Positions 1 through 64,000 of a DNA stretch of 64,000 nucleotides are shown one piece after another. The DNA is taken from the NCBI GenBank assembly GCA_023664945.1, contig JAMPER010000001.1, forward strand, positions 210,829-274,828. The letters run 5' to 3'. The DNA comes from Alistipes senegalensis (GTDB lineage Bacteria; Pseudomonadota; Gammaproteobacteria; Burkholderiales; Burkholderiaceae_D). The notes beneath the pieces are model-generated. The model saw only the letters and a list, made by a program, of their open reading frames with translations, ran no database searches and was not told the DNA's origin. The translations under genes and the position numbers were made by a program. Position 1 is the first letter of the stretch. The number at the start of each line of letters is the position of its first letter.

Positions 1-2
1 TG

Positions 3-191
<189 letters not shown>

Positions 192-204
192 TAACCGGTT
201 TTAG

Positions 205-507
<303 letters not shown>

Positions 508-582
508 TAATTGAAACTGGACAGTCCGGATTTTTTCCGGAAAAAACCTGGAAGTGTAAATTATTTGTGAAAAGGAATTACC

Positions 583-1053
583 GTGAATCTCAATGCGACT
601 TTATTCGCGCAAACTGCGGTTTTCATCGTCCTGGCGATCTTTACGGCCAAATTCGTCTGGCCCCCTTTGCGGAATGCCCTTGACGAACGGGCCAAGAAAA
701 TAGCGGAAGGGCTGGCTGCTGCCGACAGAAGCAAGCAGGAAATGGTCGCTGTTGAAAGACACGTCCAGATCGAGCTTGCCAAAGCCCGCGAGGAAGGACA
801 GCGGCGTCTGAGCGAAGCCCAGACCACCGCAACAAAACTGGCGGACGAAATCAAGCAGTCAGCCGAGGTTGAGGCCACCCAGATTGTCGAGCAAGCCAAA
901 GCCCAGGCAGAAGCCGAAGTCAAGCGCCTGCGTGAAAGCCTGCGCAACGAGGTGGCAATTCTGGCTGTCAAGGGGGCTGAGCAGATACTGAAACGCGAAG
1001 TGGATGCTTCTGCTCATGCAGCGCTTCTGAAGCAATTAGCAGACGAGTTGTAA
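583..1053 (+). CDS. atpF: ATP synthase subunit b
   Basis: MNLNATL...FVWPPL..ALDER N-terminal TM followed by coiled coil; GTG start. Confidence 0.97.
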
Positions 1054-1054
1054 T

Positions 1055-1588
1055 ATGGAACTTGCCACTATTGCACGCCCCTACGCGGAAGCGCTTTTCC
1101 GGGTCGCAAGAAACGAAGACCTGCCAAAATGGACTGCCCTTGTGGCAAACCTGGCAGAAATTGGGGCCAATCCCGACATACAGGAATTGGCCGCCAATCC
1201 CAATCTGAACAAAAAACAGTTTGTGGATTTGCTTCTTTCTCTTGTGAAATCCGAAGAAAACCGGGAACTGAAAAATTTCCTGGAAATGCTGCTCGAAAAT
1301 GACCGGGTTCAAATCCTGCCCGAAATCGGCACGCAGTTCCACTTGCTGAAAAACATCAGTGAAGGAACGGCGGATGCAGAAATTATCAGCGCCTTTCCGT
1401 TGAATGACAGCCAGTTGCAGGAGCTGCTCAGGAACCTGGAAAAACGGTTCTTCCGCAAGCTCAAGGCAAAGGAGGTCTCCATCGATAACTCGCTCATCGG
1501 CGGCGTCATCGTCACTGTCGGAGACGAGGTGCTGGATCTGTCCGTTCGCACCAAACTGCAAAAAATGCAGGAAACCCTTGTTTCGTAA
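1055..1588 (+). CDS. atpH: ATP synthase subunit delta
   Basis: ATIARPYAEALF and SLIGGVIV..GDEVLDLSVR motifs. Confidence 0.97.
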   Translation: MELATIARPYAEALFRVARNEDLPKWTALVANLAEIGANPDIQELAANPNLNKKQFVDLLLSLVKSEENRELKNFLEMLLENDRVQILPEIGTQFHLLKNISEGTADAEIISAFPLNDSQLQELLRNLEKRFFRKLKAKEVSIDNSLIGGVIVTVGDEVLDLSVRTKLQKMQETLVS

Positions 1589-1639
1589 CCATTTAAGTTT
1601 GCTTCGACACGAACCGAGAGAACAATTTTAGGAGTTAGT

Positions 1640-3199
<1,560 letters not shown>

Positions 3200-3231
3200 C
3201 AGCGATCTTCATGTGATAAGGAGTACGCCCG

Positions 3232-4101
3232 ATGGCATCAAGTAAAGAAATACGTGGTCACATCAAGAGCGTTGAAAATACCAAAAAGATCACCAAGGCC
3301 ATGGAAATGGTGGCGGCATCCAAGATGCGCAAGGCCCAGGACAGGATGCGGGCCTCGCGCCCCTACAGCGATATTGTCCGCAATATCGCCGCCAACCTGG
3401 CCCAGGCCAATCCGGATTATGTGCATCCCTTTACCTTGCCGCGGGATGGCTCAAAACGGATCGGCTTTGTCGTCATTACAACGGACAAGGGCCTGTGCGG
3501 CGGTCTCAATACCAATATCCTGCGCATTACCACCAACCGGATGCGCGAGGAAGAGGAAGCCGGTAATGAAATCGTCACCGTTGCCATCGGCAACAAGGGC
3601 CTGGGTTTTTTGAACCGTGTCGGCGCCAATATTATCTCGCACGCCATACAGCTGGGAGATGCGCCCCGTCTGGAGCGCCTGATTGGCCCGGTCAAGGTGC
3701 TGCTTGATGAATATGCTGCGGAAAAGCTGGATGCCATTTACCTGTGCTACAACAAGTTCATCAACACCATGAAGCAGGAAGCCGTCATTGAAAAACTGCT
3801 TCCCCTGCCCAATGATATTCTCTCTCCCGGTACTTCAAAGCATACCTGGGAATATATCTATGAGCCGGATGCGCCTTCTGTGATTGATACCTTGCTGGTA
3901 CGTTATCTTGAAGCCCTGATTTACCAGTCTGTTGCCGAAAATATTGCATCCGAGCAGTCTGCCCGGATGGTGGCCATGAAGTCGGCCAGCGATAATGCCG
4001 GCAACGTAATCGGGGAGCTGACGCTGATCTACAACAAGACCCGTCAGGCGGCCATTACGACCGAACTGACCGAAATTGTAGCCGGCGCAGCCGCAGTCTG
4101 A
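3232..4101 (+). CDS. atpG: ATP synthase subunit gamma
   Basis: [13 protein letters not shown]; [10 protein letters not shown]; [16 protein letters not shown]. Confidence 0.99.
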
Positions 4102-4140
4102 TGACCGAATTGAAACCGAAAATTGCTTAAAACGAATTAA

Positions 4141-5538
<1,398 letters not shown>

Positions 5539-5636
5539 AACAGGCAGTATGCCTTGCCGGCTTCCGGAAACAGGATAACCTCCCCGGAAAACCGGCAGGG
5601 CGACAATGTTTTTGAACGAATAAAAAAGGTTCAAGC

Positions 5637-6062
5637 ATGGCAAAGACCATACATGTTGACGTGGTTTCAGCGGAAGAGCTGATTTTTTCAGGGGATGCGG
5701 AACTGGTTGCCGTTCCTGCGGAAATGGGTGAAATCGGGATTTTGCCCATGCACGCCCCGCTGATTACACGCATCAGGCCAGGCGCTGTCCGGATCAAAAG
5801 GCCCAACCAGGCTGAGGAAGAGTTTGTTTTTGTTGCCGGGGGCATCCTTGAGGTGCAGCCCCATGTCGTCACTGTTCTGGCCGATACTGCCATCCGCGGC
5901 CGGGACCTGGACGAGGCAAAAGCCCGCGAAGCCAAGAAACAGGCCGAGGATTCCCTGGTCAACCAGGCATCCAATATCGACTATGCCAAGGCACAGGCAG
6001 AAATTGCCATGGCCATGGCCCAGCTTTCATTGATCCAGAAATTGCGCCGCCAGCGCTACTAG
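5637..6062 (+). CDS. atpC: ATP synthase subunit epsilon
   Basis: [11 protein letters not shown]; [14 protein letters not shown]; GGILEVQP. Confidence 0.98.
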
Positions 6063-6076
6063 GCGCACTGCGCTTC

Positions 6077-6119
6077 CCCCAATAAAAAAGCAGCCTTTGC
6101 GGCTGCTTTTTTATTGGGG
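6077..6119. terminator. Bidirectional intrinsic terminator after atpC
   Basis: Perfect 19-bp inverted repeat CCCCAATAAAAAAGCAGCC / GGCTGCTTTTTTATTGGGG with A and T tracts. Confidence 0.9.
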
Positions 6120-6407
6120 CGGCCCCTCTCTTTCAAGCGGCATAAACGCACGCAAACGGCTAAACCTTGCGTTTTTCCGGCACTTTCTGTTCCTCTTTCC
6201 CTCAACAGAAACAAAGGCAAACAAACTCCCCATCAAGTTGGGTTAAGATAGTACCTGCTCCAAAAACACATACAAAAGAACCTCATAACCAGCAACAGAG
6301 GGCATCCCTGTTACGCAGGTAACATCAGGATGTTTCTGCCTGAAATAAAAGGAAAATATGAGCGGAACGGGCATAACAGATACGGAAAAACCCGGGAACA
6401 ATCGGAT

Positions 6408-6698
6408 ATGAGCTATAAACTGGCAAAGCGGGTTGAAAATGATATTGTTGCCCTGGCTCGCAGGTGCGGATTAAAACAGGCCATCCTTTTTGGTTCAAGG
6501 GCAAGAGGGGATAACCGGGAGCGTAGCGATATCGACCTGGCAATCAAAGGCGGGAACACAGCGGAGTTTATCGCAAGTGCCGATGATGAAATAAACACCC
6601 TGCTGATGCTCGATATTGTGGACCTGGGAAAGCCCGTGCAGGCGGAGCTATTGGCTGAAATCAGCCGGGACGGAATAATGATCTATGAAGAAATTTGA
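6408..6698 (+). CDS. Minimal nucleotidyltransferase (MNT/MntA-like antitoxin)
   Basis: LFGSRARGD...SDIDL (GS-x10-DxD) motif; about 96 aa from ATG 6408 (ORF could extend to 6330). Confidence 0.85.
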   Translation: MSYKLAKRVENDIVALARRCGLKQAILFGSRARGDNRERSDIDLAIKGGNTAEFIASADDEINTLLMLDIVDLGKPVQAELLAEISRDGIMIYEEI

Positions 6699-7074
6699 GA
6701 ATTTTTGCAGGGCATTAAATAACTTGCAGATTATCCGGGATACCAAGGAACCATACGATATTCTGACCATAGCCGGCGGCGTGGCGCTGTTTGGAATCTG
6801 CTTTGAGCAGGCATGGAAAGCCATGAAAGCTATTTTGGCCGACCAGGGATACAGCGCGGCGCAGACCTGTTCGCCCAAACAAATCCTCAAGCTGGCGTAC
6901 AGTGCCAAAATCGTGCAGGACGAGGACAAATGGCTGGCAATACTGGCATCGCGGAACGAAATATCCCATTCCTACAACGAGGAAATTGCGCTGGGACTGA
7001 TGCGGACTGTCAAGGCAGATTATATTGGGATGTTCGAGGCACTCAAAACGGAACTGGAAAAAAACTGGCTGTGA
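6685..7074 (+). CDS. HEPN-domain protein (HI0074/HepT-like toxin)
   Basis: FEQAWKAMK; R-x4-H motif RNEISHSY; overlaps the MNT gene by 14 nt. Confidence 0.85.
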   Translation: MKKFENFCRALNNLQIIRDTKEPYDILTIAGGVALFGICFEQAWKAMKAILADQGYSAAQTCSPKQILKLAYSAKIVQDEDKWLAILASRNEISHSYNEEIALGLMRTVKADYIGMFEALKTELEKNWL

Positions 7075-7277
7075 ATTTTGCAGGGCAATCGGGTATGAAC
7101 TTCAGAGGAAAGCGATTGCGCCTGTCAGCATAAAAGGAGGCACGCCGCTACAGCATTGGCAACGAATGAATCACTTACAAACCTGTTGCCGCGCCCTATT
7201 CCGGCAAATGTGACCTGCCTGCAAGGCTTATCCCATAAAAGCTGCCGCAAAACCTGGCCGGCATTTTTTCGCCATAT

Positions 7278-7781
7278 TTATCTCTCCCCGCCAAACGTCA
7301 GCATACCTGCCAGGTATAAAATGGCGGTCAGTTGCGGCTTGGCGAGAGAGCAAACGTTCACTTCATCTATATTGCAGATAACGTTTTGCGAGCTTTCCTC
7401 ATAAATGAGGTTCTTGTCCATCGTACAGACAACAGGGGCTTTTTCGCTCATGAGGCTGCCATTTTCGCCGCGTGTCATGCGAAAGCTGGCCCCTTCATAC
7501 ACAACGCCTTCATCCATATCCAGGGTATAGGCAGCGTAATCTTCCACATTGACACCGCTGCAAGCCCCGTAATTGAGATCCCAGTCGCCTGTGCCTTCGA
7601 ATACCCTGCCCCTGTTGTCAAGTGTGCAGATGGCATATTGGGGCAGGCGGCTTTTTTCATGGTAGAGGGTATTTCCCACAATGGTACAGACCAGGCTGCC
7701 TTTCCCATCGAAAACGCTGTCATCCTCAATAGTGCCGATGAGGTCTTCTTTCCCGCGGTTTGTTCCTTTGTAAATTCTCAT
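7278..7781 (-). CDS. Hypothetical beta-repeat protein
   Basis: 167-aa ORF with GGGAGAG upstream of ATG and six imperfect (I/V)(Y/F)xG...CT(I/L) repeats. Confidence 0.7.
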   Translation of the reverse strand: MRIYKGTNRGKEDLIGTIEDDSVFDGKGSLVCTIVGNTLYHEKSRLPQYAICTLDNRGRVFEGTGDWDLNYGACSGVNVEDYAAYTLDMDEGVVYEGASFRMTRGENGSLMSEKAPVVCTMDKNLIYEESSQNVICNIDEVNVCSLAKPQLTAILYLAGMLTFGGER

Positions 7782-7808
7782 CTTCTCTCCCTGGGAGGCT
7801 TATTCTAT

Positions 7809-7838
7809 AAAAAAGCAGCCTTTAAAGGCTGCTTTTTT
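7809..7838. terminator. Intrinsic terminator after argB
   Basis: Perfect 30-bp palindrome AAAAAAGCAGCCTTTAAAGGCTGCTTTTTT. Confidence 0.88.
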
Positions 7839-7859
7839 GTTGGGAAAATGGTTTTCCCC

Positions 7860-8741
7860 TCAGGCTGAACGGATCATGGTGCCAAAGGGCTGCTCTGTCA
7901 GGATTTCCAGAAGGAGTGAATGCTCAATCCTGCCATCAATGACATGCACGGCTTTCACTCCTGAGCGGGCGGCATCCAGGGCAGAAGAAATCTTGGGCAG
8001 CATGCCGCCGGAAATGGTGCCGTCGGCAAAAAGCGCATCAATTTCCGACGCGCTGAGATCCGGCAGGAGTTTTTCATTCTTGTCCAGCACGCCCGGCGTA
8101 TTGGTCATCATAATCAGCTTTTCTGCCTGGAGGATCTTGGCAATCCCGCCGGCAACCAGGTCGGCATTGATATTGTAGGCCTGCCCTTCATCACTGAACC
8201 CGATGGGGGAAATAACAGGAATAAAGGCATCATCCTGCAAAGCCTTGACCACGGCCGGGTTGATTTCGGTGATTTCGCCGACAAAACCCAGATCCAGAAA
8301 TTCGCCCGGCCGGCTGCTATCCGGCATCTGCATCTTGCGGGCGCGAATCAGGCCGCCGTCCTTGCCAGTCAGGCCGACAGCCTGGCCGCCATAATGGTTG
8401 ATGAGCATGACAATATCCTGCTGGACTTCACCGCCCAGCACCCATTCGACCACTTCCATGGTTTCTTCATCCGTAATGCGCATGCCCTGGACAAAGGTGC
8501 CGCTCTTGCCGATTTTCCTGAGCGCATTGTCAATCTGCGGCCCGCCGCCATGCACTACCACCGGGTTCATGCCCACCAGTTTCAGGAGGACAATATCGCG
8601 TGCAAAACCATGCTTGAGTTTTTCTTCCACCATGGCATTGCCGCCATATTTGACAACAATGGTCTTGCCGTGGAATTTCTGAATGTACGGCAACGCTTCC
8701 GCAAGTATCTCGGCCTTGGCTGTCGGCGGCAATTGGGTCAT
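7860..8741 (-). CDS. argB: Acetylglutamate kinase
   Basis: [27 protein letters not shown] motifs. Confidence 0.98.
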
Positions 8742-8791
8742 GTCACATCCTTTATCAATAAAAACGGCAGACAGGAAAATGCCGGGCGGAT

Positions 8792-9559
8792 TCAGTTCCG
8801 GGCAACCGGCAACGGTTTTCCGAATACGTCAATATACATGCAATAGAAGGAACAATATACCAGAACCGTCACGACCATCAAGACGGAAAAGGTGAAAATG
8901 AGGCCGATGCTTCTTCCCAGGAAAATCACAACAAGCGTGTTGATCAGCAGGGGCACAAAAAAGCCTGCTGTCAACAGTCCCAGCAGGTAAACCAGGAAGG
9001 GCCGCCAGGTTCTTATCAGGGTAAAGAAGCTGTAGAAAAGGGATTGCCCCACCGGCATGTTTTTCCAGGCAATCAAGGGCGCGACAAACCAGAAACACAG
9101 GAGGGAAAGGGCATACAGGACGGCAGCAAGCAAAAATGCTTCGGTAAACCGGGAATTGAGCAGGGTCTGCACCTCAAACTGCTCGCCCCCCATCGCCCGC
9201 ATGAAGAGGCCGCCATCCACAAAGCGGGAAAGCCAGACGGCAATAAACGCCGCCAGGAAATACAGCCCGCCGACCAGCAGCAAACGCAAGATAACCGGCC
9301 GGGTAAAAACAGCCAGCAGCTCCCGGAAATGAAACGGCTGCTCCTCGCTGACACCGTTAATCGCCTGGAGGAAAAAAACAGAAAAAACCGGTGCAGCCAG
9401 CGAGGGCAAAACAGCGCCCACAAGCGGGAAGGCGCCGGCAAGCATCATGAAGAAAAAGTAAGCGATAAAAAGGTTGGTCAGCAAAAAAGGGCGTTTCCTG
9501 AAAAGGAAAAATCCTTCCCTGATCCACACCAGCCCCATGCGGGCCTCTGTCGTTCTCAT
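8792..9559 (-). CDS. BPSS1780-family membrane protein
   Basis: Multi-TM protein with G..W.REG..LFRK N-terminus; overlaps thrB stop, matching the usual thrB neighbour. Confidence 0.75.
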
Positions 9560-10512
9560 AAAGGCAAAAAAGAAGTATCGTCTGTACGCAAGCGCAGGAT
9601 GCGCTCGAAATGGGCCGGATCATGCGGCACCAGCATCTCGGCTTCGCGCGGCAAATAAAAGTCATACAGCCGCGACAGCCAGAACCTGAGCGCGGCTGCT
9701 CTCAATAGGGTTTGCCATGCCTGCCGCTCATCGTCAGTGAAGGGCCTGACGGCATGGTAGGCTTCAAGGAAGGCTTTCAGGCGTGCTGCATCAAAGCAGC
9801 CGCTGGCCAGGTCAATGCACCAGTCATTGACGGCAACGGCCACATCAAACAGCCAGGTGTCATTTCCGGCAAAATAGAAGTCAAAAAAGCCTGAAAGGGT
9901 TTCCCCGTCAAACATGACATTGTTGCGGAACAGGTCGGCATGAATCGGGCCTGCGGGCAAAAGGCGGTAAAGCGCTGTTTTGGCAAAGGTTTCCTGCAAG
10001 CGGACTTCCGCCTGCAAAAAGGCAGTCTGGTCTTCCCTGAGAAAACCCGATACCAGCGGCCAGGTTTCCTGCCACCAGGCAAGCCCCCGCAAATTGGGCT
10101 GAAAAGCGGGATAATCCCGGCCTGCCAGGTGCATTTTTGCCATCATTTCGCCCACCTGGGCACACTGGGCGGCACTGGGCTCCGGCTGCCAGTCGCCTTG
10201 AAGCTTGGTCACGAGGCTTGCCGGCTTGCCGCAAAGGGTTCCCAGGATGCGGCCAGTTTTATCCGGAACCGGCCCGGCAACTTTGATACCGCGATCAGCC
10301 AGGTGGCGCATCAAATTCAGGTAATAGGGGAGCTGTTCTGCTGTGAGCCGCTCAAAAAGCGTCAGCACATATTCGCCCTTCTCTGTTGTCACAAAGAAAT
10401 TGCTGTTTTCTATTCCCGAGCTGATTCCCCGTATGGCGCGGGCTTCCCCCACGGCATAGCCGGACAGCCACGGAGCCAGTTCGTGCAAACTAACAGGAGT
10501 AAAAACAGCCAT
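9556..10512 (-). CDS. thrB: Homoserine kinase (type II, APH-like)
   Basis: MAVFTPV; GIENSNFF; [12 protein letters not shown]; FFDFYFAG. Confidence 0.95.
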
Positions 10513-10535
10513 GGATAATCCGGAAGGCCAGAAGG

Positions 10536-10967
10536 TTACGGAGATGTCGGCGGGAGCGGCGCATCGCTGGTATAGTCAAATGCTTCTTCCGTCTCGCTGC
10601 CTGCCTGATCCGGGCGCTGGCCCGTCACGTCAAATTCATGGATGCGCCACATGGCCGGACGGCGTTTGGAAGCCCCGTCGTCAAAGGCGCTTCCCAGCGA
10701 CTGGTTCGGGTAGAGATAGTAGGTGCTTACACCGGTTTTTACCTTGACTTCTTTTACCTCGCCGCCTTCCCTGCGCTCGGTGATTTCCCTGGCGGCATCC
10801 GGCTTGCGGATGGTAATGGTCGGCTGTTCCGTTTCGTCAATCAGTTCCAGTGTTTCCTCTCCTTCGGTTTGGCGTGCAGCATCCTGCGCCATGGCTGCCG
10901 GGCCGGCAGCCAAAACAGCAAGAAACACTCCTAACCTGAAACCCGGAAATACCCGCATACCTGTCAA
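10536..10967 (-). CDS. DUF2782-like exported protein
   Basis: Signal peptide, then PTITIR...[15 protein letters not shown]...YYL...W pattern; polA-thrB context. Confidence 0.7.
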
Positions 10968-11447
10968 TCATCTGGAGAAAGATACTGCCATTGTAACAAA
11001 CTTTATTTTAAGAAATCACTATCCGATATTTCAGCCGATCAAAATTAAAAAATTTTTCTCCCTGCAAAAATCCCCCAAAATGGGGCATGGGCGCCCGCCC
11101 CCTTCCTTATCTTTATCTGCCTCATTTCAGGATGCCCTGTTCCAGACCGCTGCCAATCCGGCCGTTTTTTCCTTTACCTGTTCAAAGCGCATTTTTGACA
11201 AAAAAACCGGAAACGGGTTCCCTTCAGAACCAAAGCAAGCGTTTACCTAAAAAGTGAAAGTGCCATTAGCATCAGAGCCTATCCAAAGTAGCGCCTGGAC
11301 CGCCCTGCCTCTAACCTGGGGAACGCTGATAAAAAGGTAAAACAGGCTTTGCCGGGCGACACTCCCGGGAAACTGCCGATACCGGCAGAACAGCGGCATT
11401 TCTGGCAAAGTTATACCGTCATGAAATGGTTCAGGGAAAATAAATTT

Positions 11448-11981
11448 ATGCAATACATCAGCACCTGTTCTTCCCCGCTCGGGGAAATTCTCCTGGCTTG
11501 TGATGAAATAGGCTTGACCGGGCTGTGGTTTGAGGGAGAAAAATATTACGCCCTGAGTCTGGAAAAGGAATACGAAGAAAAAGAGATGCCGGTTTTCATG
11601 CAGGTGAAACGGTGGCTGGATAGCTATTTTTCCGGGAGGGAACCTGATTTTATGCCGCCGCTCCACATGACCGGCACCCCGTTTAAGCTGGCTGTATGGG
11701 AACTCCTGCGGCAAATCCCTTACGGCCAAACAACCACTTACGGGGAACTTGCAAGATGCCTTGCCGCCCAATGGAATTTGCCCCGCATGTCTGCGCAGGC
11801 TGTTGGCGGGGCGGTAGGCCACAATGCCATTTCCATCATTATTCCCTGCCACCGGGTTATCGGTTCTAATGGCAGCCTGACAGGCTATGCGGGAGGGCTG
11901 GAAAAGAAAATCAGGCTGCTGGCCTGCGAAGGGGTAAATACCGCGCGTTTTTTTGTCCCGAAGAAAGGGACGGCACTGTGA
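11448..11981 (+). CDS. ogt: Methylated-DNA--protein-cysteine methyltransferase
   Basis: IPCHRVIG active site; GTPFKLAVW; start inferred at MQYIS. Confidence 0.93.
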   Translation: MQYISTCSSPLGEILLACDEIGLTGLWFEGEKYYALSLEKEYEEKEMPVFMQVKRWLDSYFSGREPDFMPPLHMTGTPFKLAVWELLRQIPYGQTTTYGELARCLAAQWNLPRMSAQAVGGAVGHNAISIIIPCHRVIGSNGSLTGYAGGLEKKIRLLACEGVNTARFFVPKKGTAL

Positions 11982-12007
11982 CATGCCCCTGCCGCCGTAC
12001 CGGTATC

Positions 12008-12754
12008 TTACAGATACATCATTTTTTGCCTTTCTTCTTCCGAAGGGCCTGTCTGGCGGGACTGGTAGAAATGCAAAATTTCTTCCAGGATTTTATCCGT
12101 CTCATCAATAACCTGCATTAAATCCATATCCGAAGGGGAGATGGTGCCGTGCGCAATCATTGTATCGTTGAGCCAGGCCAGAAAGCCGCGCCAGAAATCA
12201 GACCCCACCAGGATAATCGGGACACGGCGGGACTTGCCGGTCTGAACCAGCGTCAACACTTCGCAAAGCTCGTCCAGCGTGCCGAATCCGCCGGGAAAGA
12301 GGACAAAGGCATCGGCATATTTCGCAAAGGCTACCTTGCGCGGGAAAAAATGCCGGTAAGTCAGGGAAATATTTTGCCAGCGGTTGGGGACCTGTTCCAT
12401 AGGCAGGCTGATATTCAACCCTACCGACAGGGATTTCCCCTCAAATGCCCCCCGGTTGGCCGCCGCCATGATCCCCGGGCCGCCGCCGGAAATCACGGCA
12501 AAACCGGCATCCGAAAGCCGGCGGGAAAGATCCATACACTGGATATAGTAGGCATCGCCCGGATGCAGGCGGGCAGAACCGAAAATCGTAACGGCGGGGC
12601 CGAGTTCGGAAAGATGCTCGGTTGTCTCGATAAACTCTGACATAATGGAAAACATGCTCCACGATTCGCGAGCCTTTAAAATAGTCGCGGCGTGGATATC
12701 TCCGATTTCGTGCAGTTTGGCAATGCTTTTCCCACTGTTTTTGTCTTTGTCCAT
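12008..12754 (-). CDS. LOG-family Rossmann protein (TIGR00730-like)
   Basis: IFGSAR, SGGGPGIM, PGGFGTLDE motifs. Confidence 0.92.
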   Translation of the reverse strand: MDKDKNSGKSIAKLHEIGDIHAATILKARESWSMFSIMSEFIETTEHLSELGPAVTIFGSARLHPGDAYYIQCMDLSRRLSDAGFAVISGGGPGIMAAANRGAFEGKSLSVGLNISLPMEQVPNRWQNISLTYRHFFPRKVAFAKYADAFVLFPGGFGTLDELCEVLTLVQTGKSRRVPIILVGSDFWRGFLAWLNDTMIAHGTISPSDMDLMQVIDETDKILEEILHFYQSRQTGPSEEERQKMMYL

Positions 12755-15475
12755 ATGAAAAAAATCCTGTTATTGGTAGATGGCTCCAGCTTTCTTTACC
12801 GCGCCTATTATGCCCTGCCTGACCTGCGCAGCCCCGAAGGGGAGCCGACCGGTGCCATTTACGGCATACTAAACATGCTGCGGCGGCTGGAGAAGGACTA
12901 TCCGGGAGCATACCTTACCTGTATTTTTGATGCAAAGGGGCCAACCTTCCGCCATACCCTTTATCCGGAATACAAGGCCAACCGCGCCGCCATGCCGGAC
13001 GACCTGGCAAGCCAGATTGCACCCATCCACGAAGCGATCGGTTATATGGGCTGGCCGCTTTTATCGGTAGGCGGCATTGAGGCCGACGATGTAATCGGCA
13101 CCTTGGCCAGGGCGGCGGAAAAGCAGGGGTATAAAACCGTTATCGCCACAGCCGACAAGGATATGGCACAGCTGGTTGACGAAGAAATTACCTTGGTCAA
13201 CACCATGAGCAATGAAACGCTTGACCGTGAAGGCGTGGCAGGGAAATACGGCGTCCTGCCGGAAGGCATTATTGATTATCTCTGCCTGATCGGTGATACA
13301 GCCGACAATATTCCCGGTGTTGCCAAGGTAGGGCCGAAAACGGCCCTCAAGTGGCTTAACCAGTACGGCACACTTGACAATATCCTGGCGCACGCTGCCG
13401 GCATTAAAGGGGCAGCGGGAGAAAACCTCCGGCAGGCGGCTGCCTGGCTTGCCCGCTCCCGGGAGCTGATTACCATCAGGACAGATTGCGACCTGGGGGA
13501 AACTATCGGCGACATTGCCGGCCGCTTTGCCAGAAAGCCCGTCAACAATGAAGCGCTGGCTGCCCTTTTCGGGCGCTACGGATTCAAGGCCTGGCTGAAA
13601 GAAATCCGGCCGCCTTTGCCGGAGCAGAAGGGATTTTTCGATACGCCCGCACCGGAAAAAGCGCCGGTTGAAACCCGTTATGAAACCATTTTGACGGAAG
13701 CGGCGCTGGATGCCTGGCTTGCCCGCATCGACAAGGCGGAAATCACCGCGCTGGATACCGAAACCACCTCGCTGGATCCGATGCAGGCGCAGATGGTCGG
13801 GCTTTCCCTTTGTGTTGAACCCGGGCATGCCGCCTATATCCCGGTTGCCCATACCGGCATGGACGCGCCGCCGCAGCTTTCCCGGGAAATGGTCCTTTCC
13901 AGAATGCGGGCCTGGCTGGAAAACCCGCTGAAAAAGAAAGTGGGGCAAAACATCAAATACGACAGCCATGTTTTTGCCAACCACGGCATTACCCTAAAAG
14001 GCATTGCGCACGATACCCTGCTGCAATCCTATGTGCTGGAATCGCACCGGCGGCACGATATGGACAGTCTGGCACAGCGTATTTTGGACAGGAAAACAAC
14101 CAGCTATGAAGAAATTTGCGGGAAAGGCGCTTCGCAGATCGGCTTCGAGCAGGTGGATATTCCCCGCGCTGCCGCCTACGCGGCGGAAGATGCGGATATC
14201 ACGCTTTGCCTTCACCAGGCCATGTGGCCCCGCATTAGGGAAAATGAAAAACTGGCTTTCATTTACAGCGAAATCGAGCTGCCAACAGCAACCGTTTTGC
14301 AAAAAATCGAGCGGCAGGGCGTTTTGATTGATTCCGGCCTCCTGGCGCAGCAATCCCTGGAGCTGGGAGAAAACATGGCTGTGCTGGAAGCCAAAGCCAC
14401 TGAAGCAGCCGGCGGGCCGTTTAATCTCAATTCGCCAAAACAGCTGGGGGAAATCCTCTTTGAGAAACTGGCGCTGCCGGTGGTGAAAAAAACGCCTTCC
14501 GGCACGCCATCCACCAACGAGGAAGTGCTGCAAAAGCTGGCTGAAGATTATCCCCTGCCGCGCATCATTCTGGATTACCGCGGCATGGCCAAGCTCAAAT
14601 CCACCTACACGGACAAGCTTCCCCGTATGGTCAACCCGGCAACCGGCCGCGTCCACACGAACTTTGCCCAGGCTGTCGCCGTCACAGGCCGGCTGGCTTC
14701 TTCCGACCCGAACCTCCAGAATATTCCGGTCAGAACCGGGGAGGGAAGGCGCATCCGCGAAGCGTTCATTGCCCCGCCCGGCAGCCGGATTGTTTCTGCC
14801 GACTATTCCCAGATTGAACTGCGCATCATGGCGCATCTTTCCGGCGACGAGGGGCTTATCCAGGCATTTTCCCGGGGGGAGGATATCCACCGCGCCACGG
14901 CGGCGGAAATTTTCGATATTGCCCCCGGCGCTGTCTTGCCGGAACAACGCCGCCATGCCAAGGTGATCAATTTCGGGCTGATTTACGGCATGAGCGCCTT
15001 TGGCCTGGCGGGCAACCTGGGAATCGGCCGCCAGGCGGCACAAGCCTACATTGACCGCTATTTCCAGCGTTATCCCGGCGTGGCGCGCTATATGGAAAAT
15101 ACCCGCTTAAAAGCCAGGGAAAACGGCTATGTGGAAACGGTTTTCGGCAGGCGGCTGTGGCTGCCCGAAATCCATTCGCCAAACGGGCCGCGCCGCCAGG
15201 CTGCCGAACGGGCAGCCATCAATGCGCCGATGCAGGGGACTGCCGCCGATATCATCAAACTTTCCATGATTGCCGTGCAGGATTGGCTGGAAAAGGAAAA
15301 CTGCCGCTCGCGCCTGATCTTGCAGGTGCATGACGAACTGGTGCTGGAAGTGCCAGAAGCCGAAGTGCCGATTTTGTGCCAAAAACTGCCTGAACTGATG
15401 GGAAAGGTTGCTACCCTAAGCGTGCCGCTGGTTGCCGAAGTCGGTTCAGGCCCGAACTGGGAAAAAGCGCATTAG
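12755..15475 (+). CDS. polA: DNA polymerase I
   Basis: DGSSFLYRAY 5'-3' exo, LDTETT 3'-5' exo, DYSQIELR and QVHDEL polymerase motifs. Confidence 0.99.
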   Translation: MKKILLLVDGSSFLYRAYYALPDLRSPEGEPTGAIYGILNMLRRLEKDYPGAYLTCIFDAKGPTFRHTLYPEYKANRAAMPDDLASQIAPIHEAIGYMGWPLLSVGGIEADDVIGTLARAAEKQGYKTVIATADKDMAQLVDEEITLVNTMSNETLDREGVAGKYGVLPEGIIDYLCLIGDTADNIPGVAKVGPKTALKWLNQYGTLDNILAHAAGIKGAAGENLRQAAAWLARSRELITIRTDCDLGETIGDIAGRFARKPVNNEALAALFGRYGFKAWLKEIRPPLPEQKGFFDTPAPEKAPVETRYETILTEAALDAWLARIDKAEITALDTETTSLDPMQAQMVGLSLCVEPGHAAYIPVAHTGMDAPPQLSREMVLSRMRAWLENPLKKKVGQNIKYDSHVFANHGITLKGIAHDTLLQSYVLESHRRHDMDSLAQRILDRKTTSYEEICGKGASQIGFEQVDIPRAAAYAAEDADITLCLHQAMWPRIRENEKLAFIYSEIELPTATVLQKIERQGVLIDSGLLAQQSLELGENMAVLEAKATEAAGGPFNLNSPKQLGEILFEKLALPVVKKTPSGTPSTNEEVLQKLAEDYPLPRIILDYRGMAKLKSTYTDKLPRMVNPATGRVHTNFAQAVAVTGRLASSDPNLQNIPVRTGEGRRIREAFIAPPGSRIVSADYSQIELRIMAHLSGDEGLIQAFSRGEDIHRATAAEIFDIAPGAVLPEQRRHAKVINFGLIYGMSAFGLAGNLGIGRQAAQAYIDRYFQRYPGVARYMENTRLKARENGYVETVFGRRLWLPEIHSPNGPRRQAAERAAINAPMQGTAADIIKLSMIAVQDWLEKENCRSRLILQVHDELVLEVPEAEVPILCQKLPELMGKVATLSVPLVAEVGSGPNWEKAH

Positions 15476-15518
15476 GGAACATACCCCCCCAAAAAACGGC
15501 GGCAGACGGCTGACTGCC

Positions 15519-16487
15519 TTATGTTTCCGTTTTTTTCCCTTCACCGGAGGCCGCCTGCTGCGCCAGCCGTTTTTGCGCTTCTTTGAAAACGACCGGCGTT
15601 GCCTGCGTACGGCGGCGGATATTGAAGAAAGCGGTCGCCATCCCGCTGACGGCAATAACCAGCATACCCAGCCAGCTCAAAACGCCCAGCCTGTCATCCC
15701 AGACAAGGATGCCCCAGATGCTGGAAAATACAATGCCGGAATATTGCAGGTTGGCCGTCACCAGCGTTTTTCCCTGCGAATACGCCCTCGTCATCGCCAC
15801 CTGGGCAAGGGCTGCCGTTGCGCCTATTACTGTCAAAAGCGAAAAGCCGTACCAGTCGTGCGAGTGAAAGACAATGCCGTCCCCACCCGGCAGCCAGGCA
15901 TTGACAGCGCAAACCATTGCCGCGCCAACAGCGCCGATAACGGAAAAATAAAAGACGACCCGATATTCCGGTTCGCCCAATTCGCCCAGCCGCCTGACCT
16001 GCATATAGGCCATAGCTGCCAGCATACCGGAAACCAGCCCGACTACCCCGCCAAACCACTGGTCTGCGACAATGGTGGGGCGAAGCAGCAGCGCCACACC
16101 GATAAAACTGGCAAGAATGGCAAGCACCAGCCGCCATTCAAAACCCACCCGGCGATGCCACAGCCCAATAAGAAAAAGCAGGGCGGCAATCCAGATGGGC
16201 GACATGTAATTCAAAGTAACCGCCGTTGCCAGCGGAAGGAAGACCATGGAATAAAACCACAGACCATGCGCCACAACGCCGATAGTGCTCCGCAAAAAAT
16301 GTTCCCGGAAAAAAGAGGTGCGAAAGCTGCCCCGGCGAACCAGGATATAAACAAACATGAAGACCGCGCCGAGCAGGCTGCGGTACATGACGATTTCAGG
16401 GGTGGGGTAGATACCGGACAATAATTTGACACAAACGCCCATCACCGAAAACAGCAAGGCGGCAAATATCATCCAGAGCGATTGCAT
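15519..16487 (-). CDS. DMT/EamA-family transporter
   Basis: About 10 TM segments, MQSLWMIFAALLFS start, two EamA-like halves. Confidence 0.88.
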   Translation of the reverse strand: MQSLWMIFAALLFSVMGVCVKLLSGIYPTPEIVMYRSLLGAVFMFVYILVRRGSFRTSFFREHFLRSTIGVVAHGLWFYSMVFLPLATAVTLNYMSPIWIAALLFLIGLWHRRVGFEWRLVLAILASFIGVALLLRPTIVADQWFGGVVGLVSGMLAAMAYMQVRRLGELGEPEYRVVFYFSVIGAVGAAMVCAVNAWLPGGDGIVFHSHDWYGFSLLTVIGATAALAQVAMTRAYSQGKTLVTANLQYSGIVFSSIWGILVWDDRLGVLSWLGMLVIAVSGMATAFFNIRRRTQATPVVFKEAQKRLAQQAASGEGKKTET

Positions 16488-16672
16488 GAAAATACTTCCA
16501 ATAGAGGCTGGCTGCCAGCTGCCCGCCCTTTTTTCCGGCGGGAAAAAGCGCCCAAAATCATGGCGCAAAGCGAAGCTGGCGTATAATAGCTGGTTTAATT
16601 GCCTGGCTGGAAAGAACAGGCGACAGGGTGATTTTACACCCGCTGCCGACAGATGTTTAATGGATGGCTTTT

Positions 16673-16933
16673 ATGTCTGACAACACGGAAAAAACCGCGG
16701 AAAAAGCAGACGGAATGTCCTTTGAATCCGCCATGGCGGAGCTGGGCCGCATTGTCGCGCAGCTGGAAGAAGGGGAATTGCCGCTTGAAACTTCCATCAC
16801 CGCCTACCGGCGGGGAGTGGAACTGGTGCGGTATTGCACCGCCCAGCTTGAAAAAGTGGACCGCCAAATCGATATGCTGGACAAGGAAATGCTCAAGCCT
16901 TTTCAGCCCGACGGCATGACCGGGAATACATGA
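16673..16933 (+). CDS. xseB: Exodeoxyribonuclease VII small subunit
   Basis: SFESAMAEL..IV.QLEEGELPLE.S...YRRG. Confidence 0.93.
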   Translation: MSDNTEKTAEKADGMSFESAMAELGRIVAQLEEGELPLETSITAYRRGVELVRYCTAQLEKVDRQIDMLDKEMLKPFQPDGMTGNT

Positions 16934-17826
16934 TGGCAGATACCCTTTCCTTCAAAGACTGGATGCAGTCGGTCCAGGCTGCCGTGGAAACCGGGCTTGA
17001 CCGCTTTCTGCCTCCTGCCTCTTCCTTGCCAAACCGGCTGCACGATGCCATGCGCTATGCGGCGCTGGGCGGCGGGAAACGTATCCGGGCCTTGCTTGTG
17101 TTCGCCTCGGGTGCCATTTTTGACGCTGATGAAAGTGATCTGGCACAGGCTGCCGCCGCCATTGAAATGATGCACGCCTATTCGCTGGTGCATGATGATT
17201 TGCCCTGCATGGATAACGATACCATGCGCCGGGGCAAGCCAACCGTGCATGTGCAGTACGGTGAAGCCGGCGCACTTTTGGCAGGCGACGCCCTGCAAGC
17301 CCAGGCGTTTGCAACGCTTTCTGCACTGAAAGCCGACCCTGCCAGGATTGTCGAGATGCTCCGCATACTGGGTGGAGCCGCCGGTTCTTCAGGCATGTGC
17401 GGCGGCCAGGCAATTGATCTTGCCGGCGTTGGGCAGCATTTTTCCCTGCCCGAACTGGAGCAGATGCACCGGTTAAAAACCGGTGCGCTTTTTTCTGCCG
17501 CCGTTTTCATCGGGACGCTTTGCGGCCGTTTTCCCAATCAGCACGAAGCCAGGGCGCTGACTGCCTATGCCGAAGCAACGGGCCTGGCTTTCCAGGTGGT
17601 GGACGATATCCTGGATACCACGGCCGATTCTGCCACACTTGGCAAAACAGCAGGCAAGGACGCTGCCCAGCAAAAACCGACCTATGTTTCCATTCTGGGG
17701 CTTGACGCCTCAAAAGAACTGGCAGGCAAACTCCGGCAGGATGCTGTCCGCGCCCTGGGTGGATTTGATAAAAAAGCAGACCGCCTGCGGCAGCTTGCCG
17801 ATCTGATCGTCCAACGGGAAAAATAA
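16930..17826 (+). CDS. ispA: Farnesyl diphosphate synthase
   Basis: GGKRIR; DDLPCMDND..RRG (FARM); FQVVDDILD (SARM). Confidence 0.96.
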   Translation: MMADTLSFKDWMQSVQAAVETGLDRFLPPASSLPNRLHDAMRYAALGGGKRIRALLVFASGAIFDADESDLAQAAAAIEMMHAYSLVHDDLPCMDNDTMRRGKPTVHVQYGEAGALLAGDALQAQAFATLSALKADPARIVEMLRILGGAAGSSGMCGGQAIDLAGVGQHFSLPELEQMHRLKTGALFSAAVFIGTLCGRFPNQHEARALTAYAEATGLAFQVVDDILDTTADSATLGKTAGKDAAQQKPTYVSILGLDASKELAGKLRQDAVRALGGFDKKADRLRQLADLIVQREK

Positions 17827-19689
17827 ATGACCCTGCTTGACGCCATTGGCTCCCCGGATGACCTGCGCAAACTCAACCGGACGCAGCTTGGCCAGCTGGC
17901 GTTTGAATTGCGGGAATTCATTATCCAGTCGGTTTCCCGTACCGGCGGCCACCTTTCTTCCAACCTGGGCGCGGTGGAACTGGCCATTGCGCTGCATTAT
18001 GTTTTTGATACACCCTCAGACCGCCTGGTGTGGGATGTGGGCCACCAGTCTTATCCGCACAAGATCCTGACAGGCCGGCGCGAACAGATGAAAACGCTGC
18101 GCCAGTTGGGCGGCATTTCCGGTTTTCCCCGGCGGGAAGAAAGCGAATATGACGCTTTCGGCACAGCGCATTCCTCTACCTCCATTTCTGCCGCGCTGGG
18201 CATGGCCCTGGCCGCAAAACTCAAGGGAGAAGACCGCCATGCCGTTGCCGTTATCGGAGACGGGGCCATGACAGGCGGCATGGCGTTTGAGGCGCTCAAC
18301 AATGCCGGCGTGTATGACGGTATCCGGATGCTGGTCATATTAAACGACAATGAAATGTCCATTTCCCCGCCGGTTGGCGCGTTAAACCGCCACCTGGCCC
18401 GCCTTTTGTCCAGCCGGTTTTATGCGGCTGCCAGAAATATGGGCAAGATGCTTCCGCCGCCGGTACAGGAAATTGCCAAACGGTTTGAAGAACAGGCCAA
18501 AGGCATGATCGCGCCGGGAACCCTGTTTGAAGAATTCGGCTTTAACTATATCGGCCCGATTGACGGGCACGACCTGGATTCGCTTATCCCGACGCTTCAG
18601 AACCTGAAAGAGCGCACAGGTCCGCAATTTCTTCATGTCGTCACAAAAAAAGGGCAGGGTTACAAACTGGCGGAAGCCGATCCGGTCCTTTATCACGGGT
18701 TGGGCCGCTTCAATCCGGAAGAAGGCGTCAAACCGTCTGTTTCGCCCTACCCTACCTATACGGAAGTATTCGGAAAATGGCTGTGTGACATTGCCGGACA
18801 GGACAAGCGGGTAACCGGCATTACGCCTGCCATGCGGGAAGGATCAGGCATGGTGGCATTTTCCCGCCAATTTCCAGACCGGTTTTTTGATGTAGGCATT
18901 GCCGAGCAGCATGCCGTCACTTTTGCCGCGGGGCTTGCCTGCGAGGGCATGAAACCTGTTGTCGCCATTTATTCCACCTTTTTGCAACGGGCCTACGACC
19001 AGGTTATCCACGATGTTGCCCTGCAAAATCTGGATGTGACCTTTGCGCTGGACCGTGCCGGTATTGTCGGCGCAGACGGGGCAACCCATGCCGGCAGTTA
19101 TGACATTGCCTGCCTGCGCTGCATTCCCAATATGGTTATCATGACGCCTGCCGACGAAAACGAAACGCGGCAAATGCTTTTTACTGCCTTTCATTACAAC
19201 GGGCCTGCCGCGGTGCGTTATCCAAGGGGGCAGGGTCCCGGTGTGCCGGTTGATGAAGCCGCCTTGCCAATCCCGGTCGGAAAAGCTGAAAAACGGCGGC
19301 AGGGAACGGGCATTGCCCTCCTTGCTTTCGGTTCCATGCTGACGTCGGCGCTGGAAGCGGCTACAATCCTTGACGCCACGGTTATCAACATGCGTTTTGT
19401 CAAACCGCTGGATACCGCCCTTGTTCTGGAAGCAGCCAAAACGCACCAGGCGCTGGTTACCCTGGAAGAAGGGACCATAGCAGGCGGCGCGGGCGCAGCT
19501 GTGGCAGAATATCTGGCAAAGGCAGGCATAACAAAGCCGATTCTGATGCTGGGTTTGCCGGACAGGTTTATTGACCACGGGGAAATCAGCCAGCTTCTGG
19601 CCTTACACAAACTGGATGCAAAAGGAATAGTGGAAACTATCCGCAAACGGTTTCCTGCACAAAAACCGGCCGGTGCGGCCGATATATAG
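17827..19689 (+). CDS. dxs: 1-deoxy-D-xylulose-5-phosphate synthase
   Basis: GHLSSNLG; WDVGHQ; [15 protein letters not shown]; DVGIAEQHA. Confidence 0.98.
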
Positions 19690-19730
19690 TTAAATAGCGA
19701 GGCGCTGTGCCGTATTGTAAAGACGCTACC

Positions 19731-20618
19731 ATGAATTTACACGATATGCCTGCCTGCCCGGCAGAATGGGAAACCTTTCCTGCCGCATCAGGCAATTTCC
19801 CGAAAGACAGGATAAATGCGGAAAACCCGGCTATTCCGGATGTGCAAAATACAACAGACACCCGGCGCATTGCCATACAACAGGTCGGGGTAAAGGGAGT
19901 CAGGCACCCTGTCCGTATCCGGGCAGGACAGGATATTCAGCACACTGTCGGCACCTGGAACCTGTATGTACAGCTTCCGGATGAAAAAAAGGGCACGCAC
20001 ATGTCGCGCTTTATTGCCCTTCTTGAAGAAGCCAATGCGGAAAAAGCGCCGCCTTTTGATACCGCCTCCTTTGCCAGCCTGATGAAGAAAATGCTGGCTG
20101 CGCTGGATGCCACAGAAGGCAGGATTGAGGTTACCTTCCCTTACTTTGTCAAAAAAGCCGCGCCGGTTTCACAGGTGGAAAGCCTGATGGATTACCAGAT
20201 TACCCTTGCCTGCAAGGCAAAAGGCCAGGCAATGGAAATGTGGCAGCAGGTGCGGGTGCCGGTCACCAGCCTCTGCCCGTGTTCACGGGAAATATCTGCC
20301 TATGGCGCGCATAACCAGCGTTCACACATTACGGTAAATGCCCTGGTCAAACCTGCCTTTCCGCTAAAAGAGCTGATTGCCAAAATCGAAAAACAGGGTT
20401 CCTGCGAGCTATATGGCCTTCTCAAACGGCCGGATGAAAAGTTTGTGACAGAACAGGCCTATGAAAACCCCAAATTTGTTGAAGACCTTGTCCGGGATGT
20501 GGCCGGGATTTTAAATGCAGATGACAGGGTACTGGCATACACGCTGGAAGCGGAAAACTTTGAATCTATCCACAACCATTCTGCCTACGCCAGAATCGAA
20601 TTTGACAAGCGGCAGTAA
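19731..20618 (+). CDS. folE2: GTP cyclohydrolase IB
   Basis: IPDVQ; KGTHMSRF; SLCPCS; AHNQRS; ESIHNHSA. Confidence 0.96.
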
Positions 20619-20654
20619 CGGCCAACCGTATATGCGCCGGAAGAAAGCGGGTGC

Positions 20655-21212
20655 CTAGACTGCTTCGTGCCTTTCCCGCTGCCACAGGGTTTCAGGTTTT
20701 CCGGCTTCACGGTTGGCTGCCCGTGCATAAATAAACAGCATATCGGAAAGGCGGTTGAGGTATTTTCCGAGTACCTCAGAAATATTTTCTTCCTCGGCCA
20801 GCGCAAAAACCGACCTTTCTGCCCGCCGGCAAACACTGCGTGCATAATGGAACAATGCGCCTTCGCGCGTGCCGCCCGGCAGGATGAATCCCCTTAACGG
20901 CAGTAAATTGGCGTCATACTTTTCCGCCTGGCCCTCCAGCCGCAAAATCCGGCTGTCATCCACAAGCGGCTGGGCAGAACCGGCCAGCTCCGCGCCAACA
21001 TCAAACAGGTCATTTTGAACGGCAACCAGCTCTTCCCTTATTCCTTCAGGAAGCGAAGCAGACAAAAGCAGGCCAATCAGGGAATTCAGTTCATCCACAT
21101 TGCCCACCGCCTCCATACGAAGGCTAGATTTTGGCACACGGCTGCCGTCTGCCAGCGTTGTCATACCGCCGTCTCCCATCCTGGTAATAATTCTGATGGT
21201 TTTTTTAAACAT
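20655..21212 (-). CDS. pduO: Cob(I)alamin adenosyltransferase, PduO type
   Basis: TRMGDGGMT, GNVDELNS, RSVCRRAERS, YLNRLSDMLF motifs. Confidence 0.9.
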   Translation of the reverse strand: MFKKTIRIITRMGDGGMTTLADGSRVPKSSLRMEAVGNVDELNSLIGLLLSASLPEGIREELVAVQNDLFDVGAELAGSAQPLVDDSRILRLEGQAEKYDANLLPLRGFILPGGTREGALFHYARSVCRRAERSVFALAEEENISEVLGKYLNRLSDMLFIYARAANREAGKPETLWQRERHEAV

Positions 21213-21322
21213 ATTTTTCTCCTGACAATCTCCGGCCGTTAATATGAACATACGCCATACAAGCATACCAAGTAAAATGACGTTATCAAAATTTACTTCC
21301 CAAAAAAAGGAAAATTGTTTCT

Positions 21323-22369
21323 ATGCCTGCTTCCCAGACCAACCGGATTGATATCATCCAGCCAGACGACTGGCATCTGCACTTGAGAGACGGCAGCGCA
21401 CTCAAATCGGTGACCGCTCATTCTGCCGCCCAGTTTGGGCGGGCTGTTGTTATGCCCAACCTGCTCTCGCCTATTACGACAACAGAGCAGGCTTTGGCTT
21501 ACCGGAAACGCATTACAGACGCCTTGCCGGAAGGTTCCCGGTTTGTTCCCCTGATGACGCTTTACCTGACGGACAATACGCCGCCTGACGAAATAAAAAA
21601 AGCCAGGGAAAGCGGCGTGGTTTATGCTGTGAAACTTTACCCGGCAGGGGCAACTACCAACTCCGCCGCCGGGGTGACAGATCTTTCCCTGTGCATGAAA
21701 ACGCTGGAAGCCATGCAGCTTTATGACATGCCGCTTTTAATGCACGGGGAAGTCACAGATCCCAAAGTGGATATCTTTGACCGGGAAGCCGTTTTTATTG
21801 ACCGGGTTTTGATCCCTTTGCGAAAAAAATTGCCCGGACTAAAAATTGTCTTTGAACACATCACCACAAAAGAAGCCGCACAGTATGTGGCGCAGGCAGA
21901 AGGCCAGATTGGTGCCACGATTACGGCACACCATCTCCTTTTCAACCGGAATGCACTTTTTACCGGCGGGCTTTGCCCGCACTACTATTGCCTGCCTGTC
22001 CTGAAACGGGAAGAAAACCGGCAGGCGCTGGTAAAAGCGGCTACCAGCGGAAACAGCCGCTTTTTCCTCGGTACAGATTCCGCTCCCCATCCCAGAAACA
22101 GGAAAGAAAACGCTTGTGGCTGTGCCGGATGTTATACCGCTTTCCATGCTGTGGAACTCTATGCCCAGGTTTTTGATGCCTGCCATGCACTTGATAAACT
22201 GGAAACCTTCGCCAGCCTGAACGGCGCACAGTTTTACAGCCTGCCGCCAAATCGGGAGCGTATTACGCTGGAACGCCGGATATGGCAGATTCCCGAATCG
22301 CTCCCGTTTGGAGAAGAGACGGTTGTCCCGCTGATGGCAGGCCAAACGCTCAACTGGAAAAAAATCTGA
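21323..22369 (+). CDS. pyrC: Dihydroorotase (type II)
   Basis: DWHLHLRDG; KLYPAGATTNS; FLGTDSAPH. Confidence 0.98.
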   Translation: MPASQTNRIDIIQPDDWHLHLRDGSALKSVTAHSAAQFGRAVVMPNLLSPITTTEQALAYRKRITDALPEGSRFVPLMTLYLTDNTPPDEIKKARESGVVYAVKLYPAGATTNSAAGVTDLSLCMKTLEAMQLYDMPLLMHGEVTDPKVDIFDREAVFIDRVLIPLRKKLPGLKIVFEHITTKEAAQYVAQAEGQIGATITAHHLLFNRNALFTGGLCPHYYCLPVLKREENRQALVKAATSGNSRFFLGTDSAPHPRNRKENACGCAGCYTAFHAVELYAQVFDACHALDKLETFASLNGAQFYSLPPNRERITLERRIWQIPESLPFGEETVVPLMAGQTLNWKKI

Positions 22370-22379
22370 TACTTTGCTG

Positions 22380-23669
22380 TCACTTTTGCAGGGCTTCCAG
22401 TTTTTTCCGGTAGGCATCCATATCGGCAATCGGTTTTTTGGCCACGCCGGAATCCATCGCCGCCTGTGCCACTGCCGGCGCTACCCTGGAAAGCAAGCGG
22501 TTATCAAACTGCATGGGGAGGAAATATTCCGGCCCAAAAACCAGCTTGCGGCCGTACATGGCTTCCAGCTCCGGATAAACTGCCTCCTCCGCCAAGGCCG
22601 CCAACGCCCGCATAGCCGCCAGCTCCATCTGGCGGTTGATCGTTGCAGCCTGGCAATCCAGCGCTCCGCGGAAAATATAAGGGAAACAAAGTGAATTGTT
22701 GACCTGGTTCGGATAATCGGAACGGCCTGTTGACATAATGACATCCGACCTGACCTGTTTTGCCGTTTCCGGCAAAATTTCGGGAATCGGGTTGGCCATG
22801 GCAAGCACTACCGGATTTTTTGCCATCTTCATCAACATATCCGGTTTCAACACATTCCCGGCAGACAATCCAAGGAATACATCCGCATCCGGAATAACTT
22901 CTGCCAGGGTACGAAGCGGCGTATCCTGCGCATATTTTTCCTTGTCCGGATCCATCAGTTCCTTGCGGCCCTTGTACACCACGCCTTCAATATCGGTTAC
23001 CCAGATATTTTTCAGGGGAAACCCCAGATCAACCAGCAAATCCAGGCAGCCCAGCGCTCCGGCTCCTGCACCGGAAACCACCAGCTTGCTCGAGGCGACA
23101 TCTTTGCCGACAATTTTCAGGGCATTCAATATGGCTGCGCCAACAACAATAGCCGTACCGTGCTGGTCGTCATGAAAAACCGGAATACCCATCCTCTCAC
23201 GCAACTTGCGTTCAATATAAAAACACTCCGGCGCCTTGATATCCTCAAGATTGATTCCGCCAAAAGTCGGCTCGAGAGAAGCGACAATATCACAGAAACG
23301 ATCCGGATCAAGTTCATTTACTTCCAGATCAAATACGTTGATACCGGCAAATTTCTTGAAGAGGACGCCTTTTCCTTCCATGACAGGTTTGGATGCCAGT
23401 GCGCCAATATTACCCAGGCCAAGCACTGCTGTGCCATTGGAAATGACTGCAACCAGGTTGCCTTTTGTCGTATATTGATAAGCTGTGGCAGGGTCTTTAT
23501 GCACTTCCTCGCAGGCAGATGCTACGCCGGGCGTGTAAGCCAGCGAAAGATCATATTGGTTATTGACCTGTTTGGAGGCTTCTACACTGAGTTTTCCCGG
23601 AAAGGGATGTTGATGGAAAGCCAGAGCATCCTGTCTGAGCTGTTTCTTTCTTTGTTCCTGCGAATCCAT
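22380..23669 (-). CDS. NAD(P)-dependent malic enzyme without PTA domain
   Basis: SLAYTPGVA; [13 protein letters not shown]; [11 protein letters not shown]; [12 protein letters not shown]; ends after about 429 aa. Confidence 0.93.
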
Positions 23670-23699
23670 GATATTTCCTGAAAAATACAAAAATAGGCT

Positions 23700-24110
23700 G
23701 AATCATCGATTTTAGCAGATGAATCTAAAGAAAGTTTCAGAAAAAGCAGCTTGGTTTTTAATTTATTCTATTAGAAAGAGTTATATAAAGGTAGTATTGA
23801 TGAACTTTGGCAAAAAGTGTGGGAAAGAAGAATATTTCCCATACAATCATTATCTTGCGGTAAGAATAACATCATGGAAACCGTGTGCGGAAAACAGGAT
23901 AAAAACTGTTTTTGCCGAAAAGTATCCTGTTATACCCGGTAAATAATCTAGTTATTCACAGGTTTATCCACATTCTTATCAGAATTTTGTTTTAAAAGCA
24001 TTGTTTTATCTGTAACAGGCTACCTGATAAAATAAGCTCCCTTTACTGAATCATTCAGCCTGTCAGGAATAAACAGGTTGTTTCACGTGAAACACAGGGT
24101 TATTTCAGTC
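23700..24110. other. Probable chromosomal replication origin (oriC)
   Basis: AT-rich intergenic region before mnmG; TTATTCACA 23952-23960, perfect TTATCCACA 23964-23972, weaker TGTGGGAAA 23818; parS; third-codon bias switches here. Confidence 0.75.
24079..24094. promoter_or_regulatory. parS centromere site
   Basis: Perfect 16-bp palindrome TGTTTCACGTGAAACA matching the common parS consensus; parAB about 2.7 kb downstream. Confidence 0.93.
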
Positions 24111-24111
24111 T

Positions 24112-26031
24112 ATGTATTTTCCGGAACAGTTTGATGTTATTGTGGTTGGGGGCGGTCATGCCGGGGTGGAAGCTGCCCTGGTTGCTGCACGGATGGGGAA
24201 ACAAACGCTCCTTGTTACGCAAAATTTTGATACCCTGGGTCAATTATCATGCAATCCTTCTATTGGAGGGATAGGAAAAGGACATTTGGTTAAGGAAGTG
24301 GATGCCATGGGAGGGGCGATGGCGCTTTCTTCTGATGAGGCAGGCATCCAGTTCAGGATATTGAATTCATCCAAGGGGCCGGCCGTCAGGGCAACCCGTG
24401 CGCAGATTGACCGCAATTTATATAGGCAGTCTGTCCGCTTTCGGCTGGAAAACCAAAAAAATCTGTTTTTGTTTCAGCAGCAGGTAGATGATTTATTGAT
24501 AAAAAATTACCAGGTAGAAGGTGTTGTGACAGAGGGGAAAATCTGTTTTAAAGGAAAAAGTGTTGTACTTTCTGCCGGTACATTTCTTGATGGAAAAATT
24601 TATGTCGGCCTGCATTCCCATCCCGGCGGCCGGGCAGGGGATGCGCCTGCTGTTGCCCTGGCCCACCGTTTGCGGGATATTGCTCTGCCGCAGGGGAGAT
24701 TAAAAACCGGTACACCTCCCCGGATTGACGGCCGTACTGTCAATTTTGGCGTCATGGAAAGGCAGGATGGCGATACTGATCCGGTTCCGGTATTTTCCTT
24801 TTCAGGAAATCCGGAAATGCATCCTTCGCAGCTGCCTTGCTGGATTACGCATACCAATTTGCAAACGCATGAGATTATTCGCGGCGGGTTGGACAGGAGC
24901 CCGCTTTTTACAGGCATGATAGAAGGCGTTGGCCCGCGTTACTGTCCTTCTATAGAAGACAAGATCCATCGTTTTTCTGATAAGTCTTCCCACCAGATTT
25001 TTCTGGAGCCGGAAGGATTGCGTACCCATGAATATTATCCGAATGGCATTTCAACCAGCCTGCCCTTCGATACGCAGATAGCATTGGTGCGTTCAATGAA
25101 GGGGATGGAAAACGCGCATATTTTACGGCCGGGGTATGCCATTGAATATGATTATTTTGATCCCCGCAGCCTGAAAACTTCCCTTGAAACCAGGCAAATT
25201 GCCGGATTGTTTTTTGCCGGCCAGATAAATGGAACTACCGGGTATGAGGAAGCGGCGGCGCAGGGCCTGATGGCAGGAATCAATGCTTGCCGCTATGTTG
25301 ACGGAGCCGAGGCATGGGTGCCCAAACGAAGTGAAGCTTATATGGGCGTGATGCTGGATGACCTGGTTACCAGGGGGGTAAAAGAACCATACCGTATGTT
25401 TACCAGCCGGGCAGAATACCGTTTGAGCTTAAGGGAGGATAATGCAGATATCCGCCTGACGGAAACCGCTTACAGGCTGGGGTGTATTAGCCAGGTACAG
25501 TGGGAACGTTTCGAAAAGAAAAGGGAACAAATTGCCCGCGAGATGGAAAGGATGAAATCTACCTGGGTGCATCCTGCCATGCTGGATGAATCGGAAGCTG
25601 TCCGGGTGCTTGGAAAAAAACCGGAAAAAGAATATTGCTTGGCAGATTTGCTGAAACGGCCGGGGGTGGATTACGATTTGCTGATGACGCTTTCATCAAA
25701 AGATGGACAAAAATGGACGTCTGAAGAAAATCTTGAAAAAGCGGTTACAGAACAGGTGGAAATCCAGACGAAATATGCCGGCTATATTGAAAGGCAGGAA
25801 AGGGATGTGCGGCGGCAGCAATATTATGAAAATTTACGCTTGCCGGATGATTTGCCTTATGCGGATATCCCGGCACTATCCATAGAAGTGCGGCAGCGCC
25901 TGGAAATGCAGCGTCCGGAAACGCTGGGGCAGGCTTCCCGCATTTCGGGTGTTACGCCCGCAGCTGTTTCTCTTTTGCTGGTTTACCTGAAGAAACGGGG
26001 ACTGGTTCATTTTTCCGGAGACAAGGCGTGA
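24112..26031 (+). CDS. mnmG: tRNA uridine-5-carboxymethylaminomethyl modification enzyme
   Basis: VGGGHAG; SCNPSIGG; [11 protein letters not shown]; [13 protein letters not shown]. Confidence 0.99.
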
Positions 26032-26711
26032 GGAAAAAAGAAACAGCTGCCATATTTCTTACTGCTTCAATAGATAAAGCGGCCGGTTTGCTTGTTGAAG
26101 GTGTGCAAAAATTGCCTGTCAATCCGGAAAAAGCACAAATTGAAAAGCTGCTTTCCTACATGCGGCTCCTGCTGCGGTGGAACCGGGTATATAACCTCAC
26201 AGCGGTAAGGGAGGCAGAGTCGGCAGTAGTACTCCATTTTCTGGATTCCCTGGCAGCGGCAGCAGCAGTAAAGGATTGCCGGCGTTTGCTGGATGTGGGT
26301 TCCGGTGCCGGTTTTCCTGGTATGGTCATGGCTGTTTTGTATCCCGATATGGCTGTTTCGCTCATTGATGCCGTTGGAAAAAAAACGGCATTCCTTTCCC
26401 AGGTTCGTGCAGAATTGCAGCTGGAAAATGTCACTGTCCATACCGGCCGGGTGGAAGCCTTTTTCCCCGCAGAAAAATTTGATGCTGTTATTTCCCGCGC
26501 TTTTTCCGATTTGGCGAAGTTTACGGCCCTGTCCAACCACCTGCTGGCAGATGGCGGCCTTTTTTATGCCATGAAAGGCGCTGTGCCGGAAACAGAAATA
26601 GAGGCGCTTCCTGCTGGATTGAAAGTAAAGGCTGTTATACCATTGGATGTGCCCTTTCTGGATGCACAGCGCCACTTGCTTGTGATTGAACCACTGCCGG
26701 TTCAGATATAG
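26028..26711 (+). CDS. rsmG: 16S rRNA m7G527 methyltransferase
   Basis: WNRVYNLTA; HFLDSL; [11 protein letters not shown]; SRAF; GTG start. Confidence 0.96.
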
Positions 26712-26770
26712 AGGCCGGTTGTTGCGTTTTCCAAAGCATATTTTTCTCTTTAACCCAACGATAGAAACAC

Positions 26771-27541
26771 ATGACCCGGATTTTCTGCATAGCAAACCAA
26801 AAAGGCGGCGTGGGAAAGACTACGACAACCGTCAACCTTGCCGCCGGGCTTTCCCGGCTGGGACAGCGGGTTCTTTTGGTTGATCTTGATCCCCAGGGCA
26901 ATGCAACCATGGGTTCCGGTATCCAGAAAGCGGAACTGGACCATTCTGTGTATCAGGTACTCCTGGGATTGGCCGATGTGGAAAAAGCCCGCCAGGTTTC
27001 GGAAAGCGGCGGGTTTGACGTGCTGCCTGCCAACCGGGATCTGGCAGGTGCCGAAGTGGAACTGGTTGACCTGGATAACCGGGAACACCGTCTAAAGGCA
27101 GCTTTGCAGGCAGTTGCCAGCCAGTATGATTTTATATTGATTGACTGCCCGCCCGCTCTTTCCATGCTGACCATCAACGCCCTGTGCGCGGCAAATGGGG
27201 TAATTATTCCCATGCAGTGTGAATATTATGCGCTGGAAGGACTGTCTGACCTGATAAATACTATCAAACATGTCCATGCCGGTTTGAACCGGGACTTGCA
27301 GATTATTGGCTTGCTCAGGGTGATGTTTGACAAACGGGCGACCCTCTCCCAGCATGTTTCAGCACAGCTGGAACGCCACTTTGGCGATAAGGTTTTCAAG
27401 ACAGTTATCCCCCGGAATATCCGGCTGGCGGAAGCGCCCTCCTACGGTATGCCGGGCATCACGTTTGATTTGGCTTCAAGGGGATCGCAGGCCTATATGG
27501 ATTTTGGCCGGGAAATGATGAGCTGGCTGGACAGGCAATGA
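26771..27541 (+). CDS. parA: Chromosome partitioning ATPase
   Basis: NQKGGVGKTTT; DLDPQGNAT; IDCPP; RLAEAPSYG. Confidence 0.98.
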   Translation: MTRIFCIANQKGGVGKTTTTVNLAAGLSRLGQRVLLVDLDPQGNATMGSGIQKAELDHSVYQVLLGLADVEKARQVSESGGFDVLPANRDLAGAEVELVDLDNREHRLKAALQAVASQYDFILIDCPPALSMLTINALCAANGVIIPMQCEYYALEGLSDLINTIKHVHAGLNRDLQIIGLLRVMFDKRATLSQHVSAQLERHFGDKVFKTVIPRNIRLAEAPSYGMPGITFDLASRGSQAYMDFGREMMSWLDRQ

Positions 27542-27581
27542 TCACTGGCCGGAAAAAGCCGGTTTTTCAGGATAAGAGAAA

Positions 27582-28448
27582 ATGACAAAAAGAAAAAAAG
27601 GATTGGGCCGTGGGCTGGAAGCGCTTTTAGGCACAGCGCCGGATTTTTCGGCAGATAGGGGAGAGCTTTTCAGTGTGCCGCTTTCCAGTCTGGAAGCAGG
27701 AAAGTATCAGCCTCGTTCGCGCATAGATGAAGGCGCATTGAATGAGCTGGCCCAGTCCATTCGCGAACAGGGAGTAATGCAGCCTATTCTGGTAAGGAAG
27801 GCAGCGGCGGGTCGTTATGAAATTATTGCAGGGGAAAGGCGCTACCGGGCTGCCCAGGTGGCCGGTCTGGAGCAGATTCCTGCCCTTCTTAAGGAAGTGG
27901 ACGACCAGACAGCAGCCGCAATGGCGCTGATTGAAAATATGCAACGGGAAGACTTGAATCCGCTGGAAGAGGCGCAGGGCATCCACCGTTTGATTACCGA
28001 TTTTGCCTTTACGCACGAGCAGGCTGCCCAGGCTGTCGGCCGCTCGCGCAGCGCGGTTTCCAACCTGCTCAGGCTGCTGAACCTTTCCCGCCCTGTCCAA
28101 ACCATGCTGATGGCCGGCGATATTGATATGGGCCACGCCCGGGCACTGTTGGCCGCTGATGGCGCAACCCAGATTACCCTGGCAACCCAGGTAGTGGCAA
28201 AAAGGCTTTCCGTCCGGGAAACAGAAAGGCTGGTAACACGGGAACTGGCAGAAAAATCAGCGCTGGAAAGAAAAAAGGAAAAGAAAAAACCGGCTGATAT
28301 TGTGCGGCTGGAAGAAGAATTATCCGATTTGCTGGCTACCCGTGTGACCTTTCAGGTCAACACCAAAGGGCAGGGGCAAATGCGGATTGATTTTGCCGAC
28401 CTGGATGTGCTGGACGGCGTCCTTAAGCGGCTGCGCCCTTCCAACTGA
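27582..28448 (+). CDS. parB: Chromosome partitioning protein (CTPase)
   Basis: GLGRGL; YQPR; AGERR; ENMQREDL; HTH GRSRSAVSNLLRLL. Confidence 0.98.
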   Translation: MTKRKKGLGRGLEALLGTAPDFSADRGELFSVPLSSLEAGKYQPRSRIDEGALNELAQSIREQGVMQPILVRKAAAGRYEIIAGERRYRAAQVAGLEQIPALLKEVDDQTAAAMALIENMQREDLNPLEEAQGIHRLITDFAFTHEQAAQAVGRSRSAVSNLLRLLNLSRPVQTMLMAGDIDMGHARALLAADGATQITLATQVVAKRLSVRETERLVTRELAEKSALERKKEKKKPADIVRLEEELSDLLATRVTFQVNTKGQGQMRIDFADLDVLDGVLKRLRPSN

Positions 28449-28458
28449 TGCCGATTTT

Positions 28459-29034
28459 TCAGATCATGAGCGGATCAACTGTCATGGCCCGGATATCCGG
28501 CAGGTTTCTCCAGTAGCCTTCAATATCCATCCCGAACCCGATCACAAAGCGGTTGGGCAGTAAAAGGCCGACATGGTCCGCTGTAACCGGTTTTTTGGCG
28601 TTAATCTGCTTATCGGCAAAAACGGCCAGAATCACCTTTGCCGCGCCCATTTCCAGCAGGCGGCGCTGGACATGCGACAGGGTTTCCCCCTCGTCCAGAA
28701 TATCATCCAGCACCACAACAATGCGGTTCATGACATTTTGGCGGGGAATGACTTTCCAGATGACTTCGCTGCCGTGTTCTTCGCCGCCGTAGCGGGAAAC
28801 ATGGATAAAATCAAATTCCATTGGAAAATCCAGATGCGGCAGCAGCTGGCCCGAAAAAACAACCGCGCCCCCCATGACGCCAAGAAGAAGCGGAAACGAT
28901 TCCGGTTCTGTTTGCCTGAAACGCGCGTTCAGTTCGGCGGCTACTTTGAGAACTGCTGCCTGTACCTGTTCGGGCGTGCAAATTTGTTCGGTCTTTTCAA
29001 GCAATTTTGTTGCGCGCTCGTGATGGGAATCCAT
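28459..29034 (-). CDS. hpt: Hypoxanthine-guanine phosphoribosyltransferase
   Basis: VLDDILDEGETL PRPP loop; FVIGFGMD..GYWRNLP. Confidence 0.92.
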   Translation of the reverse strand: MDSHHERATKLLEKTEQICTPEQVQAAVLKVAAELNARFRQTEPESFPLLLGVMGGAVVFSGQLLPHLDFPMEFDFIHVSRYGGEEHGSEVIWKVIPRQNVMNRIVVVLDDILDEGETLSHVQRRLLEMGAAKVILAVFADKQINAKKPVTADHVGLLLPNRFVIGFGMDIEGYWRNLPDIRAMTVDPLMI

Positions 29035-29207
29035 TTTGCCCTCGCGAAAGAGAAAACGGCAGCAGGCGGGAGGAGGTTTTCCGATGCAGCCGGTTATATC
29101 GGTTATAGAATAATGCAATATCCGGGGATATTGACAAGTTTACACTAAGCGGCGCGTTTGCCATCAACATCCGGCCGGATATTGCAAAGCGGGCAGGGAA
29201 AGAAAAA

Positions 29208-31046
29208 ATGACAAAAGAAGAGAAAATAAAAATGGATAAAAAAGAGGAAATAACCGGCCGTATCGGCTGCTTGCGCCAGGTAATGGAAAAAGCAGACATT
29301 GCCGCCTGCCTAGTACCTTCTTCCGACCCGCATCTTTCCGAATATTTGCCGCCCCGCTGGCAGGGCCGGCAGTGGCTTTCCGGTTTTGACGGCTCCGCCG
29401 GTATCCTGCTCGTAACACAATATTTTGCAGGATTGTGGACAGACAGCCGATACTGGGTTCAGGCTGAAAAACAGCTTGAAGGGACCGGCATTGAGCTGAT
29501 GAAAATACAACCGGGCAACCTGATGCCTTATGCAGGCTGGCTTGCCGAAAATCTTTCACCGGGGCAGATTGTGGCAGCTGACGGACAGCTTTTCAGCCTG
29601 GCGGCAGGCCGCTGCCTGAAAGAAAAGCTGGCGGCGGCTTCCCTTCTCTGGCAGGAAGAGGGCGATTTGCTGGACCGCATCTGGGAAAACCGTCCTGCTG
29701 TGCCTGCCGTGCCGGTCTATGCCCATGCGGCGGAAATGACAGGCTTTTCCCGCCGGGAAAAGCTGCAAATGATACGGGAAAAGCTGGCGGATGCCGGCGC
29801 CAACGCCCATTTCATGCTGGCGCTGGATGATATTGCCTGGACCCTCAATTTAAGGGGCGGCGATATCGCATTCAATCCGCTTTTCATCAGCTGTTTGCTG
29901 GTGGAAGCATCGCAGGCAACGCTTTTTGTGAGCCCGGAAAAAATCCCGGCAGATATACGGCAGTCACTGGAAGCTGACGGTGTGCGCCTGAAGCCTTATG
30001 AAGCGGCCAAGGCGGAGCTTGAGGCACTGGGAGAAGAAACAGTTTTGCTTATTGATCCCCGGCGCTTTACCTGGGGCATGTTTGCCGCTGTCGGGAAAAA
30101 GGCGAGGATAGTGGAAGCCGCCAGCCCGGCCATGCTGCTGAAATCCCGGAAAACAGAAACAGAAATCAGCCATGTGCGCCGAACCATGGAAAGGGACGGC
30201 GCGGCCCTGTGCGAATTTTTTGCCTGGCTGGAAGCTGCCCTTGAAAGAGGGGAAAAAGTCAGCGAGCTGGATGTGGCCGATAGATTGAAAGCCTGCCGGG
30301 AAAAAATTCCCGGCTATGTCAGCCTGAGCTTTGATACCATCGCCGGTTTCAATGAAAATGGTGCGCTGCCGCACTATCAGGCCACACCGGAAGATTTTGC
30401 TGTCATTGATGGAAGCGGCCTGCTGCTGATTGATTCCGGCGGGCAATACCCCGGCGGCACAACCGACATTACCCGCGTGGTTCCCATTGGCGAAGTACTG
30501 CCGGAACAGAAGCGGGATTATACGCTGGTGCTAAAGGGCCTGATTGCCCTTTCGGGAGCCGTCTTTCCGCGCGGCATCCGGGCCGCCATGCTGGATGCCA
30601 TAGCCCGGGTGCCGCTTTGGAAAGAAGGGCTGGATTATGGGCACGGCACCGGCCACGGGGTAGGTTATTTTTTGAATGTCCACGAAGGGCCGCAATCCAT
30701 TTCCTGTTATGGCGCGGCAGACCCGCACACCGCCATGGAAAAAGGCATGATCACTTCCGTTGAACCAGGGCTTTACCGCACCGGGAAATGGGGTATCCGC
30801 CTGGAAAACCTGGTCGTGAACCAGGAAGCACAGCAGACCGAATTTGGCGAATACCTGCGTTTTGAAACGCTTACCCTTTGCCCGTTTGAGGCGAAGTGCA
30901 TGGATTTGGCGCTGCTGACCCCGGCTGAAATAATCTGGATAAACCGCTACCATGCTGAAGTCCGGCAGCGGCTTTTGCCGCTTTTGTCAGAAGGAGCCAG
31001 AAACTGGATGATTGCCCGGACAGAAGCGTTGCCTTGTCAGGTTTAA
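29208..31046 (+). CDS. Aminopeptidase P family (M24B) peptidase
   Basis: DSGGQY..GTTDITR; HGTGHGVG..LNVHEGP; EPGLY..GIRLEN. Confidence 0.95.
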   Translation: MTKEEKIKMDKKEEITGRIGCLRQVMEKADIAACLVPSSDPHLSEYLPPRWQGRQWLSGFDGSAGILLVTQYFAGLWTDSRYWVQAEKQLEGTGIELMKIQPGNLMPYAGWLAENLSPGQIVAADGQLFSLAAGRCLKEKLAAASLLWQEEGDLLDRIWENRPAVPAVPVYAHAAEMTGFSRREKLQMIREKLADAGANAHFMLALDDIAWTLNLRGGDIAFNPLFISCLLVEASQATLFVSPEKIPADIRQSLEADGVRLKPYEAAKAELEALGEETVLLIDPRRFTWGMFAAVGKKARIVEAASPAMLLKSRKTETEISHVRRTMERDGAALCEFFAWLEAALERGEKVSELDVADRLKACREKIPGYVSLSFDTIAGFNENGALPHYQATPEDFAVIDGSGLLLIDSGGQYPGGTTDITRVVPIGEVLPEQKRDYTLVLKGLIALSGAVFPRGIRAAMLDAIARVPLWKEGLDYGHGTGHGVGYFLNVHEGPQSISCYGAADPHTAMEKGMITSVEPGLYRTGKWGIRLENLVVNQEAQQTEFGEYLRFETLTLCPFEAKCMDLALLTPAEIIWINRYHAEVRQRLLPLLSEGARNWMIARTEALPCQV

Positions 31047-31124
31047 TCTGTCCATTAAGATAAAAGCAAAGGAAAATTCGGGCTGTTGCTGTTTTTCCTT
31101 CAGTACAAATGCGCTTGGCAGAAA

Positions 31125-31376
31125 CTAGGCGGCCGGGCTGATATCGGGCGCATCAGCCAGATGGGAAATGGCATAGCCCTTTTCCTGTATCTGTTTTGCC
31201 GGGCGGACAATGGAAAATTCGTCCAGTGATTCGGTTTCAATGTTCAGGCGCATGCCACGGGCAGCCAGTTCCCAGTCAATATTGGCGGCTTCTGCCGGAA
31301 TCAGCCTGCCTTCCGGTACAATCAGCCAGGAAAACTGGCTGTCTTCTTCTTTCCTGCGAAAAATATCCACTCTCAT
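31125..31376 (-). CDS. Small conserved hypothetical protein (DUF6139-like by recall)
   Basis: MRVDIFRR...VPEG..IP.EA.NIDW...IQEKGYAI resembles a Burkholderiales small-protein family. Confidence 0.65.
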   Translation of the reverse strand: MRVDIFRRKEEDSQFSWLIVPEGRLIPAEAANIDWELAARGMRLNIETESLDEFSIVRPAKQIQEKGYAISHLADAPDISPAA

Positions 31377-31884
31377 GTCAGGTCTCCAGGCCGGTTTCAC
31401 CGGGTTTTTCCTCCTTCAGGATACTATGGAATGCGTGTGCGGGGAACATTTCGCCATGTCGTTGTTTTGCAAAATCCAGAAAAGAAAAAGCAGGCGGCAA
31501 AATGGGGAATATTGATGATACGGGTGATATTCACGGAAGGCTTCTGCCCGTATGATTTTTGGTAGAGGCGTTGTTTGTTTGATCGTCCGTATCAATCAGC
31601 ACCCCCCTTGCAGGCGCATGACAGCCCGTGCCCTGTTTAATCTGGCGGACATCGTTTTTGTGCAATAGCCGGTAATGTCTCCAGGCATTACCACTATCTC
31701 TTGTCACCTTTCCCGAGCAGTCCCGCTTGCGCGGCATCAACAGATACCTGAGGATCAACCCTGTCTGGAAACAGAGAGTTACCTTTAAAAACAGCAGGCA
31801 GACATAAACAAGCTACCTAACAAGCGCCATGCAGAGGGGGAAAAGAGACTTTCTGTTGCAGAAAAACAACAGGGGATTGATAAC

Positions 31885-31922
31885 TTTTAACATCCGTTAA
31901 TGCGTATTAACGGATGTTAAAA
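31885..31922. repeat. Palindromic element E1 (17-bp arms, 4-nt centre GCGT)
   Basis: TTTTAACATCCGTTAAT-GCGT-ATTAACGGATGTTAAAA, read directly. Confidence 0.97.
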
Positions 31923-32086
31923 CATCCGGTTAAAGAACACATAAACCACGCCAAGAAGCGTATCAGAGCTCACTTTCGGTATCAAGACAAAACAAGGCGT
32001 TTTTCCTCCCGAAAAAATAAAAGAAGGGTTAAAAAATGGGAAGAAAAGGTAATAAGTATATTAAAAACAATGGATTGCAAAAATTT

Positions 32087-32118
32087 TAATGTCCGTTAAT
32101 ACGCATTAACGGACATTA
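32087..32118. repeat. Palindromic element E2 (14-bp arms, centre ACGC), inverted copy of E1 core
   Basis: TAATGTCCGTTAAT-ACGC-ATTAACGGACATTA; core 32092-32113 is the exact reverse complement of 31893-31914. Confidence 0.97.
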
Positions 32119-32205
32119 CCTTTGGCCTGTACGGCAGAGGGGCTTTTAAGCATTGCCAACTCTTTTGAAGAGTTGTTTTTCTAACCACTGGAATAGGTAA
32201 ACAAC

Positions 32206-33456
32206 ATGAAAAAAACCTTAATCGCATTAGCCGTACTCGGTGCAGCAGCCGGTGTGGCCCATGCCCAATCCAACGTCACCATCTATGGTGTTGTTGATAC
32301 CGGTTACATCAAGGAAACCGGCCGCGATGTTCGCATGGGCGAAAACATCAACAACCGCATTGGTTTCCGCGGCGCGGAAGACCTGGGCGGCGGCCTGAAA
32401 GCCACCTTTGAACTGGAAAAACGGTTCGACCTGTTCGATGGCACCAATGGCAACACCAATACAGCGCAGTACAAAGGCCCGGCTAAAGCTTCTGGCAAAG
32501 ACTGGGATGGCGCAGCCAATATTGGCCTGGCAGGCGACTGGGGCCGTATCCGTTTCGGCCGTGTGAACGAACTTTCAACCGAAACCATTCGTAAGTTCGA
32601 TCCGTTCTATCAATACGGCGTGGGTTCCATGATTTTGAGTACCCAACGTTCCGCTCGTATCGACAACACTGCCCGTTATGATTCTCCGAAGTGGGCTGGT
32701 TTCTCCTTTGGCTTGAGCTATTCCTTGGGTGAAAACACCAAAGCAGGAAGCGCTTTCCGTAAAGCCAAGGATAATGCTAAAAACGAATACATTCCTGGAG
32801 TTATTGAGAAAGATGATGGTAGTTACGAGAAATTTACCTCGTATGATAACGACGGTTATGGCATCAACCTGAGCTACGACAACGGCCCGTTCCTTGCCAC
32901 TGCCAACTGGAGCCGGGTAGCGGATTCCAACGATTCTTCTGTCTGGAACATCGGTGTGGGTTACAAATTCGGTCCGGCCCGCGTGACCTTGGCTTACGAA
33001 AAAACCAAGGATAAAGGTTATAAAAATGGGTCGGCAGGTATGACGGCTTCGATACCTTATGCCAATAAGTATACCGATATATCCGGCTACTACGATGATG
33101 TAGATGTAGCTGTACAGAGCGAACAAGAAGTCTGGCTGCTTGGTCTGGAATGGGATGTTGGCCCGGGCCAGTTTGACGCATCTGTCCAATATGGCCAGCT
33201 GGATGATGTTAAAGCGGGCGGCAAAAAAATCAAATACACTAGGGTAAGAGGTGGCAAGGAAGTCACCAAAACCTTTGATGACCGTGACATCCTGAAGTAT
33301 GCGATTGGTTATACCTATAACCTTTCCAAACGCACTTCGGCATACGCCCAGGTTTCCTATACCGATTATGACGACAAGGATGCAGGCCGTTTCTACACCG
33401 GCATGGATCGTGACAGCGTCACGGCCTTCCAGATCGGTATGACCCACAAGTTCTGA
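32206..33456 (+). CDS. Trimeric outer-membrane porin (Gram-negative porin family)
   Basis: MKKTLIALAVLG..AHA signal peptide; SNVTIYG; GFRGAEDLGGGLKA.F.LE; Y.LSKRT..Y; C-terminal HKF. Confidence 0.96.
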   Translation: MKKTLIALAVLGAAAGVAHAQSNVTIYGVVDTGYIKETGRDVRMGENINNRIGFRGAEDLGGGLKATFELEKRFDLFDGTNGNTNTAQYKGPAKASGKDWDGAANIGLAGDWGRIRFGRVNELSTETIRKFDPFYQYGVGSMILSTQRSARIDNTARYDSPKWAGFSFGLSYSLGENTKAGSAFRKAKDNAKNEYIPGVIEKDDGSYEKFTSYDNDGYGINLSYDNGPFLATANWSRVADSNDSSVWNIGVGYKFGPARVTLAYEKTKDKGYKNGSAGMTASIPYANKYTDISGYYDDVDVAVQSEQEVWLLGLEWDVGPGQFDASVQYGQLDDVKAGGKKIKYTRVRGGKEVTKTFDDRDILKYAIGYTYNLSKRTSAYAQVSYTDYDDKDAGRFYTGMDRDSVTAFQIGMTHKF

Positions 33457-33514
33457 TGCGGGTTTGACAACAGGATGGTAGAGGTTTTTGTCTTCCCTTA
33501 CTCTTTCTGTTGGG

Positions 33515-33545
33515 CAAGGGCTTCCTTCGGGAAGCCCTTGTTTTT
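33515..33545 (+). terminator. Intrinsic terminator after porin
   Basis: 11-bp stem CAAGGGCTTCC/GGAAGCCCTTG, TTCG tetraloop, T5 tail. Confidence 0.92.
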
Positions 33546-33708
33546 GGGAAAGACAAGCATTGTATCCCTTGGCATTGGATGAGAAGGTGATTTTTTGTCT
33601 TTGCAACTTAGGAAGGAGCATGATGACATTTACCGCATTCACCCGTCTGGCCTTGAAATATGTATAAATGCCACCTATTAATGAATGTTATCCTAGGAGA
33701 AATTTTTT

Positions 33709-34020
33709 ATGAGTTTATATGAACATGCTGTTTTGATTTTGCATGAAGACATCGATAGCGAAGGGATTAATGCCCATTTATTCAAATGTAGAGAAAGGGA
33801 TGGAAAACCGCATTCGATTAAGAAGACATCTTTATGTGGCGCTGTTGAGCGATGTGGCAGTGTTTCCCATTATCAAGAGGGTGATATAAGTCCCTTTGTT
33901 TTTGGGAAAATTGCATCAAAAGAGTTTCGACTGTTGGTAGCGCGTGCTCATGACAAGTCGGCAAATATCTGTGGAAGGTGTGTCGCACATCTCTATGCAG
34001 ATGAGGAGGAGCAAGAATAA
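33709..34020 (+). CDS. Small Cys/His-rich hypothetical protein
   Basis: 103 aa, AGGAG RBS, AT-rich; LCG..ERC and ICGRCVAHLY motifs. Confidence 0.75.
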   Translation: MSLYEHAVLILHEDIDSEGINAHLFKCRERDGKPHSIKKTSLCGAVERCGSVSHYQEGDISPFVFGKIASKEFRLLVARAHDKSANICGRCVAHLYADEEEQE

Positions 34021-34165
34021 TTGCAATAGAAAAAGCCTAGATTAATCGGACTGCTATAGTCCGATGTTATTGAAGCAAGCTGATCTTACAGCTTGCCACA
34101 TTTTGACAGGAAAATAGTACCACACATTCGCCGAATAAACGCACCAGCCCCCACCCCGGGGGCAT

Positions 34166-34463
34166 TCACACCACAAGAAACCTGGACCGCTCCCTGTCAA
34201 GCCCTCGATCATTATATTTGTCAGTCATAGCCTTGGCTCCTGTGACCAAGCAGAATTTGCGTATTGATGCCTTGTTCACGGTAAAGCCGCTCCGAAAGAG
34301 ATCGACACTCATGCAGCGTGGGTCTGTAACCCGTATCAGAACGGTCAAGCACTCGTACAAATAAATTGCAGAATCTGGCTGTCATATAATTTGCGCAAAA
34401 CGGTTGACCATTCTCCTTTCGCAGGGAAGTTTCTCCCGGTGTGGGACTTGATAACTTGGCCAA
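34166..34463 (-). pseudogene. Lambdoid tyrosine integrase C-terminal fragment, frameshifted
   Basis: PTLHECRSLSERLYREQGINTQILLGHRSQ, then a frameshift to AMTDKYNDRG; matches the lambdoid HxxR...LGH...Y.DDRG motif; no N-terminal domains. Confidence 0.85.
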
Positions 34464-34632
34464 GCATCCTGCTTACAAGAAAATGACAAAGAAATTTTCG
34501 GCGTTTTTTCATTGCGCGCCCGCCATGTTTTTTGGCGATAAGTCCTCTGCCTGACTGAACCACCCTTTACGGGCGGTTTTTTCTTCGCCATCAGGAAACA
34601 GGTTGTAAAGACTGGTGCCAGCGGCTGTTTAT

Positions 34633-35676
34633 TCAGGTACTTGGCGAAACCCGCCTTATCATCTTTTTCACGTCATCCGAGGCGTTTATTTCAAGAAGCT
34701 GAACGTCAGGGTGCGCATTTCTGAATACCCTGAATACTTCGTCAGCAAAGGCCTGCCCGATTTCATCTATCTTGTCAAAATCCAGCACAACGGTTTTGAA
34801 TCCCTCAAATCTGGCGACCAGTCTTTTGGCCTGTGAACGGGAGATCAGGTTTTCTCCGCCAATGCTGGCCAATCTGACGGGAACAATGGTTTTACTGAAG
34901 GTAAATTCCCCTGAAACGGTATATTCATCAAAGACTTCTTTTGTCTTTCTATTGCTGTTGACAGCAATGGACATGAAAACGGCTGTACCCAGGTTATAGG
35001 GAGAGTCAAAGAGGATATCTTTTTCCAGACGGGAATCGTGCTTGAACGTCAAGTCATTGGCATCAATTTCAAATGAATCGAACATCCTGGAGGTGAAGAA
35101 AATGCCTTCTCCCGTGTGCCTGGCAGCATCTGTTGTCAACTTTCCTTTGGAGAGTTCAAGCAATGACAATCTTGGGTCTGGCAGGTTCAGGGCTTCCTGA
35201 ATCTTTTTGAAGATGCCGATTCCATCATCTGCTATGAAAATAGAAAGTCTGCCATGCTTTACTGCCATCATGATATGCACATGGTTGCCGTCTGAATGGT
35301 CATGCGCATTATTGGCAATTTCGGTAAATCCATAGTGGGCAATATTGCGTATATTCTCCGGCAAATCAAAAAAAGGCAGGAAATCCCTTTCCCAGAGAAT
35401 ATCTTCTTCTACCTCCGTTCTTTGATAGGTGCGGATGATCATCCTGTTTGGGCCGAGGGCATAAACAGGGCGGCGGCTGTTGCCCGATGTTGCCAGCCAG
35501 CCGTCGCTGACAAATTGCCTGACCAGCCTGGAAGCAGAAGGCCGGGAAAGGTTGAATTCCCTGGAAAGATCAGAAATCAGGCCGGTTTGCCTTTCATTTG
35601 ACAAATGGTCGGCAATCCATGTCAGTTTCATCATTTCCTGCGCACGAAAATCCCGGGTTGTTTTTTTGTTTGACAT
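34633..35676 (-). CDS. wHTH + GHKL (HATPase_c) + STAS-like (DUF4325-like) protein
   Basis: N-terminal LSREFNLSRPSASRLV HTH; EIANNAHDHS, IADDGIGI, HTGEGIF boxes; C-terminal LISRSQAKR..VVLDF..I..IGQAFADEVF. Confidence 0.85.
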   Translation of the reverse strand: MSNKKTTRDFRAQEMMKLTWIADHLSNERQTGLISDLSREFNLSRPSASRLVRQFVSDGWLATSGNSRRPVYALGPNRMIIRTYQRTEVEEDILWERDFLPFFDLPENIRNIAHYGFTEIANNAHDHSDGNHVHIMMAVKHGRLSIFIADDGIGIFKKIQEALNLPDPRLSLLELSKGKLTTDAARHTGEGIFFTSRMFDSFEIDANDLTFKHDSRLEKDILFDSPYNLGTAVFMSIAVNSNRKTKEVFDEYTVSGEFTFSKTIVPVRLASIGGENLISRSQAKRLVARFEGFKTVVLDFDKIDEIGQAFADEVFRVFRNAHPDVQLLEINASDDVKKMIRRVSPST

Positions 35677-35776
35677 GTTTTTTCCTGATGACAGAGGGTT
35701 TCTGCCGGATTGGGACAGCGGTGTGGCGGCCTGTTTTACAGGCTTACTGCCATAAATTGGTGTGGTAAATGCGCTA

Positions 35777-35830
35777 AATATGTAAATAATATTACATGAA
35801 TATGTAAATATTCTACATGTAAAATGTCAA
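35777..35830 (-). promoter_or_regulatory. Candidate promoter and tandem operators of the wHTH-GHKL gene
   Basis: TTGACA on minus strand (35825-35830); AATATGTAAATA twice with a 22-bp period; ATGTAA-N6-TTACAT palindrome. Confidence 0.55.
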
Positions 35831-35930
35831 TATACCTGCAAGGAGATGAAAAGCAGCTGATTCCCATACAACTTGTATGGGCGGGTTACCCAGGTTTTCC
35901 TGGCGGATATGGCGCACGCTCATTATGCAC

Positions 35931-35952
35931 AAAAGCCGCCCAATGGCGGCTT
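35931..35952 (-). terminator. Probable gyrB terminator
   Basis: 8-bp stem AAGCCGCC/GGCGGCTT ending in a T4 run on the minus strand. Confidence 0.6.
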
Positions 35953-36035
35953 CACTGGCGGCATGTCAGGCAGCTGCGCCTTTTCCGGCAGTTTGAGCCG
36001 GTTTTGCCGGAAAGGGTGCAGCCAACAGACAGGTA

Positions 36036-38537
<2,502 letters not shown>

Positions 38538-38617
38538 TCAAAATGCGGGCCCTTTTCGGGGCCAGGTAAACCGTGGCGGATACGTCCAAAAACGTATCCG
38601 GGCCGCCAGCGCCGGCA

Positions 38618-39724
38618 TTAAATGCGCATCGGCATGACGACATATTTAAAATCCGCGTTATCCGGCACCGTGATTAATGCCGAAGAGTTGGCATCGCCCA
38701 GTTCAACGACGATATTTTCGCTTTTCTGGTTGCCAAGCACATCCAGCAGGTAGGTAACGTTAAAGCCGATATCAATGGCGTCGCCGGTGTAATCAATTTC
38801 CATTTCTTCAATGGCTTCTTCCTGGTCGGTATTGGTCGAGCTGATTTTGAGGCTGCCGGCTTCAACAATACAGCGGATGCCCTTGAATTTGTCGCTGGTC
38901 ATGATGGCAGCCCGCTGGAGGGCGCGCTGGAATTGTTCCCGCGAAATGGTAAAGCGGTTTTTATAGCTTTTGGGGATAACGCGGGTATAGTCCGGGAATT
39001 TGCCTTCCACCAGCTTGGAGATCAGTTCAATGCCGCTGAAAGCAAATTTGATCTGGGCAGGGCTGATGTATATCCGGACCGGGTCTTCCGAATCCGTAAG
39101 GAGGCGTTGCAGCTCAAGGATGGTCTTGCGGGGGATAATGACTTCCCTGTGGCCGTATTCTTCCTGGGTTTCAACCTGGCTGTAGGCCAGCCGGTGACCG
39201 TCTGTTGCCACCGCCAGGAGCGTTTTGCCTTCTGCAATCAGCAGCATGCCGTTTAAGTAGTAACGGATATCCTGCTGCGCCATGGCAAAGTGAACCATGC
39301 CCAAAAGTGCCTTGAGCGCCTTTTGGGGCAGCTCGACGCCGTTTTCATATTCCGGCGATTCCGCAACAACCGGGAAATCTGCCGCATCCAGGGTTTGCAG
39401 GGAAAAACGGGATTTGCCGGACTGGACAGAAAGCTTTTTATCAACGAGCGTCAGCGAAACATCGGCTGAGTCTGGCAGGGCACGCAAAATATCAAGCAAT
39501 TTTCGTGCGGCTACTGTCGTAGCCGTATTTTCTTCTCCTGTCCCGATATCGGCGTTTGTGGTGATCTGGATTTCTGTGTCGGTTGAGAGGAAGGAGAGCG
39601 CCTGCCCTTCCTTCCTGATCAGGATATTGGCCAGGATGGGCAGGGTGTGCCTGCGTTCCACAATGCCGCCGACCGTTTGCAGGGGGCGCAGGAGGTTGTC
39701 TCTGGCGGTTTTTACAAGTTGCAT
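38618..39724 (-). CDS. dnaN: DNA polymerase III beta clamp
   Basis: LPILAN; ATDGHRL; GKFPDY; IGFN..YLLDVL; VVMPMR. Confidence 0.99.
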   Translation of the reverse strand: MQLVKTARDNLLRPLQTVGGIVERRHTLPILANILIRKEGQALSFLSTDTEIQITTNADIGTGEENTATTVAARKLLDILRALPDSADVSLTLVDKKLSVQSGKSRFSLQTLDAADFPVVAESPEYENGVELPQKALKALLGMVHFAMAQQDIRYYLNGMLLIAEGKTLLAVATDGHRLAYSQVETQEEYGHREVIIPRKTILELQRLLTDSEDPVRIYISPAQIKFAFSGIELISKLVEGKFPDYTRVIPKSYKNRFTISREQFQRALQRAAIMTSDKFKGIRCIVEAGSLKISSTNTDQEEAIEEMEIDYTGDAIDIGFNVTYLLDVLGNQKSENIVVELGDANSSALITVPDNADFKYVVMPMRI

Positions 39725-39769
39725 GTTCCGTCCTTAGGGTATGGGGTTAAATGGAGGGGCAGCCGGCTG

Positions 39770-41116
39770 TCAGCCTTTCAGGGTTTCTTCCAGTATGCGC
39801 AGTTCGCGGGCGCATTCCGGATTCGCGGTTTTTTCCTGGGTAATTTTTCTGACAGCGTGCAGCACAGTGGTATGATCCCGCCCACCGAAAAGTTCGCCTA
39901 TTTCCGGCAGGCTTTTCTGGGTCAGTTCCTTTGTCAGGTACATGGCAATCTGGCGGGGGCGGGCGATATTGGCCGGGCGGCGCTTTGAATACATGTCCGC
40001 TACCTTGATACGGTAAAAGTCTGCCACGGTTTTCTGGATGTTTTCAACAGAAATCAGGCGTTTTTCTGCCGCCAGCTTGTCTCTCAGGGCTTCCTTGACC
40101 ACATTGATAGTGACATCCCGGGTATTCTGGAAGCGGGAATAGGCCAGTATGTTCCTTAGGGCGCCTTCCAGTTCGCGGACATTGGAACGGAAGTGTGTCG
40201 CCACAAAAAATGCCGCGTCATCGGCCAGGCAGATCCCTTCCAGGTTGGCCTTTTTCAGGAGAATTGCCACGCGCATTTCCAGTTCGGGCGGTTCAATGGC
40301 AACTGTCAGGCCGGAATTGAAGCGGGAAACCAGCCGGGCTTCCAGGCCGTCAATTTCCTTGGGATAGGTGTCGCTCGTGATGATGATCTGCTTTCTTGCC
40401 GCTGTTAAGGCTTCAAAGGCATAAAAGAATTCTTCCTGGGTGCGGGTTTTTTTCCCGGCCGCAAAAAACTGGATATCGTCAATCAGCAGCATATCCAGGG
40501 AATGGTAATAGCGTTTGAAATCATCCCAGCTGTTGCGCTGGTAGGCTGTTGTCACATTGCGGATATATTGCTCGGCATGGATATAGCGTATCCGGGCGCC
40601 GGGCCTGTCCTGCATGACCTGGTTGCCGATGGCATGGATTAGGTGTGTTTTTCCCAGGCCTACGCCGCCATAGATAAACAGGGGGTTGTAGGAAACGCCC
40701 GGATTGCTGGCAACCTGGATGGCAGCGGCCCGGGCAAGCTGGTTGGCCTTGCCGGTAACAAAACGCTCGAATGTCATGTCCGGGTCAATGCCGTTATCGT
40801 GCTGGGGCGTTTCGGGAACGGCGGCAGGGCGGGTCAGCCGGGCGGCGACAGGGGAAATGGCCTGCTTTTCCGGGGAGGCGGCTGCAATGGAAAATTTGAT
40901 GGCAACCGGCATATCCCAGTATTGGGAAGCCAGGTCGGCAAAACGGGCGGAAAACTCGTTTTTGGCCATATCCATCTTGAAGCGGTTTGGCGCGGCGATA
41001 CGCAATACGCCATTTTCATAGCCCAGCGGCGTCAACGGCTTTATCCACGCCTGATATTGTTGCGGCGGCAATTCCAGTTCCATCTGGTTTAGGCAGCTTT
41101 GCCAGAAATTTCTCAT
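39770..41116 (-). CDS. dnaA: Replication initiator DnaA
   Basis: [11 protein letters not shown]; IDDIQF; [10 protein letters not shown]; [12 protein letters not shown]. Confidence 0.99.
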
Positions 41117-41219
41117 CGGGTGAATCAGGCAGTCAAAATGCCAGCGCCTTGCGCGGCATGGGAAAAACAGGAAAGGATATATTGAAAAACAGGCGCTATT
41201 TTACCCTGAATCAGGCGAG

Positions 41220-41228
41220 TTATCCACA
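41220..41228 (+). promoter_or_regulatory. DnaA box in the dnaA-rpmH intergenic region
   Basis: Perfect TTATCCACA. Confidence 0.8.
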
Positions 41229-41276
41229 GGTTGGGCAGGATTTTGGCCTGCCGTTTGGGCAAAGCGGCATAGTATA

Positions 41277-41306
41277 TTGACAGGTAAGGGTAAATTACGG
41301 TTTAAT
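41277..41306 (+). promoter_or_regulatory. Candidate sigma70 promoter for rpmH
   Basis: TTGACA-18bp-TTTAAT. Confidence 0.55.
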
Positions 41307-41407
41307 CATTGGTTCTTTGCACGCAAAGCGATGCTGCGCAGGCTTTCGCCGTCAGGGCGGGGGAAGCAGCAACGACCTGTTTATTATTGCCGATTAGCGA
41401 GACCACC

Positions 41408-41542
41408 ATGAAACGTACCTATCAACCTTCAGTCATACGCCGCAAGCGCACCCACGGTTTCCGTGCCCGTATGGCAACGAGAAACGGCCGGGCAGTTATC
41501 AATGCGCGCCGGGCCAAGGGCCGCAAACGTCTGGCTGCCTGA
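41408..41542 (+). CDS. rpmH: 50S ribosomal protein L34
   Basis: MKRTYQPS...RTHGFRARM. Confidence 0.99.
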
Positions 41543-41566
41543 GTCAGGCGATGTCCGGCTTATCGT

Positions 41567-41941
41567 GTGGGCAGCCTTTTTTCACGCGACAGGCGCATCG
41601 TTAAAACGGATGATTTTTCATCCGTTTTTCGTTTGAAGCCGAAGAAAAGAAGCGCGCATTTTATTCTTTATGCGGCGAACCGCGGTTTGCCGTTTGCCCG
41701 TCTCGGGCTGGTTGTTGCCAGGCGTTTGGCGCCCCGGGCGGCAACAAGAAACGCTATCAAGCGGGTTTGCCGGGAAGTGTTCAGGCAAAACGAGATGGAA
41801 GCGATGGATTGTGTGGTGCGCCTTTCTTCGCCGGTTGTTGCCAAAGGCGCGCCGGCATCGGGCAAATCGCTCAAGCGCCTGGTCAGGGCAGAAATAAGGC
41901 AGCTGTTTTCAGCACAGGGGAAAAAAGGAAGAAATCCATGA
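41567..41941 (+). CDS. rnpA: RNase P protein component
   Basis: RLGLVVARR...A.TRNAIKR (RNR-like motif); follows rpmH. Confidence 0.93.
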   Translation: MGSLFSRDRRIVKTDDFSSVFRLKPKKRSAHFILYAANRGLPFARLGLVVARRLAPRAATRNAIKRVCREVFRQNEMEAMDCVVRLSSPVVAKGAPASGKSLKRLVRAEIRQLFSAQGKKGRNP

Positions 41942-42198
41942 AATCGCCGCTGCAATGGTTTCTGCTTTTTGCCTTGCGCTTCTATCAATTGTGCATTAGC
42001 CCTTTTTTGGGGCAAAATTGCCGTTTTTACCCGACATGTTCCCAGTATGCCATTGAGGCTATTACGGTCCACGGTTGTATCAAGGGACTGTTTCTGACCG
42101 TTTGCCGGCTGGGAAAATGCCATCCGTGGCATCCGGGGGGATTTGATCCGGTTCCGCCCGAAAAAGAAAAAAACGCGCCATCCCGGTGCCAACATTAA
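41938..42198 (+). CDS. yidD: Membrane protein insertion efficiency factor
   Basis: CRFYPTCSQYA; CHPWHPGGFDPVP. Confidence 0.96.
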   Translation: MKSPLQWFLLFALRFYQLCISPFLGQNCRFYPTCSQYAIEAITVHGCIKGLFLTVCRLGKCHPWHPGGFDPVPPEKEKNAPSRCQH

Positions 42199-42210
42199 AA
42201 CTGAAGAGTT

Positions 42211-43893
42211 ATGGATACCAAAAAACGCACGACCTTATGGCTGATTTTAGCAATCGCGCTGTTTATGCTCTGGGATAACTGGCGGGTTTACCAGGGCGGC
42301 ACTTCCCTTTTCATGAGGGGGGGCGCCCAGGTTCAGCAGGGTGAAAAAGACAAGAACCTGCCCGAGGTGCCGGTTCAGACGGCGGCGGTTCCCATGGAAG
42401 AGGAGACCGTGCAGGAGGAAGCCCCAAAGGCCAAACTGGCCAAGCCTGCCGAGACGGTGACAGTTGAAACCGATGTGCTGGTGGCGAAGGTCAGCGCAGA
42501 AGGCGGTGTGATTGAAGAGCTGGAGCTTTTGAAGCACCGCGATAATGCGGATGCGGAAAAGCACATGCAGCTTTTCCAGGTAAACGAAAACCTGACTTAT
42601 GTGGCGCAGGCCGGCCTGGCTGGCGGCGCCTTTCCCAACCATACCACGCTGTACACGATTCATCCCGGCAGCCGGACGCTGGACAATGGCGATGAAATCA
42701 GCCTGGTGATGGATGCGGAGCAGGGCGGCGTCCGCCTGACAAAAACCTACACCTTCCACCGTGATGATTACGTGATTGGCGTGAAGCTGGATGTGACGAA
42801 CCTGGGCAAGAAGCCGATTGATCCTTCAGCCTATGTTCAGCTGGTTCGGGACGACAGCAAGCCGGAGGGGCAATCCCGCTGGATCAGCACATTTACGGGG
42901 CCGGCCGTTTATTCGGATGAGGAAAAATTCCAGAAACTGGATTTTGACAAGATAGCCGAAGGCAAGGCCGAGTTTGCCACCCAGGTAAATAACGGCTGGG
43001 TGGGCATGGTTCAGCACTATTTTGTTTCGGCGGTGATTCCGAAGGAAAGCGCTTCCCGGGAGAATTTTGCCCGGAAGGTCGGCGATAAACTGTTTGCTTT
43101 CGGCTCAATTATGCCGGTTGGAACGATTGCGCCGGGCGAGACAGCGACAACAGAGGTTCGCCTGTATGCGGGGCCGCAGGAATCGGCTGTTTTGGAAAGC
43201 ACCGCGCCGGGGCTTGAGCTGGTCAAGGATTATGGCTGGCTGACGATTATTGCCAAGCCGATTTTCTGGCTGATGGTGCAGATTCACAAGGAAGTGAACA
43301 ACTGGGGCTGGACGATTATCCTGCTTACGGTGTTGATCAAGCTGGCCTTTGTGCCGCTTTCGGCAGCGAGCTACCGGAGCATGGCCCGCATGAAACAGCA
43401 CATGCCGAAAATCATGGAGCTGAAGGACCGCTACCAGGATGACCGGGCGCGCCAGAACCAGGTGTTGATGGATTACTATAAAAAGGAAAAAATCAACCCG
43501 ATCGGCGGCTGTTTGCCAACGGTTATCCAGATTCCGGTTTTTATTTCGCTTTACTGGGTGCTTCTGGCCAGTATTGAAATCCGTAACGCGCCCTGGCTGG
43601 GCTGGATTACCGACCTGGCCGCGCCGGATCCGTATTATGTGCTGCCGGTTCTGATGGCCATATCCATGTTCATCCAGCAAAAGATGAGCCCGCCGCCGCC
43701 GGACCGGATGCAGGCCAGGCTGATGATGGCGCTGCCTATTGTATTTTCCGTAACATTCTTTTTCTTCCCGTCCGGGCTGGTGCTGTACTGGGTGGTCAAC
43801 AATATTTTGTCTATCCTGCAACAGTGGTGGGTAACCAGGCGTTATGAAGCCGGCAAGATAAAGGAAAAGGCGGCGGCACAGGGGAAATCCTGA
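42211..43893 (+). CDS. yidC: Membrane protein insertase
   Basis: DYGWL; NWGWTII; INPIGGCLP; DPYYVLP; GLVLYW. Confidence 0.98.
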   Translation: MDTKKRTTLWLILAIALFMLWDNWRVYQGGTSLFMRGGAQVQQGEKDKNLPEVPVQTAAVPMEEETVQEEAPKAKLAKPAETVTVETDVLVAKVSAEGGVIEELELLKHRDNADAEKHMQLFQVNENLTYVAQAGLAGGAFPNHTTLYTIHPGSRTLDNGDEISLVMDAEQGGVRLTKTYTFHRDDYVIGVKLDVTNLGKKPIDPSAYVQLVRDDSKPEGQSRWISTFTGPAVYSDEEKFQKLDFDKIAEGKAEFATQVNNGWVGMVQHYFVSAVIPKESASRENFARKVGDKLFAFGSIMPVGTIAPGETATTEVRLYAGPQESAVLESTAPGLELVKDYGWLTIIAKPIFWLMVQIHKEVNNWGWTIILLTVLIKLAFVPLSAASYRSMARMKQHMPKIMELKDRYQDDRARQNQVLMDYYKKEKINPIGGCLPTVIQIPVFISLYWVLLASIEIRNAPWLGWITDLAAPDPYYVLPVLMAISMFIQQKMSPPPPDRMQARLMMALPIVFSVTFFFFPSGLVLYWVVNNILSILQQWWVTRRYEAGKIKEKAAAQGKS

Positions 43894-43905
43894 TCCGGCG
43901 ACAGA

Positions 43906-43933
43906 AAAAAGGCCCGTTTATATGGGCCTTTTT
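43906..43933. terminator. Terminator after yidC
   Basis: AAAAAGGCCC...GGGCCTTTTT. Confidence 0.75.
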
Positions 43934-43954
43934 GTTTGCAAGAAGAGGGCTGCC

Positions 43955-44671
43955 ATGATCTGGGTGTTTGATCTGGACAATACACTGCATGACGCTTCTT
44001 ATGCCATATTCCCGGCGATTACGGCAAACATGAATGCCTTTATCGCCCAATGGGCAGGATTGCCGGGCAGGCCGCTTTCACCGGAGGCGGCAGACGCACT
44101 GCGGCTGGCATACTGGAAGCGCTATGGCGCAACGCTTTTTGGCATGATTCGCCATCATGGCGTTAAGCCAGAAGTTTTCCTGAAAGCAGCGCATGACCTG
44201 GGCGACCTGCCGCCGCTGATAAAAAGCGAGCGCGGCCTTGCCCGGCTGATGCGGCGGCTGCCCGGCCGGAAAATTCTGCTGACCAATTCGGCTTATGCCT
44301 ATTCCCGCGATGTGCTGGTGCATCTGGGTTTGCACCGGTGTTTTGACCGGCATATCGCCATTGAATCCATGTGGGTGAACGGGCAGATAGCGCCGAAGCC
44401 TTCGCGGCGGTTTTTCCGCAGGCTGGCAGCTTCAGAGCGCGTGCATCCTTCCCGCTGTGTGATGGTGGAAGACAGCGCGGCAACGCTCAAGGCGGCCAGG
44501 GCGGCCGGTATGCGGACGGCGCTGGTTTTGCGCTATACCCGCCGGGATAGATTTTCAGGGCAGGCCGGCTGGCAAAAAAAACGGGAATGGCAGCAAAACC
44601 GGCCTGTTTTTGCCGATATCGCCGTACAATCTGTTCGGGTATTGCCCTTTTATCTGGCAAAATTCAGGTAA
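43955..44671 (+). CDS. HAD-family pyrimidine 5'-nucleotidase-like protein
   Basis: WVFDLDNTL motif I; LTNS; KP; VEDS. Confidence 0.9.
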   Translation: MIWVFDLDNTLHDASYAIFPAITANMNAFIAQWAGLPGRPLSPEAADALRLAYWKRYGATLFGMIRHHGVKPEVFLKAAHDLGDLPPLIKSERGLARLMRRLPGRKILLTNSAYAYSRDVLVHLGLHRCFDRHIAIESMWVNGQIAPKPSRRFFRRLAASERVHPSRCVMVEDSAATLKAARAAGMRTALVLRYTRRDRFSGQAGWQKKREWQQNRPVFADIAVQSVRVLPFYLAKFR

Positions 44672-44696
44672 TTTTTTCCGTTTGGGGATAAAGCCG

Positions 44697-45272
44697 ATGA
44701 CATCAACCAGGACAGGCGAACGTAAATTGCAGATTCTCCAGGCGCTGGCACAGATGCTGGAAGAACCGCGGAGAGAAAAAATCACCACAGCGGCGCTGGC
44801 TGCCCGGCTTTCCCTTTCGGAGGCGGCGCTTTACCGGCATTTTGCCAGCAAGGCGCAGATGTTTGAGGGGTTGATCGAGTTTATTGAAACATCGGTTTTC
44901 AGCCTGGTTAACCGGATTGCCGAACATGAGGAAAGCGGCCTGGCGCAGGTGAGGGCCATCCTCATGATGCTGTTGAATTTTGCAGAGCGCAATCCGGGCA
45001 TGACGCGCGTGTTGACGGGCGAGGCGCTGGTCAACGAGAACGAACGGCTTCAGGAGAGAATGAACCGGTTTTATGACCGGGTGGAGCTGGCGTTGCGCCA
45101 AAGCCTGCGCATAGCGTCAACACAGGGATATGGCACGGAAAAGGAAAGCCGCGTTCGGGCCGCTGTTTTGCTGGCTTTTGTCGCCGGGCGCTGGCAGCGT
45201 TATACCCGAAGCAGTTTCAAAATGAACCTGACGGAAGACTTGCCGGAACAAATTGATTTGCTGTTGCGTTAG
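44697..45272 (+). CDS. slmA: Nucleoid occlusion factor (TetR family)
   Basis: ITTAALAARL.LSEAALYRHFASKAQMFEGLIEFIE. Confidence 0.95.
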   Translation: MTSTRTGERKLQILQALAQMLEEPRREKITTAALAARLSLSEAALYRHFASKAQMFEGLIEFIETSVFSLVNRIAEHEESGLAQVRAILMMLLNFAERNPGMTRVLTGEALVNENERLQERMNRFYDRVELALRQSLRIASTQGYGTEKESRVRAAVLLAFVAGRWQRYTRSSFKMNLTEDLPEQIDLLLR

Positions 45273-45407
45273 CATTTTGATTTGGGACAGGTTTATCCTG
45301 CAAAAGGGCGTATTTGCCGGTATGGGCGCGTATAATGCAGGTCATTGTTCATTCCGTTTGCGGCTCGGGGCGAAAGTTTTTCGGGCCGGTTTTTTGACAG
45401 GAGGCCT

Positions 45408-46058
45408 ATGTCTGGCAGCGTCCCGTTTCGTCCCGCCTTTTCGCTTGGACTGACAGGCGGGATTGGCAGCGGCAAATCCACGGTTGCCCGGCTTTTTGCG
45501 GAAAGGGGTGCTTCTGTCATTGATACGGATGATATTGCCCATAGCCTGACAGCGCCGGGCGGATTGGCCATGCCGGCGATTTGCTCACGGTTCGGCCCGG
45601 AGTTTGTCAGTGAATCCGGCGCGCTGAACCGGGCGGCAATGCGCGAGCTGGTTTTTCGCGAACCGGCGGCAAGGGGAGAGCTGGAGGGGATTCTCCATCC
45701 CATGATCCGGCAGGCGGCTTTTGACAGGGCGGCCCGTTTTGCAGGGAGTTACGTTATTTTCGTGATTCCGCTTTTGACAGAGCAGGCGATCTGGCAGGAT
45801 ATGCCGGACCGCATTTTGTTGGTCGATTGCCCGGAGGCACTGCAAATCAGCCGGGTAATGGTGCGCAGCAAGATGAGCGAGGCGCAGGTAAAGGCCGTTA
45901 TGGCGGCGCAGGCAACGCGGGCTGAACGCCGGGCAATGGCTGACGATGTGATTGTCAACGACGGTGCGCCAGAGGCGCTTGCCGCCGCTGTGGCGCAGCT
46001 GGATGCAAAGTACAGGGAGCTGGCCCGGCAGGCGCGCCTGGCAGGAGAAGGACATTGA
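45408..46058 (+). CDS. coaE: Dephospho-CoA kinase
   Basis: GLTGGIGSGKST; ILHP.I; AGGAGG RBS. Confidence 0.95.
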   Translation: MSGSVPFRPAFSLGLTGGIGSGKSTVARLFAERGASVIDTDDIAHSLTAPGGLAMPAICSRFGPEFVSESGALNRAAMRELVFREPAARGELEGILHPMIRQAAFDRAARFAGSYVIFVIPLLTEQAIWQDMPDRILLVDCPEALQISRVMVRSKMSEAQVKAVMAAQATRAERRAMADDVIVNDGAPEALAAAVAQLDAKYRELARQARLAGEGH

Positions 46059-46126
46059 ATTTTGCCGGTTAATCATTCAGAATGCCAACATATCATGCGG
46101 TGGGGCTATAGGGGAAAGGGTCTGTT

Positions 46127-46876
46127 TTGATAGTTTATGAATATCCTTTCAATGAACGGATACGCACGTTATTGCGCCTGGAGGATTTGCACGAGCGTTT
46201 CCGGTATTTTCTGGCACAGGATCATCCCCTGCAGCACCATGTTGCCTTGTCCGCCATATTTGAAATGCTGGAAGTGGTGGGCCGGGCGGATCTGAAATCG
46301 GATTTGCTTCAGGAACTGGAAAGGCAGAAACAGACGCTGACAAGTTACCGGGTTCACCCGAATGTCCAGACGGAGGTGCTGGATTCGGTGCTTGCCGAGG
46401 TGGAGCAGGTCAGTGCCGAGCTGGCTGCCGCACAGGGCAAGACCGGGCAGGCGATTCGCGATAACGAATGGCTGGACAGCATCCGCAAGCGGACAGTTAT
46501 TCCCGGCGGGGCCTGCGAGTTTGACCTGCCTTCCTATTATGCCTGGCAGCAAAAACCGGCCCAGAAGCGGCGGCAGGATATTGAGGGCTGGGCCGCGCCG
46601 CTGATGCCGGTATTGAATGCAATCAGTGTGGTATTGAGCCTGCTGCGCGATTCAGGTACCCAGGTCACGATTATTGCCCAGGCAGGCAGCTATCAGCAGA
46701 TGTTGCAGGGCAAGACATACCAGATGCTGCGCGTGAAGCTGGACGAAACGCTTGGCGCGATTCCGGAGGCCTCTGCCAACAAATATATGCTGTGGGTGCG
46801 TTTTACCTCGCAGGATGGCGATATGAAACCGCGCCCTATTGATACCGATATTCCTTTTGAGCTGGCCTTGTGCTGA
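46127..46876 (+). CDS. zapD: Cell division protein ZapD
   Basis: [16 protein letters not shown]; [11 protein letters not shown]; TTG start. Confidence 0.96.
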
Positions 46877-46883
46877 TAACATC

Positions 46884-47063
46884 ATGGTAACCCGCGTAAA
46901 ATGCCCGGTTTGCGGCAAGGAAGTGGAATGGGTGGAGCAAAATACCTATCGCCCGTTTTGTTCGCTGCGTTGCAAGCAGATTGACCTGGGCGCCTGGGCG
47001 GAAGGAAAGTATGTGGTGCCGGGGGAGGAACCGGCAGAAGACGGGGAAACGGAAAATCCCTGA
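46884..47063 (+). CDS. yacG: DNA gyrase inhibitor
   Basis: CPVCG...[16 protein letters not shown]. Confidence 0.96.
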
Positions 47064-47120
47064 CGGCGTACGCTCTTTTCTTTCGGACGGCTTTTCAGCA
47101 GGGAAAGCCCCCTGCCAGGC

Positions 47121-47148
47121 TTGCGCCTTGTGGCCGGGCGCGTATAAT
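47121..47148 (+). promoter_or_regulatory. Candidate sigma70 promoter of trpGDC
   Basis: TTGCGC-16bp-TATAAT. Confidence 0.65.
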
Positions 47149-47154
47149 GGCCGC

Positions 47155-47220
47155 ATGATCAGGATAAATCCGTTTCCTTTTTCCCTTCTTTCCAGGCGCT
47201 GGCGCAAGCCTGCTGCCTGA
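47155..47220 (+). CDS. Putative leaderless trp leader peptide (MIRINPFPFSLLSRRWRKPAA)
   Basis: 21-codon ORF whose ATG falls at the predicted +1; one Trp codon in an RRWR context; upstream of trpG. Confidence 0.5.
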   Translation: MIRINPFPFSLLSRRWRKPAA

Positions 47221-47326
47221 CGATGCCCTGCGCCTTGCGGCGCGCCCTCTTTCCCCGGCATATTGCCGGTTTCCCGAATGATTGCCCAAGGAAGCCCTGC
47301 TTCCCGTTATTTTCCAGGAGCGGCTT

Positions 47327-47890
47327 ATGTTGCTGATGATTGATAACTATGATTCATTTACCTATAACCTTGTCCAGTATTTTGGCGAGCTGGGCGAAAC
47401 GGTGGAAGTTTGCCGCAATGATGCGGTAACGGCAGAAGAGATTGCCGCCATGAAACCTGCCAGGATTTGCATTTCGCCCGGGCCTGGCGCTCCCTCGGGA
47501 GCAGGCGTTTCGCTTGCTGTTATCCGGCAGTTTGCGGGCGTGGTGCCCATACTGGGGGTGTGCCTGGGGCATCAGGCAATCGGCGAGGCATTTGGCGGCA
47601 GGATTATTCATGCAAAACAGGTCATGCACGGCAAGGTCTCGCACATTACCCATGCCGATAAGGGCGTGTTTGAAGGGCTGCCCAATCCGCTTGCGGTGAC
47701 CCGTTACCATTCTCTTGCCATTGAGCGGGAGTCTTTGCCGGATTGCCTGGAAATCACGGCCTGGGCGGATGATGGCGAAATTATGGGGGTACGCCACCGG
47801 ACGCTGCCTATAGAGGGTGTGCAGTTTCATCCCGAATCCATTTTGTCGGAACACGGGCATGATTTGCTCCGGCATTTTCTGTCAGCCTGA
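47327..47890 (+). CDS. trpG: Anthranilate synthase component II
   Basis: [11 protein letters not shown]; SPGPG; GVCLGHQ; TRYHSL; QFHPES. Confidence 0.96.
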
Positions 47891-47924
47891 TAAAAGGCGG
47901 CTGTAAACCGGTTAAGGAGTAGCC

Positions 47925-48977
47925 ATGTCTATCACATCCCAGGAAGCACTGGTGCGGTGTATTGAGCACCGCGAGATTTTCCATGACGAGATGTTGTCGC
48001 TCTTTCGGCGCATCATGAGCGGCGAGATGTCGCCGCTCATGATTGCGGCGCTGACAATGGGCTTGCGCGTCAAGAAAGAAACGGTAGGGGAAATTGCCGC
48101 TGCCGCCCAGGTTCTGCGTGAATTTTCTGTCAGGGTGGCAACGCCGGATCCCGGCAGGCTGCTCGATATTGTCGGCACCGGCGGGGACGGCGCGCATACG
48201 TTCAATATTTCAACGGCGGCCATGTTTGTTGCTGCCGCCTGCGGCGCACAGGTTGCCAAGCATGGCGGGAGGAGCGTTTCTTCTTCGTCCGGCAGCGCCG
48301 ACCTGCTGGAGGCGCTTGGCGTCAATATCCATCTGCCGCCGCAGCGTATTGCCGAATCCATTGAAAAGACGGGGATCGGTTTTATGTATGCGCCCAACCA
48401 TCATACGGCGATGAAGCATGCGCAGGCAGTGCGCCGGGAACTGGGCGTTCGCACTATTTTCAATATTTTGGGGCCGCTGACCAATCCGGCGATGGCCGAT
48501 AATGTATTGATGGGTGTTTTCCATCCGGATCTGGTCGGCATCCAGGTTCGTGTGCTTCGCGAACTGGGCGTAAAACGCGCGCTGGTGGTCTGGGGGCGGG
48601 ACAATCTGGACGAAATTTCGCTGGGCGCCAGTACCCTGGTAGGGGAGCTGTCTGACGGGCAAATCCGGGAATACGATATCCACCCGGAAGATTTTGGCAT
48701 ACGCATGGTTGCCAGCCGCAATTTTGAGGTGAAAAATGCCGAAGAATCGAAAAAGCGGGTTCTGGAAGGGCTGTCCGGCCAGGGCGGCCCGGCGACAGAT
48801 ATTATTGTGCTGAATGCCGCAGCGGCGCTTTATACAGTCAGGCGGGCTGCTTCCATTGCAGAAGGCCTGGAAATGGCAAGAGAAGCGATTGCATCTGGTG
48901 CGGCGCTGGCCCGCCTGGAGGCGTTTGCCGCATTTACACAGGAAGCGGGAATGAACAAAGAGGAAAAACATGGCTGA
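47925..48977 (+). CDS. trpD: Anthranilate phosphoribosyltransferase
   Basis: DIVGTGGDG; KHGGRSVSS; [10 protein letters not shown]. Confidence 0.97.
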
Positions 48978-49779
48978 TATTCTGGAAAAGATTCTGGCGG
49001 TCAAACAGGAAGAAGTCGCGGAAGCGAAAAAAAGCCGTTCCCTTTCCAGTCTCAGGGAAGAAGTGGAAACGGACGGGGCCATCCGCCAGGACAGACGCGG
49101 TTTTGCGGCGGCGCTCATGGGAAAAATCAGCCGGCGGCAGGCCGGGGTGATAGCCGAAATCAAGAAGGCCTCACCTTCCAAAGGCGTTATCCGCGATCCA
49201 TTTTATCCGGCCGAAATTGCCAAAAGTTATGCGCAGCATGGCGCGGCCTGTTTGTCAGTGCTGACTGACAAGCTGTTTTTCCAGGGGTCACCCGATTATT
49301 TGCGCCAGGCACGCGCTGTATGCAGCCTGCCGGTGCTGCGCAAGGATTTTATTGTTGATTTTTATCAAATTTATGAAGCCCGCTTGTGGCGGGCGGATTG
49401 CATTTTGCTGATTGCCGCCGCGCTGGATGCCGGGCTGATGGCCGAGCTGGAAGCCTGTGCGCACGAGCTGGGGATGGATGTGCTGGTGGAGGTGCATAAT
49501 GAGGCGGAATTAAGGCAGGCATTGGCGCTTAGCACGCCGCTTCTTGGCATCAATAACCGCAATTTGCACACGTTTGAAACCTCCTTGCAGCAAACGCTGG
49601 ATTTGCTGCCGCTGGTTCCGCCGGGAAAGCTGGTGGTAACCGAATCGGGTATTCTTTCACGGGAAGATGTGCTGACGATGCGCCGCGCCGATGTGAATGC
49701 CTTTCTGGTCGGTGAGGCTTTCATGCGCGTGCCGGAACCCGGCAGGGAACTGGCACGGCTTTTTGATACTTCCCTTTAG
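48970..49779 (+). CDS. trpC: Indole-3-glycerol phosphate synthase
   Basis: [12 protein letters not shown]; LSVLTD; LRKDF; GINNRNL; ESGI. Confidence 0.98.
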
Positions 49780-51620
49780 GGTTCCCGGGCGGTTTCCGGT
49801 GTCAGCCAGGCCTGCCGGGCCAGGGTGGTGGCCGGTGTCTGGTCGGCAGAGAGCGAAAGGCTGTGCCGGGGGGTATCATCCGGGGCCAGGACAACTTCAT
49901 ATACCATCAGTTCATCGCGGCGGAAGGCATGGATGGTGACAGTATTGCCCGGGGCATAGCGGGAAAGCAGTTTTTCTACTGCCGCATCCGGTTTTTCCCC
50001 GGTAACGCGCAGGCCGTCAATGGCAACCAGTATATCGCCTGCCGCAAGGCCGGCGGCATGGGCGGCCCCCCACTCATAGACATTGGCTATCCGGCAATCC
50101 CCGCCGGCACGCTGGAGACGGACGTTTAAGCTGGCTTTGGGCCTGTCCGGCGGGCTGCTTTCCCTGATGCCGAAGTGCTCCAGCAGGTGGGCCAGTTGCA
50201 GTTCGTCTGTGCCGTAAACGTACCGTCTGAAAAAGTCTTTCAGGTCAAGCCCGGCGGCTTCCTCAAAAAGCTGTTCTGCCTCTGTTTCGCCAACGCCCTT
50301 TTGTGCGGCGGCCTGCCCCGGGCGGCCGTATCGTTCCCACAGGAGGCGCATTCCGTCGTCCAGCGATTTTTCGTTATTGGTGCGGATACGGATGGTCAGG
50401 TCAAGTGCCAGGGCAACCAGCGCGCCTTTGGTGTAGTAGTTGACGATGGCGTTGGTGGCATTTTCATCCTGCCGGTAAAACTTGATCCAGGTATCAAAAC
50501 TAGATTCGGCGATGCTCTGTTTTTTTCTGCCGGTTCCCCGCCTGACATTGTTGATGGTTCGGGAAATACAGCGCAAGTAAGCGTTTACATCAATCCGCCC
50601 GCTTCTGACCAGCATCAGGTCGTCGTAATAGCTGGTGAAGCCCTCAAAGAGCCATAAGAGGCGTGTGTAGTTCTCGTTTTGCAGGTCGTAGGGGGAGAAG
50701 GCAGCGGGCCGGATACGTTTGACGTGCCAGGCATGGAAATATTCGTGGCTGCACAGGCCGAGAAAATTCTGGTAAGCCTCGTCAGGAACAGCTGCCGGTG
50801 TTTCTTCGGAAAGGGGGCGGCTGCAAACGGGCAGGTCATTTCTGGAACACAGCAATGCGGTGGAGGCGCGGTGTTCCAGGCCGCCGTAGCCGTTGCCGAC
50901 GGCAGTAACCAGGAAAACATAGCGTTCCATCGGCGGTTTTTTTGATATCGGCTCAAAAAAACCGATATGGGTTTCGCAGATACGGGAAAGGTCCGATGCC
51001 AGCCGTTCCATATCCAGGTTCGGCACCCGTCCGGTAACGGCAATTTCGTGCGGGATGCCGCCTGCCTCAAAAGCGGCCAGGGCAAACGTCCCCATTTCAA
51101 CAGGATGGTCAATCAGTTCATCGTATCCGGATGCCCGGTAAATGCCAAAGCCATGCCGCGGGGCGCTTTCTTCCGGCAGGGCGGTCGCCACGCGCCAGCC
51201 GGCGCAGGCCGGGTCGGCGCTCGGACAGATTTCCACCCTGTGCGGGAGGTGTTCCAGCCCGACGGCACGCAAAAAGACACTGCTCCCGTTAAAAAAACCG
51301 TGCGTTTTATCCAGGTGCGCCCCCCTGACAGAAAGATCCCAGGCATAGACATCGTATTCCAGCGTCAGCGGTTCACTGGCAGGTGCAGCCAGCCAGGTAT
51401 GCTTGTCCTGTTTTTCCAGCGGGACATCTTTTCCGGCGCTTACGGCATGAATCTGCACGATGTTTTTGGCAAATTCGCGGATCAGGTAACTGCCCGGAAT
51501 CCAGGCAGGCAGTGTAAAGCGCTGCCCTTTGGGCGACGGGGCGGGAAGCGTCAGCGAAACCCGGAAAAGGTGTCCTGCCGGGTCGCATGGTGTAATGGTG
51601 TAAAAAACGGCATTTTCCAT
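49776..51620 (-). CDS. M61-family glycyl aminopeptidase with PDZ domain
   Basis: [11 protein letters not shown]; GGLEH; HEYFHAW zinc motif; YYTKGA; C-terminal PDZ. Confidence 0.95.
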
Positions 51621-51650
51621 TTGCAGCCTCCATAATGGGGCAAAAATCGG

Positions 51651-54600
51651 TTACAGGACCGGGGAAAGCGCGGAAGCGATATCTTCCACTTCTGCTCCCC
51701 GGCGTTTTGCCATGTCTGCCAGCTGGTCGCTATCGATTTTTCCTACCTGGAAGTAGCGTGCCTGGCGATGTGCAAAATAAAAACCGGCAATTGATGAGGC
51801 TGGCGTCATGGCAAGGGATTCCGTTAAACCCATGCCGATCTGATCGCACTTGAGCAGCCTGAAAATGGCTTCCCGTGCCGTATGTTCCGGGCAGGCCGGG
51901 TAGCCGGGGGCGGGACGGATACCCTGGTAGGCTTCCTTGCGGAGAGCTTCCGGGGAAAGCTGCTCGTCTGGCGCATATCCCCACAGGTCTTTGCGTACCA
52001 GCTCGTGCAGGTATTCTGTCAGCGCTTCCACCAGCCTGTCGGCAAGTGCCTTCAACATGATGCCGCTGTAGTCGTCATTGGCTTCTTCAAAACGGCGAAG
52101 CGGCGCTTCCATGCCGATGCCTGCCGTAACGGCAAAAAGTCCCATGTAATCCGGTATGCCGCTTTCCTTTGGCGCGATAAAGTCTGCCAGGCACAGGTTG
52201 GGGCGCTCTACACCGTCAATGACCGGGCGCGCTGTCTGTTGCCGCAGGCCGTAGTAGGTAAAGGCAACCTGGGAACGGGTTTCATCAGTGTAAATTTCAA
52301 TATCATCACCTGCGCTGTTGGCAGGCATGAGTGCCAGCGAGGCATGGGCGGTGAGCCAGCGGCCCTCGATGAGCTTTTTCAGCATGGCTTGCGCATCGGA
52401 AAAGAGGCGGCGTGCCGCTTCCCCGTGGGCGGGGTCATCCAAAATGGCCGGATAGGGGCGGTGCATATCCCAGGTATGGAAAAACGGGCCCCAGTCGATA
52501 TAGGACGCAATCGCGGCCAGATCCACGTTTTTCAGGAAACGCTGCCCGAGGTAACGCGGTCTGACCGGCGTATCTTCCCCTGCAAAAGAAAGTTTTGCCT
52601 TATTGGCCCGGGCGGCTTCAAGCGGGATCATGTCAATCGGTTTTTTCTCGGCATGCAGGCGCCGCACGCGCGCATAATCTGCTTTTAGCGCTTCCAGGTA
52701 AGTTGCCCGGGTTTCCGGGCTTAACAATGCCTGCGCAACAGTAACGGTGCGCGACGCATCCGGGACATGAATAACCGGGCCGTCATAGTTGGGCGCAATT
52801 CTCACAGCCGTATGGAGGCGGCTGGTGGTTGCCCCGCCAATCAGGAGGGGGATTTTCCGGTCGCGGAAATACGGGTCGCGCTGCATTTCGCTGGCAACAT
52901 GCGCCATTTCTTCCAGGGAAGGCGTAATCAGGCCCGAGAGGCCGATAATATCGGCGCCGACTTCCTTGGCCCGCGCCAGGATATCGGCGCAGGGCACCAT
53001 GACGCCCATATTTTCCACTTCAAAATTGTTGCACTGGAGGACAACGGCCACAATATTCTTGCCGATATCGTGCACATCTCCCTTGACCGTGGCAATCAGG
53101 ATGCGGCCTTTGGAAGCAGTCTGGCCGGACTTTTGCTTTTCTTCTTCAATATAGGGAATCAGGCAGGCTACGGCTTCTTTCATGACGCGGGCCGATTTGA
53201 CCACCTGGGGCAGGAACATTTTGCCCTGGCCGAACAGGTCGCCTACGGCGTTCATGCCGTCCATCAAGGGGCCTTCAATAACCTGGATGGGCCGCCCTCC
53301 ACCGTTCAGCACTTCTTGCAGTACTTCTTTGGTATCGGCTTCAATCCATTCGGTTTGCCCGTGGATCATGGCGTGGGCCAGCCGTGCGCGAACCGGTTCG
53401 GCGCGCCACTGTAGCCCGGCATTTTCCTTTTTCTCTCCGGCCTCAAAGCGGTCTGCCACTTCAAGCAGGCGCTCGGTAGCGTCCGGGCGGCGGTTCAACA
53501 CCACATCTTCCACCCGTTCGCGCAAATCGGCCGGGATATTATCATAAACCCCGATCATGCCGGCGTTGACGATGCCCATCGTCATGCCGGCGGCAATGGC
53601 GTGATACAGGAAAACGGTATGGATGGCTTCGCGGGCGGCATTATTGCCGCGCAGGCTGAAGCTCACGTTGGAAACTCCTCCGCTGATTTTGGCATGCGGC
53701 AGGTTGCGGCGTATCCAGCGCACTGCTTCGATAAAGTCCACCGCGTAATTGTTGTGCGCTTCTATGCCGGTGGCAACAGCAAAGATATTGGGGTCAAAGA
53801 CAATGTCTTCCGGGGGGAAGCCTGCCTGCTTCACCAGCAGGTCATAGGCGCGTTGGCAGATGGCAATCTTCCGCTCAAACATATCTGCCTGGCCTTCCTC
53901 GTCAAAGGCCATTACGATGGCGGCTACCCCGTAGCGGCGGCAAAGCCGCGCATGGTGGAGGAATTTTTCTTCCCCTTCCTTGAGTGAGATGGAATTGACA
54001 ATGGCCTTGCCCTGGAGACATTTCAATCCGGCCTCAAGCACTTCCCAGCGCGAGGAATCCAGCATGACCGGGATACGGGCAATATCCGGCTCCGAAGCGA
54101 TCAGGTTCAAAAAGCGCGTCATGGCCGCGACAGAATCCAGCATGGCCTCGTCCATGTTGATATCAATTATCTGCGCGCCGTTTTCCACCTGCTGGCGGGC
54201 CACGGCAATCGCCTTGCCGTATTCCCCGTTTCGTATCAGGCGGGCAAATGCCTTGGAGCCGGTTACGTTGGTACGCTCGCCTACGTTGACAAAAAGCGAG
54301 TTTTCGTCAATCACAAACGGTTCCAGCCCGGCCAGCCGCATGGCCGGCTCAATCACAGGAACTTTGCGCGGCGGGACGCCTTCAAGGGCCTGCGCAATGG
54401 CGCGGATGTGGTCCGGCGTGGTGCCGCAGCAGCCGCCTGCCATATTGATGAGGCCGCTTTCGGCAAATTCTTCCAGGAAGGCAGCCGTATCTTCAGGCCG
54501 CTCGTCAAAGCCTGTGTCGCTCATCGGGTTGGGCAGCCCGGCATTGGGATAGATGCAGACATGGGTATCGGCAATCCGGGAAAGCTCTTCCACATAGGGG

Positions 54601-55409
54601 CGCATCAGCGCCGCGCCCAGCGCGCAGTTCAGCCCGATGGTCAGCGGCCTGGCATGGCGGACCGAATACCAGAAAGCCGCCACTGTCTGGCCGGAAAGGA
54701 TACGGCCTGAAGCGTCCGTTACCGTGCCGGAAATCATGACAGGCAGTTTTTTGCCGCTTTCTTCCATGCAGGCATCCAGGGCAAAAAGGGCGGCCTTGCA
54801 GTTGAGCGTATCAAAAACGGTTTCTACCAGAAACAGGTCAACGCCGCCTTCGATGAGGGCGCGCGCCTGTTCGGAATAGGCGGCAACCAGCTGGTCAAAA
54901 TCAATATTGCGCGCGCCGGGGTCGTTGACATCCGGCGAGATGGAAGCCGTCTTTGGTGTCGGCCCGATGGAACCGGCGACAAAACGGGGCTTCTCCGGTG
55001 TGGCAAACCGTTTGCAGGCTTCGCGGGCAAGCCTGGCCGAGGTGACATTCATCTCATGCACCAGGTGCGCCATGTGATAGTCTTCCTGCGCAACCGCTGT
55101 TGCGCCGAAAGTGTTGGTTTCAATCACATCTGCCCCGGCAGCCAGATATTCATCATGGATGGCGGCAATGATTTGCGGCTGGGTCAGGGAAAGCAGCTCG
55201 TTGTTCCCGCGCAGGAAAAGCTCGCGGTTTTCCGCTGAGGGCGGTGCGGCAAAATCCGCAAAACGGCCGTCTTTTCCACCCCGGTAATCCTCTTCTGTCA
55301 GGCTGTAGCGCTGGATCATCGTTCCCATCGCGCCATCCAACAGCATAATGCGTTTTGAAAGAATTTCCCGCAGTTGCGCTTCAACCGGTGACATGATGTT
55401 TGGCTCCAT
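51651..55409 (-). CDS. metH: Cobalamin-dependent methionine synthase
   Basis: LDGAMGT; GLNCA; GGCCGT; VGERTN; DVHDIGKN B12 motif; GIRPAPGYP; start may be 55394. Confidence 0.98.
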
Positions 55410-55513
55410 GTGAGTATGTCTGGACAACCGGCGCAAAGGGCCAGGATAGCCCAAAATTATAGCAATTCCCTAAAAAGCAGGCAAAAACAGGGTGTTGGGT
55501 TATCTGCTGCCGC

Positions 55514-56248
55514 CTATTTTGCTGCGGAAAGTGCCCGGGAAAAATCGGCTTCGTCAGGCAGGCCGGTGATGCGTGAGCCATCCTGAAAGAAAATGACCGG
55601 TGTGCCCGTTATCTCAAATTGCCGGGCCAGGCCAAGCACGGCGTCGCCGGTATAGGCGCACTCTTTGGCCGCTTCTGGCGGGGTTTGGCCCTCCAGCATC
55701 CAGGCGTTCCAGGCCGCCGCCGGATTGGGCGCACACCAGATATTTCTGGAAAGGGTACGGGATTGTTCCGAGAGAATATTGAGCGGGAAAACATATACGG
55801 TCAGGTTATCCACGTTCTTTAACAGCTTTTCCAGGCGCTTGCAGTAGCCGCAGTTCGGATCGGAAAAAACAGCCACTTTCCGTTCCCCCTTGCCGTTGAC
55901 CTTTCGGATAGCCTGATCAAGCGGCAGGTCGGAAAAGCGAATCCGGCTGATAGCCTCAATCCGGTCTCGGGTATAATCCTGCCCGGTTTCAATATCTATT
56001 ACCCGGCCAATAAAGAGATAGCGTGCACGGCTGTCGGTATAGACAATCCGGTTGCCTACCCGTACTTCATACATGCCCGGCCAGGGCGTTTTTTTCACGG
56101 ACGTGACGTTTTCCCCCTGAAGCACCCTTTCCTTGAAGCGCTGGCGGATGGTGTTTTCCTGCGCAAAGGCCAGGGAAGCGCAAAAGAGCGCGCCGAAAAG
56201 GCAGGCTGCCGGGGCGGCAAGCCGAAAGGGATTCTTCAAAAAGCGCAT
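55514..56248 (-). CDS. dsbC: Thiol:disulfide isomerase DsbC
   Basis: Signal peptide; FSDPNCGYCK; ITGTP. Confidence 0.92.
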   Translation of the reverse strand: MRFLKNPFRLAAPAACLFGALFCASLAFAQENTIRQRFKERVLQGENVTSVKKTPWPGMYEVRVGNRIVYTDSRARYLFIGRVIDIETGQDYTRDRIEAISRIRFSDLPLDQAIRKVNGKGERKVAVFSDPNCGYCKRLEKLLKNVDNLTVYVFPLNILSEQSRTLSRNIWCAPNPAAAWNAWMLEGQTPPEAAKECAYTGDAVLGLARQFEITGTPVIFFQDGSRITGLPDEADFSRALSAAK

Positions 56249-56342
56249 GGGGTGTCCTAGGTGAGTTGTTTGCCGCATTATACAGGCCGCTTTGCACAGA
56301 GCGTGGCGAACCGCGTTTTTTTTGCTACAATACCCTCTCTTT

Positions 56343-56418
<76 letters not shown>

Positions 56419-56433
56419 CCAGTACTGTCCAAT

Positions 56434-56476
56434 AACCCGTGTAAAGCCAAGTGTTTACGCGGGTTTTTTGTTTTTT
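56434..56476 (+). terminator. Terminator after tRNA-Thr
   Basis: 12-bp stem with one G-U pair followed by a long T tract. Confidence 0.8.
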
Positions 56477-56577
56477 AACTTCCTGTAATGTGCGTTGATA
56501 TTCGGGAAATACGGGGGTATCTGTTTTGGGGTATGCGCAGATATCCCCAAAAATGGATGTCCCATAGGCGCTGATAT

Positions 56578-56979
56578 ATGGCAAAAATCATCCAGCTGCT
56601 TGATATTCAGCCACGTCATGCCAAGCCCAAAGAAAAGTCTTACAAGCTGGCAGATGGCGGCAGCCTGTATCTTGAGGTTGCACCAACCGGCGGGAAACTA
56701 TGGCGAATGAAAGCAAAGCGGGCAAGCTGTTAAGCGGGTGGAGCTTACCATGACAGGACGCGGTTTGCGGGGAGTAGTCAGTACGGGATTAAACAAGCTT
56801 GGTTTTAACCCGCGTCTGGTTGAAGCGCAGCCTGGGCATAAAAGGGGAACGCGATAGAAGCCGCCTGTAACGATGCAAAGCACCTGAAAGACCGGCGCAA
56901 GATGATGCAAAGGTGGGCGGATTATCTGGACAGCCTGAAAACCGGCAAGATAATCACATTTCCGAGCAAGGCGGCATAA
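56578..56979 (+). pseudogene. P4-family integrase remnant (arm domain joined to C-terminal tail, core deleted)
   Basis: KPKEKSYKLADGGSLYLEV..GGKLWRMK then stop at 56733; later MTGRGLRG..STGLNKLGF..EAQPGH, frameshift, AACN...RRKMMQRWADYLD. Confidence 0.88.
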
Positions 56980-57073
56980 CAGAATAAGCCGCGCCTAGTC
57001 AGACGTGACGGAAACCGGGAACCCTGCCCGGCTGGCGTGGCTTTCTAGTTTAGGGGAAACGAGAGGGACGTTT

Positions 57074-57907
57074 ATGGATAAAGAAGTAATGCGGGTTATC
57101 CATGATGTACTTAAGAAGAAAATTGAAAATTACACAGACAAGCATACGCTTCCTGACAGCGTTAAACATTTAGGCTATGGTATTTCAATCCTGTATGGAG
57201 AAAGACTTTTAGAGCTAAATAATGCACAAGAATTTTATATTGATGCTTCGCCAAATAGCACTGACGAATATTTAGCAACGGCATGTGCTTATATTGAAGC
57301 GAAAAAAATTTATGACCTCACGCTTGATATTAAGATAGGTAACTATCTTAAAACATTGCCTGAAATATACGGTAAAGCGCGTTGGCTAATAGAATGTATA
57401 TCCGGCGGGTTTTATAGAACCATAGAACGCAAATTTAATCATGGGCGTTTAATGATTAAGGCTGCAGCGCTTTATTTTCTGTCAAAAGCCGACGAATGTG
57501 AGGCCAAAGGCGAGGTTAGAAAGGCGTTTGATTGGATAAATGAAGCGTTTACTCTGGACAGATTTGATTCTGTTTATGATGTAATGGAAAGAGGTGCGGA
57601 AGCTGGCGCAAAGGGTTGTATAGAAGGGATGAAATACAGAATATCAAGACAAAATTCAGAAAAACAGAAACAACGGCACAAGAAAGAACATGTAGAAGAA
57701 AAAAGACTTACGCAGGAACTTTTTGATTCTTTTGAGGCCAAAGCGGAAGGCAAAATAAAGCTCGGAAAAAGGAAAATGTTTTGTCTTCAGGTTTACGACA
57801 AACTGGAATATTCCTTGTCCACAGACAGCATAAAAAATGTTTCTGTAGGAACTATTGAAAAATGGGTAATAAGGCTTGAAAAAGGAGAAAGGATTTATGA
57901 AGAGTAG
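57074..57907 (+). CDS. Hypothetical island protein (about 277 aa)
   Basis: Long open AT-rich ORF, GAGGG RBS; possible C-terminal HTH (SVGTIEKW). Confidence 0.8.
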   Translation: MDKEVMRVIHDVLKKKIENYTDKHTLPDSVKHLGYGISILYGERLLELNNAQEFYIDASPNSTDEYLATACAYIEAKKIYDLTLDIKIGNYLKTLPEIYGKARWLIECISGGFYRTIERKFNHGRLMIKAAALYFLSKADECEAKGEVRKAFDWINEAFTLDRFDSVYDVMERGAEAGAKGCIEGMKYRISRQNSEKQKQRHKKEHVEEKRLTQELFDSFEAKAEGKIKLGKRKMFCLQVYDKLEYSLSTDSIKNVSVGTIEKWVIRLEKGERIYEE

Positions 57908-58021
57908 TTATGCCTCTACGCCGTAGAGTGGGTAATTTACGCCGTATGGCTGTTTTTTCAATTATCATATATGACAATCTTCACTCCATACCGCGCTACG
58001 CGGGGCAATATGGAGTGAAAT

Positions 58022-58567
58022 ATGACAATTGCACAACAATCCACCCAAAAACGAATCATCCGCTTGCCTGAAGTTTGCCGGAAACTTGGCTTATCCAAAC
58101 CTACTGTATGGGTATATGCCCGCACAAGGCCAGATTTTCCAAAGCCTATCAAATTGGGTGGGAACGTTACGGGCTGGCTGGAATCTGAAATAGACGCATG
58201 GCTTGTTGCCGTATTGCCGAATGGGCAGAATAAGGGGGCTGACATGCGGGACAGTAGCAAAAAAGAAAAGGCTGCCAACGGCAAAGCCGTGGCTGCAAAA
58301 AAGATACGCAAAAATGACAACGGCAGCAGCACCGAATCACAGTGTGTACGGTTGTTAAAGGCCTTGATGCAGGGGAGCGTGACAACCGAAGAGGCGCGGC
58401 AGATGGGGATATACAGCCCGGCGCCGCGTATTTTTGAGCTGAAGCGGCGAGGCTGGGCGATAACCGCCGACATGAAACGGGTATCTGCGGCGGATGGGCG
58501 CCTGCATCGTGTGGCGCGTTATCACCTGAACCAAAGTCATCCTGTTATTATTTTAACGATAAAATAG
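58022..58567 (+). CDS. alpA: AlpA-family regulator fused in frame to a second HTH protein (HTH_39-like)
   Basis: IIRLPEVCRKLGLSKPTVW...FPKPIKLG...W.ESEIDAW; C-half LLKAL..GSVTT.EAR...APRIFEL...HRVARY; internal RBS+ATG at 58244. Confidence 0.82.
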   Translation: MTIAQQSTQKRIIRLPEVCRKLGLSKPTVWVYARTRPDFPKPIKLGGNVTGWLESEIDAWLVAVLPNGQNKGADMRDSSKKEKAANGKAVAAKKIRKNDNGSSTESQCVRLLKALMQGSVTTEEARQMGIYSPAPRIFELKRRGWAITADMKRVSAADGRLHRVARYHLNQSHPVIILTIK

Positions 58568-58907
58568 AGGAAAGGTTGACAAGGCGTTTTCTGTTTTTCT
58601 GTAAAAACCGGCAGTAAAATGAGAAAATGCCTTATGGTAAATTTAATAGGTGAGAGGACAGGATTTAATCCTGGAGGCATTGTGGCTAAAAATAAGTGCA
58701 AGTTTCTTTTTAGGAAGCTCCTTCAATTTTAGTTTGTAATTTTGTATCACTAAAGAAAAGTTCTCTTGTTTATTATTGTGATGTGCATCCTTTGCCAAAA
58801 AAGTTTGGTTATATATAAAAAGGGCATGTCAATTTTTGTTATCAGTTTGGAAGCAAACGGTTTTTCCTGTTCTTTTTCATTATAGGTTCCAATGCTATCA
58901 TCACGGC

Positions 58908-60338
58908 ATGAATAATGCGCTTTTGCAGCAAATGATGAATAAACCCGAACCGGCAGAACCGGCATCCGGGCCGCGGCGCATCCTGGGGCTGAAGGAAGCA
59001 GTTGCTTTGATTGCCGGCATTGTGATTGGCGCGGGGATTTTCAAAACGCCTGCGCTGGTTGCCGGGATGACCGGCAGGCCCGGATGGATGTTTGCCGCCT
59101 GGGCATTGGGCGGCGTGGTTTCGTTTGTCGGTGCGCTTTGCTATGCCGAGCTGGCAAGCGCTTACCCTCACGCAGGAGGAGATTACCATTTCCTGTACCG
59201 TGCCTATGGCCGTTCGGTGGCTTTTCTTTTTGGCTGGGCGCGGCTTTCGGTGATTACCACCGGCTCCATTGCCCTTTTGGCTTTCGTCTTTGGCGACTAT
59301 ATGAACCATGTTTTGCCGCTGGCGTTGTGGAGCCAAAACAGCGGCCCGCTGGTTTATGCCGTGTCGGCCGTGCTGGTGCTTTCCCTCCTTAACCGGCTGA
59401 ATGTGCGCACCGGCATGGCTGCCCAGACAGGGCTGGCGGCGCTTCAGGCGCTAAGCCTTCTGTTTATTGTCGGCACGGCGGTTTTTCTGGCGCAAGGCGG
59501 CGGAGCAGCTCCCGTTGCTGCGGCATCGCCTGCCGTGCCGGATGGCGGCTTTTTTCCGCCTGCTTTCGGCCTGGGCATGGTTTTTGTGCTGCTGACTTAT
59601 GGTGGCTGGAACGAGGCGGCCTATATCAGCGCGGAAATCCGGGGCGGGAGACGCAGCATGTTTTATGCCCTGGGGCTTTCCATTTTGGTCATTACGCTTT
59701 TTTACCTGCTGGTTACCTGGGCTTACCTGAAAGGGTTGGGCATGGCGGGCATGGCTGCTTCACAGGCCATTGCGGCGGAAATGATGCGGCAGGCGTATGG
59801 CGCGCCGGCAGAGCGCCTGCTTTCCCTGATGATTGCGGTTTCGGTGCTGACTTCCATTAATGGCACCATGATTGTCGGCGCGCGCACCAGTTACGCCATG
59901 GGGCAGGACTGGCCTGTTTTGCGCAAGTTTGGCGTCTGGGATGCCCGGCGGGATACGCCGGCCAATGCCCTGTGGGTGCAATGCGCCGCCGCGCTTGTGC
60001 TGATTGGCATAGGCGCGTTGACCGGCGGGGGATTCAAGTCGATGGTGGAGTTTACTGCGCCGGTATTCTGGTTTTTTTTCCTGTTGACCGGCCTGGCCCT
60101 TTTTATTCTCAGGCGGCGGGAACCGGAGGTTCCCCGACCGTTCAGGGCGCCGCTGTATCCGCTGGTTCCGCTCCTTTTCTGCGCCACTTGCGCCTACATG
60201 CTGTATTCCAGCCTTTCTTTTGTCTATGACCAGTCCCTGGGCGGGATAAATGCTGCCTGGATTGGTGTGGGCGTGATGGTTTCCGGCCTTTTTCTCCTTT
60301 GGCTGGCGCGGCTGGCCGGAAAAAAAGTGCCGCGCTAG
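58908..60338 (+). CDS. APC-superfamily amino acid permease (LAT/SteT-like)
   Basis: IVIGAGIF TM1; GGDY.FL.RAYG; YGGWNEAAY.SAE; RPFRAPLYP; about 12 TM; start may be 58932. Confidence 0.93.
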   Translation: MNNALLQQMMNKPEPAEPASGPRRILGLKEAVALIAGIVIGAGIFKTPALVAGMTGRPGWMFAAWALGGVVSFVGALCYAELASAYPHAGGDYHFLYRAYGRSVAFLFGWARLSVITTGSIALLAFVFGDYMNHVLPLALWSQNSGPLVYAVSAVLVLSLLNRLNVRTGMAAQTGLAALQALSLLFIVGTAVFLAQGGGAAPVAAASPAVPDGGFFPPAFGLGMVFVLLTYGGWNEAAYISAEIRGGRRSMFYALGLSILVITLFYLLVTWAYLKGLGMAGMAASQAIAAEMMRQAYGAPAERLLSLMIAVSVLTSINGTMIVGARTSYAMGQDWPVLRKFGVWDARRDTPANALWVQCAAALVLIGIGALTGGGFKSMVEFTAPVFWFFFLLTGLALFILRRREPEVPRPFRAPLYPLVPLLFCATCAYMLYSSLSFVYDQSLGGINAAWIGVGVMVSGLFLLWLARLAGKKVPR

Positions 60339-60616
60339 TTTGGGCTGCCGTTTTTTGCTGCGGCAGAAAATTTGACAGATTGCTTTTCCTATAGGCAAAA
60401 TGAACATCGGAATCCCTGATTGTCTGCATAAGAAAGGCGGCAGACAGTGCAGGATCAGGCAGCTTTTTACCTGTGCCTTTTTCAGGCAGGCAGTTTTTTC
60501 CTGCCCGGGCAAGGGAGGGGAAAAGCGTTTCGTTGTCCGGAAAGCGAATTTTTCCCGCTGCGCGGCCGCCCGGAAAAAACGCATTGGACGGCAGGTCAGT
60601 TTGGAGGGGGAACGGT

Positions 60617-61276
60617 ATGGCGGCAACCAAACGCAATCAGATTATTTTCCCGAGCAACGAAGAAGACAGGGCGATTACTGCTGCTGCCTTGGCTGACCCT
60701 GATGCGCCGCCGCTGACAGAAGCGCAGCTGGCGGGGATGCAGCGGCTGGGCCATCATTTTACCGACAGCGAAAACAGGCTGCATATGGTGAGGACAACGC
60801 CGGGCAGCGGGTGTCTGGCGCGCACCTTGTACAAAAGCACGGCGGCCATCACCATTAGGCCCTGTCTCTCAACCCGGCCGGAATATGTGCCGCCTGCCGC
60901 TGACAAAGAAAATGTGCCGTGTTTTTATTGCGCTTACAAAAAAGAAGGCGGGCTTGGTTTTTGCAAGCGCAGCAAATGTATGGAAGTGGTGTTTGATTTT
61001 GCCAGGGATGCGGCAAACAAGAACCGGCATAAAATTTTTCTTGCCGATGCGGCACATCTGGACTGGAACAGTGTGCTGGCCTTATCATGCACAGATAAAG
61101 GGAACAGGCTCGGGCTTGGTTTGATTGAACAAAGGGCGCATGTTGTCGTTTTTGCCGATATGGGGGGCTTGCGCCGGGTAATCAGCCTGCGCCGGGCCAA
61201 CCTGAAAGAAGCGCTGCATTATGCCGGCCAGACGGCGCAGGGCGGCATGCAGGGTTCACGCGGCCAGGCAACCTAA
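60617..61276 (+). CDS. Degenerate BrnA-like N-terminus fused upstream of a BrnT-like toxin (possible pseudogene)
   Basis: EEDRAITAAALADPDAPPLT at the N-terminus; from 60980 FD.ARDAANK.RH.I.LADAA.LDW...VVVF....RRVISLRRAN. Confidence 0.65.
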   Translation: MAATKRNQIIFPSNEEDRAITAAALADPDAPPLTEAQLAGMQRLGHHFTDSENRLHMVRTTPGSGCLARTLYKSTAAITIRPCLSTRPEYVPPAADKENVPCFYCAYKKEGGLGFCKRSKCMEVVFDFARDAANKNRHKIFLADAAHLDWNSVLALSCTDKGNRLGLGLIEQRAHVVVFADMGGLRRVISLRRANLKEALHYAGQTAQGGMQGSRGQAT

Positions 61277-61332
61277 TATGGGCAAGGGACAGAAAGAAGG
61301 AAAAGCATGAGCGGAAGAAAAAGGGGCTTGCC

Positions 61333-61965
61333 ATGAAGTTTCTGCAACGCTCCGGCGTGGCGCTGGCCGTTTTTTTGGGCGGTATCTTGGCGGCATGTCT
61401 TTTGCTTGTTTTTTCCGCCCAGGCGCAGTTCGGGCTGGAAGAATTTATGGGGCCGAAACTGGATGCCGGGTTTATTGCCACCTATCCCGAAGTGGTGGAC
61501 GGCATGATTGATCTTGCCGGTGTGAATGAACACGACCTGGTTTATGACCTGGGCAGCGGCGACGGGCGGATTGTGATTGCCGCGGCCAAACAGCGCGGCG
61601 CCAGGGGGGTGGGTGTGGATCTTAACCCCAAGCGCATTACGGATGGCATTGTCAATGCCAAGGCAGCCGGGGTGGAAAACCTGGTGCGGTTTGAGCTGGG
61701 CAATTTCTTTGAGGTGGATTTTTCCGATGCTACCGTAGTGATGCTATATTTGCCTGCCGAGCTGAATCTTCAGCTTCGGCCTTATATCTGGAAACAGCTC
61801 AAGGTGGGCGCTCGGGTTGTTTCCCATGATAACGACATGGGGCCGGAGTGGCCGCCCGAGAAGACCGCGCCGTTCGGCAACAAGGGCATTTTCATGTGGA
61901 CAGTAACCGAGGCACAGAAAAAAGCGGTGGAAAACTGGGAACCGCCCAAACGGGCTGCCCCCTAG
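61333..61965 (+). CDS. Class I SAM-dependent methyltransferase (FAM173/aKMT-like) with signal peptide
   Basis: YDLGSGDGRIVIAAA; GVDLN; ATVVMLYL; RVVSHD; N-terminal hydrophobic stretch ending AQA. Confidence 0.9.
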   Translation: MKFLQRSGVALAVFLGGILAACLLLVFSAQAQFGLEEFMGPKLDAGFIATYPEVVDGMIDLAGVNEHDLVYDLGSGDGRIVIAAAKQRGARGVGVDLNPKRITDGIVNAKAAGVENLVRFELGNFFEVDFSDATVVMLYLPAELNLQLRPYIWKQLKVGARVVSHDNDMGPEWPPEKTAPFGNKGIFMWTVTEAQKKAVENWEPPKRAAP

Positions 61966-61999
61966 CCAAAGCCGGGAGCAGCCAATGCGGCTGGTTTTA

Positions 62000-62647
62000 T
62001 CAATGCAGCGTATTTGGGGCGGCGCTGGCGTTGCCGCCGTGGAAATGGCGGTAAAGCTCCGGCAGGTTGGCAACAAGGGTTTTCACAATTTCCTCGCGGT
62101 CTTCCGCATGGATAAGCCCTTCCTTGTTTTCGGGTGAATTCTCAAAATACAGCGTGAGGATAGGCGTGAGCAGGTTTTCTTCTTCTTGCGATTGTTCCAG
62201 CAGCTCGTTCCAGCTTTCCCGGTATTTGTCCACCGCCAGCACGAAACCCAGCGCCCAATCGTTGCCGCTGACCTTGAAATTATCATCGGAATACAAAAAC
62301 GGATAATAGGATTCCCCGTTTTCCAGCATCCCTTTAATATGGTCCCAGTGCTGCCTTAAACTGTTCTGTATTTCTTCTGCCTGGGCAGGAGAAGCGTATT
62401 CCGGTTCCTGTCCGCCGAAAATATAGGGGATAAACGCTTCCGGCCCGTCTGCGTCCGGCCCGCATATCAGCCCGCAGAAAAAACCGTCAAGAATTTCCAT
62501 GTGCATCCCGTTGGGGTGGCTTTCCAGGAAAATTTCCAGCTTTTCAAATTGTTTGTCATCCAGCTTTTCCTGTCCGGAGGAAGGATTCAGGAAACTGTCG
62601 AGATCAAAATCCGGCGCATCCGGGTCGGTAATGTTTTTCTTGGACAT
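62000..62647 (-). CDS. UPF0149/YecA-family protein
   Basis: LDGFFCGLICGP; WALGF; acidic composition. Confidence 0.85.
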   Translation of the reverse strand: MSKKNITDPDAPDFDLDSFLNPSSGQEKLDDKQFEKLEIFLESHPNGMHMEILDGFFCGLICGPDADGPEAFIPYIFGGQEPEYASPAQAEEIQNSLRQHWDHIKGMLENGESYYPFLYSDDNFKVSGNDWALGFVLAVDKYRESWNELLEQSQEEENLLTPILTLYFENSPENKEGLIHAEDREEIVKTLVANLPELYRHFHGGNASAAPNTLH

Positions 62648-62892
62648 AGGCAAAGGGGAATAAAAGAAATGAATAAAAGCGGGCAGCCCGCCCGGCTTCT
62701 TCCGGGAAACGCCAGCAGAATCATTATAGTACAGCTTTGCCGTCTGATGAAAATTATTCCCTGTGCCAGAAAGCGGGCGCACAGTGGGCAGAGAGCGTGC
62801 CGGTTTGCTTTTGCTTAATCCTTTTGCTGTGGAAAAAGGGTAAGTTGTTTCAGGCAGGAAAGGTATTTCAACCCGCTTTGCAAGGAGAAAAA

Positions 62893-63312
62893 ATGGATCG
62901 TTTCGCAACGGCCGTCTGGGAGGGCGGCATCAAAACCGGAAAGGGCGCGCTGACTACGGAAACCGGGGCGCTTTCCCACATGCCTTATTCTTTTTCCGCC
63001 CGCTTTGAAGACGGGCAGGGAACCAATCCCGAAGAGCTGGTCGCGGCAGGCCATGCCGGATGCTTTACCATGGATTTGTCCGGCCGGCTGGAGCGGGCCG
63101 GCATAACAGGCCGCATTGAAACCAGGGCAACCTTGACGCTGGAAAAAGGGGAAAAAGGCTTTGCCGTTACCCGGATTCATCTGGATGTTGCGGCGCAGCT
63201 TCCCGGCGTGGATGAACGGGCATTTCAGGAAGCGGTGGGCAAGGCAAGGGAAAATTGCCCCATATCCCGCCTGCTGGATACGGAAATTACCGTTTCTGCC
63301 CGTATGGCATAG
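62893..63312 (+). CDS. osmC: OsmC-family peroxiredoxin
   Basis: [25 protein letters not shown]; NCPISRLL; AGGAG RBS. Confidence 0.93.
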
Positions 63313-63379
63313 CGCTTGCTGTTTTCCCCGGCCAGGAGGTTTTCCGGCCGGGGGATTGTTTATGCAGCCCGGGCAGGCA

Positions 63380-64000
63380 TTATGCCAGCGAAGGCATGGA
63401 GGCGGGCGAAATGCCGTGGGTATCGCGCGCGCCATCCAGGAGGAATGAAAGCGAAATTACCAGCACCAGTTCCCCCTCGGCAGAACGGGTAGTGCCCGAA
63501 ATGCCCGTGACCTCAATGCCGGAAAGCGGCTTGATAACCAGGTCGGCCGTGCCATCCAAGGCTTCGACTGAAAGAATATAGGGATGGGGCGCTGCAATGA
63601 CAATGCCTGCCTGTTCCTTGCAGGGGGGATAGCCCAGCACACCGGCCATGGAAAGCACCGGCAGGGGCCTGCCCTGGTCGCGGAATACCGGCTGGCCGCT
63701 GACATGCTCAAAGGTTTCCGGCAGTTCCACCACCCTTTCAACCAGCGAGATGGGAATGCCCAGTTTTGCGCCGGAGGTGGTTACCAGCAGCATGGGGATA
63801 ATGGAAAGCTCAATCGGTAGCCGGATGGAAAAGGTGGTGCCGCCGCCCAGCCTGGAATCAATCCAGATGGTGCCCCGGTGCTGTTCTACCGCTGTGCGCA
63901 CCACATCCATGCCTACGCCGCGGCCGGAGACGCTGGAAGCGACTTCCATGGTGGAAAAGCCCGGCAAAAAGACCAGCTGGTAGGCTTCATCGTCTGTCTG
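63380..64000 (-). CDS. cheA: CheA-type histidine kinase, C-terminal P4-P5 part (truncated by window end)
   Basis: LVFLPGFST...VSGRGVGMDVV...GTTFSIRLP followed by a CheW-like domain. Confidence 0.9.
   Translation of the reverse strand, partial: QTDDEAYQLVFLPGFSTMEVASSVSGRGVGMDVVRTAVEQHRGTIWIDSRLGGGTTFSIRLPIELSIIPMLLVTTSGAKLGIPISLVERVVELPETFEHVSGQPVFRDQGRPLPVLSMAGVLGYPPCKEQAGIVIAAPHPYILSVEALDGTADLVIKPLSGIEVTGISGTTRSAEGELVLVISLSFLLDGARDTHGISPASMPSLA

What the first reader, a model, noticed from the sequence alone, without database searches (positions are those of the whole stretch)
31885..32118. Candidate invertible promoter switch upstream of the porin: twin palindromic sites in perfect inverted orientation
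Seen: E1 core TCCGTTAATGCGTATTAACGGA (31893-31914) and E2 core TCCGTTAATACGCATTAACGGA (32092-32113) are exact 22-bp reverse complements, 177 bp apart. Each has long dyad arms (17 and 14 bp) around a short asymmetric centre (TGCGTA vs TACGCA). The enclosed DNA carries TTGATA-17bp-TGnTACGCT on the minus strand (31985 to 31957), pointing away from the porin, and I found no equally good forward promoter. Established: dyad arms around an asymmetric 6-8 bp spacer is the architecture of tyrosine-recombinase sites, and inverted spacers give inversion; gut bacteria use such switches for surface antigens, often with trans-acting recombinases. Inference: ON/OFF phase variation of a porin or phage receptor, here assembled OFF. 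Alternatives: looping operators, or selected hairpins, since the arms covary (CA/TG in E1 vs TG/CA in E2) and a third AACATCCG at 31921 allows a rival hairpin. No intact recombinase is in the window.
Basis: partly seen in the sequence, partly recalled or inferred. Interest (0 to 1): 0.8.

Follow-up and report, generated by a model that had tools for sequence, protein, structure and literature searches.

The report
Invertible promoter switch before Oxalobacter porin
The twin palindromes upstream of this Oxalobacter porin gene bound a roughly 195-bp DNA segment that sits in opposite orientations in different strains. It is one of a genus-wide set of such switches in front of surface-protein genes, probably flipped by a Xer-like tyrosine recombinase, and not reported in the papers I could search.

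Summary
E1 (31885-31922) and E2 (32087-32118) are near-perfect palindromes. Their 22-bp cores are exact reverse complements 177 bp apart, and the motif occurs nowhere else in the 64 kb.

The interpretation as an invertible switch is largely supported:
- **Second copy.** The same genome carries a 100 % identical module about 305 kb away, in front of a paralogous porin ("locus B").
- **Flipped state.** At the orthologous locus B of another strain, the segment is inverted. Both junctions are the hybrid sites expected from crossover inside the 22-bp core.
- **Related site pairs.** Six other Oxalobacter loci have pairs of the same motif (TCCGTTAAT-N4-ATTAACGGA) 178-206 bp apart. The 4-bp centre differs between loci but is always reverse-complementary between partners.
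- **Target genes.** Those pairs precede autotransporters, a sulfatase-family membrane protein, a giant surface protein, or a Xer-like tyrosine recombinase gene.
- **Recombinase.** An intact, more distant member of that recombinase clade lies about 250 kb from the window on the same contig.

Not shown: flipping at the window's own locus, mixed orientations within one culture, the promoter, and recombinase activity. It is a new member of a known kind (invertons).

The parts
31885..31922 (.). E1, the porin-distal recombination site. Two 17-bp dyad arms flank the centre GCGT (31902-31905); the 22-bp core is 31893-31914.
   Evidence: The site is identical in the second module of the same genome.
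32087..32118 (.). E2, the porin-proximal recombination site. Two 14-bp dyad arms flank the centre ACGC (32101-32104); the 22-bp core 32092-32113 is the reverse complement of the E1 core.
   Evidence: In strain X4 the outer arm of an E2-type site is joined through the core to the E1 inner arm, which is the flipped junction.
31906..32100 (.). Invertible segment of about 195 bp between the two crossover centres.
   Evidence: It is found reverse-complemented relative to both flanks at the orthologous second locus of another strain (L022 and the X4 contigs).
31957..31985 (-). Promoter-like element TTGATA, 17 nt, TGnTACGCT. In the window it points away from the porin, towards E1 and the DUF6139 gene.
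   Evidence: Read directly from the sequence. It falls below the threshold of the consensus scan. Comparable outward-facing elements occur in the interiors of L023, L126, L132 and L011. TTGAT and TAnnnT are kept in the variant strains.
31921..31928 (+). Extra half-site AACATCCG next to E1, inside the segment. It may be an accessory binding site or a remnant.
   Evidence: Half-site duplications also lie beside sites in L015 and L127.
31853..32146 (.). Whole repeated module: about 40 bp of left flank, E1, the interior, E2, and about 28 bp of right flank.
   Evidence: It is 100 % identical, apart from one extra G after 31871, to the module at locus B of the same contig, while the sequence beyond it differs. 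Short-read contigs break at its edges.
31853..31872 (-). Small conserved hairpin in the left flank (CTGTTG, 8 nt, CAACAG).
   Evidence: Folds at -8.9 kcal/mol, z-score -4.8. It lies in the shared module. Its function is unknown.
32157..32182 (+). Terminator-like hairpin (8-bp stem) followed by TTTTT, 24 nt upstream of the porin start codon.
   Evidence: -7.8 kcal/mol. The stem is kept and the loop varies in other strains. It is absent from the right flank of locus B in this genome.
32206..33456 (+). Porin gene (416 aa, Porin_4/Porin_1), the presumed target of the switch.
   Evidence: It is strain-specific: the closest homologues are 74-78 % identical.
31125..31376 (-). DUF6139 gene, divergent from the porin. 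The promoter-like element points towards it in the window state.
   Evidence: Locus B has a divergent lipoprotein gene in the same position.

Best explanation
The region is a site-specific DNA inversion switch (an inverton).

**Sites.** E1 and E2 are recombination sites. Each has two inverted recombinase-binding arms around a short crossover region (the variable 4 bp plus its conserved T/A neighbours). Because the asymmetric centres are in inverted orientation, recombination flips the roughly 195-bp segment between them.

**Recombinase.** The enzyme is most likely a Xer-like tyrosine recombinase encoded elsewhere. In this genome the candidate is a 334-aa protein about 250 kb away.

**Output.** The segment probably carries one outward-facing promoter. 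In the window state it points at the divergent DUF6139 gene (porin OFF). In the flipped state it would read through E2 into the porin.

**Wider system.** The same system serves a second, identical switch in front of a paralogous porin in this genome. In other Oxalobacter species it serves switches in front of autotransporters, a sulfatase-family membrane enzyme, a giant surface protein, and the recombinase gene itself.

**Shown versus inferred.** Shown: the site architecture, the two orientations between strains with breakpoints in the core, the covariation of centres between partners, and the adjacency of sites and recombinase genes in related species. Inferred: which recombinase acts here, the position of the promoter and the ON/OFF assignment, and that switching is frequent and reversible within a population.
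For: 1. The exact 22-bp inverted cores lie within 38- and 32-bp palindromes, and the motif is unique in the window.

2. Locus B of the same contig (L139) carries a 100 % identical module between a lipoprotein gene and a paralogous porin, in the window state. The orthologous locus B of MAG NALB (L022) shares the lipoprotein/RelA flank but reads left flank, TTTTAACA, core, CATTAAAATTTTTATAACCCATTG. This matches, apart from a few strain differences, the flipped junction predicted from L139 (CATTAAAATTTTTGCAATCCATTG).

3. Contigs of isolate run X4 (described by the tool as k = 31, longer than the 22-bp exact repeat) match L022 with no mismatch across that junction. One 481-nt contig runs core, inverted interior, core, right flank, porin 5' end, and the joint is reported as 'opposite strands' with 22 shared letters. 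Runs X1 and X2, close to the window strain, are in the window state at both loci.

4. Six other Oxalobacter loci have a site pair 178-206 bp apart. The centres are reverse complements within each pair and differ between loci: GGGC/GCCC, AGGC/GCCT, AAAC/GTTT, AAGC/GCTT, ACTC/GAGT, ACGC/GCGT. The exact inverted repeats are 10-17 bp.

5. The genes next to the pairs are surface-related: two autotransporters, a Sulfatase-family membrane protein, an ESPR autotransporter, and a protein of more than 2500 aa.

6. One clade of Xer-like tyrosine recombinases lies 90-330 bp from a site or a site pair in four lineages: L011, L126, L127/128 and L129-131 (single site, with a partner half-site in L129-131), and L132-135. 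The window's genome encodes an intact member with R, K, HxxR, H and Y present.

7. Centre-to-centre spacings vary without helical phasing (178, 179, 181, 185, 199, 206 bp).

8. Each interior has an outward-facing promoter-like element near one end.
Against: - No flipped copy of the window's own locus A was found. Every assembly or contig that reaches it is in the window state: the window, X1-X3, L124, L014 and X27.
- Only assembled contigs were available, so mixed orientations within one culture could not be tested.
- X4 and MAG NALB are identical over the 244 nt compared, so they probably represent one lineage. The flipped state is therefore documented in effectively one lineage.
- The promoter is a weak match (-10 TACGCT). 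The consensus scan finds no promoter, and there are no RNA data.
- The O. formigenes recombinase is only 41-46 % identical to the site-adjacent ones and has no site within 10 kb.
- In a divergent lineage (X5, X12, X13, X27) the distal centre reads GTGT, while no matching change is listed in E2. Partner identity is therefore not absolute, or that switch is locked.
- One Oxalobacter site (L044, symmetric centre GCGC) has no partner.
Confidence: 0.75

Rival explanations
1. E1 and E2 are repeated palindromic elements (REP/REPIN- or MITE-like) with no programmed function. The inverted state seen in one lineage would then be a rare evolutionary accident of homologous recombination between 22-35-bp inverted repeats.
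For: The module is a repeat with sharp edges, present at two or more loci per genome and absent from the orthologous locus B in some lineages. Further E-like sites with other flanks exist in the same and other strains. The flipped state is seen in only one lineage.
Against: Copy number is low: two copies in 64 kb and 2-3 perfect copies per genome in the scan. The interiors differ between loci, while the centres covary within each pair. The pairs sit consistently in front of surface-protein genes and next to a tyrosine recombinase, not a transposase or RAYT. A 22-bp exact repeat is a poor substrate for RecA.
Confidence: 0.12
2. E1 and E2 are twin operators of a dimeric helix-turn-helix regulator that loops the DNA to repress or activate the porin. 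The orphan site in L044 would belong to the same regulon.
For: The 9-bp half-sites are strongly conserved across the genus around a non-conserved 4-bp centre. A single orphan palindrome lies near frc. Two sites lie 199 bp apart.
Against: This does not explain why partner centres are always reverse complements while differing between loci, why the segment is inverted with core breakpoints in another strain, or why the spacing is not phased. Distal partners are degenerate in the arms but keep the centre.
Confidence: 0.06
3. The palindromes act as RNA or DNA hairpins, for example 5'-UTR stabilisers, terminators or attenuators. The switch might then work through terminator formation, as in the C. 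difficile cwpV switch, rather than by carrying the promoter.
For: The hairpins are very stable (-19.1 and -17.0 kcal/mol, z-scores -7 and -8). The arms covary to keep pairing. On the minus strand E2 is followed by a T-rich run and is scored as terminator-like. No strong promoter was found inside the segment.
Against: In the flipped state both sites become imperfect palindromes. Distal partners in other species are poor hairpins. There is no Rfam match. This reading overlaps with the main explanation, since it changes only how the inversion alters expression.
Confidence: 0.07

Closest known systems
fimS switch of E. coli (FimB/FimE tyrosine invertases)
   Same: A short promoter-bearing segment bounded by inverted repeats lies in front of a surface-structure gene. 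Inversion is by tyrosine recombinases, with half-sites flanking each repeat.
   Different: The fim repeats are 9 bp and are not long palindromes. FimB and FimE are about 200 aa, lack the N-terminal core-binding domain and are encoded next to the switch. Here the recombinase is about 320-335 aa and Xer-like. It scores far below the NCBIfam cut-offs for the FimB/E-type models (38 and 34 bits against cut-offs of 221 and 222). In O. formigenes it is encoded 250 kb away.
Bacteroides invertons (Mpi and Tsr recombinases) and the PhaseFinder/DeepInverton catalogues
   Same: Many invertible promoters per genome share repeat motifs, sit in front of surface components of a gut bacterium, and are served by trans-acting recombinases.
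   Different: The phylum and the motif differ. No paper in the searchable library mentions Oxalobacter together with invertons. DeepInverton reports enrichment in Betaproteobacteria only in general terms.
RecV of Clostridioides difficile (one tyrosine recombinase, several switches, including the terminator-type cwpV switch)
   Same: One orphan tyrosine recombinase is proposed to act on several dispersed switches. Hairpin or terminator effects are possible.
   Different: RecV sites are imperfect repeats of differing sequence. Here a single strongly conserved palindromic motif is used throughout the genus.
Xer-like invertases of Mycoplasma (Xer1, HvsR)
   Same: Xer-family recombinases have been recruited for phase variation of surface proteins.
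   Different: Those systems shuffle promoter-less gene copies at multi-gene loci. The similarity is recalled from general knowledge and was not tested here.
Heterospecific lox/FRT spacer variants
   Same: The arms are conserved while the crossover region is free to vary, provided the two partners match. This is the pattern seen across the Oxalobacter pairs.
   Different: Those are engineered variants. Here the pattern is natural and only inferred to insulate the loci from one another. The two porin switches of this genome share the same centre.

Membership tests
Inverton (invertible promoter switch driven by a site-specific recombinase) | A short DNA segment is bounded by inverted repeats. | tested here: met
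   There are 22-bp exact inverted cores, 35 nt at 89 % when extended, with 177 bp between them.
Inverton (invertible promoter switch driven by a site-specific recombinase) | Both orientations exist, with breakpoints inside the repeats. | tested here: met
   This is met between strains at locus B, whose module is identical to the window's: L139, X1 and X2 against L022 and X4, with hybrid arms at both junctions. It was not seen at the window's own locus A.
Inverton (invertible promoter switch driven by a site-specific recombinase) | Both orientations coexist within one clonal population, showing reversible switching. | not testable with these tools
   Only Logan contigs were available, with no raw reads or RNA runs. 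The contigs of X1-X3 show a single state.
Inverton (invertible promoter switch driven by a site-specific recombinase) | A promoter lies inside the segment. | tested here: inconclusive
   TTGATA-17-TGnTACGCT lies on the minus strand, and analogous elements occur in other loci. The consensus scan finds none, and there are no TSS data.
Inverton (invertible promoter switch driven by a site-specific recombinase) | A cognate site-specific recombinase is present. | tested here: inconclusive
   An intact Xer-like tyrosine recombinase is encoded on the same contig. Clade members lie next to site pairs in four other lineages. Activity on these sites was not tested.
Tyrosine-recombinase core site (lox/FRT/dif-type) | Two inverted binding arms flank a 6-8-bp crossover region that is identical in the two partners. 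| tested here: met
   The arms TCCGTTAA(T) and (A)TTAACGGA flank N4 plus T/A. The centres are reverse complements in 7 of 7 pairs. One divergent lineage has a 1-nt centre mismatch.
dif/XerCD chromosome-dimer resolution site | There is one site per chromosome in the terminus region, and the recombinases are the XerC and XerD equivalogs. | tested here: not met
   The genome has several sites, and this one lies next to dnaA, gyrB and parAB, which is the origin region. The recombinase scores about 116 bits against XerC and XerD cut-offs of 330-335.
REP/REPIN elements with a RAYT transposase | Tens to hundreds of copies per genome, with an associated Y1 (RAYT) transposase. | tested here: not met
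   There are two copies in 64 kb and 2-3 perfect copies in each Oxalobacter genome in the collection scan. The neighbouring enzyme belongs to the Phage_integrase family.
Hin/Gin-type serine invertase switch | A resolvase-family recombinase acts on 26-bp hix-type sites, with a Fis-bound enhancer. | not tested
   No serine recombinase was looked for outside the window. None was seen among the ORFs scanned or beside the related loci.

The most novel reading that the evidence does not exclude
A single Xer-like recombinase clade runs a genus-wide set of invertons built on one palindromic motif.

- The 4-bp crossover centre would act as a locus-specific 'address' that must match between partners. 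It would keep most switches from recombining with each other.
- The two porin switches of this genome share one address and are kept 100 % identical by inter-locus exchange.
- Each switch would toggle one promoter between two divergent genes: porin against the left neighbour, or adhesin against the recombinase gene itself. The second arrangement would give built-in feedback on the switching rate.
Probability: 0.3. Interest if true: 0.7.

Novelty: new member of a known kind. Interest (0 to 1): 0.6.

Why it matters
Oxalobacter formigenes is the gut oxalate degrader studied as a probiotic against kidney stones and hyperoxaluria. Its colonisation is notoriously variable.

A recombinase-driven ON/OFF system for porins, autotransporters and an envelope-modifying enzyme would be a concrete, testable source of variation between cells. 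It could affect phage sensitivity, immune recognition, possibly solute uptake, and colonisation. It would also explain why short-read assemblies break at these loci.

The system is compact and could serve as a natural model for how spacer identity partitions several recombination sites that share one enzyme. The kind of element is well known, however, so the finding extends a catalogue and does not change a concept.

Tried and rejected
- **Metagenome scan.** The scan for the motif returned 77 loci. None matched the window by BLAST, and none was identified as an Oxalobacter switch; most are unrelated hairpins or terminators.
- **Raw reads and RNA runs.** None exist in the index. Only contigs could be laid, so orientation ratios could not be measured.
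- **Recombinase loci and run contigs.** Laying them on the L011 recombinase gave nothing at 80 % identity.
- **Exact look-ups in other assemblies.** The window's porin and the DUF6139 protein returned only this strain, plus short contigs that stop at the module edges. The second assembly of this strain (1.295 Mb contig) is collapsed by the tool and could not be read. The look-up of P0035 failed.
- **E2-centre covariation in divergent strains.** No change is listed, but the tool hides some differences, so the result is weak.
- **Rfam.** There was no family match.
- **PADLOC on the neighbouring islet.** Nothing convincing was found.
- **Hybrid promoter across E1.** I considered a promoter formed by the left-flank TTGATA (31877-31882) and rejected it, because the sequence downstream of it is the invariant core in both states.
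- **Lipoprotein homologue look-up.** It showed lineages without any switch at locus B rather than further orientation states.

Full report
**Observation**

- E1 is a 38-bp palindrome. Its arms 31885-31901 and 31906-31922 are 17 nt long and 100 % complementary, around the centre GCGT.
- E2 is a 32-bp palindrome with arms 32087-32100 and 32105-32118 (14 nt) around the centre ACGC.
- The 22-mers 31893-31914 and 32092-32113 are exact reverse complements. No other copy with up to 3 mismatches exists in the window, and none is expected by chance.
- Because 18 of the 22 bases are self-complementary, the inverted orientation rests on the outer two bases of the 4-bp centre. The flanking arm bases (AACA/TGTT in E1, AATG/CATT in E2) serve as separate markers of which arm belongs to which site.

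**Context**

The window comes from an Oxalobacter formigenes-type genome. It lies on contig JAMPGG010000001.1 of GCA_023664065.1, a MAG.

The switch sits in the replication-origin region. The gene order is gidA-gidB-parA-parB, an M24 peptidase, DUF6139 (minus strand), the switch, the porin, a low-GC islet, then gyrB-dnaN-dnaA. ORF 32206-33456 is a Porin_4/Porin_1 porin. It is strain-specific, since the nearest homologues are only 74-78 % identical.

**A second, identical switch in the same genome**

Contigs from runs of the same strain (X1, X2) have loose ends showing further copies of the E1 and E2 flanks. I reached one of them through the lipoprotein gene that flanks a related contig, L022.

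- This "locus B" lies about 305 kb away on the same contig. Its order is RelA, lipoprotein gene (divergent), module, porin paralogue.
- From window position 31853 to about 32146 the two modules are 100 % identical, apart from one extra G. The sequences beyond those edges are unrelated on the left and only partly alike on the right.
- Orthologous modules of other strains differ by 5-9 %. The identity within this genome therefore points to concerted evolution or a recent copy.

**Two orientations**

MAG NALB (L022) has the orthologous locus B, with the same lipoprotein/RelA flank. After the left flank it reads TTTTAACA, core, CATTAAAATTTTTATAACCCATTG. The flipped junction predicted from this genome's locus B is CATTAAAATTTTTGCAATCCATTG.

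Isolate run X4 matches L022 with no mismatch across that junction. It also has one 481-nt contig that runs core, inverted interior, core, right flank, porin 5' end. The tool reports the joint as 'opposite strands' with 22 shared letters.

Logan contigs are described by the tool as built with k = 31, which is longer than the 22-bp exact repeat. On that basis the hybrid sites (AACA-core-CATT and AATG-core-TGTT) should be real molecules rather than graph artefacts. They are the products expected from crossover inside the core.

X1 and X2 are in the window state at both loci. Two limits apply. X4 and NALB are identical over the 244 nt compared, so they are probably one lineage. And every sequence that reaches the window's own locus A is in the window state.

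**A genus-wide family of site pairs**

The collection scan found perfect TCCGTTAAT-N4-ATTAACGGA sites in other Oxalobacter species. Each has a more degenerate partner 178-206 bp upstream. The partner's centre is the reverse complement:

| Locus | Partner centres |
|---|---|
| L011 | GGGC / GCCC |
| L015 | AGGC / GCCT |
| L023 | AAAC / GTTT |
| L037 | AAGC / GCTT |

Two further pairs were found beside recombinase genes: ACTC/GAGT in L126 and ACGC/GCGT in L132. The centres differ between loci but match within each pair, and the exact inverted repeats are 10-17 bp. A 14-bp match within 400 bp has a chance probability of about 1e-6 per locus.

This is the signature of recombination partners that need identical crossover regions. 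An operator would not be expected to produce it. The centre-to-centre distances (178, 179, 181, 185, 199, 206 bp) are not helically phased, which also argues against a looping operator pair.

**Genes next to the pairs**

They are two autotransporters (L015, L023), a Sulfatase-family membrane protein (L037), an ESPR autotransporter (L126), a protein of more than 2500 aa (L132), the porins here, and a tyrosine recombinase (L011).

**Recombinase**

The L011 gene belongs to the Phage_integrase family (8.7e-24) and has an in-frame stop in that MAG. It belongs to a clade of 312-335-aa Xer-like proteins.

- Every fetched member has a site or a site pair 90-330 bp upstream. Several contigs end there.
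- NCBIfam places the clade far below the XerC, XerD and XerA cut-offs.
- The nearest solved structures are XerC-like 4a8e, XerA 5hxy and XerD 1a0p.
- The window's genome encodes an intact member (334 aa; L138 ~9788-10792, after ftsYEX-rpoH). The catalytic residues R, K, HxxR, H and Y are present.
- That member is only 41-46 % identical to the others, and no site lies within 10 kb of it. It is the best candidate for the enzyme, by inference only.

**How expression would change**

The only promoter-like element in the segment is TTGATA, 17 nt, TGnTACGCT on the minus strand (31985-31957). It faces E1 and the divergent DUF6139 gene. At locus B it faces the lipoprotein gene. The scan tool does not call it.

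Other interiors have comparable outward-facing elements near one end:

| Locus | Element | Faces |
|---|---|---|
| L023 | TTGATA-17-TAAAGT | away from the autotransporter |
| L126 | TTGACA-18-AATTAT | towards the autotransporter |
| L132 | TTGAAT-17-TATACT | towards the giant protein |
| L011 | TGtTAGAAT | towards the recombinase |

Flipping would bring the window's element to face the porin, reading through E2. At locus A it would also read through a small conserved terminator-like hairpin (32157-32175 plus TTTTT). The 'OFF as assembled' reading is therefore plausible but unproven.

**Caveats**

- In a divergent lineage (X5, X12, X13, X27) the distal site has outer-arm changes and the centre GTGT. 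No matching change is listed in E2. That switch may be locked, or the spacer rule may be leaky.
- One site (L044, centre GCGC) has no partner.
- In some lineages locus B has no module at all, and the porin there has a plain upstream region. The module therefore shows presence/absence polymorphism.

**Comparison with known systems**

In its workings this is a fimS- or Bacteroides-type inverton with a RecV-like one-enzyme, many-switch layout and lox-like spacer logic. It is not dif/XerCD, since there are several sites, this one is at the origin, and the recombinase is not an equivalog. It is not REP-like, since copy number is low and the associated enzyme is a tyrosine recombinase.

Full-text searches found no paper linking Oxalobacter to invertons, phase variation or such recombinases. 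Large catalogues report that invertons are common and enriched in Betaproteobacteria.

**Verdict**

It is a new member of a known kind. Its interest lies mainly in Oxalobacter colonisation biology and in the clear covariation of the crossover centres.

Noticed in passing
window 31853-32146 and L139 (rc) ~8945-9240: The two porin switches of this genome, about 305 kb apart and in direct orientation, are 100 % identical over about 294 bp with sharp edges. Orthologues in other strains differ by 5-9 %. This suggests gene conversion or site-mediated exchange between the loci. Porin B is interrupted by a 100-N gap in the scaffold.
   Followed up: partly
window 33500-36000; L136 1521-3195: A low-GC islet lies between the porin and gyrB. 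It holds an HTH/HATPase_c_2/DUF4325 (STAS-like) protein (34633-35676, minus strand). In another strain the same position holds a GmrSD (type IV restriction) pair. It looks like a variable, defence-type hotspot beside the origin genes.
   Followed up: partly
window 22000-42000: The window spans the replication-origin region. It contains gidA/gidB/parA/parB and gyrB-dnaN-dnaA, and the cumulative GC skew reaches its minimum near 23-24 kb.
   Followed up: no
window 57000-58800: A low-GC (39-46 %) islet holds a 181-aa AlpA + HTH_39 protein (58022-58567) and an unannotated 300-aa ORF (57005-57907). It may be the remnant of an integrated element. No integrase was seen among the ORFs scanned.
   Followed up: partly
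window 6330-7074; 60473-61276: A nucleotidyltransferase with its substrate-binding partner (an MNT/HEPN-like pair) lies at 6330-7074. An ORF with a BrnT toxin domain (34.3 bits, just under the 34.5-bit gathering cut-off) lies at 60473-61276. Both are probably toxin-antitoxin modules.
   Followed up: no
L011 622-1614: The site-adjacent recombinase of Oxalobacter sp. H07616 has an in-frame stop at 925-927. It is either a pseudogene or a MAG error.
   Followed up: no
L044 6845-6866: An orphan perfect palindrome TCCGTTAATGCGCATTAACGGA, with a symmetric centre and 7-bp extended arms, lies about 270 bp upstream of a 555-aa AAA ATPase gene and near a gene whose N-terminus looks like formyl-CoA transferase (frc; identified by eye, not scanned). 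It has no partner, and its role is unknown.
   Followed up: partly
L015 4201-4225; L127 ~95-126; window 31921-31928: Tandem duplications of half-sites lie beside several full sites, for example TAGGCATTAA repeated twice in L015. They may be accessory binding sites or scars of aberrant recombination.
   Followed up: no
P0035 / P0287 records: A 1.295-Mb contig that carries this strain's porin, recombinase and lipoprotein genes is labelled 'Alistipes senegalensis' MAG in the source database. This is probably a binning or labelling error.
   Followed up: no
L140-L145 vs L143: In a related clade the lipoprotein-porin intergenic region has no switch module in five contigs. A sixth contig, with a differing flank, ends in '…AAGCCTGGCT', the sequence that precedes the shared module at locus B of this genome. 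The module therefore appears to be present or absent depending on lineage.
   Followed up: partly

Follow-up and report, generated by a model that had tools for sequence, protein, structure and literature searches.

Conserved linkage of a LAT-type permease to a probably exported aKMT-like methyltransferase, and a possible SAM/SAH exchange module in diderm bacteria

Coupling of a methyltransferase of the aKMT type (MT), very probably extracytoplasmic, to one specific LAT-type APC permease was found to be conserved across bacterial phyla and is well supported in both search directions. The pair was analysed from one copy in the window (the whole stretch of 64,000 nucleotides of DNA that was studied) and from its homologues. 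SAM-dependent chemistry is taken as confined to the bacterial cytoplasm, and we know of no report that SAM is available outside it; neither a SAM exporter nor a periplasmic SAM-dependent methyltransferase in bacteria was found in the literature searched. The pairing of an exported MT with an exchanger points to a so far undescribed system for the methylation of extracytoplasmic targets. We tentatively propose, at somewhat less than even odds of being right, that permease and MT constitute a conserved module of two components that carries out SAM-dependent methylation beyond the cytoplasmic membrane, with SAM/SAH exchange by the permease. If this is true, the permease would be the first bacterial SAM/SAH exchanger and would extend the LAT family, a family of medical importance in humans, to a new class of substrates; the module would explain how methyl-lysines arise on envelope and surface proteins and would have implications for the bacterial ancestry of the FAM173 enzymes of mitochondria. 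The module consists of two genes and is present in cultivable genera (Massilia, Noviherbaspirillum, Oxalobacter, Sphingobacterium and Pontibacter), so the hypothesis is directly testable.

Permease, methyltransferase and intervening ORF in the window

Open reading frames were read from the window, and the permease and MT genes were found intact and in the same orientation (Table 1). The permease matched Pfam AA_permease_2 (E = 1.9e-45) and, as its top NCBIfam match, TIGR00911, the subfamily of L-type amino acid transporters (E = 2.2e-56), with 191.3 bits, far under the curated cut-off of 701.8 bits. Its nearest solved structures were xCT (1.1e-48), b0,+AT and BasC (7e-45), and the alignment to them spanned residues 6–466, that is, all TM helices. 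The LAT-type assignment made by the sequence-only reading holds. The 12 TM helices of the 12-TM APC fold carry the motifs GIVIGAGIF in TM1 and TYGGWNEAAY in TM6, and GAGIF and YGGWN are kept in alignment with xCT, b0,+AT and BasC; the fold, GxGIF and (Y/F)xGW(N/D) are common to the LAT family (TC 2.A.3.8: SteT, BasC; light chains xCT, LAT1, b0,+AT). The permease thus retains TM1 G-x-G-I-F and TM6 Y-G-G-W-N, the motifs that bind the alpha-amino acid, and the small glycine of the TM6 motif is present in LAT1 as well. Only APC-family models matched in the profile searches, with no homology to a known SAM carrier family, and the sole annotation was 'Amino acid permease'. The protein forms a widespread bacterial subfamily of its own, defined by linkage to an exported MT. 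The start of the permease is more likely M10 (58935) than the first start in Table 1, in agreement with a 96%-identical orthologue (P0121); the promoter-like site upstream suggests a start at 58932 or 58935, not 58908.

Table 1. Features of the permease–MT region (positions in the window)
Feature	Position	Strand	Basis or remark
Sigma-70-like promoter match, TTTTCA-16-TATCAT with TG	58874..58901	+	Consensus scan only; frequency near chance
LAT-type APC permease	58908..60338	+	476 aa from 58908; probably 467 aa from 58935
BrnT-toxin-like ORF, 219 aa, domain C-terminal	60617..61276	+	BrnT_toxin profile match
MT, 210-aa aKMT-like class I SAM-dependent methyltransferase	61333-61965	+	ORF and profile/structure matches
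MT N-terminal export signal or signal anchor (predicted)	61333..61425	+	Sequence reading: MKFLQR, V9-F27, A29-Q30-A31↓Q32
aKMT-like seven-beta-strand MT domain, residues 43-200	61459..61932	+	NF041081, 5bxy and aKMT matches

The top NCBIfam match of MT was the archaeal protein-lysine N-methyltransferase NF041081 (E = 3e-31) with 108.4 bits; the equivalog cut-off of 200 bits is not reached, and by this score MT is a relative of the aKMT family, not an equivalog. Searches against PDB sequences gave 5bxy (9e-42) and aKMT (5fa8, 1.5e-29). An AF2 model of MT (mean pLDDT 87) was used for Foldseek, which returned 5bxy with an rmsd of 1.0 Å and 50% identity over 146 residues and aKMT (5fad/5fa8) at 38–39% identity with an rmsd of 2.1 Å for the fold match; the model superposes on 5fa8, 5fad and 5bxy in their SAM- or SAH-bound form. 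The seven-beta-strand Rossmann fold, motif I (DLGSGDGR) and the acidic residue after strand 2 are all present. The domain motifs further include D96, N98 and the pre-MTase stretch LDAGFIAT, whose F47-I-A-T50 aligns with Y-V-P-T of aKMT and 5bxy; L43, D44 and T50 are invariant among homologues, and the SAM-binding residues D72, G74, G76, D77, G78, R79 and D96 are invariant in 44/44. The domain looks catalytically competent, because these residues are retained and it matches SAM- and SAH-bound structures. The catalytic domain is minimal in the AF2 model and in the Foldseek matches, without a dedicated substrate-recognition domain. Purifying selection still acts on both window genes (dN/dS about 0.1), with values of 0.07–0.12 for the permease against three Oxalobacter orthologues and 0.07–0.09 for the MT domain.

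Permease and MT are 994 nt apart in the window, beside an island remnant. What lies between them, earlier described as a toxin–antitoxin relic, is an intact ORF that was found in the same place in the sister genome L167 with a pN/pS of 0.27, and for these reasons it is not clearly dead. The BrnT_toxin match covers its residues 126–198 (2e-08; 34.9 bits against a Pfam gathering threshold of 34.5), and no separate adjoining BrnA antitoxin ORF was recognised among the window ORFs and with Pfam. The ORF is missing between permease and MT in O. vibrioformis and O. aliiformigenes, where the gap is 172 nt and 47 nt, respectively, and the flanking genes differ. It is an insertion that splits the permease–MT operon in the window, and is no part of the conserved module. 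A metH gene is located approximately 3.5 kb upstream both here and in L167; it is not beside the pair in O. aliiformigenes and its proximity was treated as coincidental.

Linkage across bacteria, export signals and fusions

The exported MT family comprises approximately 360 clusters at 50% identity (E ≤ 1e-30). In 38 of 85 MT-seeded loci a permease orthologue (42–73% identity, E ≤ 1e-100) directly adjoins MT, and these 38 loci belong to at least six phyla (Pseudomonadota, Bacteroidota, Acidobacteriota, Myxococcota, Cyanobacteriota and Ignavibacteriota); about half of the MT loci, mostly from Acidobacteriota, have no permease nearby. Conversely, 55 of 80 permease-seeded metagenome loci contain MT, and only 10 of the others have at least 900 nt of flank on both sides, which is enough to exclude it; among informative loci, approximately 85% were with and 15% without MT. 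The pairing, which the sequence-only reading had suggested to occur elsewhere as well, is real and far beyond chance. It occurs in both gene orders with unrelated flanking genes, only diderm lineages were seen to carry it, and it is spread through bacteria of soil and gut, where multiple paralogues occur. A search for the pair in the literature on periplasmic, exported or extracytoplasmic methyltransferases and on bacterial APC SAM carriers gave nothing.

ORFs from 82 loci were clustered all against all with a crude ORF caller, which also took antisense ORFs in GC-rich DNA; no third gene family (a candidate substrate) occurred in more than six loci. The permease is shared by several MT types, namely the short type, a 'GQxGKDVVWVPT' type of approximately 300 aa that is extended at the C-terminus, and tandem copies, and this variety together with the lack of a third gene fits a common need for cofactor better than a common substrate. 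The window and 18 loci from diverse taxa were searched with Rfam at gathering thresholds; no SAM/SAH riboswitch or other regulatory RNA was detected, and only tRNAs and an int-alpA RNA matched. No usable RNA library for co-transcription or the MT start was identified among the runs listed (four or eight).

The N-terminus of MT shows the tripartite pattern of a signal that had been claimed for it: a basic n-region (M1-KFLQR), a 19-residue hydrophobic core (V9–F27) and a small-x-small c-region with the AQA↓Q motif (A29-Q30-A31↓Q32). In the AF2 model residues 4–38 form one helix, followed by a low-confidence linker and the domain from residue 47, and the segment may be either a cleaved signal or a retained anchor; its dN/dS against L167 is 0.17. 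Signal calls were made on 143 MT ORFs by our own heuristics and visual inspection, which found a signal-like N-terminus in 142 (classical Sec, twin-arginine and lipobox forms). An RR motif is present in approximately 44, with twin-arginine forms such as RRRTLLLSAAA (Massilia L007, L012), RRQFL (L065, L071) and RRDFL (L109); lipoboxes judged genuine are IAGC↓T (L043) and IAAC↓N (L049), with VSGC in L062. An 'LAAC' in the window MT was rejected as a lipobox: neither cysteine nor motif is conserved, even among homologues at 90% identity, and the hydrophobic stretch extends beyond it. No proteomic or reporter data on MT location or signal cleavage were found in the literature searched.

Two independent permease–MT fusions (P0129, 695 aa; P0360, 636 aa; 47% identical) have the same order of permease cytoplasmic C-terminus, basic linker, one TM helix and MT domain, the hydrophobic helix of MT being a 13th transmembrane helix. 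Since a 12-TM APC fold has its C-terminus in the cytoplasm and this helix comes after it, the MT domain of the fusions is placed outside. Read-through artefacts stay a residual concern, because in both an internal Met is retained ahead of the TM helix, P0129 is from a draft assembly, and P0360 begins at Val and looks N-terminally truncated; P0360 came from a search of representatives, and the best 120 matches to P0129 included no further fusion. In a third protein (P0370) a TM anchor and TlpA-like thioredoxin domains are joined to MT. The catalytic domain of MT is very probably extracytoplasmic, as predicted from the Sec, Tat and lipoprotein N-termini across the family and from the topology of the two permease–MT fusions and the thioredoxin–MT fusion; the periplasmic location that the sequence-only reading had put forward is well supported in this sense. 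A TPMT-like methyltransferase upstream of a fusion in L086 has no signal sequence and is unrelated.

Proposed mechanism and alternatives

MT would be made with an N-terminal Sec-type signal or anchor, or in other lineages with a Tat or lipoprotein signal, and its catalytic domain of approximately 150 residues would be periplasmic, either tethered to the inner membrane or close to it. The permease would send SAM out in exchange for the product SAH and would thereby supply the donor and remove the inhibitor where no ATP or SAM synthetase exists. It is proposed for this role because both SAM and SAH are alpha-amino acids, and the alpha-amino-acid moiety is what carriers of the LAT type recognise; those that have been characterised are obligate exchangers. 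Homology to aKMT and PrmA makes the amino groups of lysines in envelope proteins the most likely methyl acceptors, a small-molecule or lipid amine being a less likely choice. Export of SAM, import of SAH and envelope proteins such as porins as substrates are the most economical reading of an alpha-amino-acid exchanger beside an exported SAM-dependent enzyme. SAM is a cation, and its outward exchange for neutral SAH would be expected to oppose the membrane potential; periplasmic SAM could leak through porins, and in lineages with Tat-type signals the cofactor could instead be loaded in the cytoplasm. More guardedly still, we suggest that diderm bacteria of many phyla have a dedicated system for periplasmic methylation, in which SAM export and SAH retrieval by a LAT-type exchanger feed one or several exported aKMT-like MTs, membrane-tethered or soluble, that act on envelope proteins or other envelope amines. 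Such a system would be the bacterial counterpart of the mitochondrial arrangement of SAMC and matrix methyltransferases, and a possible evolutionary source of the TMD-anchored FAM173 enzymes.

Chance or shared ancestry without functional meaning might be suggested by the window itself, with its 994-nt gap, its intervening ORF and its neighbouring island remnant; it is effectively refuted by the linkage counts in both directions, with a pair in at least six phyla, unrelated flanks and both gene orders, MT at most informative permease-seeded loci, and two fusions. A cytoplasmic MT, with the hydrophobic segment as an N-out anchor or with translation starting at MGPKL, and with an imported solute or a cytoplasmic-face target as its substrate, is very improbable. 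The hydrophobic core in the Oxalobacter clade is long (19–22 residues) and resembles a TM helix more than it does an ordinary signal peptide, the lysine modified by mitochondrial FAM173B faces the matrix although this enzyme has a TMD, and the internal Met is taken as the start in one database entry (P0095). However, charges are positive before the helix and net negative after it, the twin-arginine and lipobox signals of homologues have no role in an N-out anchor, and the fusion helix forces MT outside. The downstream start, raised earlier as a possible objection to export, is also unlikely in view of the upstream 38 codons, which are conserved as coding (hydrophobic in diverged relatives, dN/dS 0.17–0.24).

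Two further alternatives leave MT outside. In one, the MT-fold protein would act in the periplasm on an exogenous compound, as an enzyme or as a binding protein, and the permease would import the ligand or product, e.g. in scavenging SAM, SAH or methylthioadenosine-like amino-acid nucleosides, or in methylating and detoxifying an environmental small molecule; the module would then serve to handle nutrients or xenobiotics and not to modify proteins. The minimal catalytic domain, the occurrence in soil and gut bacteria with multiple paralogues, and a permease family best known for amino-acid movement are consistent with it, but we regard it as unlikely: the SAM-binding and pre-MTase motifs are invariant as in an active transferase, aKMT and PrmA, the nearest relatives that have been characterised, are methyltransferases of protein lysines and N-termini, APC carriers are to our knowledge not known to use binding proteins, and a methylating detoxifier also requires SAM outside the cytoplasm. 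It is similarly doubtful that the exported or anchored MT methylates or regulates the permease itself, which would then carry an ordinary amino acid in an enzyme–substrate pairing. Such a pairing would provide no SAM source for a periplasmic MT, one fixed loop lysine is hard to square with soluble cleaved Sec and Tat forms, lipoprotein forms, two- and three-domain MTs and two distinct MT subfamilies beside one and the same permease, and many MTs have no permease nearby; in its favour are the tight adjacency, the two covalent fusions, the lack of another conserved candidate substrate gene among the clustered loci, and the modification of carriers by TMD-anchored aKMT relatives of the FAM173 type (PMC9006661).

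Comparison with known systems

For the proposed SAM/SAH exchange, the known SAM carriers of compartments without SAM synthesis follow the same proposed logic of SAM in and SAH out: mitochondrial SAMC/SLC25A26 exchanges SAM for SAH, and yeast Sam3 is an APC-superfamily permease that imports SAM. CTL843 of Chlamydia is a further SAM carrier (PMC3104491), and plant Golgi SAM transporters have been proposed (bioRxiv 10.1101/2021.07.06.451061). Except for Sam3 these carriers belong to the MCF, DMT and MFS superfamilies, so that the likeness to the permease is one of function, not of membership, and none is known to serve a bacterial periplasm or to share an operon with the enzyme that it supplies. 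That bacterial surface proteins can be extensively methylated on lysines has a precedent in the outer-membrane protein lysine methyltransferases PKMT1/2 of Rickettsia and KmtA of Acinetobacter (PMC11784438), which belong to a much larger MT family unrelated to the window MT; the KmtA paper mentions neither an export signal nor a transporter partner.

FAM173A/ANT-KMT and FAM173B/ATPSc-KMT, which a review relates to aKMT, are mitochondrial lysine methyltransferases whose substrates are inner-membrane transport proteins, namely ANT and the c subunit of ATP synthase (PMC9006661). As described there, their architecture of N-terminal segment, TMD, pre-MTase region and MTase domain is also that of MT in the AF2 model and family alignment; their target lysines face the matrix (topologically the bacterial cytoplasm), whereas the bacterial MT domain is predicted to face the periplasm. 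The crenarchaeal broad-specificity aKMT of Sulfolobus islandicus (5FA8/5FAD; NF041081) has the same seven-beta-strand domain of approximately 150 residues, 38–39% identical, and shares the pre-MTase (Y/F)-x-x-T and the motifs DLGxGDGR and GNFFEVD with MT; it is cytoplasmic and without signal sequence or transporter partner, whereas the window MT has both, its export being predicted. The closest solved relative of MT is 5BXY, a Salinibacter ruber 'RNA methyltransferase' from structural genomics in complex with SAH, whose deposited name is only a label and whose chain in the crystal starts shortly ahead of the pre-MTase motif.

Distribution of the permease–methyltransferase pair

An alignment of homologues of the 210-aa aKMT-like methyltransferase (MT) was used as seed against one-genome-per-species contigs, which gave 80 loci, or 85 with five earlier loci. 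A permease orthologue (42–73% identity, E ≤ 1e-100, tblastn) lay directly beside the MT gene in 38 of the 85, most commonly as permease then MT on one strand; the order was reversed in Pyrinomonadaceae, and in Steroidobacteraceae and others the permease was flanked by two MT genes. Paired loci were found, among others, in Oxalobacteraceae, Polaromonas, Azohydromonas, Moraxellaceae, Steroidobacteraceae, Sphingobacteriales, Pontibacter, Proteiniphilum, Melioribacteraceae, Pyrinomonadaceae, Anaeromyxobacteraceae, a deltaproteobacterium and cyanobacterium PCC 7702. Of the unpaired loci, about nine had an upstream flank too short to judge, and the remainder were mostly from Acidobacteriota. In the reverse search, with the permease alone against metagenome contigs, MT adjoined the permease in 55 of 80 loci, the flank was insufficient in 15 and MT was absent in 10 whose flanks reached 900 nt or more on each side; MT was present at about 85% of informative permease-seeded loci. 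No family of a third conserved gene occurred in more than six loci, and flanking genes were otherwise unrelated. The conserved linkage of the two families that the sequence-only reading had called for was thus found from both seeds, and the pairing of an exported-type MT with a permease is confirmed as an observation.

Two in-frame permease–MT fusions were found, P0129 (695 aa, Oxalobacter sp.) and P0360 (636 aa), which are regarded as independent because their mutual identity is only 47%; none further was present among the best 120 matches of a fusion-seeded search. In both, the permease C-terminus leads into a linker of basic character and then a single TM helix. The C-terminus is cytoplasmic in LAT structures with the APC fold, and with one TM helix after it the fused MT domain should therefore lie outside. 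Another protein, P0370, has a TM anchor at its N-terminus, then two TlpA-like thioredoxin domains ahead of the MT domain, an anchor–thioredoxin architecture typical of periplasm-facing reductases; in P0365, P0389, P0415 and P0315 an uncharacterised nucleotidyltransferase domain (NTP_transf_5) is joined to MT.

Export signals were read from the MT N-termini. The window MT begins with MKFLQR, followed by a 19-residue hydrophobic core and a candidate cleavage site AQA↓Q, exactly as originally described (basic start, hydrophobic core, AQA↓Q). A signal-like N-terminus stood ahead of the pre-MTase motif in every homologue inspected and in 142/143 MT ORFs by our own heuristic, in diverse forms: short classical Sec signals in Bacteroidota (...CTGAYA↓QQ), long hydrophobic cores in Oxalobacter, an RR motif in about 44 ORFs, many of them canonical (RRRTLLLSAAA in Massilia and Telluria, RRQFL, RRDFL, RRHFL), and true lipoboxes (SIAGC↓TT in PCC 7702, QIAAC↓N, PVSGC↓A). 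Such predicted Tat and lipoprotein signals on MTs make sense only for export. A true start downstream at MGPKL, raised at the outset as a case against export, is unlikely because hydrophobicity is retained across the 38 codons upstream of it at 56–73% overall identity, with dN/dS of 0.17–0.24. The MT domain is accordingly predicted, from sequence, to be exported, and is coupled to a LAT-type carrier genetically and, twice, physically; that an exported MT is functionally coupled to this permease is held to be highly probable.

Properties of the encoded proteins

Three co-oriented ORFs occupy 58.9–62.0 kb of the window. The permease is placed in the LAT branch of the APC superfamily, as had been proposed, by motifs (TM1 'GAGIF' and TM6 'YGGWN' conserved) and by solved structures, of which LAT-family exchangers matched best (xCT 1.1e-48, b0,+AT, bacterial BasC 7e-45) with all twelve helices covered in the alignments; the curated score was not reached, the top NCBIfam match (L-type amino acid transporter subfamily, 2.2e-56, 191 bits) being far under the 702-bit cut-off. 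It is 96% identical to the permease of a MAG labelled O. formigenes, and the window organism is Oxalobacter.

Among protein families, MT matched archaeal protein-lysine N-methyltransferase aKMT best (NF041081, 3e-31), with 108 bits where the cut-off is 200; its best solved relatives were 5bxy (Salinibacter, SAH complex, 9e-42) and aKMT 5fa8 (1.5e-29). In an AlphaFold2 model (mean pLDDT 87) a long N-terminal helix (residues 4–38) is joined by a linker of low confidence to a compact domain (residue 47 onwards), which superposed on 5bxy at 1.0 Å and on aKMT at 2.1 Å, with PrmA next. In the SAM-binding domain D72, G74, G76, D77, G78, R79, D96 and N98 are invariant, and by these residues it looks catalytically competent. 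Purifying selection on permease and MT was strong, with dN/dS of 0.09 and 0.12 against the sister MAG (L167), which shares the insertion between them, and 0.07–0.12 against more distant Oxalobacter.

The intervening 219-aa ORF had been called a TA relic, which overstates its decay because it is intact in both genomes carrying it (window and L167; 94% nucleotide identity over 765 aligned nt) with pN/pS of 0.27 on 39 substitutions. Its BrnT likeness is confined to the C-terminal third (34.9 bits, just above cut-off), a family search with the N-terminal 125 residues gave no match, and the ORF may encode an atypical toxin-domain protein that is still live.

Proposed cofactor supply and known systems

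In the proposed mechanism the permease would provide SAM to the periplasm and would remove SAH from it; it retains alpha-amino-acid-binding motifs, and protein amino groups are the putative acceptor, judging from the homology of MT to aKMT and PrmA. A substrate-specific link between permease and MT was weighed against this cofactor-supply role, and the latter is favoured, on gene content, since a second exported-type MT subfamily directly precedes the same permease subfamily in a dozen loci (among them L021, L024, L015, L110 and those tabulated), sometimes together with the short MT; since tandem MT genes follow the permease in Massilia (L007) and a Burkholderiales MAG (L030), and proteins with two MT domains, or three in tandem (P0273, P0274), occur; and since Noviherbaspirillum album carries one permease-linked and one unlinked MT copy in one genome (L010, L029). 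One permease, these arrangements suggest, can serve several MTs. In members of the second subfamily (about 290–310 aa) the MT domain is preceded by a signal peptide and a 'GQxGKDVVWVPT' motif and followed by a C-terminal extension of about 120 aa that is rich in beta structure and has no Pfam match. Clustered at 50% identity, the MT family numbers 360 clusters when E ≤ 1e-30 is required and 4341 at E ≤ 1e-10.

Against SAM/SAH exchange it counts that Rfam scans of the window and 18 further loci found no SAM or SAH riboswitch and that exporting SAM, a cation, is unfavourable electrically; periplasmic SAM could be lost through porins, and Tat use in some lineages could mean cofactor loading in the cytoplasm. 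There is good motivation to infer SAM/SAH exchange with envelope protein methylation, and the full chain of exported MT, exchange and envelope methylation is given slightly less than an even chance.

MT is related to aKMT, yet scores under the equivalog cut-off and differs by its predicted export. With FAM173B it has in common a TMD, pre-MTase and MTase architecture, a likeness taken from the described architecture only; the FAM173B target lysine faces the matrix (PMC9006661), topologically opposite to the predicted MT location, and of bacteria the same review notes only that aKMT has homologues there. The mitochondrial SAM/SAH carrier, Chlamydia CTL843 (PMC3104491) and the proposed Golgi SAM transporters (bioRxiv 10.1101/2021.07.06.451061) follow an analogous logic and share no homology with the window permease. 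In full-text literature searches no paper turned up that names a periplasmic, exported or extracytoplasmic methyltransferase or periplasmic SAM, and nothing on this permease–MT gene pair.

Genomic neighbourhood

Coordinates of features in the window and of the second MT subfamily in other loci
Feature	Position	Strand or orientation	Remark
metH (B12-dependent methionine synthase, 1267 aa) and dsbC	51651-56278	minus	window and L167
tRNA-Thr(CGT)	56343-56418		upstream of permease
P4-type integrase, 51-aa N-terminal fragment	56578-56733		Arm-DNA-bind_3 3.9e-7
int-alpA RNA	56988-57055		Rfam
Unassigned 300-aa ORF	57005-57907		inside ~2 kb of 39% GC DNA
AlpA+HTH_39 protein	58022-58567		inside ~2 kb of 39% GC DNA
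Permease	58908-60338	co-oriented with MT	AA_permease_2 1.9e-45
219-aa ORF	60617-61276	co-oriented	within mechanical ORF 60473-61276
MT, 210 aa	61333-61965	co-oriented with permease	top family match NF041081
Second MT subfamily	L152:871-1875
Second MT subfamily	L127:2279-3295
Second MT subfamily	L163:2503-3450
Second MT subfamily	L066:3604-4479

Upstream of the permease, metH and dsbC (minus strand) are followed by tRNA-Thr, and the DNA directly upstream (56343-58900) looks like a genomic-island remnant. UPF0149, OsmC and CheA follow MT. Gene order in L167 is as in the window (permease–BrnT–MT–UPF0149–OsmC–CheA–CheZ) with different cargo at the tRNA. The permease–MT pair is core genome beside an integration hot spot rather than island cargo, because permease–MT–UPF0149–OsmC–CheA is kept in O. 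vibrioformis and an Oxalobacter sp. with different DNA upstream. The permease–MT gap is 47–172 nt in Oxalobacter relatives versus 994 nt in the window, owing to insertion of the BrnT-like ORF.

metH, a methionine-cycle gene, is near the putative SAM-related module; its closeness to the pair is probably coincidental, since the adjacency is not kept in O. aliiformigenes. At 62000-63312 the UPF0149 and OsmC mechanical ORFs (302 and 191 aa) exceed in length their orthologues in relatives (215–216 and 139–140 aa), and the true starts of both are probably internal; as called, the two overlap head to head at 62737-62908.
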